Positions 1-64,000 of a DNA stretch of 64,000 nucleotides are shown here, in pieces. The first letter of the stretch is position 1. Each line of letters starts with the position of its first letter. A model generated the notes under the pieces. That model made no database searches. It saw only the letters and a list, made by a program, of their open reading frames with translations, and was not told where the DNA came from. A program made the position numbers and the translations under genes. The DNA comes from Macrostomum lignano (lineage: Eukaryota): the NCBI GenBank assembly GCA_002269645.1, contig NIVC01001060.1, positions 17,702 to 81,701 of the forward strand, written 5' to 3'.

Positions 1-300
1 AATAGTTAATACACTAATTAGGGTAATAGATAAACACTAATTAGGGTAGTAGGTAATACACTAATTAGGATAATTAGTAATACACTAATTCGGGTAATAG
101 GTACTACCACTAATTAGGGTAATAGGAAATATACTATCTGATACAGTAATAGGTAATACACTATCTGATACGGTAATAGGTAATACACTATCTGATACGG
201 TAATAGGTAATACACTAATTAGGGTAATAGATAATACACTAATCAGGGCCATAGGTAATACACTAATACGGTAATAGATATTTAAAAACACTAATAAAAC
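1..300. repeat. Degenerate ~20-24 bp AT-rich tandem repeat (GGGTAATAGGTAATACACTAATTA-like), in the intron preceding the first visible SURF1 exon
   Basis: Repeated GGTAATAGGTAATACACTA motif visible from 1 to ~290; ends shortly before the TGTGCAG acceptor at 321-327. Confidence 0.85.
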
Positions 301-327
301 TCTATCATAACACAAACACCTGTGCAG

Positions 328-1812
328 GCGGCAACAGTCTATTCTCTAGCGGAGCCGGGGTTGGCTATCACGTGATCACTCCGTTCCGATTGGCTGATAG
401 CGGCGAGCGTGTCCTGGTGAATCGCGGCTGGGTACCGGCTAAGCTGGCCGATCCAGCTACCAGGCCGCAATGGCAGCAGAGAGGCCGAGTGGAATTGATC
501 GGTTTGGTGAGGCTGACTGAACCGGCTGGATTGGTTGGAGGCTATCTTGTCGGTGAGGAGCTGCTGATGCTGCTGGTCCATGCTTGAATAAATTTAAGAT
601 ACATGTTGGGTGAAGAAGGTGAAGGGAGCATGGAGACAAGGGTCAGAGATGAAGGCAGCATGTTGGGAAGGGTCAGAGATGAAGGCAGCATGTTGGGAAG
701 GGTCAGCAATGAAGGCAGCATGTTGGTAAGGGCTAGAGATGAAGGGAGCATGTTAAGAAGGGTCAGAGATGAAGGCAGCATGTTGGGAAGGGTCAGAGAT
801 GAAGGCAGCGTGTTGGGAAGGGTCAGAGATGAAGGCAGCATGTTGGGAAGGGTCAGAGATAAAGGGAGCATGTTGGGAAGGGTCAGAGATGAAGGCAGCG
901 TGTTGGGAAGGGTCAGAGATGAAGGCAGCGTGTTGGGAAGGGTCAGAGATGAAGGCAGCATGTTGGGAAGGGTCAGAGATAAAGGGAGCATGTTGGGAAG
1001 GGTCAGAGATAAAGGGAGCATGTTGGGAAGGGTCAGAGATGAAGGCAGCGTGTTGGGAAGGGTCAGAGATGAAGGCAGCATGTTGGGAAGGGTCAGAGAT
1101 AAAGGGAGCATGTTGGGAAGGGTCAGAGATGAAGGCAGCGTGTTGGGAAGGGTCAGAGATGAAGGCAGCGTGTTGGGAAGGGTCAGAGATGAAGGCAGCG
1201 TGTTGGGAAGGGTCAGAGATGAAGGCAGCATGTTGGGAAGGGTCAGAGATAAAGGGAGCATGTTGGGAAGGGTCAGAGATGAAGGCAGCATGTTGGGAAG
1301 GGTCAGAGATAAAGGGAGCATGTTGGGAAGGGTCAGAGATAAAGGCAGCGTGTTGGGAAGGGTCAGAGATGAAGGCAGCGTGTTGGGAAGGGTCAGAGAT
1401 GAAGCCAGCATATTGGGAAGGGTCAGAGATGAAGGGAGCATATTGGGAAGGGTCAGAGATGAAGGCAGAATGTTGGGAAGGGTCAGAGATGAAGGGAGCA
1501 TGCCTTGAATCGCCCGCAGACGCCCGCAGCCCGGCCAACAGCGGCGCTGTCGGGCCTCAGTCTCGGAGCGCTCGCCGCGGCGTCACCTGCCGCATACGCC
1601 GCGATGTCGAGGCTCTGAGCGGCGAGCTCAACACCCTGCCATTCTTTGTTGACGCCTGCGCTTCTGGCGTGGATTCTAGCGAATCTGCTGGCACTTTTCC
1701 TATTGGCGGGCAGACTAGACTGAGCTTGCGTAACGAGCACCTGTCCTATATTGTTACCTGGTATTCTCTGGGCGCGCTGCTGCTGGTGTTCTGGGCTATG
1801 CGAATTCGATGA
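328..1812 (+). CDS. SURF1: SURF1 cytochrome c oxidase assembly factor, 3' part; exons 328-552 and 1520-1812 (5' exons lie outside the window)
   Basis: GYHVITPF...VLVNRGWVP...VELIGLVRLTE and RDVEAL...PFFVDA...PIGGQTRLSLRNEHLSYIVTWY match SURF1 motifs; donor GTGAG at 553 and acceptor CGCAG at 1519 are both phase 1 (exact intron ends inferred). Confidence 0.93.
603..1500. repeat. 30-bp minisatellite (TGTTGGGAAGGGTCAGAGATGAAGGCAGCA), about 30 copies, filling the SURF1 intron
   Basis: Units align in register every 30 nt; variants GAAGGCAGCA/GAAGGCAGCG/AAAGGGAGCA. Confidence 0.97.
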
Positions 1813-1880
1813 TGGAAGATACATCATAATCTGTGTACTATACATATGCTCTCAGAATTATTTTAGTACTTTATTGACCT

Positions 1881-1970
1881 ATTAAATATTTCATGAAAAT
1901 TATTGTGCTTTTTTAAATAGGCTTCTTACATGGTTTTTCGTTCTTGACTATTTATTTTTCTTTGTTTTAG
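1881..1970 (+). promoter_or_regulatory. Candidate SURF1 poly(A) signal (ATTAAA 1881-1886) followed by a strong polypyrimidine 3' splice acceptor (TTTATTTTTCTTTGTTTTAG ending 1970)
   Basis: Both motifs read directly; no coding donor obviously pairs with this acceptor. Confidence 0.45.
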
Positions 1971-1974
1971 ACAT

Positions 1975-2697
1975 GCTGGGCCCATGCTAGAGTTGCTGGG
2001 CCCGCCTCCCAGATCCCCAGTTGCTGAGCCAGCCTCCTAGATCCTCCGTTGCCGGGCCAGCAGCTCCCCAGAGTGTCAGTTGCTGGGCCAGCCTCCCAGA
2101 TCCTCAGTTGCTGGGCCAGCCTCCCAGATTGTCAGTTGCTAGGCCAGCCTCCTAGATTGTCAGTTGCTAGGCCAGCCTCCCAGATCCTCAGTTGCTGGGC
2201 CAGCCTCCCAGATTGTCAGTTACTGGGCCAGCCTCCTAGATTGTCAGTTGCTAGGCCAGCCTCCCAGATCCTCAGTTGCTGGGCCAGCCTCCCAGATAGT
2301 CAGTTACTGGGCCAGCCTCCTAGATCCTCAGTTGCTGGGCCAGCCTCTCAGATCCTCAGTTGCTGGGCCCGCCTCCCAGATCCCCAGTTGCTGAGCCAGC
2401 AGCTTCCCAGAGTGTCAGTTGCTGGGCCAGCCTCCCAGATTGTCAGTTGCTGGGCCAGCCTCCTAGATTGTCAGTTGCTAGGCCAGCCTCCCAGATCCTC
2501 AGTTGCTGGGCCAGCCTCCCAGATTGTCAGTTACTGGGCCAGCCTCCTAAAGTGTCAGTTGCTGGGCCAGCCTCCCAGATCCTCAGTTGCTCGGCCAGCC
2601 TCCCAGATTGTCAGTTGCTGGGCCAGCCTCCTAGATTGTCAGTTGCTAGGCCAGCCTCCCAGATCCTCAGTTGCTGGGCCAGCCTCCCAGATCCCCA
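1975..2697. repeat. 28-bp minisatellite (CAGTTGCTGGGCCAGCCTCCCAGATTGT and variants) between SURF1 and the GTF2H2 ATG
   Basis: Tandem units with an internal CTGGG/CCCAG inverted repeat. Confidence 0.92.
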
Positions 2698-2773
2698 GTG
2701 AATCATATTGCCAGTCAGTCAAGCAGGCACAGCCCCATGCTTATGCATGCCAAGAGTTTGAACAGCAAACAGC

Positions 2774-5010
2774 ATGGCAAACTACGGATTCGCAAAGCCG
2801 TCTGCGCGACCCACAGCGGGCACCAGCGGCTACCGGCTTCAGGACGAGGATGCGGCCGCGCTCTCTGGCGGCGGCTTTCGCTGGGAGTCGCAGTTCGAGC
2901 GCTCCTGGGAGGCCCTGGCTGAGGATGAGGAGGGTCGCCTGGCTGGGGCTGTTGGGCGTCTGGAGCAGGTGGGTGAATTGTTATTGGGCTCATTGGACTT
3001 ATTTAGTTAGCTAGTCAGTCAGTCAGTCAGTCAGACAGTCAGTCAGTCAGTCAGTCAGTCAGTCAGTCAGACAGTCAGTCAGTCAGACAGTCAGTCAGTC
3101 AGTCAGTCAGTCAGTCAGTCAATCAGTCAGTCAATCAGTCAGTCAGTCAGTCAGTCAGTCAGTCAGTCAGTCAGTATCGAACCCCAAACCCCGCAGGCCC
3201 GCAAGCGCCGGCACCGTCTCGCAGCGGCAGCCCTGCTACCCGGCGGCGGTGGCCGGGCCAGCAAGCTGGGCATGATGCGGCACCTGCTGCTGTGCCTGGA
3301 CTGCTCAGAGACCATGGGCTTGGCCGATCTCAAACCCTGCCGTTTAGCCGCCTGCCTATCCGCAATGCGCAACTTCGTGTCCGGATTCTTCGATCAGAAT
3401 CCCATCGGACAGCTGGGCGTACTGCTGACCAGACGGAAGCTGGCCGAGAGAGTGACCGAGCTCACTGGCAATCCCAGGCGACATTTGGACGCGCTAAAAG
3501 ATTTGGCTCAGGCCGGCTCGGGCAAAACCGCCCGTCCCGAAGGGGAGGCGTCATTTCAGAACCTGCTGGAGATGGCCTACGACACGCTGGGCCCCCTGCC
3601 AGGCCACGCCTGCAAAGAGGTTCTCGTGCTGGTGTCAGCCTTGAGCACCTGCGATCCGGGAGATATCGGTGCGACCATTAGCAAACTGGCCAAGGCTAGG
3701 ATCAGGTGTTCGGTGAGTGAATCATTTCTGTCTGCCTTTTTTTCTTTTATTGTTACTGTTTTTCAAGTCCTAGATCTGTACCCTTCCTACCCTCCTTTCC
3801 CTCTACCCGCTTTCCTCTAATTACCCTCCTTCCCCTCTACCCGCTTTCCCCTCTCTACCCGCCTTGCCCTCTCTACCTGCTTTCCCCTCTACCCGCTTTC
3901 CCCTCTACCCGCTTTCCCCTCTACCCGCTTTCCTCTCTCTACCCGCCTTCCCCTGTCTACCCACCTTCCCCTCTCCACCCGCTTTCCGCTCTACCTGATT
4001 TCCGCTCTCTCTCGCGTCTCCGCTTCCCTTTCTCTCATTTTACCCTCCCCCCCTTAGATCTCTCCCCTCTATCCTCACTCTCGTCTATCCTTTCTCTACC
4101 CTCTTTACCCTCTTTCTAATTACTTTCTACCTGATTTCCTCTCTCTCTCTCTCGCGTCCCCGCTTCCCTTTCTCTCATTTTACCCTCCCCCCCCTTAGAT
4201 CTCTCCCCTCTATCCTCACTCTCGTCTATCCTTTGTCTACCCTCTTTACCCTCTTTCTACTTTCTCCCAACGCTTTCCTTCCTAGCCTCTCTCCATCTCT
4301 CTGTCTCTGTTCCGCCATGATGCGTCAAGGGCAAAGTGCAAGCTCTAGGGAACATTGTTTTACCTTCTAAACCTTGCCAATTGGCGTCCCTTTCCCATAA
4401 ATTGCCCAATTTACAGGTAATATCTCTGTCAGCGGATATTCGCGTATTGCGCAAACTCGCCCAGGCCACTGGTGGCACCTACTCTGTGCCGCTAGACGCT
4501 GTCCATCTGTCCGACATCATGTCCAGCTTCCTGCCGCCGCCGGCCAGCGCTCCCGATCCCGCTCTGATCAAAATGGGCTTCCCCTACTCGGCTGGGCAGG
4601 ATGGCCAGGAGCAGCCGAGATCCAAGCAGGATGTCATCCGCATTTGCGCCTGTCACGGCACCGTACTATCAGCCGGGGCCACCGCTCACGCCTGCCCCCA
4701 GTGCGCCTGTCTTTACTGCGAGCTGCCGGTTGATTGTCGGATTTGCGGATTAAGTTTGGCCAGCGCCGCTCACCTGGCCAGATCCTATCAGCACCTGTTC
4801 CCGTTGAAGGCATTCGCCGAGGTCACCTTGGCGGCCAGTACGGGCTGTTGCGGATGTGGCGATAGACTAGGCGCTAACACGGAAGCCTACCAGTGCAGCG
4901 ACTGTCGGTCTCATTATTGTATCGATTGCGATCGGCTGTTGCACGACTCTTTGCACTCTTGCCCAGTTTGTTTGCAGACTTTATCGGTTAAAACTACTAT
5001 CGCTACTTAG
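2774..5010 (+). CDS. GTF2H2: TFIIH subunit p44 (Ssl1 family; VWA domain plus C-terminal zinc fingers); exons 2774-2968, 3197-3712, 4417-5010
   Basis: RWESQFERSWEALAEDEEG, LGMMRHL...DLKPCRL...FFDQNPIGQLG, CDPGDI, CPQC...CELPVDCRICG, HLARSYQHLFPL and the C-terminal Cys/His cluster; both introns phase 0 with GT-AG ends. Confidence 0.96.
3013..3175. repeat. (TCAG)n microsatellite filling GTF2H2 intron 1
   Basis: Direct inspection. Confidence 0.97.
3780..4300. repeat. Pyrimidine-rich low-complexity repeat in GTF2H2 intron 2, including a direct duplication of ~120 bp (about 4005-4130 and 4141-4258)
   Basis: CTCTACCCGCTTTCCC-type units; the block CTCTCGCGTC...TTAGATCTCTCCCC...TTTACCCTCTTTCTA occurs twice. 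Confidence 0.85.
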
Positions 5011-5535
5011 TAGTATAAAAGAATAATATTTGTGCGCTAACAAAACTTTTGTACCTGAGCCAGTAAGTAACTTGCTTGATAAAGATTGAGAACACCGGGA
5101 GTAAAGTAGATAAGTAGTCTTTATCTTTATTCAACACATTGGTTCACAGTGAGAGGTCCAGTGGTACATGCATTAGTCACACGTCAAGCATTTAAAACTT
5201 TGTTTGCTCTAATAATACACAATACAATAACTGCCTAATCGATGCAAAAGTATTTCGTACGTTGTGACAGGTGTTTTTTTACTTTATTAACTCTCTTCTG
5301 TGCCTTATATTTGTTTATTTTCATAAGTAGCATTCAAAGGAATACTTTCGGCTTTTTATATTGTCTAATACAATTAGGTCTACCGCTGTAGTCTCAGTTA
5401 TTCTGTTAAAACGCTTAATATTTAGTATATAGGACTATCAGCTTTGCCCCCCTCGGGGGTAACTTACGCTGACAACATTAGAACTGAAATTTGTCATTTT
5501 TGTCATCTAAAATCATTAAGATCAACCGCTACTAC

Positions 5536-5749
5536 GGCGGTTGTAGCCTAGTGGTTATTAAAGCGTCGGATTCATGACTAGGTCCCGGGGGTTCGATTCT
5601 CGACCCACTCACAACAATTTGTGTCCTTGAGCAAGACACATTGACTCTGCATTGCTTCAGTTGCTTCAATTGCTTCAGCTTTAAAATGGGTGCCCCCCAG
5701 TCCTTGGAGTGGAGCAATAACTACGGCTGAGCTGTCGGTTGTACATCTG
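5536..5749 (+). mobile_element. tRNA-derived SINE with a CORE-like central domain
   Basis: Pol III A box (TAGCCTAGTGG) and B box (GGTTCGATTC), followed by TGTGTCCTTGAGCAAGACAC...TAAAATGGG resembling the CORE domain; homologous copies at 16875-17140 and 17473-17590. Confidence 0.8.
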
Positions 5750-5835
5750 GCTATTAGGTCAGGTGTAATTAATTACCATGTGTTTCTAATATATTTCAAC
5801 TCCATCTATTTTTCAGTGTCAACTCTACAACCGCA

Positions 5836-6735
5836 ATGGCAGCCACTTTAGACATTCGTTTGAAGCGTATTAACAAAACCTACACCGATGGCGACACAAT
5901 CTCCGGCTATGCCGTGATTCGTTGCAAACAAGACTGCGGTCACAATGGTCTCACATTGAATCTGACTGGCACAGTGAGCATGCAGCTTAGCTCAAAAAAT
6001 GTCGGAGTATTCGAAGCATTCTATAACAGTATCAAGCCGATTCAACTGACCGGAGCCACACTAGAACTAGCTAAGCCTGGCAAATTCACCACCGGATTAA
6101 CAGAAATCCCATTTGAAATACCGTTCAAATCCAAGGGTAACAAAACACTGTATGAGACATACCACGGAGTGTTCATTAACATTCAGTACGTGCTTCAGTT
6201 GGACTTGAAACGCTCTCTATTGAACAAAGATCTCAGCAAAACTTGCGAATTCTTAGTCGAATACAATCCAAAGAATTCTGGCCAACCGAGCTCGCAGACG
6301 CCAGTAACTTTCGCCATCAGCCCGGACAGTGTAGTCAATGTTCAGAACAAGGCCAGTCTACCGAAATTTCGCGTCACCGGCCAACTCACATCGAGTCACA
6401 TTAGTATTTCTGAGCCACTGAGTGGCGAGCTAGTCATTGAGCAGTGCGCTACTCGGATTAAAAGTGTAGAACTGCAGCTGGTACGCGTAGAGACCTGCGG
6501 CTGTCTGGAAGGCTACGCTAAAGAGACTACTGAGATACAGAATATCCAAGTGGCTGATGGAGACGCTCCCAGAGGGATTAAAATCCCTCTGCACATGGTG
6601 CTGCCGCGTCTGTTCACCTGTCCGAGCGTTTCGGCTACCAATTTCCGAATCGAATTCGAAGTCAACATTGTTGTCGTGTTTCAAGACGACTATTTGGTGT
6701 CTGAAAATATTCATATTCGTGTTAGTAGATTCTGA
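5836..6735 (+). CDS. VPS26C: VPS26C / DSCR3, arrestin-fold subunit of the Retriever complex; single coding exon, 299 aa
   Basis: LDIRLKR..., GTVSMQLSSKNVGVFEAFYNSIKPIQL, LYETYHGVFINIQY, ELQLVRVETCGC.EGYAKE.TEIQNIQ.ADGD, PRLFTCP are DSCR3 hallmarks. Confidence 0.97.
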   Translation: MAATLDIRLKRINKTYTDGDTISGYAVIRCKQDCGHNGLTLNLTGTVSMQLSSKNVGVFEAFYNSIKPIQLTGATLELAKPGKFTTGLTEIPFEIPFKSKGNKTLYETYHGVFINIQYVLQLDLKRSLLNKDLSKTCEFLVEYNPKNSGQPSSQTPVTFAISPDSVVNVQNKASLPKFRVTGQLTSSHISISEPLSGELVIEQCATRIKSVELQLVRVETCGCLEGYAKETTEIQNIQVADGDAPRGIKIPLHMVLPRLFTCPSVSATNFRIEFEVNIVVVFQDDYLVSENIHIRVSRF

Positions 6736-6869
6736 TCTGTTGAAGTTGATGATTTAAAACAATTCCTAATTTAAAAGCGATGGTTCTGTAAACGTCTATG
6801 TAAAAAGGCTGGCTATTGAATTAGATAACGAAGTAGACGGTGTCCGTTGAATGCCATTTTTGTCTAATT

Positions 6870-6998
6870 AACAGACACTTAGACAGGCAGACAGAAAGGC
6901 GGGCAGACAGACTGTCAGACTGACAAACATACTGACAGACAGACACGCAGACAGACAGGCAGGCAGGCAGACAGACAGGCAGACAGGCAGACAAAGGC

Positions 6999-7035
<37 letters not shown>

Positions 7036-7148
7036 GGCAGACAAAGGCAGGCAGACAGACAGACAGACAGACAGACAGACAGGCAGACAAAGGCAGGCAG
7101 ATAGGCAGGCAGACAGACAGGCAGACAGAAAGGCAGACAAAGGCAGGC

Positions 7149-7185
<37 letters not shown>

Positions 7186-7202
7186 GGCAGACAAAGGCAG
7201 GC

Positions 7203-7235
<33 letters not shown>

Positions 7236-7402
7236 GGCAGACAAAGGCAGGCAGATAGGCAGGCAGACAGACAGGCAGACAGAAAGGCAGACAAAGGCAG
7301 GCAGACAGATAGGCAGACAGACAGACAGGCAGACAGACAGGCTGACAGAAAGGCAGGCAGATAGATAGGCAGGCAGACAGACAGGCAGACAGAAAGGCAG
7401 GC

Positions 7403-7435
<33 letters not shown>

Positions 7436-7563
7436 CTAAGACAGACTGTCAGACTGACAAACATACTGACAGACAGGCAGACAGACAGACAGGCTGACAG
7501 AAAGGCAGGCAGATAGATAGGCAGGCAGACAGACAGGCAGACAGAAAGGCAGGCAGACAGACC

Positions 7564-7599
<36 letters not shown>

Positions 7600-7790
7600 C
7601 TAAGACAGACTGTCAGACTGACAAACATACTGACAGACAGACAGGCAGAAAGGCAGGCAGACAGACAGATAGACAGGCAGGCAGGCAGACAGAAATGCAG
7701 GCAGACAGAAAGGCAGCCAGACAGACCGACAGATAGATGGACTGACTGACTGACTGACACTCAGATAGACGGATACACAGACAGACAGAC
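6870..7790. repeat. Compound (CAGA/CAGG)n microsatellite with a recurring interrupting block GACAGACTGTCAGACTGACAAACATACT
   Basis: Interrupting block seen near 6908, 7442 and 7608. Confidence 0.95.
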
Positions 7791-8504
7791 AGCCTCTAAC
7801 ATTCAGCATTCACAGGACAATTTCATTCGTGTTAACTACAATCAACGCACCTTCCTAAAATGCTTCCTAATTTTCATAGAACTTGGAAACATAAAAACAC
7901 GCAGAAAACGTTATATTGCCATTCGCAGTTATTTTGCGACAACACGTTAAGATTTGTTGGTTTCTGCCATAGACAGTAGCGCTCAACAAAACAAATGTGA
8001 TTAAAGTATATGTGCTAATTTATAGGAAAGCTCGTTAAGTCCTATCTTAAGCAAATTTAATCCTGATTAATTCAATCCTAGTACTGTGAGAAAAAACTAT
8101 CAAATTTTGTTGTTTAATAGCACCAGAGTATTAAAAATTGCTTAGCTTTTATCACATATATCTACAGATTGATGGACACTAAAAAATTGCTAATCATCCT
8201 GTATACTTACAGTAGTCAGTCGCTAATTTGCATAATTTTACAGTAGGACTGTGCTAAAAATATTTTACTAAAGTACTCGTAATCCCGAGTCCTAATTCAA
8301 TAAATCATTATGTAATAGTGTTCATCATCTATAGCAGTACATGTATCTTTGATTATTGATTTTTTTACATTTATACGCTCGTAAAAGTTGGATTTTCTAT
8401 TTTTACATTTACCTTTGTGCTAGGATTTAGATTGATTGTCATCAACTGATATCATATATTAGAGATGTTGTTAAGTTCATGTATTTGCAACTGTTTTATG
8501 GAAG

Positions 8505-8778
8505 ACAGACAGGCTGACAGACAGACAGAAAGACAGGCTGACAGACAGACAGGCTGACAGACAGACAGGCGGAAAGACGACACTAAGACAGGCAGACAGA
8601 CAGACACTAAGACAGACAGACAGACAGACACACTAAGACACTAAGACAGACAGACAGACAGACACACTAAGACACTAAGACAGACACACTAAGGCACTAA
8701 GACAGACAGACAGACATACTAAGACACTAAGACAGACAGACAGACAGACACTAAGACAGACAGACAAACAGACAGAAA
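8505..8778. repeat. (CAGA)n microsatellite with many CACTAAGA interruptions
   Basis: Direct inspection. Confidence 0.92.
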
Positions 8779-8855
8779 GCGTGATACTAATACTGATATT
8801 TTCAATCACATACTACTAATATACATCCATAATTCCGCCGCTGCCGTCAGCAGAG

Positions 8856-8870
8856 ATGAATCGCCAGTAG
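8856..8870 (+). promoter_or_regulatory. uORF1 (ATG AAT CGC CAG TAG; MNRQ*) in the leader of the bZIP gene
   Basis: Read directly; 75 nt upstream of uORF2. Confidence 0.7.
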
Positions 8871-8945
8871 CCCCAGCTACACCGCTGCGCCCCGAAAGGC
8901 CAGACAGTCAAAGAAACGCAACGAAAACCCAACACAGACGCCAAC

Positions 8946-9122
8946 ATGGCCACCTTTACCTGCCAGTCAACTCAGTGCTCAAAGTACAACAAGACTACTG
9001 CTACTAATACTACTACTACTACCAAGCATAATCACTTCTGCAAGCATGACTGCCAACATGGCTTCAATGGTGACTCCGCCAATGACGGATGCCAGTGGTG
9101 GAGATTTCTCTTCATATCTTAA
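8946..9122 (+). promoter_or_regulatory. uORF2, 58 aa, out of frame with and overlapping the bZIP CDS by 77 nt
   Basis: CCAACATGG strong Kozak context at 8946; 100 nt upstream of ATG 9046 (shifted frame); TAA at 9120-9122. Confidence 0.75.
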
Positions 9123-10246
9123 TCTCTGTCAGGATGCTCGTCACGCTGAGCAAGGCGTTGAGCTGCTCCTGTCATCCGCATCAGTTTGGCTAACTGATTC
9201 GCTGTTGCCAAAGTCCGGCCCAGCCTCCCATCGTACGGACGATGATGATGAAGTGTCATCGGTGCTTGACGGCTTCCCTAGCAACAGTGCCGTTGCTGAT
9301 GACGCCGAGATGGATAGTATTTTCCCATTTCTAACGCCAGAATCGGCAGATACTGCTGGTGCTTCGGCTGTTCGCGACTGTCTTCTCGACTTGGACGGTG
9401 TCGACTTTGATGTCGATGAGTTGATGCCGCCGGATCGACCGGTTTTCGACGATGGTGATGATGACGACGCAGATGAAGATTTGGTGATGTCATCGTCATT
9501 GACGTCGTCTGTCGATCAGACGCCACCGCCGCAGGTGCTGCCTCGCAGAGGCAGAGGCAAAGGCGGCGGTTTCGGCAGGAAGTCGAAATCTTCTAATATG
9601 AGGACTAAAGGCGAGGCTAATCGAGAGGCTGCCTATCGGTTAGTTGCTAACTGATGCCCACTCTGTGTATTGCTGACTCCCCCTCTCGGACCCCCTCTGA
9701 CCTCTCGGGCCTCCCCCTCCCTGATCGCTCCCTCCCGGACCTCCCCCTCTCTGACATCCCCCTCGCCGACCTCTCCCTCTCGGACCTCCCCCTCTCTGAC
9801 CTACCCCTCTCTGATTACCCCTTCTCCGACCTCCCCCTCACTGACGTTCCCCTCTCTGACTCCCCCTCTTTAGCCTCCCCCTGATCTCTTCCTCTGTGAA
9901 CTCCCCTCTCTGATATTTCCTTTATCAAGTCTACACGCCCCAACAGTCGCACACACAACGCCAAGCCCTGCCCCCCGCCCTCAGATACAGAGCAAAGCAA
10001 CGCCAATCCAACTCGCTGGCCAAGTCCCGACACTCGCAACTGGTTGCCGACAATCAACGTCTGGAAGCTGAAGTGGCATCGGCCGAGAGCCAACTGCAGT
10101 TCCTGCTGCACCTGTGCCGCAGGAGGCCAACGCCAGCTAAGAAGCGACTGCAGCTAAGAATTTTAGAGGCCGATGAAGATTGCGATCCACCGCAGCTGGG
10201 TTCGAAACCCAAACTTATCACCATGGTTTTTAAACACCGGGTTTGA
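9046..10246 (+). CDS. ATF4/ATF5-like bZIP transcription factor, 284 aa; exons 9046-9638 and 9985-10246
   Basis: Splicing GTTAGT (9639) to CTCAG (9984), phase 2, restores the basic region EANREAAYR|YRAKQRQ followed by the zipper LVADNQRLEAEVASAESQLQFLLHL, alignable with ATF4 KMEQNKTAATRYRQKKR...LAKEIQYLKDL; acidic N-terminus. Confidence 0.85.
9675..9910. repeat. C-rich ~15-bp degenerate repeat (CCCCTCTCTGACCT-like) in the bZIP intron
   Basis: Direct inspection. Confidence 0.8.
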
Positions 10247-10554
10247 ACTGGTGCGAAATCGGTGGTCTAGTTTTTGTGCTTCTGTTCGTCCTTTAATGTT
10301 CCCTCGCCGACAGACATTGATCAAGGGATTCTGTTTCTTTTTTTAAATGATAAACTAACCTATCATTATAGTTTTATTAGTTTCCTGTTTGATAACTTTT
10401 GTCGATCTTTTCGTATATATGCTTCTAAATCTTTGTTGTGTGAGCTATTGATAAAAAAGTGTACTTTCCTTTCTATCCACTTTATTAAATCGTTTTTTTA
10501 ATAGTTCTTAGAATCGCCCCTAAATCAATCCTGAGAAAGCAATTAAATCGTTAT

Positions 10555-11690
10555 GAGAATCGCACCAATCTACCCGGAGAATCACGCCAATCTACCCCGA
10601 GAATCACCCCAATCTACCCTGAGAATCACCCCAATCTACCCTGAGAATCACCCCAATCTACTCTGAGAATCACCTCAATTTACCCTGAGAATCAACCCCA
10701 ATCTACCCTGAGAATCACCCCCAATCTACCCTGAGAATCGCCCCAATCTACCCTGAGAATCACCCCAATCTACTCTGAGAATCGCCTCAATTTACCCTGA
10801 GAATCAACCCCAATCTACCCTGAGAATCAACCCCAATCTACCCTGAGAATCACCCCAATCTACTCTGAGAATCACCCCAATCTACCCTGAGAATCACCCC
10901 AATCTACCCTGAGAATCACTCCAATCTACCCTGAGAATCACCCCCAATCTACCCTGAGAATCGCCCCAATCTACCCTGAGAATCAACCCCAATCTACCCT
11001 GAGAATCGCCTCAATCTACCCTGAGAATCAACCCAAATCTACCCTGAGAATCACCCCAATCTACCCTGAGAATCACCCCCAATCTACCCTGAGAATCACC
11101 CCAATCTACTCTGAGAATCACCCCAATCTACCCTGAGAATCGCCCCAATCTACCATGAGAATCGCTCATTTGTCTACCTGAGAATCACCTGAATCTACCG
11201 GGAGAATCGCCCTAATCGACCCGGAGAATCGCTCATTTGTCTACCTGAGAATCGCTCATTTGTCTACCTGAGAATCGCTCATTTGTCTACCCTGAGAATC
11301 GCCCCAATCTACCCTGAGAATCGCCCCAATCTACCCTGAGAATCGCTCATTTGTCTACCTGAGAATCGCCCCAATCTACCCTGAGAATCGCTAATTTGTC
11401 TACCTGAGAATCGCCCCAATCTACCCTGAGAATCGCTCATTTGTCTACCTGAGAATCGCTCCAATCTACCCTGAGAATCGCCCCAATCTACCCGGAGAAT
11501 CGCTCATTTGTCTACCTGAGAATCACCTGAATCTACCGGGAGAATCGCCCTAATCGACCCGGAGAATCGCCCCAATCTACCCTGAGAATCGCTTATTTGT
11601 CTACCTGAGAATCGCCCCAATCTACCCGGAGAATCGCTCATTTGTCAACCTGAGAATCACCCCAATCTACTCTGAGAATCGCCCCAATCT
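10555..11690. repeat. ~20-23 bp minisatellite (CTACCCTGAGAATCACCCCAAT; second variant CTACCTGAGAATCGCTCATTTGT)
   Basis: Tandem units; the second variant appears only after ~11160. Confidence 0.95.
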
Positions 11691-12124
11691 CTTAAGGTAG
11701 CTCTCTTTTGAGCTATCTTTTTAGGTAGCTCATTAGCCTACCTAAAAACCGATTTTAAATCAATCCTGAGAATTGCTCCGAAACCGTTCTTAACATCGCT
11801 TATCAATTCATAATCGAGAATAGTTTTGTTATAACTGCATCTGATGTACGTCACGATCTATTTGCACTGTTTTCTTCGCAACGTATGCTTATTTATTAAC
11901 AAGGTCTTTTGAGTAATAACCACATTTTGGTTATTGTCAACATCTAATTGATTAGACAAATATATATATATCTCCCTCTTCATACAAAATCGGTTACGAG
12001 TATTGTTTATAAGTGGTGCAATTGATTTACCAGCTCTGGGCTCCACCTGACCCGAACTAAATGTAAATGACATGTTGTTTATCCACTGGTAGTGCTGCTT
12101 TTTCAGTTACTATTCATTGTGACC

Positions 12125-14220
12125 GTGTCAGTCGGGGTGCCAAATGGAGTGTCATATGGAGTGTCAAACGGGGTGCCAAATGGAGTGCCAAATGAAGTGC
12201 CAAATGGAATGTCAAACGGGGTATCAAATGGAGTGTCAAATGGAATGTCAAACGGGGTGTCAAATGGAGTGCCAAATAGAGTGCCAAATTGGGTGTCAAA
12301 TGGAGTGCCAAATAGAATTTCAAACGGGGTGTCAAATGGAGTGCCAAATGGAATGTCAAACTGGGTGTCAAATGGAGTGCCAAATGCGGTGTCAAATGGA
12401 GTGTCAAATGGAGTGCCAAATGGAATGTCAAACTGTGTGTCAAATGGAGTGCCAAATGAAGTGCCAAATAGAGTGCCAAATGGAATGTCAAACTGTGTGT
12501 CAAATGGAGTGCCAAATGGGGTGTCAAATGGAGTGTCAAATGGAGTGCCAAATGGAGTGCCAAATAGAGTGCCAAATAGAGTGCTAAATGGAATGTCAAA
12601 CTGGGTGTCAAATGGAGTGCCAAATGGGGTGTCAAATGGAGTGCCAAATGGAGTGCCAAACGGGGTGCCAAATAGAGTGCCAAATGGAATGTCAAATGGA
12701 GTGCCAAACGGAGTGCCAAATGGAGTGCCAAATGAAGTGCCAAATAGAGTGCCAAATGGAATGTCAAACTGGGTGTCAAATGGAGTGCCAAATGGAATGT
12801 CAAACTGGGTGTCAAATGGCGTGCCAAATGGAATGTCAAATGGAGTGCCAAATAGAATGTCAAACGGGGTGCCAAATGGAGTGCCAAATGGATTGCCAAA
12901 TGGGGTGTCAAATGGAATGTCAAATGGAGTGCCAAATGGAGTGCCAAATGGGGTGTCAAATGGAATGTCAAATGGAGTGCCAAATGGAATGTCAAACGGG
13001 GTGCCAAATGCAGTGCCAAATGGATTGCCAAATGGGGTGTCAAATGGAATGTCAAATGGGGTGTCAAATGGAGTGTCAAATGGATTGCCAAATGGAGTGC
13101 CAAATGGGGTGTCAAATGGAATGTCAAATGGAGTGCCAAATGGAATGCCAAACGGGGTGCCAAATGGAGTGCCAAATGGATTGCCAAATGGGGTGTCAAA
13201 TGGAATGTCAAATGGGGTGTCAAATGGAGTGTCAAATGGAGTGCCAAATGGAGTGCCAAATAGAGTGCCAAATGGAATGTCAAACTGGGTGTCAAATGGA
13301 GTGCCAAATGGGGTGTCAAATGGAGTGCCAAATGGAGTGCCAAACGGGGTGCCAAATAGATTGCCAAATGTAATGTCAAACTGGGTGTCAAATGGAGTGC
13401 CAAATGGGGTGTCAAATGGAGTGCCAAATGGAGTGCCAAACGGAGTGCCAAATGGAGTGCCAAATGAAGTGCCAAATAGAGTGCCAAATGGAATGTCAAA
13501 CTGGGTGTCAAATGGAGTGCCAAATGGAATGTCAAACTGGGTGTCAAATGGCGTGCCAAATGGAATGTCAAATGGAGTGCCAAATGGAATGTCAAATGGA
13601 GTGCCAAACGGAGTGCCAAATGGAGTGCCAAATGAAGTGCCAAATAGAGTGCCAAATGGAATGTCAAACTGGGTGTCAAATGGAGTGCCAAATGGAATGT
13701 CAAACTGGGTGTCAAATGGCGTGCCAAATGGAATGTCAAATGGAGTGCCAAATGGAATGTCAAATGGAGTGCCAAACGGAGTGCCAAATGGAGTGCCAAA
13801 TGAAGTGCCAAATAGAGTGCCAAATGGAATGTCAAACTGGGTGTCAAATGGAGTGCCAAATGGAATGTCAAACTGGGTGTCAAATGGCGTGCCAAATGGA
13901 GTGCCAAATGGAGTGCCAAATGGGGTGTCAAATGGAGTGCCAAATGGATTGCCAAATGGGGTGTCAAATGGAATGTCAAACGGGGTGTCAAATGGAGTGC
14001 CAAATGGAGTGCCAAATGGGGTGTCAAATGGAGTGCCAAATAGATTGCCAAATGGGGTGTCAAATGGAATGTCAAATGGGGTGTCAAATGGAGTGTCAAA
14101 CGGAGTGTTAAATGAAGTGCCAAATGGAGTGCCAAATGGGGTGTCAAATGGAGTGTCAAACGGAGTGTCAAATGAAGTGCCAAATGGAGTGCCAAATTGG
14201 GTGTCAAATGGAGTGTCAAA
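12125..14220. repeat. 12-bp minisatellite (GTGCCAAATGGA), about 175 copies, with no frameshifting indel
   Basis: Direct inspection; gives (V-P/S-N-G)n on + and (PFGT)n/(HLAL)n on -. Confidence 0.95.
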
Positions 14221-14782
14221 CAGTATGCGCGCTGCTGTCATTTGATGCCAATTGACACCATGCATATCAGGCGGGCATGTAGGTTGCAGCTGAGAAGCTA
14301 AAAGCATACTTCTGCCAACTCTATCAATTCCCACCTATGCTTCTAGGCACATTCTCAAGACAAAAATTGTCAGTCAGCAGCCTCAGAAAATGAATCGCTT
14401 CTAAAGCGAAATAAGCAATATTTATGATCTGAGCTGCTTTAGAAATGCTTGAGCCAGTCTGTCAAAGCCACCTGCAAGTTTTCCTAGCAGAGTTCAAGGC
14501 GCTGTCAACTTCATCATGGATGTTCCCAGCATCCTTGGAACAGGGAATTTAAGCATAGAGCCATGCCAGTCAAACATTCTGAAAACCTTTTTTTGCAGAC
14601 GGGGTAAGGCCTGAAGCGTAAAGCCTCTCAGTCCTTCTTGCTGTATTTTAACCAATCGGAGGTAAGACGCAACTGTAAACCTTTATAATGTATAAAATGG
14701 ATTGCTGTGGTCTCAAACTTGTTAACTTCAATCCTTGACCTGCAACGCCTATAGAAAGCTGAAGAAAGTTTGTCAATATATC

Positions 14783-15532
14783 ATGTCGACATTTAAACTA
14801 ATGTTGTTGCTTCTTCAAAGCGTTCTTAACAGCCTGTCGCTGCCAGCCCTGGCCCAGCTGTGCCCCTCGCCGTTCAGCCTTGAGGCCGGGAAGTGCATTT
14901 TCGTGAACAAGGTGAGAAGCTTCAGCTGGTGCGAGGCCAACCGGCAGTGCGCCATGATCGGAGGCGAGCTGCTCAACTCGTACAGCTCTCTGCAGCTGCT
15001 CAGCAGCATGCCGAGTTTCGCCTGCAGCTGCTACATTTGGTTTGGAGTGACCGACTTGGCTGATGAGAGATTCTCCAGCAGATCGGGCTGGCAATTGGTC
15101 AAGGGTAACGGCATCATGCCGCTGAATGACTCGCTATGGGCCACTTTATCCGAGCCAAACGAGAACACCTTTGAGAACTGCATCTTCCATGCATCCCATG
15201 GCAAAATCCACAACAATCCATGCGCAGCTGAGCGCGGGTTCGCTTGCGAGTGGACTCCGAGTGCCGCTCAGCCGCTGCCAACTGCTGCCTCGTGGAAGCT
15301 GGCTCCGTTCAAGCGGACCAGCTACCACGCCAGCACTGAGTACTGCTACTCTGACCTGACCAATGTTCACTCCGAGCTGGCTTGTGTCATGTCAGCTTTC
15401 AATTCTGGCAACTGCAGACACGTGCTGTACAACAGCAAGCTGAGAGCCTGCCGCCTGCTGCTGTTCACCGACGCTCAGGTGGAGGCGGAGATCGAGACGA
15501 GCGCCGACTGGGTCAAGTTCAGCGTGTATTGA
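14783..15532 (+). CDS. Secreted C-type lectin domain protein with a C-terminal degenerate PAN/apple-like domain (paralog A), intronless, 249 aa
   Basis: Hydrophobic leader from ATG 14783; C-P...GKC...SWCEANRQC..IGGEL, WFGVTD, EPN, NNPC...GFACE; then YC...SELAC...CRHVLYNSKLRACRL. Confidence 0.85.
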   Translation: MSTFKLMLLLLQSVLNSLSLPALAQLCPSPFSLEAGKCIFVNKVRSFSWCEANRQCAMIGGELLNSYSSLQLLSSMPSFACSCYIWFGVTDLADERFSSRSGWQLVKGNGIMPLNDSLWATLSEPNENTFENCIFHASHGKIHNNPCAAERGFACEWTPSAAQPLPTAASWKLAPFKRTSYHASTEYCYSDLTNVHSELACVMSAFNSGNCRHVLYNSKLRACRLLLFTDAQVEAEIETSADWVKFSVY

Positions 15533-15988
15533 ACAATATTGAAGCATTGAAGACGTGAGCAAATACTGAGCTTGAACTCTAATTATACAAACACTGATTT
15601 TTATCCAGAGGCGTCGCCACCGGGGGCAGGGGGGACATGTGACCCTCTTCAATAGAGTGCCTGCGGCGCTAAAATGACTCCAAAAATAATATGGGAATTT
15701 TTTCTTTACTTTCCTGGTTTTTGTTCCTGGTTTTTTCCTGGTTTTGTTCCCACACCATAAGAACCATATCATGGCGGCACTTCATGTTTTTGCAAGACGA
15801 TTTTTTTCTCTTAAAGCCAGTTATAATTATTTTTAGTTTGAAATCTAGCTTCTTGTATTTTTTTCTATTGTCTAAGCTGTCTGCACAAGGCCTATTCTAA
15901 CTGTTATACTGCATAGCACACTTCTACATGTACGAGCTACTTTGAGTTATTTTCATTTTCGAAGACAAATTATATCCATATCTCAACA

Positions 15989-16229
15989 GCAGTCACATTA
16001 ATTTGGGGCTAAATTGGAATCTCGGCTTGGCTCTGCTCGTGCAATCAGCGCCCAGCTTGAGAGCCAACCCCCAAGGCACAGTGACGTGTACATGCCTAAC
16101 GATAAATAAAATTAGGGTCGCTGTACACTCACGCGTGTGTGAGTGTGTGCCTGCTCAGGGGAGTCGGCGGAATGGGCAGCAGTAATGCCTCTCGCCGGTT
16201 GTGTGACAATGTCGCTTAAAGTGCGCCAG
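15989..16229 (+). mobile_element. Non-autonomous interspersed repeat, copy 1 (3'-truncated)
   Basis: Reverse-complement homology to 19043-19341 and 56235-56478. Confidence 0.8.
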
Positions 16230-16874
16230 TAAGCTGGTTTTGCGATATGCGGTTGGTCGCGCGCAGAACAAAAGAAATCAAGATACAATAAACGACTCAA
16301 CAGAATCAGCTGCTGCACGTACTACGAGGCTATAGCTATAATCGAATAAGCTATTTTCTGCTATTTTCATTTTCAGCAGCTGAAGACCCATTTGAGGGAT
16401 GAGTTTCAGCCAGCAGGGTTCATTGAGTAGTCTCTACCATGGTATTTAAAGCCCATTGCTAGAAAAGTAAAATTGATAGATGGTTTGATGCCAGGATTAG
16501 CTAATGCTTGCAGGAAGAGCATTCCATAATTTATTGATTTCAGTTTAACACTATTGAGGGTTTGGGTGGTTTTTCAAGCATAAAGATTGAATGGAATTAA
16601 TTACCTAATTTTGCGATATTGAATTTACTAGAAAGAAGAAACCTGCCGCTTTAAATTGACCCAAAAATTACGCGTCCGTTTTCGCTCTGGGATTAAAAGT
16701 GTCTGAACTTCCCGGACACATGAAAGACACCTGGACGTCCTACTCGAAGCGTGTTCAATGCAAGACTCTCCATCAAATCTGATTATGACTTATGGGGAAA
16801 TTGCTGAAATTCTGTGACTTACAAATTAGAACTCTGTTTCTTAATAATAATTAAATACACCTGCCCCAATTTGG

Positions 16875-17140
16875 CAGATGTGCAACCGACAGCTCAGCCG
16901 CAGCCATTGCGCGGCGCATCTGAAGGCTGCGTACGGCTGTTCAGTCCAAGGACTGGGGGGTCGCCACACAGCCTTAATTACCCCAGCTAATGCTGGCACC
17001 CATTTTACAGCTGGGTGAACTGAAGCAATGCAGAGTTAAGTGCCTTGCTCAAGGACACAAATTGTTCTGAGTGGGTCGAGAATCGAACCCGCGACCTTCA
17101 AGTCGTGAGTCAGACGCTCTGACCACTAGGCTAGAACACC
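16875..17140 (-). mobile_element. tRNA-derived CORE-like SINE, near full length
   Basis: Reverse complement has A/B boxes, GTGTCCTTGAGCAAGGCAC, CAGCTGTAAAATGGG and the same tail as 5536-5749. Confidence 0.85.
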
Positions 17141-17472
17141 TTAGTCTTTCTCCTACTATTTCTTAAGATATGAAAACTAACAGTTGTGACAGTACTGTCG
17201 AAATCGAAAGTCGAAATCTACAAGTAGTTGTTACATCTGATTTTTCCCGACAATGTGATCTGCTTGAGCACGTTAGTAAAATCCTATTTTACTCTGCTTT
17301 CCGTGTTTAAGTATATTTGAAAACTTATTTTTTATTCAAACTGAATTGATTTATCGCAGGTGTGGTAATTCTAATAAAGTTTTGTTAGCTAAGAGAAACA
17401 ATCAGGGTTTAAAAATTAGCGAAAAAATTTGAGGTAAATCATGTTGCGCAAAGATAAGGTTAAAAATTAAAA

Positions 17473-17590
17473 CCCCAGCTAATGCTGGCACCCATTTTAC
17501 AGCTAGGTGAACTGAAACAATGCAGAGTTGAGTGTGTCTTGCTCAAAGAGTGAGTCGAGAATCGAACCCGCGACCTTTCAATCGTGAGTT
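17473..17590 (-). mobile_element. Partial copy of the same SINE
   Basis: CCCCAGCTAATGCTGGCACCCATTTTACAGCT...GAGAATCGAACCCGCGACC shared with 16875-17140. Confidence 0.8.
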
Positions 17591-17738
17591 TCGATGACCC
17601 AATAAAAGCACTTGATATCTTAGTTATTCTGTTGGTCCACCATTAAATCCAGCGAAAGAACCTGCATGTAACTTTTCCGGTGTTAAAAATATTCACAACT
17701 AATTCACTGACACCCTTCTGAAACGAAAGTTCCAGAAA

Positions 17739-20700
17739 TTACTCGGTGAAGGTAACAGCAGTTGGTGCCTTATAATCTTTATTATAATCCGCATCAAATT
17801 CGTCCTCGCCATCCCGATAAGCCGCCGTTCCTACGGCGACAATTCCGCCAACCGTGCCTCGCCGCTTTCGCCGTCTCCTCGCCGAGCTGTTGCCGTCGGC
17901 GGCGGCGGCGGCAGCTCCGGCAGCTCCGGCGGTTGTCGACGCTCTGGACGACGACTTGCCAGTGGCTCCTCCGGCGCTGATTGGCGGCAGGCTGATCGGT
18001 CGAGAAGCCGCCCTTGAAGTGTCCCTAGTTGAAGGATCTTGCTGATGCTGCTGCCGGCTGTCGCTGGAGAAGTAGTAGGCAGCCACCGAGCCGCCGCTCA
18101 GTGGCGACGGCGAACGGAACATCCGCTCCGTGATGCCCAGCGGAGTTGGCGCGAACCCGCTGCGCATGCTGTTGTCCAGGGCTCGGGCCGCGATGCTGCG
18201 CCGGCGTTTCGCCGCGGCGACCGCCTCCTGCGACGCGGGGTCGAGGCTCAACTCACCGACCTGGTCGAGCAGTCGCTTTTGGTCGGCCTGTTCGCGTCGC
18301 TCCTGGGCGGCTCGCTTCTTCTCATCGTCGCGTAGCTGCACCCGGAGACTGCGCAGGCCTTTGGCCAGCATTCTGGATGAGGAAATTTGAATGTTGTTGT
18401 TATTCTGGGGGGAATACGTTGGACAATCCTAAGCGAAAAAAGTTCAGGAATCTCGTGGGATTTCCATCAATAAAGAGTCATGGAGTCGCAGGGGAATCCC
18501 GTAATTAAATAATCAGAGAATCCCAAGGGATTTCCATAATATAATGGGGGATTCCCAAGGGACTCCCGTAATTCAATAATGGGGGAATCCCAAGGGACTT
18601 CCGTACATATAATTCAATAATGTGGGAATCCCGAGGGACTCCCGTACATGTAATTCAATAATGGGGGAATCCCAAGGGACTCTCGTACATGTAATTCAAT
18701 AATGGGGGAATCCCGACGGACTCCCGTAATTCAATAATGGGGGAATCCCAAGGGACTTCCGTACATATAATTCAATAATGTGGGAATCCCGAGGGACTCC
18801 CGTACATGTAATTCAATAATGGGGGAATCCTAAGGGACTCTCGTACATGTAATTCAATAATGGGGGAATCCCGAGGGACTCCCGTAATTCAATAATGGGG
18901 GAATCCCAAGGGACTTCCGTACATATAATTCAATAATTTGGGAATCCCGAGGGACTCCCGTACATGTAATTCAATAATGGGGGAATCCCAAGGGACTCCC
19001 GAAATTCAATATTGGGGGAATCCCAAGGGAGTCCTTTTCAAACTAGAGGCAGGGGCTGTGTGCACCCTGGCGCACTTAAAGCGACATTGTCACACAACCG
19101 GCGAGAGGCATTGCTGCCCATTCCGCCGACTCCCCTGAGCAGGCACACAAGCGCGCGGATACGTACGCAGTCACGCGCACAGGCACACACTCACACAGGA
19201 GTGTACAGCGGCCCTAACTTTATTTATCGTTAGGCATGTACACTTCACTGTGCCTTGGGGGGTTGGCCCTCAAGCTGGGCGTTAATTGCACGAGCAGAGC
19301 CAAGCCGAGATTCCAATTTAGCTCCAAATTAATGTGACTGCACTGGGAATCGAGCTTGGGCCGCTGGCAGATCAGATGAACTCAAAAAAAATGTAAAAAT
19401 CCTACTGTGATCTCAGGGGATCCCTGTTTAAGCATTTAGAGAATCTCAGGTAAATCCCATTAGAAAAGAGAAGGGACTCGAGGGGGAAACCAACTGAAAA
19501 AGAAAAGTTCATGGCTAAAGCGAATCCTGAGTCAAATCCCACAGCCAGACTATAAATTGTTTATTAAACTTACTGATAGCTAATTTTTCCAGTCTTCTTA
19601 GGATCGATGCGTTGAGTCACTCTGAGCAGTTCCATCTCCGTCAGAGGCACCTTCATCCGCTGCATGTGCACAGTAGTCGTGTTGAATAAGTAATATTTGT
19701 ATGTATGTATATGAGCTTACATAAATAGAATCAACTCTATCGGGGTGGAAAATTATTGCGGAAATTGCGAATCCGTAATCCGTAATATTTTGCTGTTTAC
19801 TGACCACTGACCTCGATATGTGATCCCCATTCTCTCTCGCACCCCTGCTCTACCTCTCTCCATTCTCTCTCGCATCCCTGCTCTACCTCTCTCCATTCTC
19901 TCTCGCATCCCTGCTCTACCTCTCTCCATTCTCTCTCACATCCCTGCTCTACCTCTCTCCATTCTCTCTCACATCCCTGCTCTACCTCTCTCCATTCTCT
20001 CTCACATCCCTGCTCTACCTCTCTCCATTCTCTCTCGCATCCCTGCTCCACCTCTCTCCATTCTCTCTCGCATCCCTGCTCCACCTCTCTCCATTCTCTC
20101 TCGCATCCCTGCTCCACCTCTCTCCATTCTCTCTCGCATCCCTGCTCCACCTCTCTCCATTCTCTCACTAGCTTCCTCTCATTATCTCCCTCTGCCTCTC
20201 TTTCTACCTCTCCCCCTCTTTCTCACTTTCTCCCTTTCACCCACTCTCCCACTTTCCTCTCCTTCTCTCCTCTTCTCTCTCCCTCCTTCTCTTTCCTATC
20301 CAGCTCATTAACTCGTTACTCTATTAATTAAAAGTTCAATATTCAGCGATTCAGGATTGCACGAGTATTTAAAACGATATGAATCGATAATACACCTCAC
20401 AGCTTAGTAACCAATGACGCCTCTCGCTCACCTTCAGACTCCTGATGAATTTGGACCTACTGCAGAACTGCTTATTGTCCTTGTCAATCATTCGGTACAG
20501 ATCCACAATTCGAATCGCTCTACTACTTAAAAAATCGAATAACAACTTGAGCGGGTCTTCTTTGGCCTCTGGAAAAGTGTAATTTAATTTGAGAAAGTCA
20601 GGGCTGCTGTACACCCAGAAAAGTACCCATTCAATCTGAAAATACACCTTCAATTCATAAAATACTATTTTAACCGGAAAATACCTCTTTCAATCGAAAA

Positions 20701-23700
20701 ATACCCCTTTCAACCGAAAAATACCCCTTTAAACCGAAAAATACTATTTCAACCGAAAAATACCTCTTTCAACCGAAAAATACCCCTTTAAACCGAAAAA
20801 TACCCTTTCAACCGAAAAATACCCTTTCGACTGAAAAATACCCCTTCAACCGAAAATACCCACCCAATCTGTATAAAGCACCTTTTTAATCCAGAATATA
20901 CCTCTTATACAGACAAAAAACCTTGCAAGCTGAAAGTACCGCTTCAACCGAAAAGTACCCCTTTAATCCGAAAAATACCCCTTCAGAACGAAAAATACTC
21001 TTTCAATCTAAATATACCCATTTGAATTCGAAAATAACCCATTAATTTAAAAAAATACCACTTTAACCGAATAATACTCCTTCATTCAGAAAAATACCCC
21101 TCCAATCTAGAAAAATACCCTCACCAATTCTCGTTCCCAGAACGTCCTCGGAATCAATGACAGCCTCGTGTCGGCACGTGAACGGCCTCCGCCGACCGAT
21201 GGTCTCAATTTTAAACAAAATTTTCGACGAAATAATCTGACCTTCAAAGTCGACGTGTCGCACAGACGAAGAGTCGGTGTCCACCGCCCTGAGGATGTCC
21301 ATCACCCCGGTCATGGTTAAAGTGTTGAGTCCGATTTTCAACACAGTCAAAACTGCATTCTTCTTCAGTCCTTTAGCAATGAGCTGAGCGCCCTCCCAGT
21401 TGATGCGGTTGGCTGTGATGTCCAGCTCTTGAAGGTAGCGATTGAAGCTGATCGCCTCCTGCAGCGCGATGCAGCCTTCGTAACCGAGGCCGTTCCAGGA
21501 CAGGTCGAGCGACACCAAGCCTATGTTGACCTTCAACGACCTGGCCAACGCAATGCCGCCTTTGCCGCGAATATGGTTCCAGCTGAGGTCCAGCTCTTCC
21601 AGGGTGTCATTCTCGATTAACATCCTGGCTAACTGCTTGCTGCCGTCAACTTCGATGTTGTTGCGGCCGAGTCGGAGTCGAACGAGCTGATAGTTCTTCT
21701 GTGTTGATTGGGGACTGCGGTTCCTGACACTAATCTGCAGTTCCTGACACTAATCTGCGGTTCCTGATACTAATCTGCGCTTCCTGATACTAATCTGCAG
21801 TTCCTGACACTAATCTGCAGTTCCTGACACTAATCTGCAGTTCCTGACACTAGTCTGCGATTCCTGACACTAATCTGCAGTTCCTGACACTAGTCTGCGA
21901 TTCCTGACACTAATCTGTGGTTCCTGACACTAATCTTCGGTTCCTGACTCTAATCTGTGGTCTGTGACACAAAAAAAGAGAATACTGCTACTAATCTGCG
22001 GTTTCTGAACAATTATGTGATTTCTGACCTGACCCTGTTGTTCCTGACACTGATCTGTACTTGGTGATTTCTTGACATCAATCGTAACTCCTAGCATTAA
22101 TATGTATCTTCGGGCACTAATCTGTGGTTCTGATGCAGTCAATCGACAATTCCACTTACGCACAAACCGTTGGCCAACGCTTTGGCATCCGCATCTCCGA
22201 GGTTGTTGTCTGACAGGTCCAGCTCTACCAGGCCAGAGTTGTTAGCCAGAGTCTCGCCAAAGTTGATGCAGCCAACACCAGAGACTGAGTTGCCTGACAG
22301 ATTCTGCAGGCGTTAACGAATTTTGGTGTTATAAAATCGAAAACTCTTTAATTAACCTGTGTCGACACCTGCAGATTCTCAAGACCATAGACTCTACTGC
22401 GTATATTTGTAACGAAATGAGAAGAGATAAGAGGAGAAGTGGGGGAAGAGAGGAGAGGAGAGGAGATGAGGGGAGAGGAAAGGAGAACAGAGGAGAGGAG
22501 ATGAGGGGAGAGGAGAGGAGAGCAGAGGAGATGAGAGGAGAGGAGATGAGAGGAGAGCAGAGGAGAGGAGATGAGAGGAGAGGAGAGGAGAGGAGAGCAG
22601 AGGAGAGGAAAGGAGAGCAGAGGAGAGGAGATGAGAGGAGAGGAGAGGAGAGGAGATCAGAGGAGAGGAGAGGAGAAGAGAGGAGAGGAGAGGAGAGCAG
22701 AGGAGAGGAGATGAAAGGAGAGGAGAGGAGAGGAGAGGAGAGGAGAGCAGAGGAGAGGAGAGGAGAGCAGAGGAGAGGAGATGAAAGGAGAGGAGAGGAG
22801 AGGAGAGGAGAGGAGAGGAGAGCAGAGGAGAGGAGAGGAGAGCAGATGAGAGGAGAGGAGAGGAGACGAGAGGAGAGGAGAGGAGAGGAGAGGAGAGGAG
22901 AGCAGAGGAGAGGAGATGAAAGGAGAGGAGAAGAGAGGAGAGAGAGAGGAGAGTAGAGAGAAAAGGAGAGAGGAGTATAATGAGGATTAGATAAAAGAGC
23001 AAACCTACGCAGAAATCTATCGAACTCACTGACAGCTGATGTTTCCCCTCTTGTCCTGAACCTTTAAGTTCTCTAATCGATCACCCAGCACTACAGTAAT
23101 TATTAGCCACAGCAGCAGCAGGCTGCACTAAGCTGCATACTCAGCCTGAAATAGTTTAAAATTAGCCCGCCACCTTTAGCGAACTCGAAATCAGAGGTAA
23201 GCGGCGGCTCCCAGTTCTCCGACTCTCCTGACTCTCCTCAGCCGAGCGGCTGAAGCTAAAAACAAATTACCATTTTTGAGCGATGCTGTAGAGGGTTTTA
23301 AAGAGATATTTAATTTCACTTGCTATTTATTTTTAGCTGCTAGCTAACCTTAAACCATTCTGTCTCTTTTAGGCTTTTTCAAAGCTTAAAATCTTCCTTT
23401 GTGTCTTGCCCCGTGTATGCCTGCTGTTGGAATTTGGTGAGCTAGGAGGTAGAATTAGCCTATGGTTTTGAGAATCATACAAATATAAAATACAGTCTAT
23501 GGTCTTAAAGATTGTTCAAAGTACTGTCTATGGTCTTGAAGATTGTTCATAGTACTGTCTATGGTCTTAAAGATTGTTCAAAGTACTGTCTATGGTCTTG
23601 AAGATTGTTCATAGTACTGTCTATGGTCTTAAAGATTGTTCAAAGTACTGTCTATGGTCTTGAAGATTGTTCATAGTACTGTCTATGGTCTTAAAGATTG

Positions 23701-26700
23701 TTCAAAGTACTGTCTATGGTCTTGAAGATTGTTCATAGTACTGTCTATGGTCTTAAGAGTTATACAAATATTACTGTCTATGGTCTTGAGAATTATACAA
23801 ATTGTACAGTCTATGGTCTTGAGAGTTATACAAATTGTACAGTCTATGGTCTTAAGAGTTATACAAATTGTACAGTCTATGGTCTTGAGAGTTATACAAA
23901 TTGTACAGTCTATGGTCTTGAGAATTATACAAATTGTACAGTCTATGGTCTTGAGAGTTATACAAATTGTACAGTCTATGGTCTTGAGAATTATACAAAT
24001 TGTACAGTCTATGGTCTTGAGAGTTATACAAATTGTACAGTCTATGGTCTTGAGAATTATAAAAATTTTACATTCTAAATGGTCTTGAGAATCATACAAA
24101 TCGTACAGTCTATGGTCTTGAGAACTATATAAATAATGCAGTTTATGGTCTCGAGAATTGTACAAATTGTACAGTCTATGATCTTGAGAGCTATACAAAT
24201 AGTACTGTCTATTGTCTTCAGAATTATATAAATAATGCAGTTTATGGTCTTGAGAATCATCATTATCTTCAACACAAGGATTAAAACAAACAACTCACAA
24301 TGATCTGTATGCAGGGATTATTCCTAACCAGATCGGCAATATTAGCGGCGGTGGCCGAGTCAATTCCGTTGCTACGCAAATCAATGCTCTCAACGGTGGC
24401 ATTCTGTTTTAGGGCTTCGCAGATGACTTGCACGTGTCTCGGGCCCAGGTTCATGAATTGCAGATCCAGGCTGAGTGTGTTCAGCTGAGCAACAACTCGG
24501 CGGAGCGGTGCCAGAGGAATCGGGGGGCGCTGGCACCTGTCCAGGTACAACTGCACATTCTGCTGCAGCCCCGTTGCCGGGGGCGACGGCGGAGAGTCTG
24601 AGAGATTTAATGACGATTGGTAAATATCGAATATTCTAATGGTATATATACCGATTCTAATGAATATCTACCGATTCTAATGAATATCTACCGATTCTAA
24701 TGATTATCTACCGATTCTAATTGAATATCTACAGATTCTAATGAATATCTACAGATTCTAATGAATATCTACAAATTCTAATTGAATATATACCGATTCT
24801 AATTGAATATCTACCGATTCTAATTGAATATCTACAGATTCTAATGAATATCTACCGATTCTGATTGAATATATACCGATTCTAATTGAATATCTACCGA
24901 TTCTAATGATTATCTACCGATTCTAATTGAATATCTACAGATTCTAATGAATATCTACCGATTCTGATTGAATATCTACCGATTCTAATTGAATATTTAC
25001 CGATTCTAATTGAATATCTACCGATTGTAATGAATATCTACAAATTCTAATTGAATATCTGCCGATTCGAATTGATATCTACAGATTGTAACGGAATCTA
25101 CCGATATAAACTGAATAACTGCCTGTCCCTTTTTAAAGTCAGTCAAAGCCTTACATTTATCGCTGCTCACACTTTAGTTTGGTCGCACCCGCCCTCTGCC
25201 GGCCCTGTCATGAACGCCAGGCCAGGCCCCTAAACCCTGGGTAAATAGCAAAGCGGAAGTCCCATCGCCCACAGTCTTGGATGCTCCGGAGATGGGAAAT
25301 TCTCCCATGCATTCTAAACAGTTGCGAGGTCGGGGGCAGGAACCAGGAAAGGCGGATGCTGAGACGGATTTGTAGCGAGTCTGTGTTGGGTACAAGACAC
25401 GCCATCAGATTTCCTTCATATGCGCTGTCAACCATATCTATAAGCGACGACTGGAAAAGTGGCTTGCAACATTGAAAAAAAAACACAAGAGCGAATTCTT
25501 TTACCAAATAAGACAGCACTGCACTCTGTACTCTACTCTTTACACTCTACTACATGGATTAACTTAAACTCTACCATACTATACCACACTATACCACACT
25601 ATACCACACTAAACCACACTATACCACACTATACCACACACTGCAACACTAAACAACACTATACCACACACTGCCACACTATACCACACTATACCACACT
25701 ATACCACACTATACCACACTATACCACACTATACCACACTATACCACACTATACCACACTATACCACACTATACCACACACTGCCACACTATACCACACT
25801 ATACCACACTATACCACACACTGCCACACTATACCACACACTGCCACACTATACCACACTATACCACACACTACCACACTATATCACACTATATCACACA
25901 CTACCACACTATACCACACACTGCCACACTATACCACACTATACCACACTATACCACACTATACCACACACTGCCACACTAAACCACACTATACCACACA
26001 CTGCCACACTATACCACACTATACCACACACTGCCACACTATACCACACACTGCCACACTATACCACACTATACCACACACTGCCACACTATACCACACA
26101 CTGCCACACTATACCACACTATACCACACACTGCCACACTATACCGCACACTGCCACACTATACCACACTATACCACACACTGCCACACTATACCACACA
26201 CTGCCACACTATACCACACTATACCACACACTGCCACACTATACCACACTATACCACACACTGCCACACTATACCACACTATACCACACACTGCCACACT
26301 ATACCACACTATACCACACACTGCCACACTATACCACACTATACCACACACTGCCACACTATACCACACTATACCACACACTGCCACACTATACCACACA
26401 CTGCCACACTATACCACACTATACCACACACTGCCACACTATACCACACTATACCACACTATACCACACACTGCCACACTATACCACACTATACCACACA
26501 CTATACCACACACTGCCACACTATACCACACTATGCCACACTATACCACACACTGCCACACTATACCACACTATGCCACACTATACCACACACTGTCACA
26601 CTATACCACACTATACCACACACTGCCACACTATACCACACTATGCCACACTATGCCACACTATACCACACACTGTCACACTATACCACACTATACCACA

Positions 26701-27233
26701 CACTACCACACTATACCACACACTGCCACACTATACCACACTATACCACACTATACCACACTATACCACACACTGCCACACTAAACCACACTATACCACA
26801 CACTGCCACACTATACCACACTATACCACACACTGCCACACTATACCACACACTGCCACACTATACCACACTATACCACACACTGCCACACTATACCACA
26901 CACTGCCACACTATACCACACTATACCACACACTGCCACACTATACCACACACTGCCACACTATACCACACTATACCACACTATACCACACACTGCCACA
27001 CTATACCACACTATACCACACACTGCCACACACTGCCACACTATGCCACACTATACCACACTACCACACTCAGACACGAACTCACCCCGTATCTCCAATC
27101 TTGTAGTCGCAGCCGAATTGACCGCCGAAGCGCCTCTCGAGGTCGGTGCTTCGCGCCCCCTACCAGCCGAAGATCTAACGCTCTGTCGCTTGCGCAATCT
27201 AGACTGAACAGCTTCCTGATTAACTGTCTCCAT
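17739..27233 (-). CDS. LRRC74-like leucine-rich-repeat protein (RNI-like LRRs, EF-hand-like region, basic low-complexity tail), about 673 aa; exons 27233-27086, 24597-24299, 22303-22160, 21698-21125, 20568-20432, 19659-19574, 18372-17739
   Basis: LYLDRC...LDLQFMNLGPR, LDLSDNNL, LEELDLSWNHI, LDLSWNGLGYEGC, LDITANRI, LKIGLNTL, DPLKLL...IVDLYRMIDKD, IDPKKTGKISY; all six introns GT-AG and phase-consistent (1,0,0,1,0,2); summed length 2022 nt is divisible by 3. Confidence 0.85.
18490..19030. repeat. ~35-43 bp minisatellite (AATTCAATAATGGGGGAATCCCAAGGGACTCCCGT[ACATGT]) in the last LRRC74-like intron
   Basis: About 13 GGGAATCC(C) cores. Confidence 0.92.
19043..19341 (-). mobile_element. Non-autonomous interspersed repeat, copy 2 (most complete); 3' end has a CAGGG/CCCTG hairpin plus CTAG, Helitron-like
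   Basis: Homology to copies at 15989 and 56235; hairpin arms 19050-19054 and 19065-19069. Confidence 0.75.
19817..20165. repeat. 33-bp minisatellite (CCCTGCTCTACCTCTCTCCATTCTCTCTCGCAT), intronic
   Basis: About 10.5 units; source of the spurious MREWREVEQGC ORF. Confidence 0.95.
20660..21120. repeat. Degenerate ~19-20 bp repeat (AAAAATACCCCTTTCAACCG), intronic
   Basis: Direct inspection. Confidence 0.85.
21715..22130. repeat. 20-bp minisatellite (CTGACACTAATCTGCAGTTC), intronic, decaying toward 22130
   Basis: Direct inspection. Confidence 0.9.
22410..22985. repeat. (GAGGA)n purine-rich microsatellite
   Basis: Direct inspection. Confidence 0.95.
23455..24260. repeat. Two related 30-33 bp minisatellites sharing the core GTCTATGGTCTTGA
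   Basis: Block 1 ...AGATTGTTCATAGTACT; block 2 ...GAATTATACAAATTGTACA. Confidence 0.93.
24630..25105. repeat. 20-21 bp minisatellite (ACCGATTCTAATTGAATATCT)
   Basis: Direct inspection. Confidence 0.93.
25570..27065. repeat. 10-bp satellite (ATACCACACT with ACACTGCC variants) in LRRC74-like intron 1
   Basis: Direct inspection. Confidence 0.96.
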
Positions 27234-27659
27234 GGCAACCGGTGTGTGCCAGGCTATAAGCTCAAAATCCCTGCGAGTCTTGATTCCCTTTCACAGTTGG
27301 ATTTTATGCTAACTGGCCGGCTGGGGCCTTCATTAATTCTGCATGCGTCGACCGTGTGAGCAGTTTTACGGGTCTGAATAGCATAAAATCGTATCAGCTG
27401 CAGGGGGCCGCTTGAGTTTACCTGCTATTGAAACATTCACATCCCGGGGCCCAAGGCCGTCCATTCTACCTGGATTAAGGCGTCTTATCAGTCTGAGTGC
27501 GTGTTGCTTTTCGGTTAATTTTCCAACAGCACTCCTTGGCCCGTCTCCATCAGCACCGCTCTCCGCCCTCATCAACCGCAGCTCAACTTTTCTGCCCCGA
27601 TCTCTTGGCGCTTAGGAAAATTCCATCTACAATTTTAAACAGGAAATACTTTGAGGTAC

Positions 27660-28955
<1,296 letters not shown>

Positions 28956-29599
28956 GTTTTACTGTAGCTTACCTCAACTTCTAAATTTGCCATACAATAT
29001 TAAGAAGAAAAATTAAAGAAAATTTAAGTAGCCAAAGTCAGCAAAAATCATTTATGGACGCAATTATTGATTATTGAATGTTTGAAGATAATAATAAGCT
29101 CATCAAGAATTACCCATTACAGGTGAGTGGCGTGTAGCTGGGTAAAGAGTTCTGGGGACAAACACTCGCTGTGACAAAAATTATTAGGATTAATTTTTCG
29201 AGCATTGAAGGCCTTCAAAATAATAAAACTAAAAACAAGTTGCTTACCAGGCTATCAAATATCTATTTAAAACGTATCGATAAAACATGTAAGTAAAAGG
29301 CTTGACGAACGAACACGAAAGAAAATCTTTATATTAGGAGTAATAATATTAATTATTTGTGAGTGCAATAAGTACATCAACATAATTTTAATTTGAAGGA
29401 GTGGTACAGAGACAGATTACCTTTTAGTATACCTTTTTCGGTATACTACGAGCGTAATTACGTCAGAAAAAAGTTTTGAACGAACACGAAAGACCGGAAA
29501 GGGAAAGACGAATATGACTGATTGATAAACGGAAAAGCTTTGAGGAGACGAAGGAAAAGATTCTGTAGGATAGTAAAATGACATGTCAAGCGGCTGGGA

Positions 29600-29880
<281 letters not shown>

Positions 29881-30164
29881 AAGACAGAGACAGTGGATAG
29901 ACAGAAATAGTAGATAGACAGAGACTGTAGATAGACGGCTTGAGACACTTATTCAGACAGAGAACCAATAAGCTGATACGAAAAGCTGATACGATCACAA
30001 AAATCAATATTGGAGTGGAAAAGCAGCCCAGGCAGTAACAGACAGGATGCTATAAGAATATTATTTGTTAAAGCTGATATTTGCCGGACAAATAAGGTTA
30101 AAATAGACTAGAGAAGCATTACCTATGATTTGCAGGCAGGACACTGATCAGTTGTTCCCCAGCT

Positions 30165-30896
30165 TCACGATCCACTCTTCGCATTTTCGTCGAGACCGTC
30201 GGGTCTGCCGTTCAGAGCGCTGCCGCTGGTGAATCGACGAAAATTCGAATTGTCTCCTTCCGGTTGCGGTGCTTCCGGTTCAACTTGTGCAGCTTCAGCC
30301 GGTTGCTTCTGCTGCTGTAGCGGCGGCGGCTGCTTCAGAATGGACGGGCATCTTGGCGGAGGCACCGGGCTGGCTCTCTCCGACCGGCTCTGTGCCTTGT
30401 CTCCGTCAGCTGCTGCCACCAACAGCTGCTGTCGCTGCTGTCGCTGCTCCCACTGTCGCTGCAGCAGGAACAGGCTCGGACAGGACTCTGATCGGCGGCT
30501 CCAAAGAAGCGAGGAGTCTGTCGGACTGTCAGCGTCGGGTTCCGACGGCGCGTGAACATCCAAGCTGCCTGCCGACGACGCGGCACCGCCGCCGCCGCCG
30601 CCTCCGCCTCCCAAGGAGCCGACGCTGCTGACTGAACCACCGAAGCTCAAGCCCGATGCCAGCTGCTTGAACGGCACCTCAAGGTGACCAACTCCGCCGC
30701 CGCCGCCTCCGCCCACTTCGCTGACAACGGCGCCGCCACCGTGTAGAAATCTTGGAACACTTCGACACTTGCTGATGCAGCCCATAGCGCCTCTGCTGCC
30801 GCCGCCGCTGCCGCCGGCATCCGCGTCGACCAGACGACTCCTGTCGACGCGAATTCGAATTTGTTGCTGCGGTTTCGGCTTGTGATCTGACGACAT
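30165..30896 (-). CDS. Hypothetical Gly/Ser/Gln-rich low-complexity protein (243 aa), or a 5' exon of an unresolved gene
   Basis: ATG-initiated GC-rich ORF in non-repeat DNA, with codon style like the neighbouring real exons; no family recognised. Confidence 0.4.
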   Translation of the reverse strand: MSSDHKPKPQQQIRIRVDRSRLVDADAGGSGGGSRGAMGCISKCRSVPRFLHGGGAVVSEVGGGGGGGVGHLEVPFKQLASGLSFGGSVSSVGSLGGGGGGGGGAASSAGSLDVHAPSEPDADSPTDSSLLWSRRSESCPSLFLLQRQWEQRQQRQQLLVAAADGDKAQSRSERASPVPPPRCPSILKQPPPLQQQKQPAEAAQVEPEAPQPEGDNSNFRRFTSGSALNGRPDGLDENAKSGS

Positions 30897-31594
30897 GATC
30901 AGCTCGATCTTCTACGGAGACAGCCGGAGAGTGTGGGCCTGCCTGTGCACTGTGGGTGCTCTCCGGTTCTTTGAGTGAGGGAACTTAAAACTGCAGGGAG
31001 AAAATTTGTGGCCACAGCCGCTGCTGCTGTCGCCCTACTTGAGACAGAGAGCTTGGGAGCTGACTGGGGAGAGAGGAAGAGAGTGGAAGTGAAGGGAAGG
31101 GAGAGGGGTTGCAGCGTACAGCCTGACCAAGCCTTGTCCCTATCCGTCACCTCCACCCTCAGCAAAGCTCATTGAGCTGCTCCCCCCGAGTGAAGGAGGG
31201 AGACGGGGAGCTCAGCTTTCCTGTGTCCCCCCCCCTGATCTGCATGTAAGCTCAGAAACGTTCCTCAAATCCTTGCGCCCATCAGCAGTTCAAATTTTAT
31301 TCTTTGGTCGCGTACGGTAGAGCGAGTAGAGTGTGTTTAGCGGACCTCCTTTCCCTCCCTGCGCTTCACTTCCGTCTTCTTTATAATTATCTCTCATTCT
31401 CTCTGACCAGTTCGGATGGGAATGGGAGATAAGTGTACATGTGCGCACTGGAGCATATCTGCTTAGACTACCCCATAGGTATTTAGGTAGAAGATTATTG
31501 GAGGTTGGGAAATACGAGGGTAGACAAAAAGAGATTGTCCATTCAATCATATCCCACTCTTCCCTTTGCAGACAGATCCTATGTTTTAATGGCA

Positions 31595-32020
31595 GAATAG
31601 AGAGAAGAGAGGAAGAGAGAGAGAGGAGAGAGGAGAGAGGAGAGAGGAGAGAGGAGAGAGGAGAGAGGAGAGAGGAGAGAGGAGAGAGGAGAGAGGAGAG
31701 AGGAGAGAGGAAAGAGGAGAGAGGAGAGAGGAAAGAGGAGAGAGGAGAGAGGAAAGATGAGAGAAGAAAGAGAGAGAAAGAGGAGAAAGGAGAGGAGAGA
31801 GGAGAGAGGAAAGAGGAGAGAGGAGAGAGGAAAGAGGAGAGAGGAGAGAGGAGAGAGGAGAGAAGAAAGAGAGAGAAAGAGGAGAAAGGAGAGGAGAGAG
31901 GAGAGAGGAGAGAGGAGAGAGGAGAGAGGAGAGAGGAGAGAGGGAGAGGAGAGAGTGGAGAGGAGAGAGGAGAGAGGAGAGAGGAGAGAGGAGAGAGGAG
32001 AAAGGAGATAGGAGCTAGAT
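31595..32020. repeat. GA-rich purine microsatellite (GAGAGGA)n
   Basis: Direct inspection. Confidence 0.94.
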
Positions 32021-32697
32021 AGTGGAATGATAATAAGCCGAATGCAATACCGCAGACACTTTGCCAAACAAAAATCCCAAAAGCCGACCCACCTGGCTAA
32101 AATCCTCTCGCGCACTCCCAAAGCTGGCCGCCAACCAAGCAAGGCAGGATCCGGGCCTTCCAGTGCAAGGTGAAACACGAACGCCCCGGATCTTAGTAGC
32201 TAAGATGAATTTTTTCTATGAGGGCTGGTCGCATAAAAGTAAAATATCCACCCCGTAGGCTTTACAGAAAGCTCTTGCGCCCAATAGAATCCTCGTCCCC
32301 AATTCTGCAGTGAATAGTTCGCCAAAATCCCCTAGGCACCACCTTACGGCCCATCATCTGGCAGCCAAACATGGCCTCTCCAAGTTTCTAGGGAATAGCC
32401 AGACCCTCACTCCGGATCGTTAGGCGTAAATAGCGTTTAAAACGGTGTTTTTTTTCCCTCCTGCCCTGTCTACCAAAGACTCCCCGCTGCTAACTGGCGG
32501 CTGGCCAGTAGAAGGTAAGAAATGGTCCAAGCTAGCTGCTTTAAACAGAATTTGATTGGCCGACAAGTACACGGTCGAATGTGTTTCACCTCACCTAACC
32601 ACCTAATCCATTTATGACTGCCAGGGTATCTGCAAGGCCAGCCTAACTAGGAGCTTTCCTTCTTCGAGTTTGTCTTTTTGGAGAATAAGCCGAAGCA

Positions 32698-35600
32698 ATG
32701 ATGCGGAAGCAATCTCCGCAATTTCTGTTCCTACTGCAGTTGCTGCTGCCCATATCTGCTTCCGGGTGGAGCAGCTCGTCTGGAGCCAGCCTAGCCATTG
32801 TATTTGACACCACAGGTTCCATGAAAGACGATCTTGTTGGAGTGAAACGCGGTGTGACCAGGATTTTGCAGGAGCCGGACTCGAGAAGAGGAACTGCGGT
32901 TTCTAATTACATCTTGGTACGGGTTAATGAGCCAGGTAAGGAGTCTACTCACTGTCACTCACTGTAACTCACTGTAACTCACTGTAACTCACTGTAACTC
33001 ACTGTAACTCACTGTAACTCACTGTAACTCATTGTAACTCATCATTGTAACTCACTGTAGCTCACTGTAACTCACTGTAACTCACTGTCACTCACTGTAA
33101 CTCACTGTCACTCACTGTAACTCACTGTAACTCACTGTAACTCACTGTAACTCACTGTAACTCACTGTAACTCACTGTAACTCATCACTGTAACTCACTG
33201 TAACTCACTGTAGCTCACTGTAACTCACTGTAGCTCATCACTGTAACTCACTGTAGCTCACTGTAACTCACTGTAACTCACTGTAACTCACTGTAACTCA
33301 CTGTAACTCACTGTAACTCACTGTAACTCACTGTAACTCACTGTAACTCACTGTAACTCACTGTAACTCACTGTAACTCACTGTAACTCACTGTAACTCA
33401 CTGTAACTCACTGTAACTCACTGTAGCTCACCGTAACTCACAGTAACTCACTGTAACTCACTGTAACTCACTGTAACTCACTGTAACTCACTGTAACTCA
33501 CTGTAGCTCACTGTAACTCACTGTAACTCACTGTAACTCACTGTAGCTCACTGTAGCTCACTGTAACTCACTGTAGCTCACTGTAACTCACTGAAACTCA
33601 CTGTAACTCATCATTGTAACTCACTGTAACTCACTGTAACTCACTGTAGCTCACTGTAGCTCACTGTAACTCGCTGAAACTCACTGTAGCTCACCGTAAC
33701 TCACTGTAACTCATCATTGTAACTCACTGTAACTCACTGTAACTCACTGTAGCTCACTGTAACTCACTGTAACTCATCATTGTAACTCACTGTAACTCAC
33801 TGTAACTCACTGTAGCTCACCGTAACTCACTGTAACTCACTGTAGCTCACTGTAACTCACTGTAGCTCACCGTAACTCACTGTAGCTCACCGTAACTCAC
33901 TGTAACTCACTGTAACTCACTGTAGCTCACTGTAACTCACTGTAACTCATTTTAACTCACTGTAGCTCACTGTAACTCACTGTAGCTCACCGTAACTCAC
34001 TGTAGCTCACTGTAGCTCACTGTCACTCACTGTAACTCACTGTAACTCACTGTAACTCACTGTAACTCACTGTAGCTCACCGTAACTCACTGTAACTCAC
34101 TGTAACTCACTGTAGCTCACTGTAAATCACTGTAACTCACTGTAACTCACTGTAGCTCACTGTAGCTCACTGTAACTCACTGTAACTCACTGTAACTCAC
34201 TGTAACTCACTGTAGCTCACCGTAACTCACTGTAGCTCACTGTAACTCACTGTAACTCACTGTAGCTCACCGTAACTCACTGTAACTCACTGTAACTCAC
34301 TGTAACTCACTGTAGCTCACTGTAACTCACTGTAACTCACTGTAACTCATTTTAACTCACTGTAGCTCACTGTAACTCACTGTAGCTCACTGTAACTCAC
34401 TGTAGCTCACTGTAACTCTCTGTAGCTCACCGTAACTCACTGTAACTCATCACTGTAACTCACTGTAACTCACTGTAGCTCACTGTAACTCACTGTGGCT
34501 CATCACTGTAACTCACTGTAGCTCACTGTAACTCACTGTAACTCACTGTAACTCACTGTAACTCACTGTAACTCACTGTAACTCACTGTAACTCACTGTA
34601 ACTCACTGTAACTCACTGTAACTCACTGTAACTCACTGTAACTCACTGTAACTCACTGTAACTCACTGTAACTCACTGTAACTCACTGTAGCTCACCGTA
34701 ACTCACTGTAACTCACTGTAACTCACTGTAACTCACTGTAACTCACTGTAACTCACTGTAACTCACTGTAGCTCACTGTAACTCACTGTAACTCACTGTA
34801 ACTCACTGTAGCTCACTGTAGCTCACTGTAACTCACTGTAGCTCACTGTAACTCACTGAAACTCACTGTAACTCATCATTGTAACTCACTGTAACTCACT
34901 GTAACTCACTGTAGCTCACTGTAGCTCACTGTAACTCGCTGAAACTCACTGTAGCTCACCGTAACTCACTGTAACTCATCATTGTAACTCACTGTAACTC
35001 ACTGTAACTCACTGTAGCTCACTGTAACTCACTGTAACTCACTGTAACTCACTGTAACTCACTGTAACTCACTGTAGCTCACCGTAACTCACAGTAACTC
35101 ACTGTAACTCACTGTAACTCACTGTAACTCACTGTAACTCACTGTAACTCACTGTAGCTCACTGTAACTCACTGTAACTCACTGTAACTCACTGTAGCTC
35201 ACTGTAGCTCACTGTAACTCACTGTAGCTCACTGTAACTCACTGAAACTCACTGTAACTCATCATTGTAACTCACTGTAACTCACTGTAACTCACTGTAG
35301 CTCACTGTAGCTCACTGTAACTCGCTGAAACTCACTGTAGCTCACCGTAACTCACTGTAACTCATCATTGTAACTCACTGTAACTCACTGTAACTCACTG
35401 TAGCTCACTGTAACTCACTGTAACTCATCATTGTAACTCACTGTAACTCACTGTAACTCACTGTAGCTCACCGTAACTCACTGTAACTCACTGTAGCTCA
35501 CTGTAACTCACTGTAGCTCACCGTAACTCACTGTAGCTCACCGTAACTCACTGTAACTCACTGTAACTCACTGTAGCTCACTGTAACTCACTGTAACTCA

Positions 35601-38600
35601 TTTTAACTCACTGTAGCTCACTGTAACTCACTGTAGCTCACCGTAACTCACTGTAGCTCACTGTAGCTCACTGTCACTCACTGTAACTCACTGTAACTCA
35701 CTGTAACTCACTGTAACTCACTGTAGCTCACCGTAACTCACTGTAACTCACTGTAACTCACTGTAGCTCACTGTAAATCACTGTAACTCACTGTAACTCA
35801 CTGTAGCTCACTGTAGCTCACTGTAACTCACTGTAACTCACTGTAACTCACTGTAACTCACTGTAGCTCACCGTAACTCACTGTAGCTCACTGTAACTCA
35901 CTGTAACTCACTGTAGCTCACCGTAACTCACTGTAACTCACTGTAACTCACTGTAACTCACTGTAGCTCACTGTAACTCACTGTAACTCACTGTAACTCA
36001 TTTTAACTCACTGTAGCTCACTGTAACTCACTGTAGCTCACTGTAACTCACTGTAGCTCACTGTAACTCTCTGTAGCTCACCGTAACTCACTGTAACTCA
36101 TCACTGTAACTCACTGTAACTCACTGTAGCTCACTGTAACTCACTGTGGCTCATCACTGTAACTCACTGTAGCTCACTGTAACTCACTGTAACTCACTGT
36201 AACTCACTGTAACTCACTGTAACTCACTGTAACTCACTGTAACTCACTGTAACTCACTGTAACTCACTGTAACTCACTGTAACTCACTGTAACTCACTGT
36301 AACTCACTGTAACTCACTGTAACTCACTGTAACTCACTGTAGCTCACCGTAACTCACTGTAACTCACTGTAACTCACTGTAACTCACTGTAACTCACTGT
36401 AACTCACTGTAACTCACTGTAGCTCACTGTAACTCACTGTAACTCACTGTAACTCACTGTAGCTCACTGTAGCTCACTGTAACTCACTGTAGCTCACTGT
36501 AACTCACTGAAACTCACTGTAACTCACTGTAACTCACTGTAACTCACTGTAACTCACTGTAGCTCACTGTAGCTCACTGTAACTCGCTGAAACTCACTGT
36601 AGCTCACCGTAACTCACTGTAACTCATCATTGTAACTCACTGTAACTCACTGTAACTCACTGTAGCTCACTGTAACTCACTGTAACTCATCATTGTAACT
36701 CACTGTAACTCACTGTAACTCACTGTAGCTCACCGTAACTCACTGTAACTCACTGTAGCTCACTGTAACTCACTGTAGCTCACCGTAACTCACTGTAGCT
36801 CACCGTAACTCACTGTAACTCACTGTAACTCACTGTAGCTCACTGTAACTCACTGTAACTCATTTTAACTCACTGTAGCTCACTGTAACTCACTGTAGCT
36901 CACCGTAACTCACTGTAGCTCACTGTAGCTCACTGTACTCACTGTAACTCACTGTAACTCACTGTAACTCACTGTAACTCACTGTAGCTCACCGTAACTC
37001 ACTGTAACTCACTGTAACTCACTGTAGCTCACTGTAACTCACTGTAACTCACTGTAACTCACTGTAGCTCACTGTAGCTCACTGTAACTCACTGTAACTC
37101 ACTGTAACTCACTGTAACTCACTGTAGCTCACCGTAACTCACTGTAGCTCACTGTAACTCACTGTAACTCACTGTAGCTCACCGTAACTCACTGTAACTC
37201 ACTGTAACTCACTGTAACTCACTGTAGCTCACTGTAACTCACTGTAACTCACTGTAACTCATTTCACTGTAACTCACTGTAGCTCACTGTAACTCACTGT
37301 AGCTCACTGTAACTCACTGTAACTCACTGTAACTCACTGTAACTCACTGTAACTCACTGTAGCTCACTGTAACTCACTGTAACTCACTGTAACTCACTGT
37401 AACTCACTGTAACTCACTGTAGCTCACTGTAACTCACTGTAACTCACTGTAACTCACTGTAACTCACTGTAACTCACTGTAACTCACTGTAACTCACTGT
37501 AACTCACTGTAACTCACTGTAACTCACTGTAACTCACTGTAGCTCACTGTAACTCACTGTAACTCACTGTAACTCACTGTAACTCACTGTAACTCACTGT
37601 AACTCACTGTAGCTCACTGTAACTCACTGTAGCTCACCGTAACTCACTGTAACTCACTGTAACTCACTGTAACTCACTGTAGCTCACTGTAACTCACTGT
37701 AGCTCACTGTAACTCACTGTAACTCACTGTAACTCACTGTAACTCACTGTAACTCACTGTAACTCACTGTAACTCACTGTAACTCACTGTAACTCACTGT
37801 AACTCACTGTAACTCACTGTAACTCACTGTAACTCACTGTAACTCACTGTAACTCACTGTAACTCACTGTAACTCACTGTAACTCACTGTAACTCACTGT
37901 AACTCACTGTAACTCACTGTAACTCACTGTAACTCACTGTAACTCACTGTAACTCACTGTAACTCACTGTAACTCACTGTAACTCATCTGTAACTCACTG
38001 TAACTCACTGTAACTCACTGTAACTCACTGTAACTCACTGTAACTCACTGTAACTCACTGTAACTCACTGTAACTCACTGTAACTCACTGTAACTCACTG
38101 TAACTCACTGTAACTCACTGTAACTCACTGTAACTCACTGTAACTCACTGTAACTCACTGTAACTCACTGTAACTCACTGTAACTCACTGTAACTCACTG
38201 TAACTCACTGTAACTCACTGTAACTCACTGTAACTCACTGTAACTCACTGTAACTCACTGTAACTCACTGTAACTCACTGTAACTCACTGTAACTCACTG
38301 TAACTCACTGTAACTCACTGTAACTCACTGTAACTCACTGTAACTCACTGTAACTCACTGTAGCTCACTGTAACTCACTGTAACTCACTGTAACTCACTG
38401 TAGCTCACTGTAGCTCACTGTAACTCACTGTAGCTCACTGTAACTCACTGTAACTCACTGTAACTCACTGTAACTCACTGTAACTCACTGTAACTCACTG
38501 TAACTCACTGTAACTCACTGTAACTCACTGTAACTCACTGTAGCTCACCGTAACTCACTGTAACTCACTGTAACTCACTGCTCACCGTAACTCACTGTAG

Positions 38601-41600
38601 CTCACTGTAACTCACTGTAACTCACTGTAGCTCACCGTAACTCACTGTAACTCACTGTAACTCACTGTAACTCACTGTAGCTCACTGTAACTCACTGTAA
38701 CTCACTGTAACTCACTGTAACTCACTGTAGCTCACTGTAACTCACTGTAACTCACTGTAACTCACTGTAGCTCACTGTAACTCACTGTAACTCACTGTAA
38801 CTCACTGTAACTCACTGTAGCTCACCGTAACTCACTGTAACTCACTGTAACTCACTGTAACTCACTGTAGCTCACTGTAACTCACTGTAACTCACTGTAA
38901 CTCACTGTAACTCACTGTAGCTCACTGTAACTCACTGTAACTCACTGTAACTCACTGTAACTCACTGTAGCTCACTGTAACTCACTGTAACTCACTGTAA
39001 CTCACTGTAACTCACTGTAACTCACTGTAACTCACTGTAACTCACTGTAACTCACTGTAACTCACTGTAACTCACTGTAACTCACTGTAACTCACTGTAA
39101 CTCACTGTAACTCACTGTAACTCACTGTAACTCACTGTAACTCACTGTAACTCACTGTAACTCACTGTAACTCACTGTAACTCACTGTAACTCACTGTAA
39201 CTCACTGTAACTCACTGTAACTCACTGTAACTCACTGTAACTCACTGTAACTCACTGTAACTCACTGTAACTCACTGTAACTCACTGTAACTCACTGTAA
39301 CTCACTGTAACTCACTGTAACTCACTGTAACTCACTGTAACTCACTGTAACTCACTGTAACTCACTGTAACTCACTGTAGCTCACTGTAACTCACTGTAA
39401 CTCACTGTAACTCACTGTAACTCACTGTAGCTCACTGTAACTCACTGTAACTCACTGTAACTCACTGTAGCTCACTGTAGCTCACTGTAACTCACTGTAA
39501 CTCACTGTAACTCACTGTACTCACTGTAGCTCACTGTAACTCACTGTAACTCACTGTAGCTCACCGTAACTCACTGTAGCTCACTGTAACTCACTGTAAC
39601 TCACTGTAACTCACCGTAACTCACTGTAACTCACTGTAGCTCACCGTAACTCACTGTAACTCACTGTAACTCACTGTAACTCACTGTAACTCACTGTAGC
39701 TCACCGTAACTCACTGTAACTCACTGTAACTCACTGTAACTCACTGTAACTCACTGTAGCTCACCGTAACTCACTGTAGCTCACTGTAACTCACTGTAAC
39801 TCACTGTAGCTCACCGTAACTCACTGTAGCTCACTGTAGCTCACTGTCACTCACTGTAACTCACTGTAACTCATTGTAACTCACTGTAACTCACTGTAAC
39901 TCACTGTAGCTCACTGTAGCTCACTGTAACTCACTGTAACTCACTGTAACTCACTGTAACTCACTGTAACTCACTGTAACTCACTGTAACTCACTGTAAC
40001 TCACTGTAGCTCACTGTAACTCACTGTAACTCATTTTAACTCACTGTAACTCACTGCAGCTCATCACTGTAACTCACTGTAGCTCACTGTAACTCACTGT
40101 AGCTCACTGTAACTCACTGTAACTCACTGTAACTCATTTTAACTCACTGTAACTCACTGTAGCTCATCACTGTAACTCACTGTAGCTCACTGTAACTCAC
40201 TGTAGCTCACTGTAACTCACTGTAACTCACTGTAACTCACTGTAACTCACTGTAACTCACTGTAACTCACTGTAACTCACTGTAACTCACTGTAACTCAC
40301 TGTAACTCACTGTAACTCACTGTAACTCACTGTAGCTCACTGTAACTCACTGTAACTCACTGTAACTCACTGTAACTCACTGTAACTCACTGTAACTCAC
40401 TGTAACTCACTGTAACTCACTGTAACTCACTGTAACTCACTGTAACTCACTGTAGCTCACTGTAACTCACTGTAACTCACTGTAACTCACTGTAACTCAC
40501 TGTAACTCATCATTGTAACTCACTGTAACTCACTGTAGCTCACTGTAACTCACTGTAGCTCACTGTAACTCACTGTAACTCACTGTAACTCACTGTAACT
40601 CACTGTAACTCACTGTAACTCACTGTAACTCACTGTAGCTCATCACTGTAACTCACTGTAGCTCACTGTAACTCACTGTAACTCACTGTAACTCACTGTA
40701 ACTCACTGTAACTCACTGTAACTCACTGTAGCTCACTGTAACTCACTGTAACTCACTGTAACTCACTGTAACTCACTGTAACTCACTGTAGCTCACTGTA
40801 ACTCACTGTAACTCACTGTAACTCACTGTAACTCACTGTAACTCACTGTAACTCACTGTAACTCACTGTAACTCACTGTAACTCACATGTAACTCACTGT
40901 AACTCACTGTAGCTCACCGTAACTCACTGTAACTCACTGTAATTCACTGTAACTCACTGTAACTCACTGTAACTCATCTGTAACTCACTGTAACTCACTG
41001 TAACTCACTGTAACTCACTGTAGCTCACTGTAACTCACTGTAACTCACTGTAGCTCACCGTAACTCACTGTAACTCACTGTAACTCACTGTAACTCACTG
41101 TAACTCACTGTAACTCACTGTAGCTCACTGTAGCTCACCGTAACTCACTGTAACTCACTGTAACTCACTGTAACTCACTGTAACTCACTGTAACTCACTG
41201 TAACTCACTGTAACTCACTGTAACTCACTGTAACTCACTGTAACTCACTGTAACTCATCATTGTAACTCACTGTAACTCACTGTAACTCACTGTAACTCA
41301 CTGTAACTCACTGTAACTCACTGTAACTCACTGTAGCTCATCACTGTAACTCACTGTAGCTCACTGTAGCTCACTGTAACTCACTGTAACTCACTGTAAC
41401 TCACTGTAACTCACTGTAACTCACTGTAACTCACTGTAACTCACTGTAACTCACTGTAACTCACTGTAACTCATCATTGTAACTCACTGTAACTCACTGT
41501 AGCTCACTGTAACTCACTGTAACTCACTGTAACTCACTGTAACTCATCATTGTAACTCACTGTAACTCACTGTAACTCACTGTAGCTCACTGTAACTCAC

Positions 41601-44600
41601 TGTAGCTCACTGTAACTCACTGTAACTCACTGTAACTCATTTTAACTCACTGTAGCTCACTGTAACTCACTGTAGCTCACTGTAACTCACTGTAGCTCAC
41701 TGTAACTCACTGTAGCTCACCGTTACTCACTGTAGCTCACTGTAACTCACTGTAACTCACTGTAGCTCACCGTAACTCACTGTAGCTCACTGTAACTCAC
41801 TGTAACTCATCATTGTAACTCACTAACTCACTGTAACTCACTGTAGCTCACCGTAACTCACTGTAACTCACTGTAACTCACTGTAACTCATCATTGTAAC
41901 TCACTGTAACTCACTGTAACTCACTGTAGCTCACCGTAACTCACTGTAACTCACTGTAACTCACTGTAACTCATCATTGTAACTCACTGTAACTCACTGT
42001 AACTCACTGTAGCTCACCGTAACTCACTGTAACTCACTGTAGCTCACTGTAACTCACTGTAGCTCACTGTAACTCACTGTAGCTCACCGTAACTCACTGT
42101 AACTCACTGTAACTCACTGTAGCTCACCGTAACTCACTGTAGCTCACTGTAACTCACTGTAACTCACTGTAGCTCACCGTAACTCACTGTAACTCACTGT
42201 AACTCACTGTAGCTCACTGTAGCTCACTGTAACTCACTGTAACTCACTGTAACTCACTGTAACTCACTGTAGCTCACCGTAACTCACTGTAACTCACTGT
42301 AACTCACTGTAGCTCACTGTAAATCACTGTAACTCACTGTAACTCACTGTAACTCACTGTAACTCACTGTAACTCACTGTAACTCACTGTAACTCACTGT
42401 AGCTCACCGTAACTCACTGTAACTCACTGTAACTCACTGTAGCTCACTGTAAATCACTGTAACTCACTGTAACTCACTGTAGCTCACTGTAGCTCACTGT
42501 AACTCACTGTAACTCACTGTAACTCACTGTAACTCACTGTAGCTCACTGTAACTCACTGTAGCTCACTGTAACTCACTGTAACTCACTGTAGCTCACTGT
42601 AACTCACTGTAACTCACTGTAACTCACTGTAACTCACTGTAGCTCACTGTAACTCACTGTAACTCACTGTAACTCATTTTACTCACTGTAGCTCACTGTA
42701 ACTCACTGTAGCTCACTGTAACTCACTGTAGCTCACTGTAACTCTCTGTAGCTCACCGTAACTCACTGTAGCTCACTGTAACTCACTGTAACTCACTGTA
42801 GCTCACTGTAACTCACTGTAACTCACTGTAGCTCACTGTAACTCACTGTAACTCACTGTAACTCATTAACTCACTGTAACTCACTGTAGCTCACTGTAAC
42901 TCACTGTAACTCACTGTAACTCACTGTAACTCACTGTAGCTCACTGTAACTCACTGTAACTCACTGTAACTCATTTAACTCACTGTAACTCACTGTAACT
43001 CACTGTAGCTCACTGTAACTCACTGTAGCTCACCGTAACTCACTGTAACTCACTGTAACTCACTGTAACTCACTGTAGCTCACTGTAACTCACTGTAGCT
43101 CACTGTAACTCACTGTAGCTCACTGTAACTCACTGTAACTCACTGTAGCTCACTGTAACTCACTGTAACTCACTGTAACTCATTTTAACTCACTGTAACT
43201 CACTGTAACTCACTGTAACTCATTAACTCACTGTAACTCACTGTAACTCACTGTAACTCACTGTAACTCACTGTAGCTCACTGTAACTCACTGTAACTCA
43301 CTGTAACTCACTGTAACTCATCGTTGTAACTCACTGTAACTCACTGTAACTCACTGTAACTCACTGTAACTCATCATTGTAACTCACTGTAACTCACTGT
43401 AACTCACTGTAACTCACTGTAACTCACTGTAACTCACTGTAACTCATCACTGTAACTCACTGTAACTCACTGTAGCTCACTGTAACTCACTGTAACTCAC
43501 TGTAACTTACTGTAACTCACTGTAACTCACTGTAACTCACTGTAACTCATCATTGTAACTCACTGTAACTCACTGTAACTCACTGTAACTCACTGTAACT
43601 CACTGTAACTCACTGTAACTCACTGTAACTCACTGTAGCTCACTGTAACTCACTGTAACTCACTGTAACTCACTGTAACTCACTGTAACTCACTGTAGCT
43701 CACTGTAACTCACTGTAACTCACTGTAACTCACTGTAACTCATCATTGTAACTCACTGTAACTCACTGTAACTCACTGTAACTCACTGTAGCTCACTGTA
43801 ACTCACTGTAACTCACTGTAACTCACTGTAGCTCACTGTAGCTCACTGTAACTCACTGTAGCTCACTGTAACTCACTGAACTCACTGTAACTCATCATTG
43901 TAACTCACTGTAACTCACTGTAACTCACTGTAGCTCACTGTAGCTCACTGTAACTCGCTGAAACTCACTGTAGCTCACCGTAACTCACTGTAACTCACTG
44001 TAACTCACTGTAACTCATCATTGTAACTCACTGTAACTCACTGTAACTCACTGTAGCTCACCGTAACTCACTGTAACTCACTGAAACTCACTGTAGCTCA
44101 CCGTAACTCACTGTAACTCACTGTAACTCACTGTAACTCATCATTGTAACTCACTGTAACTCACTGTAACTCACTGTAGCTCACCGTAACTCACTGTAAC
44201 TCACTGTAGCTCACTGTAACTCACTGTAGCTCACCGTAACTCACTGTAGCTCACCGTAACTCACTGTAACTCACTGTAACTCACTGTAGCTCACCGTAAC
44301 TCACTGTAGCTCACTGTAACTCACTGTAACTCACTGTAGCTCACCGTAACTCACTGTAGCTCACTGTAGCTCACTGTCACTCACTGTAACTCACTGTAAC
44401 TCATTGTAACTCACTGTAACTCACTGTAACTCACTGTAACTCACTGTAACTCACTGTAACTCATTGTAACTCATCATTGTAACTCACTGTAGCTCACTGT
44501 AACTCACTGTAACTCACTGTAACTCACTGTAACTCACTGTAACTCATTTAACTCACTGTAACTCACTGTAGCTCATCACTGTAACTCACTGTAGCTCACT

Positions 44601-47600
44601 GTAACTCACTGTAGCTCACTGTAACTCACTGTAACTCACTGTAACTCACTGTAACTCACTGTAGCTCACTGTAACTCACTGTAACTCACTGTAACTCACT
44701 GTAACTCACTGTAACTCATCATTGTAACTCACTGTAACTCACTGTAGCTCACCGTAACTCACTGTAACTCACTGTAACTCACTGTAACTCATCATTGTAA
44801 CTCACTGTAACTCACTGTAGCTCACTGTAACTCACTGTAACTCACTGTAACTCACTGTAACTCACTGTAACTCACTGTAACTCACTGTAACTCACTGTAA
44901 CTCACTGTAACTCACTGTAACTCACTGTAACTCATCATTGTAACTCACTGTAACTCACTGTAGCTCACTGTAACTCACTGTAGCTCACTGTAACTCACTG
45001 TAACTCATCATTGTAACTCACTGTAACTCACTGTAACTCACTGTAACTCACTGTAACTCACTGTAGCTCATCACTGTAACTCACTGTAGCTCACTGTAAC
45101 TCACTGTAACTCACTGTAACTCACTGTAACTCACTGTAACTCACTGTAACTCACTGTAGCTCACTGTAACTGTAACTCACTGTAACTCACTGTAACTCAT
45201 CATTGTAACTCACTGTAACTCACTGTAGCTCACCGTAACTCACTGTAACTCACTGTAACTCACTGTAGCTCACCGTAACTCACTGTAGCTCACTGTAACT
45301 CACTGTAACTCACTGTAGCTCACCGTAACTCACTGTAACTCACTGTAACTCACTGTAACTCACTGTAGCTCACTGTAACTCACTGTAACTCACTGTAACT
45401 CATTTTAACTCACTGTAGCTCACTGTAACTCACTGTAGCTCACTGTAACTCACTGTAGCTCACTGTAACTCACTGTAGCTCACCGTTACTCACTGTAGCT
45501 CACTGTAACTCACTGTAACTCACTGTAGCTCACTGTAACTCACTGTAACTCACTGTAGCTCACTGTAACTCACTGTAACTCACTGTAACTCATTTTAACT
45601 TACTGTAACTCACTGTAGCTCACTGTAACTCACTGTAACTCACTGTAACTCACTGTAACTCACTGTAGCTCACTGTAACTCACTGTATCTCACTGTAACT
45701 CATTTTAACTCACTGTAACTCACTGTAACTCACTGTAGCTCACTGTAACTCACTGTAGCTCACCGTAACTCACTGTAACTCACTGTAACTCACTGTAACT
45801 CACTGTAGCTCACTGTAACTCACTGTAGCTCACCGTAACTCACTGTAGCTCACTGTAACTCACTGTAACTCACTGTAGCTCACTGTAACTCACTGTAACT
45901 CACTGTAACTTACTGTAACTCACTGTAACTCACTGTAACTCACTGTAACTCATTTTAACTCACTGTAACTCACTGTAACTCACTGTAACTCACTGTAGCT
46001 CACCGTAGCTCACTGTAACTCACTGTAACTCATTTTAACTCACTGTAGCTCACCGTAACTCACTGTAGCTCACTGTAACTCACTGTAACTCACTGTAGCT
46101 CACTGTAACTCACTGTAACTCACTGTAACTCACTGTAGCTCACTGTAACTCACTGTAACTCACTGTAGCTCACCGTAACTCACTGTAACTCACTGTAACT
46201 CACTGTAACTCACTGTAACTCATTTTAACTCACTGTAACTCACTGTAACTCACTGTAACTCATTTTAACTCACTGTAACTCACTGTAACTCACTGTAACT
46301 CACTGTAACTCATTGTAACTCACTGTAACTCACTGTAACTCACTGTAACTCACTGTAGCTCACTGTAACTCACTGTAACTCATTTTAACTCACTGTAACT
46401 CACTGTAACTCACTGTAACTCATTTTAACTCACTGTAACTCACTGTAACTCACTGTAACTCATTTTAACTCACTGTAACTCACTGTAACTCACTGTAACT
46501 CTCTGTAACTCACTGTAGCTCACTGTAACTCACTGTAACTCACTGTAGCTCACCGTAACTCACTGTAACTCATTTTAACTCACTGTAACTCACTGTAACT
46601 CACTGTAACTCACTGTAACTCATTGTAACTCACTGTAACTCACTGTAACTCACTGTAACTCACTGTAGCTCACTGTAACTCACTGTAACTCATTTTAACT
46701 CACTGTAACTCACTGTAACTCACTGTAACTCATTTTAACTCACTGTAACTCACTGTAACTCACTGTAACTCATTTTAACTCACTGTAACTCACTGTAACT
46801 CACTGTAACTCACTGTAACTCATTTTAACTCACTGTAGCTCACTGTAACTCATTTTAACTCACTGTAGCTCACTGTAACTCACTGTAACTCATTTTAACT
46901 CACTGTAGCTCACTGTAACTCACTTTAGCTCACTGTAACTCACTGTAACTCATTTTAACTCACTGTAGCTCACTGTAACTCATTTTAACTCACTGTAGCT
47001 CACTGTAACTCGCTGTAACTCGCTGTAGCTCACTGTAACTCATTGTAACTCACTGTAGCTCACTGTAACATTAGCTATCACTTAACTATCTCTGTATCAA
47101 TCTCATTCTCGCAGTGGTCAGCCAGCCGCAGGTCACCAACGACCCGGAGGAATTCCAAGAAATGATCGAGGACATATTCGTGCAAGGAGGCGGCGACTGC
47201 CCCGAAGCGACACTGCAGGGCATCAAGCTGGCACTGGAGGCTGCACAGCCGCGCTCCTTCATCTACGTGTTCACCGACGCCAGCGCGAAAGATCCGGAAC
47301 TGCTTGACTCAGTTCTTGAACTCATTCAACGGAAAGAGAGTCAGGTATGTGATGACTAAAATATAATTGAGCAATAGAATTCGTCAGCTAATTAATTAAT
47401 GCACACACGGATAGGTGGTTTTTGTTCTCACTGGAGATTGCGGAGACGAGAACAGCGTAGCGTTCCAGTGCTACCAGCGCATCAGCCAAGCCAGCTCCGG
47501 GATCCTGATTCGAATTATGAAAAATCGTGTATTAGACGTGAGTGAATCATTATTGTTTCTTCTGGTATACGAATCCGGAACATTGATTTATTATACACTG

Positions 47601-50600
47601 TAACGCTTTTCAAAACACTTCTGTTTCGATGGAACTAGTTTAAACATAAAATCTAATTTTGACATTTTAAAAGCAAGTTGTTAAAACTTGAGTAGAAAAT
47701 GACGTAAAAGCTGTGCATTTATTTTGATAGAAAATATAGAACAGAGAAGAGGAGAGAGGAGAGGAGAGGATAGGAGGAGAGAGGAGACGAGAGAGGAGAC
47801 GAGAGGGGAGAGGAGACGAGAGGAGAGGAGGAGAGAGGAGAGGAGATAGGAGAGGAGAGGAGAGGAGAGGAGAGGAGAGGAGATGAGAGGAGAGGAGAGG
47901 AGGGGAGAGGAGAGGAGAGGAGAGGAGGGGAGAGGAGAGGAGAGGAGAGGAGAGGAGAGGAGAGGAGAGGAGAGGAGAGGAGAGGAGAGGAGAGGAGAGG
48001 AGAGGAGAGGATAGGAGAGGAGAGGAGAGGAGAGGAGAGGAAAAGGAGGAGAGAGGAGAGAGGAGAGGAGAGGAGAGAGGAGAGGAAAAGCAGGAGAGAG
48101 GAGAGAGGAGAGGAGAGGAGAGGATAGCAGGAGAGGAGAGGAGAGAGGAGACGAGAGGAGAGGAGGAGAGAGGAGAGGAGAGGATAGCAGGAGAGGAGAG
48201 GAGAGAGGAGACGAGAGGAGAGGAGGAGAGAGGAGAGGAGAGGATAGCAGGAGAGGAGAGGAGAGAGGAGACGAGAGGAGAGAGGAGAGGAAAAGCAGGA
48301 GAGAGGAGAGAGGAGAGGAGAGGAGAGGATAGCAGGAGAGGAGAGGAGAGAGGAGACGAGAGGAGAGGAGGAGAGAGGAGAGGAGAGGATAGCAGGAGAG
48401 GAGAGGAGAGAGGAGACGAGAGGAGAGAGGAGAGGAGAGGAGAGGAGGAGACGAGAGGAGAGGAGAGGAGAGGAGAGGAGAGGAGAGGAGAGGAGAGAGG
48501 AGACGAGAGGAGAGGAGAGGAGAGGAGAGGAGAGGAGGAGAGAGGAGACGAGAGGAGAGGAGAGGAGAGAAAAGAGACGAGAGAGGAGATTAGAGAGAAG
48601 GGAGCCTTGAGCGGGCCGGATTGCTATTGTGAAGTTTCGAAGTACCCGAGGGCCGGATAGAGAGGCTTTCCGGGCCACATGTGGCTCACGGGCCGGAGGT
48701 TGCCAGTACCTGCTCTAGAGAATGCATAGCGCTGAATGGACTTTTGCCCTAGACAAATTCAATCGACAAAAAATCTTATTTTTCCAGTGCCTTCAGCTCT
48801 TTTCTAAGAAACTATACTGAAATTAAACTGGCCATGTACTTTTAAAATTGCCAAAAAATACGAAAGTAAATATATTTACTTTTGAACTGCTAGCTGGTAC
48901 GAGGACTGGTCAATGTTGATTCTGATTGCGCTCTGCCGCAATAGAAGTCGTCAATGCTTGCTGATATAAATATCAGCGACGCCAGCTAGGTAGGTTCATT
49001 GGCTCCCTGCAGGTCAGCTGTTGGTATCCATATCGCGGGCGAAAGACCCCTGGTCTTCCGAAAAGAAACAATCCTTGTGATTAACGAGTACCTGATCTTG
49101 GCCAAGAGGCACTTTACTGGCTTAAGGAAAATACTGGCTGAACCACAGGAACAAATTTAGGGTCACTGAGGATAACAGGCTCTCTTTGCGGCTGCAAATA
49201 TCTGGTCAAAAATTAACTACCTTTAGCATCTTTTGCACTCGGCAATTTTGTGTAGCTTCTGGTTTACTGGAGACATTGTTTTGTAAAAGGTAGAAGCCAA
49301 GGTTAAGGTCAAACTGAAGAGACTGTTACTTGATAACATCAGCGGATGGGTCACGCGCTGAAATCGACCAGATTAAAATATTGCGTAATCAAAATTTACT
49401 ACCTAAAGTTAAAACTTTACAACGCCTGTCACAAAATCTTTGCGTTAATTTTATTCAACTTATTTAACAACGATAAATCGCCGGTACGAAATGGCATAAC
49501 GTCAAAACAGGGTTTTACCACACACCATCCTAGTGTCTGTCCTGGTGTCTGTCCTGTCTGTCCTGGTGTCTGTCCTGGTGTCTGTCCTGGTGTCTGTCCT
49601 AGTGTCTGTCCTAGTGTCTGTCCTAGTGTCTGTCCTGGTGTCTGTCCTAGTGTCTGTCCTGGTGTCTGTCCTGGTGTCTGTCCTAGTGTCTGTCCTGTTG
49701 TCTGTCCTAGTGTCTGTCCTGGTGTCTGTCCTGGTGTCTGTCCTGGTGTCTGTCCTGGTGTCTGTCCTAGTGTCTGTCCTGGTGTCTGTCCTGGTGTCTG
49801 TCCTGGTGTCTGTCCTGGTGTCTGTCCTAGTGTCTGTCCTGTGTCTGTCCTGGTGTCTGTCCTGGTGTCTGTCCTAGTGTCTGTCCTGGTGTCTGTCTTA
49901 GTGTCTGTCTCAGTGTCTGTCCTGGTGTCTGTCCTGGTGTCTGACTTAGTGTCTGTCCTAGTGTCTGTCCTAGTGTCTGTCCTGGTGTCTGTCCTGGTGT
50001 CTGTCCTGGTGTCTGTCCTAGTGTCTGTCCTGGTGTCTGTCTTAGTGTCTGTCTCAGTGTCTGTCCTGGTGTCTGTCTTAGTGTCTGTCCTGGTGTCTGT
50101 CTTAGTGTCTGTCTCAGTGTCTGTCCTGGTGTCTGTCCTGGTGTCTGTCTTAGTGTCTGTCTTAGTGTCTGTCCTGGTGTCTGTCTTAGTGTCTGTCTCA
50201 GTGTCTGTCCTGGTGTCTGTCCTAGTGTCTGTCCTGGTGTCTGTACTAGTGTCTGTCCTAGTGTCTGTCCTAGTTTCTGTCCTAGTGTCTGTCTCAGTGT
50301 CTGTCCTGGTGTCTGTCCTAGTGTCTGTCTCAGTGTCTGTCTCAGTGTCTGTCTTAGTGTCTGTCCTGGTGTCTGCCTTAGTGTCTGTCTCAGTGTCTGT
50401 CCTGGTGTCTATCCTAGTGTCTGTCCTAGTGTCTGTCCTGGTGTCTGTCCTAGTGTCTGTCCTGGTGTCTGTCTTAGTGTCTGTCCTGGTGTCTGTCTTA
50501 GTGTCGTCTCAGTGTCTGTCCTGGTGTCTGTCCTAGTGTCTGTCCTGGTGTCTGTACTAGTGTCTGTCCTAGTGTCTGTCCTAGTTTCTGTCCTAGTGTC

Positions 50601-53600
50601 TGTCTCAGTGTCTGTCCTGGTGTCTGTCCTAGTGTCTGTCCAAGTGTCTGTCCTAGTGTCTGTCCTGGTGTCTGTCCTACTGTCTGTCCTAGTGTCTGTC
50701 CTGGTGTCTGTCCAGTGTCTTTCCTAGAGTCTGTGCTAGTGTCTGTCCTCGTGTCTGTCCTAGTGTCTGTCCTAGTGTCTGTTCTAGTGTCTGTCCCAGT
50801 GTCTGTCCCTGTGTCTGTTCCAGTATCTTTCCTAGTGTCTGTGCTAGTGTCTGTCCTGGTGTCTGTCCTAGTGTCTGTCCTAGTGTCTGTCCTAGTGTCT
50901 GTCCGGTGTCGGTCCTAGTGTCTGTCCCAGTATCTTTCCTAGTGTCTGTGCTAGTGTCTGTCCTCGTGTCTGTCCTAGTGTCTGTCCTGGTGTCTGTCTC
51001 AGTGTCTGTCCTGGTGTCTGTCCTGGTGTCTGTCCTGGTGTCTGTCCTAGTGTCTGTCCTGGTGTCTGTCCTAGTGTCTGTCCTGGTGCCTGTCCTGGTG
51101 TCTGTCCTGGTGTCTGTCCTGGTGTCTGTCCTAGTGTCTGTCCTGGTGTCTCTCCTAGTGTCTGTCCTGGTGTCTGTCCTAGTGTCTGTCCTGGTGTCTG
51201 TCCTGGTGTCTGTCCTGGTGTCTGTCCTGGTGTCTGTCCTAGTGTCTGTCCTAGTGTCTGTCCTGGTGTCTGTCCTGGTGTCTGTCCTGGTGTCTGTCCT
51301 AGTGTCTGTCCTGGTGTCTGTCTTAGTGTCTGTCTCAGTGTCTGTCCTGGTGTCTGTCCTGGTGTCTGTCTTAGTTTCTGTCTTAGTGTCTGTCCTGGTG
51401 TCTGTCCTGGTGTCTGTCCTGGTGTCTGTCCTGGTGTCTGTCTTATTGTCTGTCTCAGTGTCTGTCCTGGTGTCTGTCCTAGTGTCTGTCTCAGTGTCTG
51501 TCTCAGTGTCTGTCTTAGTGTCTGTCCTGGTGTCTGTCCTAGTGTCTGTCTCAGTGTCTGTCTCAGTGTCTGTCCTGGTGTCTGTCCTAGTGTCTGTCTC
51601 AGTGTCTGTCTCAGTGTCTGTTTCGGTGTCTGTGCTAGTGTCTGTCCTGGTGTCTGACCTAGTGTCTGTCCTAGTGTCTGTCCTGGTGTCTGTCCTAGTG
51701 TCTGTTCTGGTGTCTGTACTAGTGTCTGTCCTAGTGTCTGTCCTAGTGTCTGTCCTAGTGTCTGTCCTGGTGTCTGTACTAGTGTCTGTCCTAGTGTCTG
51801 TCCTGGTGTCTGTCTTAGTGTCTGTCGTGGTGTCTGTCTTAGTGTCTGTCTCAGTGTCTGTCCTGGTGTCTGTCCTAGTGTCTGTCCTGGTGTCTGTCCT
51901 ACTGTCTGTCCTAGTGTCTGTCCTGGTGTCTGTCCCAGTGTCTTTCCTAGAGTCTGTGCTAGTGTCTGTCCTCGTGTCTGTCCTAGTGTCTGTCCTAGTG
52001 TCTGTTCTAGTGTCTGTCCCAGTGTCTGTCCCTGTGTCTGTTCCAGTATCTTTCCTAGTGTCTGTGCTAGTGTCTGTCCTGGTGTCTGTCCTAGTGTCTG
52101 TCCTAGTGTCTGTCCTAGTGTCTGTCCGGTGTCGGTCCTAGTGTCTGTCCCAGTATCTTTCCTAGTGTCTGTGCTAGTGTCTGTCCTCGTGTCTGTCCTA
52201 GTGTCTGTCCTGGTGTCTGTCTCAGTGTCTGTCCTGGTGTCTGTCCTGGTGTCTGTCCTGGTGTCTGTCCTAGTGTCTGTCCTGGTGTCTGTCCTAGTGT
52301 CTGTCCTGGTGCCTGTCCTGGTGTCTGTCCTGGTGTCTGTCCTGGTGTCTGTCCTAGTGTCTGTCCTGGTGTCTCTCCTAGTGTCTGTCCTGGTGTCTGT
52401 CCTAGTGTCTGTCCTGGTGTCTGTCCTGGTGTCTGTCCTGGTGTCTGTCCTGGTGTCTGTCCTAGTGTCTGTCCTAGTGTCTGTCCTGGTGTCTGTCCTG
52501 GTGTCTGTCCTGGTGTCTGTCCTAGTGTCTGTCCTGGTGTCTGTCTTAGTGTCTGTCTCAGTGTCTGTCCTGGTGTCTGTCCTGGTGTCTGTCTTAGTTT
52601 CTGTCTTAGTGTCTGTCCTGGTGTCTGTCCTGGTGTCTGTCCTGGTGTCTGTCTTAGTGTCTGTCTTAGTGTCTGTCCTAGTGTCTGTCCTGGTGTCTGT
52701 CCTGGTGTCTGTCTTATTGTCTGTCTCAGTGTCTGTCCTGGTGTCTGTCCTAGTGTCTGTCTCAGTGTCTGTCTCAGTGTCTGTCTTAGTGTCTGTCCTG
52801 GTGTCTGTCCTAGTGTCTGTCTCAGTGTCTGTCTCAGTGTCTGTCCTGGTGTCTGTCCTAGTGTCTGTCTCAGTGTCTGTCTCAGTGTCTGTTTCGGTGT
52901 CTGTGCTAGTGTCTGTCCTGGTGTCTGACCTAGTGTCTGTCCTAGTGTCTGTCCTGGTGTCTGTCCTAGTGTCTGTTCTGGTGTCTGTACTAGTGTCTGT
53001 CCTAGTGTCTGTCCTAGTGTCTGTCCTAGTGTCTGTCCTGGTGTCTGTACTAGTGTCTGTCCTAGTGTCTGTCCTGGTGTCTGTCTTAGTGTCTGTCGTG
53101 GTGTCTGTCTTAGTGTCTGTCTCAGTGTCTGTCCTGGTGTCTGTCCTAGTGTCTGTCTCAGTGTCTGTCTCAGTGTCTGTTTCGGTGTCTGTGCTAGTGT
53201 CTGTCCTAGTGTCTGTTCTAGTGTCTGTCCCAGTTTCTGTCCCTGTGTCTGTCCCAGTATCTTTCCTAGTGTCTGTGCTAGTGTCTGTCCTGGTGTCTGT
53301 CCTAGTGTCTGTCCTAGTGTCTGAGCTAGTGTCTGTCCCGGTGTCGGTCCTAGTGTCTGTCCCAGTATCTTTCCTAGTGTCTGTGCTAGTGTCTGTCCCA
53401 GTGTCTGTCCTAGTGTCTGTGCTAGTGTCTGTCCTTGTGTCTGTCCCAGTGTCTGTCCCGGTGTCTGTCCTAGTGTCTGTGCTAGTGTCTGTCCTAGTGT
53501 CTGTCTAGTGTCTATTTTAGTGTCTGTTCTAGTGTCTGTATCAGTGTCTGTCCTAGTGTCTGTCTTAGTGTCTGTCCTGGTGTCTGTACTAGTGTCTGTC

Positions 53601-56600
53601 CTAGTGTCTGTCCTAGTTTCTGTCCTAGTGTCTGTCTCAGTGTCTGTCCTGGTGTCTGTCCTAGTGTCTGTCCAAGTGTCTGTCCTAGTGTCTGTCCTGG
53701 TGTCTGTCCTACTGTCTGTCCTAGTGTCTGTCCTGGTGTCTGTCCCAGTGTCTTTCCTAGAGTCTGTGCTAGTGTCTGTCCTCGTGTCTGTCCTAGTGTC
53801 TGTCCTAGTGTCTGTTCTAGTGTCTGTCCCAGTGTCTGTCCCTGTGTCTGTTCCAGTATCTTTCCTACTGTCTGTGCTAGTGTCTGTCCTGGTGTCTGTC
53901 CTAGTGTCTGTCCTAGTGTCTGTGCTAGTGTCTGTCCCGGTGTCGGTCCTAGTGTCTGTCCCAGTATCTTTCCTAGTGTCTGTGCTAGTGTCTGTCCTCG
54001 TGTCTGTCCTAGTGTCTGTCCTGGTGTCTGTCTCAGTGTCTGTCCTGGTGTCTGTCCTGGTGTCTGTCCTGGTGTCTGTCCTAGTGTCTGTCCTGGTGTC
54101 TGTCCTAGTGTCTGTCCTGGTGCCTGTCCTGGTGTCTGTCCTGGTGTCTGTCCTGGTGTCTGTCCTAGTGTCTGTCCTGGTGTCTCTCCTAGTGTCTGTC
54201 CTGGTGTCTGTCCTAGTGTCTGTCCTGGTGTCTGTCCTGGTGTCTGTCCTGGTGTCTGTCCTGGTGTCTGTCCTAGTGTCTGTCCTAGTGTCTGTCCTGG
54301 TGTCTGTCCTGGTGTCTGTCCTGGTGTCTGTCCTGGTTTCTGTCCTAGTGTCTGTCCTGGTGTCTGTCTTAGTGTCTGTCGTGGTGTCTGTCTTAGTGTC
54401 TGTCTCAGTGTCTGTCCTGGTGTCTGTCCTAGTGTCTGTCTCAGTGTCTGTCTTAGTGTCTGTTTCGGTGTCTGTGCTAGTGTCTGTCCTCGTGTCTGTC
54501 CTAGTGTCTGTCTTAGTGTCTGTTCTAGTGTCTGTCCCAGTTTCTGTCCCTGTGTCTGTCCCAGTATCTTTCCTAGTGTATGTGCTAGTGTCTGTCCTGG
54601 TGTCTGTCCTAGTGTCTGTCCTAGTGTCTGTGCTAGTGTCTGTCCCGGTGTCGGTCCTAGTGTCTGTCCCAGTATCTTTCCTAGTGTCTGTGCTAGTGTC
54701 TGTCCCAGTGTCTGTCCTAGTGTCTGTGCTAGTGTCTGTCCTTGTGTCTGTCCCAGTGTCTGTCCCGGTGTCTGTCCTAGTGTCTGTGCTAGTGTCTGTC
54801 CTAGTGTCTGTCCTAGTGTCTATTTTAGTGTCTGTTCTAGTGTCTGTATCAGTGTCTGTCCTAGTGTCTGTCTTAGTGTCTGTCCTGGTGTCTGTCCCAG
54901 TGTCTGTTCTAGTTTCTGTCCTAGTGTCTGTCCTAGTGTCTGTCTCAGTGTCTGTCTCAGTGTCTGTTTCGGTGCCTGTCCTAGTGTCTGTCTCAGTGTC
55001 TGTCTCAGTGTCGGTCTCAGTGTCTCTCTTAGTGTCTCTCTTAGTGTCTGTCTCAGTGTCTGTCTCAGTGTCTGTCTCAGTGTCTGTCTCAGTGTCTGTC
55101 TCAGTGTCTCTCTTAGTGTCTCTCTTAGTGTCTGTCCTAGTGTCTCTCCTGGTGTCTGTCCTAGTGTCTGTCCTAGTGTCTGTCTCAGTATCTGTCTCAG
55201 TGTCTGTTTCGGTGTCTGTGCTAGTGTCTGTCTTAGTGTCTGTCTTAGTGTCTGTCTCAGTGTCTGTTCTAGTGTCTGTCCTAGTGTCTGTCTTAGTGTC
55301 TGTCTTAGTGTCTGTCTTAGTGTCTGTTCTAGTGTCTGTCCTAGTGTCTGTCCTAGTGTCTGTCTCAGTGTCTGTCTCAGTGTCTGTTCTAGTTTCTGTC
55401 CTTGTGTCTGTCTCAGTGTCTGTCTCAGTGTCTGTTCTAGTTTCTGTCCTAGTGTCTGTCTTAGTGTCTGTCCTGGTGTCTGTCCTAGTGTCTGTCCCAG
55501 TGTCTGTCCCAGTGTCTGTACCGGTGTCTGTCCCAGTGTCTGTCCCAGTATCTTTCCTAGTGTCTGTGCTAGTTTCTGTCCTTGTGTCTGTCCTAGTGTC
55601 TGTCCTAAACACCATGGGCAGCTGAAGTAGTAGGTATGTAATGTAATTGCATGCCAACTACATCTAGAAGATTTCATTACTTATAAAAATCGACTCCATT
55701 GACTCTACTCTAGACTCTACTAGCCTATATTATCCTAATTTTAATCTGGCTCGCAGATTATACTGTCATCCGATCCCGCAGATCATGAACCTTGTTAAAG
55801 TGGCCCTCACTCCCGAGCGAGTGCACATACTGAGCGTTGACAAGGAGATACCAGACGAGAACAACATTTACGACATACCAATCGACAGTACAGTCAAGTA
55901 CTTCACTGTGTCGGTCTCTGGTCGAGGCGTCAGAATCGAATCATTGCAAGACCCGTTTGGTAAGAAACAACTGATTGACTCTGACAAGATGAAGAAAGTA
56001 ATTGTTGAAAAGTTACCATCTCTTGTTTGCGCTGTTACAGGTCGCCAAGTCAATCCCGCCTACAACGCAAGCCTACCAAATGTGGAAGTAAAAAGTGTCA
56101 GCAACCCGATTCTGGGGCATTGGACTCTGAGAGTTACTCCGCCGAAAAGTAAGGAAAGTGTAAAATCATGGAGTTAAATTTGTAGCATTAGGAAGGGTGC
56201 AGCCAGTGAGGAGAAAAGCAGTCACTTTGTTCTTTTAGAGGCAGGGAAACTGTGTGCACCCTGGCGCACTTTAAGCGACATTGTCACACAACCGGCGAGA
56301 GGCATTGCTGCCCCCATTCCGCCAACTCCCCTGAGCAGGCACACAAGCGCGCGGATACGTTCGCAGTCATACGCACAGGCACACACTCACACAGGAGTGT
56401 ACAGTGACCCTAACTTTATTAATCGTTAGGCATGTACACTTCACTGTGCCTTGGGGATTGCGCGAGCAGAGCCAAGCGAGTCTGGCACAAAGACCATACA
56501 CCACCTGTTCCGTTGAAACTTGAGCACGCTCGATGGCACGAAACGCCTTCTAGGCCAATTCCCGTGCAGATCAGGGTGATTTATAAATTCCGTCTAGTCA

Positions 56601-59600
56601 GAGACAAAGGTAGAACTGTTCCAATAAGTAGTCTTATCAACTCCGCGCATCTCCGATCCCGTGGTTGCCACTTCAGCGGACAGCAATGGCAAAGCGAAGC
56701 ACTCGATTCGAGTGACCGGCCGAAGCAAGCTGGACTTCAGTCACGCTTTTTCTACGAGTCTGGGCAACGCGTACCCGGTGGAGATCGCGTCCAACTCCAC
56801 TCGACCGTACTTAGGTGAGAGAGAATGAATGAAGACCGACAAATTCAGAATACCGTTGCTTTCTCTAAACCAGGGGTCCTCAAACTCCGGCTCGAGGGCC
56901 ACAGCTTTCTTCTCTCATCTCTCCTCTCTTCTATTCTCTCATCTCTCCTCGCTACTAAAATGATATTTTGAAACTCAGAAAAGCATTAATTACAGTAGCT
57001 AAAAGTTCAAACAATAGCACAAATTCAAAATCGTCTTATCGATACCAGACACTGTGCAGCCAGAAAAAGATTTGTGATCATTAGATACACACGAATTAGG
57101 GAAACCACTGTATATCAAACAACGAAATTTATTAATTACAATTTTGAAACAATCCGTTAAAGAATCTTGTATTTCAATAGGTCGTCATTCGATAGTCAAT
57201 AAGACACACTATATGACAGTTAGTAGGGATGAAAATATATTGTAAGATTTTGACGCTTTTCCTAAAATAAATAGAGTAAGAAACACGACGAAAATGGTCA
57301 CGTGGTACTGTTGTTCGAAGTTACAAACTGCAGAAACATTTTCTAAACTTTGTCGGGTTTATTACGAGTAATTGCGCTCCAGGCGGAACTTGACCCAGTC
57401 GGCGCTCGTCTCGATCTCCTCCTCCACCTGAGCGTCGGTGAACAGCAGCAGGCGGCAGGCTCTCAGCTTGCTGTTGTACAGCACGTGTCTGCTCGTAGCC
57501 AATTTCATCGCCTCGAAAAAGCACTGAATCACGCTGTCAATTTCCGTCAGATCAGTGCAGCAGTACTCCGTACTCGGATTGTAGCTGGTGCGCTTGAACG
57601 GAGTTCGCTTCCAGACTGAGGAGGTGTTAGGATTAGAAAAAGGCGAAGTCGTCCCAACGTACTCGCACACGAACCCGCGCAGATCGGAGCACTGATAGTC
57701 GTGAAAGAGGTTTGCAAGAGATTTCGTCAAGCAGTCTTGATTGCCATTGTTATTGGGCATTCCCAAATGCCACAGAAGGTCGTTGAGAGGCAGCACTCCG
57801 TTGTCGTTAACCAGCGGCCAGCCGGACCTCAGTGCGCCTCTCTCGTCAGCCAGATCGGAGACTCCTAACCACAGCTTGCAGCTGCACATCTGGACGCTCA
57901 ACATGGTGGGCAGCAGCTGCAACGAGTCGTGCAAGTTGATGAGCTCGCCTCCGATCGATGCGCACTGCCGATTGGCCTCGCACCAGGTGAAGCTCTGGGC
58001 TGCATTCACGAACACGCACTTGCCAGCCTCGAGGTTGAACGGGTTCGGGCAATCAGGGAGCACTGGTTCCAGTCTACAAAAAGGAAGAGAGCCAGAAGTC
58101 CGATTTTGAGCAACTGGTTGAGGTACATGTCAAGTCAAGCTGCAATGAACCGTGGTAAACTCCTCAAATTTGTTCCGCATCGGCCCAGTAACTTCTTTTA
58201 TAGAAGCCGAGCCGTTGTTTAAAAAACTGGTGCAACCGAGAACGGATTGAAAAATGAAATTTTGTGGCTTTGAAATTTGTGGCTTTCCGGCTTCCTGCTT
58301 AAACGTCGTTGAAGCAAAAAGTGTCGTAGGCGTAGCAACTGAGACTAAAAATCGAAACCATAGCGAGTGAAAGTCAAAAAACTGCACTGTTTTGTTCTTC
58401 TATAGAAAATGATTCCTAAAAAATTGAATGCAAGTCATTATTCATTTTTTTGAGCTTGTTTTTGTTCCGGCAAAGCATCATCTGCAGGAAAGCATCGAAT
58501 TGTAAAACTTACTTCCGAAGTGTGCTATTCTAATAACTTCCTTGATGTATTCGTAAACACTTACGTTTCAACGCATGGATTGCTTAAAACTATTGGAACG
58601 GAGTTTGATTTTATCGAGGCCGGCAAGAAGTTTGTTTCAAATATTACACTTTTCAATTATTATTTCAAATATTAAAATTTTTGGATTGCTTTTCTTCGAA
58701 GGAATTGCTTTCCTCTGTCCAAAAATTAGTCTACAAATTTGTCTTAAAGGGTAACTCTTGCAAATCAACAGGAATGAAAAAGTGAACGATTTATCTTTTT
58801 AATTTAAAAGATAGGCCTGCCAAACTCTCCACCACCACCACCAATTCCTAGGAATCCCATCGCACCTGTACATCAATCAGACTCAATCGCTGGGCACGGT
58901 GCATTACGCTGCACTGACCACATTTGAAAAGTACAGCTTGATCACCGCTCGAGCCAGACAACTGTCCGAAAGCGGCAGCGTTTTCGTTACTGACCGTTTA
59001 GAGCCGCCTACGGGCTTCTTCTATGTTGTTGTAAGTGCTCAAGGAGGTACGGGTTAATGTTGAATTTCGAAAGATTCTAGCCAAGCCCCTCGATGTCACG
59101 ACGAGTGATGGCACTTTGCCTCCTGGCTCTTTCACAAGTTATTGAATCACCAAAGATACGAACCCGCTGCCCAACTGTTGTGTCAAGTGAGAGGGTTTGA
59201 CAGAGACGAACAAGAGACGGTGATTAATTTCTGTTTCGATTTCGTGGAGTCTATTCTTTAACAGAGTTATGCAGTATAAAGTCTTGACTTCTTCTCAACT
59301 TACTTTCAAGTTCCTTAGTTACAGAATTAAATGAGTCATCTAAGTCGACACAATCGAAGAATATCGAGACAATCAATGATGTTATTTAAGGGAAGATAAA
59401 GTTGAAGCTGCAAAACCGGCGGAAATATGACGACGAACCTTTAACTTGTAGCGCTGGTGGAAAAGAGGATGTGAACTAAAGATTCAAACTGGACCCCGAA
59501 ATATTCGGTACCGACTTTTGTACACCCATCTCTTCATTTGGAGCCAAATAGCTCCCGTTATGCCTAAAACCGACCACTTTAGAATTTGAGGATCTCTATG

Positions 59601-62600
59601 GGGAGGATCGAGAAATGGGATAAATGGCGATTTCATGTGATCCGAAACCTTCCTGTGCTATTTGAGTTTAATATAATTTCATTGTGTGTTTTTTCAGAAC
59701 CCTCTACTATACAGCCATTTATGAAACATAATACTAAAGTACTAAAGCTTGACGTTATTTACATGAGAATGATTCAGGACATGCACTTTTAGGATAGCAT
59801 AAACATTATTAAGAAATAACATAATGGGGGTCACAACATGACATTACTATCGCTCCTATTCTTCATACAAACATATAAAAAGAGCGTTTATCGTGGTCAT
59901 CACGTCAGTTAAACATCTGAAGCTCCAAGTGAAGGGATTGGCGTAGAGAGATCGGGACGTGCAATGCTTCAGGCTCCATTTTGACTCTTTAGTTCACATC
60001 CTCTTTAATAGCCCGCGGTTTACTTGTTTTCAGCTGCAGTAGAAATAGAGATGCGACGCCCCACAGTGCCAAGCACAGTCCTCGGTTGTCCTGCACAAAT
60101 TCAAATGGACACCTGGCCGCCTAAATTATCTTTTTCTCACACACACCTTGCCACTAACTAACAACACCAGGTGACCGGCAAGGATCTCGAAGGCAGGGAC
60201 TATCAGCGCTACTCGCCCACAGCTGTGAAAGCTCTGGTCGCGCCGGCTCCTCGCGTCGAATGTCGCAGCTTGGACGTCCGGGTTCGTCGAGGCGACTGGA
60301 CCAGCCTGCGCTGCGAGGTGTTCAGCACCAAGGACTACCTGACTACCTGGTATAAAGTGCTGGGCGAGAATCGAAAACAGGTGCTACAATCGATCAGTAG
60401 TCCAGCTGGGCAAAGACTCCAAACTCTGACTTTGAAAGAGGCCGACGCCACAGTGGCTGGAGTTTACGAGCTGATGGCAACCACTGTCGACGGCCAGATG
60501 CATTCAGACCGCGTTCAGGTCACTGTGCTGCGTGAGTTACATTTTGTGTTAATTAACTATAGTGAAATTCGCCGGTACCCAATGTTTGAGCACTAACACG
60601 CGCATATCTATAAGTACTTATAAGCTTTTAGCCAACGGACCACTGGCAAGTGACCCCATTCCAGCTGATCCGCCTACCGTTCTGGTTGCACCGAACAATG
60701 TCAGCGTGGCAGCAAATACTGTAGCAAAGTTGCGGTGCCTAGTGGTTGCAGAGGCCTCAGCTATGACGTCATTGGTTGTCGATTGGTCTCGGGCCGGCTC
60801 GAGATTCGATGTGGCTCGTCCGCTGGTGAACTCTAGCCGGATCGCGGTGATTGAGTCTAGACAAGTCAGCGCTGTTGATAAAACTTTGATAATAAGGTAA
60901 GTACGAGCTATGAATGGGATAGCTTAAAAATTTGAACGCCCCAGCTCACACTGTCTCACGGCACCGATAGAACATGTAATTACCTTTTGGTGATTCAGCT
61001 CTCCTAAGAGTTCAAATCACTTCTTAAAGCTCGAAAATTCAAATCGTCGAATTCAGTGAAGTATCGAGGTTGGGTAACGCCCTTAAGAGTTCTTCAAACA
61101 GTTAACAGTTAGTTATCAAGTTGCCGTGCAGGGACGTAGCCAGGGGCTGAGGATACGTCCTGAGGCTTTTACTAAAATAAAAATTTTGTATGCTTGTGGC
61201 GCCTTCACACGTTAATGAATCACCAATGACGCATTATGCCAATAGAGTTAAGAAAAGCGAAAACCTTCTATTTCACCAAGTTATTTTGGAGGTAGCGTCC
61301 TTCCACTTGTTTCGTTTATTACAGTAATGTGCTTCGAACACGTTATTATTGATAGATACGCCACTGAATCGGACTCGGGCGAGTACGTATGCCGAGCAGC
61401 TTACACTACTAGCGGATCGAGCTCAGGAATATCCGGCTTAAAGTCAACTTGGCTCATTGTCAGCAATATGCCGATCGTGTTGCGACTGTTGCCGGATGTT
61501 CGACGATTAAATTATCGACGAAACGACACTATCCGCATTGAATGCCAGGTGGAATCGGGACAGAGAGGTGTGCAGCTCAACTGGTGGCGCATGAGCACAG
61601 GCCAGCTGGTGTCCACCACTGGGATACTTCAAATTGCACGCGCCGAGCCTCAACACGCCGGAGTTTTCCAGTGCCGACCAGAGACGGCGTCAAGAAACGC
61701 GTCGTTTAAATCGGTCGAGCTGGTCTACGGTGAGCCACCGGCTGTACAAGCTGTACCAGCCAATCTGATGGCTTACTACGGCACGAATGCTTCGCTGTAC
61801 TGCGCGATAACTGCCGGAGTGCCGAAACCTCGGCTCGTCTGGCAGCGACTATCGACTCCGACAACTGCTAGTAATGTCACAGTTGTCGAGAGCGGCGGTT
61901 TGAGAATTCATTTCTTAGCTACGGAAACTACCGTTGGAGAGTGGGTCTGCTTGGCAAAAAATGAGGCCGGGACGGCAGAGGCAAAAGTGCAAGTCTCGAT
62001 TGTTCGTAAGTTGACTGCTGTTTTATTTACCTTTTTATTTAACTGTACCAGAACTTACAAGTTAAGCGGAGTGGTGGCGGTTAGTATGTCAAGCCTTAAG
62101 AGCTGAAAACTTGGGACTGTAACGGTAAAAGCTGCACTGAACCTTCAAATGCACCACGCATAATTTTACTAAAAATCCGTTCGCTTTCGACACTTTTAGC
62201 GTTCATCAAAATTGATGCGACTCCATCGCCAGTGCTGGTTAAACTGAGCAGACCCGTAGAGATCGAGTGCCGAATTCGAGGTCAACCGCGACCCACAATC
62301 GTTTGGACAAAGGATGGAGAGGCATTTATTGCTGATGCATCTATCGATCAAGATGGACAGAGATTAAGAATTTCAAGAGCCCAGGTGCGCCATTCTGGCA
62401 ATTACCGATGCACAGCCGAAAACTCTTTAGGCAGCATGTCTAAAGTCATTAATCTAGTAGTCGGTCAAGCGCCTAAGCCCGTTAAACCTCTTGTTGGTCC
62501 AAACAAATTAGTCCTATACGAAGGAGAAGCGCGCGAGCTGCATTGCAATGCCACCGGCATTCCTAATCCGATCATTCAGTGGCGCCACAACGGCAGTGTC

Positions 62601-64000
62601 CGGTCCAGCAGTGGATCCGTGCTGAACATCCGTACAGTGACAGTTTCGTCAGCTGGACGGTACAACTGCTCCGCTAGCAACCAGTTTGGAGCGACTACGA
62701 TTCTCTTTGACGTTAGCGTCGTCTCCAAACCTGTTATCGTTCCTCCAACCGGACTTGTGAATTCAAAAAAGCTTGTGAAACTTAATGACAGCTTGCTGTT
62801 GGATTGCCGTCTCTTTGACTCTGTCAGGTCCGATCTGGACGCCTCGCTGGAGGTGATTTGGCTTAAGGACGGCGATCCGATTGATGGTCGTGTTATAGAC
62901 GTTGTCCAGAACTCCGATGGGGTGAGTTTAGATCGTGAAAATGTACATTCTTATCACTGCATACGATCTAAAATGTGACAATGGTGCATCGTTAGCGCAT
63001 GCGACCATGGAGCCATGTAGGCCTGGGGCTTGTGCGGTTGTCGATCACGAGGCATAATACGAGCTAATTCGCGCCGGAGTACATATTCATGTGTGTGTGT
63101 GCGTGCTCAGGGGTCAGAGTAGCCTATTCTGTATATTTTATTAAATAACAATTGAACCACTGCATCTACTCAATCCTAGACAAAATCACTTCTGATTCGT
63201 CGAGCCAGCCTAGCCGACTCCGGAAAGTACATGTGCATCGCTAGCAACAAGGCAGGCTCCGACAGTATACTAATTGACGTGTCCGTCATTTATTCGCCTC
63301 ACGCCACCAGTTCGCAAGTTCAAGTTCTCCGTCGAAGTGCCGGACAGGATGTCAGTATTAGCTGCAACGTGACCGATGGAGTTCCTCCTGCCGTGTTCAC
63401 TTGGCGAATGAACCCTGCGGTGTCATCAGCTCGCAGCTCCTCGATTGGCTCGCCTGACAGCAGCAGTCGAATCAAGCTGTCTACCGATCGAAAAGTGCTC
63501 ACAATCAAGCGCTTAGTTGCCAGCGACTCGGGTAGTTACGATTGCACAGCAACCAATCGAGTCGGCTCGGCAACTAGTCGAACTCGCCTAATCGTCAGCG
63601 ACCCACCGGTGATCGATCGGAGCAAACTCGGTCCCGTTGAACGGTGGGTTCTGCGCAATCGAGGAGCCAGTTTAACTTGTCCAATCGGATCGGGCAGCCC
63701 GCGTCCATCGCTGACCTGGTTTCTGAACGGCAGACGCCTGGACACTGCAGATTCTTCTAACGGTTTTATACTTCGACGCAACGGTGAGGAGCTGGAGATT
63801 CTAAGCGCCCAACCCGAGCACCAAGGCGTTATCGCATGCGGGGCAGCCAATCCATCTGGCATAGACGCCATCGAGCTCGTTCTGTCCGTTGTTGAAGCTC
63901 CGATTCTTCGCCAGTCGCCAGACGAAATCCGTGCGAAGTCTGGCGATCCAGTCAGCATTTGGTGTCGCGTGCTCAACGGCACAAGGCCGATTGACCTGAG
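32698..64000 (+). CDS. HMCN: Hemicentin-like extracellular matrix protein (signal peptide, VWA, tandem Ig domains), runs off the window; exons 32698-32935, 47115-47344, 47415-47537, 55782-55959, 56041-56148, 56677-56814, 58852-59030, 60171-60531, 60665-60896, 61356-62005, 62200-62921, 63180->64000
   Basis: SLAIVFDTTGSMKDDL (MIDAS), VQGGGDCPE...IYVFTDA, ESQVVFVLTGDC, HSIRVTG, EPPTGFFYVVVTG.D, then I-set Ig repeats (C...W...D.G.Y.C); all introns GT-AG with matching phases. Confidence 0.93.
32947..47069. repeat. 10-bp satellite (ACTCACTGTA)n, about 14.1 kb and ~1,400 units, filling hemicentin intron 1
   Basis: Direct inspection; variants GCTCACTGTA, CTCACCGTA, CATCATTGTA, CATTTTA. Confidence 0.99.
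47740..48600. repeat. GA-rich microsatellite in hemicentin intron 3
   Basis: Direct inspection. Confidence 0.95.
48600..48720. mobile_element. Terminus of a hAT (Charlie-like) non-autonomous element
   Basis: GGGCCGGAT...CGGGCCACATGTGGCTCACGGGCCGGAGGTTGCCAGTACCTG followed by CTCTAGAG, which fits the NTCTAGAN target preference of Charlie-type hATs. Confidence 0.6.
49530..55607. repeat. 12-bp minisatellite (GTGTCTGTCCTR), about 6.1 kb, in hemicentin intron 3
   Basis: Direct inspection; source of the spurious (VSVL)n and (RTDT)n ORFs. Confidence 0.98.
56235..56478 (-). mobile_element. Non-autonomous interspersed repeat, copy 3 (5'-truncated), in hemicentin intron 5
   Basis: Homology to 19043-19341; hairpin plus CTAA at the 3' end. 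Confidence 0.8.
56863..56960. mobile_element. Terminus of a hAT-like element (CAGGGGTCCTCAAACT) preceded by CTCTAAAC
   Basis: Typical hAT terminal sequence and target-like octamer; continues into a CT-rich tract. Confidence 0.55.
57362..58128 (-). pseudogene. C-type lectin + PAN-like paralog B, nested antisense in hemicentin intron 6; apparent 1-nt frameshift after the signal peptide (pseudogene or sequencing error)
   Basis: Clear paralogy to 14783-15532; ATG 58128 encodes a hydrophobic leader but is out of frame with the 57362-58063 ORF; adding one T in the run at 58078-58082 restores the frame. Confidence 0.75.
59462..60006. mobile_element. MITE-like element of about 545 bp with ~35-bp terminal inverted repeats, in hemicentin intron 7
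   Basis: AAAGAGGATGTGAACTAAAGA at 59462 is exactly inverted, ending at 60006; three mismatches in the following ~14 bp. Confidence 0.8.

What the first reader, a model, noticed from the sequence alone, without database searches (positions are those of the whole stretch)
8840..10246. ATF4-like bZIP with the two-uORF 'delayed reinitiation' leader, missed by the ORF track
Seen: exactly two ATGs lie between the 8850 acceptor-like AG and the CDS. uORF1 (8856-8870, MNRQ*) is followed 75 nt later by uORF2 (8946-9122, 58 aa, strong Kozak). uORF2 is out of frame and overlaps the first 77 nt of the CDS, covering its in-frame ATGs at 9046, 9058, 9067 and 9082. The bZIP domain appears only after removing an intron inside the basic region. 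Established: mammalian ATF4 has a very short reinitiation-permissive uORF1 and an inhibitory overlapping uORF2 of similar length, giving translational induction when eIF2-alpha is phosphorylated. Inference: this invertebrate gene is the integrated-stress-response effector, with that logic conserved. No DSGxxS beta-TrCP degron was seen.
Basis: partly seen in the sequence, partly recalled or inferred. Interest (0 to 1): 0.75.

Follow-up and report, generated by a model that had tools for sequence, protein, structure and literature searches.

The report
Flatworm ATF4-like gene with paired uORFs
A Macrostomum lignano (flatworm) bZIP gene of the ATF4 type carries the short-uORF plus overlapping-uORF leader that controls ATF4 translation in other animals, which extends a known stress-response design to flatworms without revealing a new one.

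Summary
uORF1 (8856-8870, MNRQ*), a 75-nt spacer, and uORF2 (8946-9122, 58 codons) are all present. uORF2 is out of frame and overlaps the first 77 nt of the CDS. The CDS needs removal of a 346-nt intron inside the basic region. The window is Macrostomum lignano, and the spliced 284-aa protein is already in NCBI (PAA72802.1, 'hypothetical protein'), so the gene model was not missed. From this sequence alone the uORF layout is not significant (12% of shuffles). Conservation is the real evidence. A second M. lignano paralog (Mlig020208) has the same layout. So do mRNAs of that paralog's orthologs from two other, unidentified species whose mRNAs carry the M. lignano spliced leader. The shared layout is a tiny uORF1, an invariant GCCAA[C/G]ATGG uORF2 start, the same relative frame, and a 77- or 86-nt overlap. 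Those mRNAs begin with the spliced leader, which ends in ATG, so the mature leader probably has a third upstream AUG. The family's bZIP profile is closest to ATF4/ATF5 (PDB top hit, 10-bit margin; 77% bootstrap). The window protein alone is ambiguous between ATF4 and C/EBP. It is the divergent paralog. Stress-regulated translation is inferred, not shown. This is a new member of a known kind.

The parts
8814..8820 (+). Branch-point-like TACTAAT, about 30 nt upstream of the acceptor AG
   Evidence: Read directly from the sequence. This stretch is identical in the homeolog L002. A function in splicing is inferred.
8834..8853 (+). Pyrimidine-rich tract followed by a tandem CAG|CAG, the candidate 3' splice (probably SL trans-splice) acceptor at 8850 or 8853
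   Evidence: Read from the sequence. The published trans-acceptor motif is YTNCAG (PMC8629364); here the site reads CGTCAG, a partial match. mRNAs of the paralog's orthologs join the SL 2 nt before the uORF1 ATG, and an acceptor at 8853 would give the same 2-nt spacing. Not verified for this gene.
8856..8870 (+). uORF1, ATG AAT CGC CAG TAG (MNRQ*), with a purine at -3
   Evidence: The paralog and its orthologs have a 2-codon uORF1 (M[E/D]*) in GCCATGG context at the equivalent place.
8871..8945 (+). 75-nt ATG-free spacer between uORF1 and uORF2
   Evidence: The spacer is 111-119 nt in the B-type leaders.
8946..9122 (+). uORF2, 58 codons, context GCCAACATGG, out of frame with the CDS, overlapping its first 77 nt
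   Evidence: The start context GCCAA[C/G]ATGG is invariant in all leaders. The relative frame is the same in all, and the overlap is 77 or 86 nt.
9046..9638 (+). Coding exon 1 (aa 1-197 plus 2 nt). It has four in-frame ATGs (9046, 9058, 9067, 9082), an acidic N-terminal region and the first half of the basic region
   Evidence: identical to PAA72802.1.
9639..9984 (+). 346-nt phase-2 intron inside the basic region (GTTAGT...CCCTCAG), largely a 15-nt tandem repeat
   Evidence: repeat at 9711-9882. Present in the homeolog as 416 nt with donor GTTGGT. Absent from paralog B, whose CDS is uninterrupted. If retained, the ORF stops at 9654.
9985..10246 (+). Coding exon 2: the rest of the basic region, the leucine zipper, the C-terminal tail and the stop
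   Evidence: Pfam bZIP_2 covers aa 190-232.

Best explanation
The locus is Mlig009232g2 of Macrostomum lignano. It is a two-exon gene for a 284-aa bZIP protein. The protein belongs to a Macrostomum-specific pair of paralog families that are the flatworm representatives of the ATF4/ATF5 group.

Its leader carries the 'paired uORF' switch known from ATF4 in other animals. The proposed mechanism is inferred from the ATF4 and GCN4 models:
1. Ribosomes translate the 4-codon uORF1 and resume scanning.
2. When eIF2 ternary complex is plentiful they reacquire it within the 75-nt spacer.
3. They then start at the strong uORF2 AUG and are carried 77 nt past the main start codons in another frame, so little bZIP protein is made.
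4. When eIF2-alpha is phosphorylated, reacquisition is slower. Some ribosomes pass the uORF2 AUG and start at one of the four in-frame main AUGs.

The mature mRNA is probably SL trans-spliced at 8850 or 8853. The leader's own terminal AUG would then open a 2-3 codon uORF0 (MQR* or MR*), closed by the TGA at 8857, that overlaps the uORF1 AUG.

The window gene is the faster-evolving paralog. The intronless Mlig020208 is the more conserved one. Both may be stress-regulated, much like vertebrate ATF4 and ATF5.
For: Shown:
- Anatomy of the locus.
- Identity to NCBI PAA72802.1, and the organism.
- Pfam bZIP_2 above its gathering score.
- The only relatives in a scan of 1.8 billion representatives are Macrostomum-type proteins sharing ANREAAYRYRxKQR.
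- A profile of five family members hits ATF4 (1ci6) first among all PDB chains (E=2.3e-5, 27.8 bits; next is NFIL3 at 17.8 bits).
- A local hmmsearch puts all ATF4/ATF5 references at 25-36 bits and the next family at 17.9.
- In a neighbour-joining tree the Macrostomum proteins are monophyletic (99.7%) and sister to ATF4/5 (77% bootstrap).
- Tyr at the position where other bZIPs have Cys or Ser (N-x2-AA-x-R-Y-R) is shared only with ATF4/5 in that alignment.
- Leader conservation. Paralog B (L007/L008) and four mRNA contigs from two other species (L003-L006) have a 2-codon uORF1 in GCCATGG context, then a uORF2 of 60-69 codons. The uORF2 start context is GCCAAGATGG, the relative frame is the same, and the overlap is 77 or 86 nt. 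Any extra uATG downstream of uORF1 is in the uORF2 frame.
- Those mRNA contigs start with 16-24 nt identical to the 3' end of the M. lignano SL.
- The three substitutions inside uORF2 between the two A homeologs are all silent for uORF2. One is TAA to TAG, which changes N to S in the main CDS.
- Both A homeologs keep an intact ORF and GT..AG boundaries, with dN/dS 0.48.

From the literature:
- Human ATF4 has a start-stop uORF0, a 3-codon uORF1, a 60-codon uORF2 overlapping the CDS, and several in-frame AUGs at the CDS start (PMC11058473).
- Paired uORFs are reported to be conserved in metazoan ATF4 except in nematodes, including Aplysia and Hydra, often with an extra weak-context uORF upstream of uORF1 (PMC4176352).
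- The Drosophila crc leader confers stress induction (PMC7495428).
Against: - No RNA evidence for this gene's own 5' end was obtainable, so the presence of both uORFs in its mRNA is unproven.
- The mRNA evidence comes from orthologs of the paralog (B), not of the window gene. No ortholog of the A type was found outside M. lignano.
- The window protein alone is ambiguous. C/EBP-beta is the top single-sequence PDB hit (E=0.019, against 0.17 for ATF4). With an A-only profile, C/EBP-gamma (15.1 bits) interleaves with ATF4 (21.4 and 16.1 bits).
- No similarity to ATF4 outside the bZIP was detected, and no ATF4 reached E<0.001 in the representative scan.
No invertebrate ATF4 was available for the tree.
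- The putative acceptor CGTCAG is only a partial match to YTNCAG.
- Both A-copy intron donors (GTTAGT, GTTGGT) depart from the GT[G/A]AG consensus.
- dN/dS of 0.48 is only moderate constraint.
- No conserved stem-loop was found in the uORF2/CDS overlap (z from -0.04 to -1.06).
- The sequence just 3' of the uORF1 stop is GC-rich.
- No beta-TrCP degron is present.
Confidence: 0.62

Rival explanations
1. The true ATF4 ortholog and ISR effector of M. lignano is the intronless paralog Mlig020208. The window gene would then be a lineage-specific, fast-evolving duplicate that inherited the leader. It may be redundant, sub- or neo-functionalised, or decaying.
For: - Only the B type has orthologs in other species (P0004 and P0006/7 resemble P0008, not P0001).
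- A and B are similar only over 71 aa of the bZIP (44%).
- The A zipper is the more divergent from ATF4.
- A carries a repeat-filled intron with non-consensus donors in the basic region.
- dN/dS between the A homeologs is 0.48.
- The A uORF1 is not positionally identical to the B uORF1.
Against: - Both A homeologs keep the full ORF, the splice boundaries, uORF1, and uORF2 with only uORF2-silent changes.
- Gene models in this assembly are described as coming from genome-guided transcriptome assembly, which implies expression and splicing (PMC8629364).
- This rival concerns which paralog is the main effector. It does not contradict the leader mechanism.
Confidence: 0.3
2. The mature leader differs from the genomic reading. 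The 5' end or trans-splice site could lie downstream of uORF1, for example at the CAG ending at 8876. The SL's AUG would then be in frame with uORF2 with no intervening stop, giving one long inhibitory uORF. That would produce constitutive repression or leaky scanning, not delayed reinitiation.
For: - The 5' end is unverified.
- Several CAGs lie between 8850 and 8946.
- 8946-8877 = 69 nt, a multiple of 3, and reading the sequence shows no stop codon in that frame. This is my own reading and was not run through a tool.
- In L007 the genomic ATG at the SL-equivalent position (5745) is likewise in frame with uORF2 and open.
Against: - In the mRNAs of the paralog's orthologs the SL joins 2 nt upstream of uORF1, so uORF1 is retained.
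- The branch-point-like TACTAAT and the pyrimidine tract sit upstream of 8850/8853, not of 8876.
- uORF1 is kept in both A homeologs.
Confidence: 0.15
3. The protein is a C/EBP-like or other bZIP_2-class factor rather than an ATF4-family member. Its uORFs would act as generic translational dampers, or as start-site selectors as in C/EBP-alpha and C/EBP-beta.
For: - C/EBP-beta is the top single-sequence PDB hit.
- The zipper of the window protein has as many or more identities to C/EBPs (10-12 of 37) as to ATF4 (5-9 of 37).
- There are four in-frame AUGs at the CDS start plus a downstream Met89. This recalls alternative start-site use in C/EBP mRNAs, which I cite from memory.
Against: - The basic region is ATF4-like (RYR; 10 of 21 identities to human ATF4 against 5-6 of 21 to C/EBPs).
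- The family profile prefers ATF4/5 by 7-10 bits.
- Bootstrap support for the grouping with ATF4/5 is 77%.
- From memory, the C/EBP uORF ends upstream of the regulated AUG and does not overlap the main start.
Confidence: 0.1
4. The uORF arrangement is a chance feature of a GC-rich leader and has no regulatory role.
For: 12% of dinucleotide shuffles of the window's spacer reproduce an 'only overlapping out-of-frame uATG' layout.
Against: - The same layout, frame and uORF2 start context are kept in four diverged leaders, whose coding N-termini are only 38-47% identical or unalignable.
- The product of the per-leader shuffle rates is about 7e-5. This is only a rough guide because the leaders are related by descent.
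- Substitutions within uORF2 preserve it, including the stop codon.
Confidence: 0.03

Closest known systems
Mammalian ATF4 mRNA leader (start-stop uORF0, 3-codon uORF1, about 60-codon uORF2 overlapping the CDS)
   Same: - Tiny uORF1 (4 codons here, 2 in the paralog).
- A spacer of about 75-120 nt.
- A uORF2 of 58-69 codons in strong context, overlapping the main start out of frame by 77-86 nt.
- Several in-frame AUGs at the start of the CDS.
- A probable extra minimal uORF upstream of uORF1.
(PMC11058473.)
   Different: - The extra upstream AUG would be donated by a trans-spliced leader, not encoded in cis.
- No conserved stem-loop in the overlap.
- No beta-TrCP degron.
- The protein is alignable to ATF4 only in the bZIP.
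- Regulation is untested.
Invertebrate ATF4 homologs with paired uORFs (Aplysia ATF4 homolog, Hydra, insect crc/ATF4)
   Same: The same paired-uORF logic is reported as conserved across metazoa except nematodes. Those leaders often have an additional weak-context uORF before uORF1 and in-frame second AUGs within uORF2 (PMC4176352). Both features are seen here in the SL AUG and in L003/L006.
   Different: - Flatworms are not mentioned in the main text of that survey.
- A planarian study reported no obvious atf4/5 homolog (PMC11645412).
- The basic region here reads AAYRYRxKQR; the vertebrate ATF4/ATF5 references in the alignment read AA[T/N/L]RYRQ[K/R]K[K/R].
Vertebrate ATF5, the ATF4 paralog that also has a two-uORF leader (from memory)
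   Same: Two paralogs in one genome both keep the uORF1/uORF2 design. Here these are the A family (Mlig009232/009092) and the B family (Mlig020208).
   Different: The duplication here is independent: the Macrostomum proteins form their own clade (99.7% bootstrap).
Yeast GCN4 (four uORFs, delayed reinitiation)
   Same: Works alike in principle. A short reinitiation-permissive uORF is followed by an inhibitory uORF, and the outcome is read through ternary-complex availability.
   Different: The inhibitory GCN4 uORFs do not overlap the main ORF. GCN4 scores far lower against the family profile (15.7-16.9 bits).
C/EBP-alpha and C/EBP-beta (bZIP_2 class with a uORF-controlled choice of start site)
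   Same: Same Pfam family (bZIP_2), a similar zipper, and multiple in-frame AUGs.
   Different: The basic-region signature is different (RNNIAVRKSRDK), and the uORF does not overlap the main start.

Membership tests
ATF4/ATF5 bZIP family | bZIP domain of the bZIP_2 class | tested here: met
   PF07716 at 25.6 bits against a gathering score of 22.3, aa 190-232, and only after intron removal.
ATF4/ATF5 bZIP family | Basic-region signature N-x2-A-A-x-R-Y-R-x-K, with Tyr where other bZIPs have Cys or Ser | tested here: met
   ANREAAYRYRAKQR. In the alignment only the ATF4/ATF5 rows share RYR. That this signature is diagnostic rests on my own knowledge.
ATF4/ATF5 bZIP family | Closer to ATF4/5 than to any other bZIP family | tested here: inconclusive
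   - Met for the family. Profile against PDB: ATF4 27.8 bits, next hit 17.8. ATF4/5 score 25-36 bits against 17.9 for the next family. NJ sister group at 77% bootstrap.
- Not clear for the window protein alone: C/EBP-beta is first, and C/EBP-gamma interleaves.
ATF4/ATF5 bZIP family | Homology to ATF4 outside the bZIP domain | tested here: not met
   The full HMMER scan of 1.8 billion representatives returned no ATF4 at E<0.001. Only acidic N-terminal motifs of uncertain meaning were seen.
ATF4-type paired-uORF leader | A very short uORF1 followed by a longer uORF2 that overlaps the main start out of frame | tested here: met
   8856-8870 and 8946-9122 with a 77-nt overlap. Conserved in the homeolog, the paralog and two other species.
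ATF4-type paired-uORF leader | Both uORFs present in the mature mRNA of this gene | not testable with these tools
   No M. lignano transcript contig for this gene is in the collections. It is shown only for mRNAs of the paralog's orthologs.
ATF4-type paired-uORF leader | Translation of the main ORF rises when eIF2-alpha is phosphorylated; uORF1 acts positively and uORF2 negatively | not testable with these tools
   Needs reporters or ribosome profiling.
ATF4/ATF5 bZIP family | beta-TrCP degron DSGxxxS (a vertebrate ATF4 feature, not family-defining) | tested here: not met
   No DSG or D[ST]G..[ST] in either A homeolog.
C/EBP family | Basic region R-N-N-[IM]-A-V-[RK]-K-S-R-x-K | tested here: not met
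   5-6 of 21 identities in the basic region, against 8-10 for ATF4/ATF5.
SL trans-spliced genes of M. lignano | Unpaired 3' splice acceptor (YTNCAG) close to the start of the first exon, and SL (…TTGCATG) on the mRNA | tested here: inconclusive
   - CGTCAG|CAG| at 8845-8853, with a TACTAAT about 30 nt upstream.
- The motif match is partial.
- The SL is seen on mRNAs of the paralog's orthologs but not on this gene's mRNA.

The most novel reading that the evidence does not exclude
In macrostomid flatworms the ATF4 switch may be assembled partly by trans-splicing. The spliced leader is joined 2 nt before uORF1, and its own terminal AUG becomes a built-in uORF0 5 nt upstream of the uORF1 AUG. Delayed reinitiation would then operate on a trimethylguanosine-capped, SL-bearing mRNA as a three-uORF system. 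An independent duplication has also kept this leader on two diverged ATF4-like paralogs, a parallel to vertebrate ATF4 and ATF5. This would also give a sequence handle for finding the 'missing' atf4 of planarians and parasitic flatworms.
Probability: 0.35. Interest if true: 0.5.

Novelty: new member of a known kind. Interest (0 to 1): 0.35.

Why it matters
ATF4's paired-uORF control is a textbook mechanism. It has already been reported as conserved across metazoa except nematodes, so finding it in a flatworm is expected.

Three things give the finding practical value:
1. The gene is annotated only as 'hypothetical protein' or 'bZIP domain-containing'. No paper in the searched library links Macrostomum to ATF4, and a planarian study failed to find atf4/5 homologs. 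The signature ANREAAYRYRxKQR plus the leader layout gives a concrete candidate for the flatworm integrated-stress-response effector.
2. M. lignano is a transgenic regeneration model, so uORF-mutant reporters are feasible.
3. The interplay between an AUG-terminated spliced leader and a reinitiation switch is a tidy question that can be tested directly.

Tried and rejected
- Transcript evidence for the window gene. Exact look-ups of P0001, P0003 and P0002 returned only the NCBI genome contigs or nothing, so no M. lignano mRNA contig was found.
- Literature look-ups for Mlig009232/Mlig009092 and for the SRR run numbers of the ortholog contigs found nothing. The species of L003-L006 remain unidentified. 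I infer they are macrostomids because their 5' ends match the M. lignano SL exactly.
- Vattem & Wek 2004 (PMC509193) is not held.
- The homeolog L002 is about 98% identical in the leader, too close for a constraint test beyond three substitutions.
- The third protein search, with the human ATF4 bZIP as query, returned only short vertebrate ATF4 fragments.
- I considered that paralog B, and possibly A, carries a genomic remnant of the SL and is therefore a retrocopy. Local alignment of the SL to the upstream regions is no better than shuffles (p=0.43-0.91). I kept this only as a passing note.
[quoted passage not shown] Folding z-scores of -0.04 to -1.06 give no support.
- Rfam at gathering thresholds over the whole window gave no match.
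- The hypothesis that the SL AUG or an upstream exon extends the main ORF is rejected. The CDS frame is closed by the TGA at 8857-8859.
Full report
**Observation.**
- An ATG at 8856 opens MNRQ*, with its stop at 8868-8870.
- After a 75-nt ATG-free spacer, an ATG at 8946 in the context GCCAACATGG opens a 58-codon ORF that ends at 9122.
- No other ATG lies between 8700 and 9046.
- The long ORF starting at 9046 is in a different frame ((9046-8946) mod 3 = 1).
- uORF2 therefore covers the first 77 nt of that ORF and its in-frame ATGs at 9046, 9058, 9067 and 9082.
- Unspliced, the ORF stops at 9654. Removing 9639-9984 (GTTAGT...CCCTCAG) joins CG|A and rebuilds the basic region ANREAAYR|YRAKQR.
- The result is a 284-aa protein that passes Pfam bZIP_2 (25.6 bits against 22.3).
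- The CDS frame is closed upstream by the TGA at 8857, so there is no N-terminal extension.

**Identity of the locus.**
The spliced protein is 100% identical over its full length to NCBI PAA72802.1. That entry is 'hypothetical protein BOX15_Mlig009232g2' of Macrostomum lignano, on contig NIVC01001060.1 of GCA_002269645.1. UniProt calls it 'BZIP domain-containing protein'. The gene model, intron included, was therefore already annotated. What is not annotated is its family assignment and its leader.

The gene lies in a co-oriented run SURF1 - Ssl1/GTF2H2 - Vps26 - bZIP. The run is syntenic at a homeologous locus, L002 (Mlig009092g1, 286 aa).

**Is the layout more than chance?**
Not from this sequence alone. 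12% of 20,000 dinucleotide shuffles of the 175 nt between the uORF1 stop and the main ATG gave the same outcome, meaning at least one uATG with all uATG ORFs overlapping the CDS out of frame.

The homeolog's leader is about 98% identical, so it says little. Even so, the three substitutions inside uORF2 are all silent for uORF2: GCC to GCT, AAC to AAT, and the stop TAA to TAG. The last one changes Asn to Ser in the main protein.

**Relatives and their mRNAs.**
A full HMMER scan of 1.8 billion representatives found only two real distant relatives, P0004 and P0006/P0007. A profile search added P0008, which is M. lignano Mlig020208g2. All share ANREAAYRYR[L/M]KQR.

P0004 and P0006/7 resemble P0008 (47% and 38% identity overall, about 85% in the bZIP). 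The window protein matches P0008 only over 71 aa of the bZIP (44%). So M. lignano has two paralog families:
- A: the window gene and its homeolog, with an intron in the basic region.
- B: Mlig020208, with an uninterrupted CDS.

Only B has orthologs in the other two species in the database.

Those orthologs sit on 1.1-kb Logan contigs from RNA runs, with uninterrupted CDS. Each contig begins with 16-24 nt identical to the 3' end of the published M. lignano spliced leader, CGGTCTCTTACTGCGAAGACTCAATTTATTGCATG (PMC8629364). They are therefore trans-spliced mRNAs. I could not identify the species.

**Leader comparison.**
- In both foreign mRNAs the SL is joined 2 nt before a 2-codon uORF1 (ATG GAT TAA or ATG GAG TAG) in a perfect GCCATGG context.
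- A spacer of 111-119 nt follows.
- uORF2 then starts in the context GCCAAGATGG, runs 60-64 codons, and overlaps the main ATG by 86 or 77 nt.
- The genomic B loci of M. lignano show the same uORF1 (ATG GAA TAG), uORF2 (69 codons) and 86-nt overlap.
- In all five leaders (main ATG minus uORF2 ATG) mod 3 = 1.
- GCCAA[C/G]ATGG is invariant.
- The only additional uATGs downstream of uORF1 are in the uORF2 frame.
- The uORF2 peptides share only MA[S/T]FT.YQS-like starts.
- Leader DNA is clearly homologous among the B genes (z = 11-17 against shuffles) and weakly between A and B (z = 3.6-6.0).
- The per-leader shuffle rates for the layout are 12%, 8%, 5% and 13%.

This retention, while the coding N-termini have diverged almost beyond alignment, is the real evidence that the layout is functional.

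**Trans-splicing and a third AUG.**
The SL ends in ATG. In the foreign mRNAs it opens a 21- or 28-codon uORF0 in weak context (T at -3, C at +4) that overlaps uORF1.

In the window, a branch-point-like TACTAAT (8814-8820), a pyrimidine-rich tract and a tandem CAG|CAG (8848-8853) precede uORF1. The acceptor reads CGTCAG, a partial match to the published YTNCAG. If the SL is joined at 8850 or 8853, its ATG is in the CDS frame but is closed at once by TGA 8857 (MQR* or MR*), overlapping the uORF1 ATG. An acceptor at 8853 would reproduce the 2-nt SL-to-uORF1 spacing of the foreign mRNAs.

After subtracting the (AGAC)n arrays (6881-7792 and 8503-8776), the distance from the Vps26 stop (6735) to 8850 is about 930 nt. 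That is under the 1-kb repeat-adjusted operon threshold of PMC8629364.

None of this is verified for the window gene, because no M. lignano transcript for it is in the collections.

**Family assignment.**
- The window protein alone is ambiguous. phmmer against PDB ranks C/EBP-beta first (E=0.019) and ATF4 at 0.17.
- A profile of five family members ranks ATF4 (1ci6) first among all PDB chains (E=2.3e-5, 27.8 bits), 10 bits ahead of NFIL3, GCN4, ATF2 and the C/EBPs.
- The family profile was also run against 25 reference bZIPs. The ATF4 rows are database sequences, and my typed human ATF4 matched P0009 at 100%. ATF4/ATF5 take the top five places (25-36 bits), and the next family scores 17.9.
- With an A-only profile ATF4 is still first, but C/EBP-gamma interleaves.
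- In an ungapped, register-anchored NJ tree the Macrostomum proteins are monophyletic (99.7%) and sister to ATF4/5 (77% of 300 bootstraps).
- The basic region has the ATF4-type Tyr (RYR) that no other reference shares.
- No homology outside the bZIP was detected, and there is no DSG degron.

I conclude that the family is ATF4-like with moderate confidence. The window gene is its divergent member.

**Mechanism (inferred).**
By analogy with mammalian ATF4 and yeast GCN4, uORF1 is translated and allows scanning to resume. With ample ternary complex, ribosomes reinitiate at uORF2 and are carried past the four main AUGs. With eIF2-alpha phosphorylated, some bypass the uORF2 AUG and start the bZIP ORF.

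The match to human ATF4 is close. Human ATF4 has a start-stop uORF0, a 3-codon uORF1, a 60-codon overlapping uORF2 and three in-frame AUGs at the CDS start (PMC11058473). Hiraishi et al. reported paired uORFs in ATF4 across metazoa except nematodes, including Aplysia and Hydra. They often found a weak-context uORF before uORF1 and a second in-frame AUG in uORF2 (PMC4176352). The Drosophila crc leader is functionally stress-responsive (PMC7495428).

I found no conserved stem-loop in the overlap.

**Is the A copy alive?**
Both homeologs keep the ORF, the GT..AG boundaries and both uORFs. dN/dS is 0.48 (12 non-synonymous and 8 synonymous changes). The donors (GTTAGT, GTTGGT) are off the GT[G/A]AG consensus. 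The intron is mostly a 15-nt tandem repeat that differs in length between homeologs (346 against 416 nt). Gene models of this assembly are described as derived from a genome-guided transcriptome, which implies that the spliced transcript was observed. I could not check that directly.

**Novelty.**
This is a new member of a known kind. No paper in the library links Macrostomum with ATF4. A planarian study reported no obvious atf4/5 homolog (PMC11645412). The identification is therefore useful, and the SL-donated AUG is a modest twist. The design itself is what the literature predicts.

**Verdict.**
Interest is 0.35.

Noticed in passing
L007 5740-5758; L008 5744-5762: In the M. lignano B paralog (Mlig020208, intronless CDS) the genome has no AG at the point where the orthologous mRNAs of two other species carry the SL junction. 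It reads ATTG-ATG|CC (L007) or ATTGC-TG|CC (L008), which looks like the last 8 nt of the SL (ATTGCATG). This hints that B could be a retrocopy of a trans-spliced mRNA. Local alignment of the whole SL against these regions is no better than shuffles (p about 0.4).
   Followed up: partly
window 9639-9984 (repeat 9701-9882): The intron that splits the basic region is largely a CTCCCCCTCTCTGA-type 15-nt tandem repeat. It is 346 nt here and 416 nt in the homeolog. Its donors are non-consensus (GTTAGT, GTTGGT). It is absent from paralog B. It may be a lineage-specific intron gain by repeat insertion.
   Followed up: partly
window 8946-9122 vs L002 9901-10077: All three substitutions inside uORF2 between the two A homeologs are silent for uORF2. 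One is its stop, TAA to TAG, which is non-synonymous (N to S) in the overlapping main CDS. The numbers are small but the pattern is suggestive of constraint on uORF2.
   Followed up: partly
window 9052-9061: The second in-frame main ATG (9058) sits in exactly the same 10-nt context as the uORF2 start (GCCAACATGG). This is a stronger context than that of the annotated first ATG at 9046 (GCAAGCATGA).
   Followed up: no
window ~769-10246 (+ strand): There is a co-oriented gene run SURF1 - Ssl1/GTF2H2 - Vps26 - bZIP, syntenic at the homeologous locus L002. A textbook 3' splice site (CTAAT...CTATTTTTCAG|) ends at 5816, 19 nt before the Vps26 ATG at 5836. The repeat-adjusted Vps26-to-bZIP distance is about 930 nt. 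Both are compatible with an SL-resolved operon. Not verified.
   Followed up: partly
window 6881-7792, 8503-8776, 10554-11690, 12137-12996: Large simple and tandem repeat arrays flank the gene. They are (AGAC)n on the 5' side, a 22-nt unit (TGAGAATCGCCCCAATCTACCC, about 51 copies) just 3' of the gene, and a 36-nt unit further on. They account for several long stop-free 'ORFs' in the six-frame list.
   Followed up: no
L003 14-79; L006 22-108: In the foreign mRNAs the SL's own ATG opens a 21- or 28-codon uORF0 (MPW...) in weak context that overlaps the 2-codon uORF1. Its length and frame are not conserved. In L007 the genomic equivalent is in frame with uORF2.
   Followed up: partly
window 14735-15532 and 61327-62106: Other coding fragments are a weak C-type lectin-like ORF (E=5.7e-4, below the gathering score) and an ORF with immunoglobulin I-set/Ig_3 domains.
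   Followed up: no
UniProt A0A1I8H250 (P0002, 173 aa): An older M. lignano annotation holds a third A-type sequence, 85-92% identical to the window protein. It starts at MDSIFPF and lacks the 'RY' of AAYRYR, which looks like a mis-spliced model at the same intron. It suggests at least three A-type copies or alleles in this hidden polyploid. Its DNA was not retrievable.
   Followed up: partly
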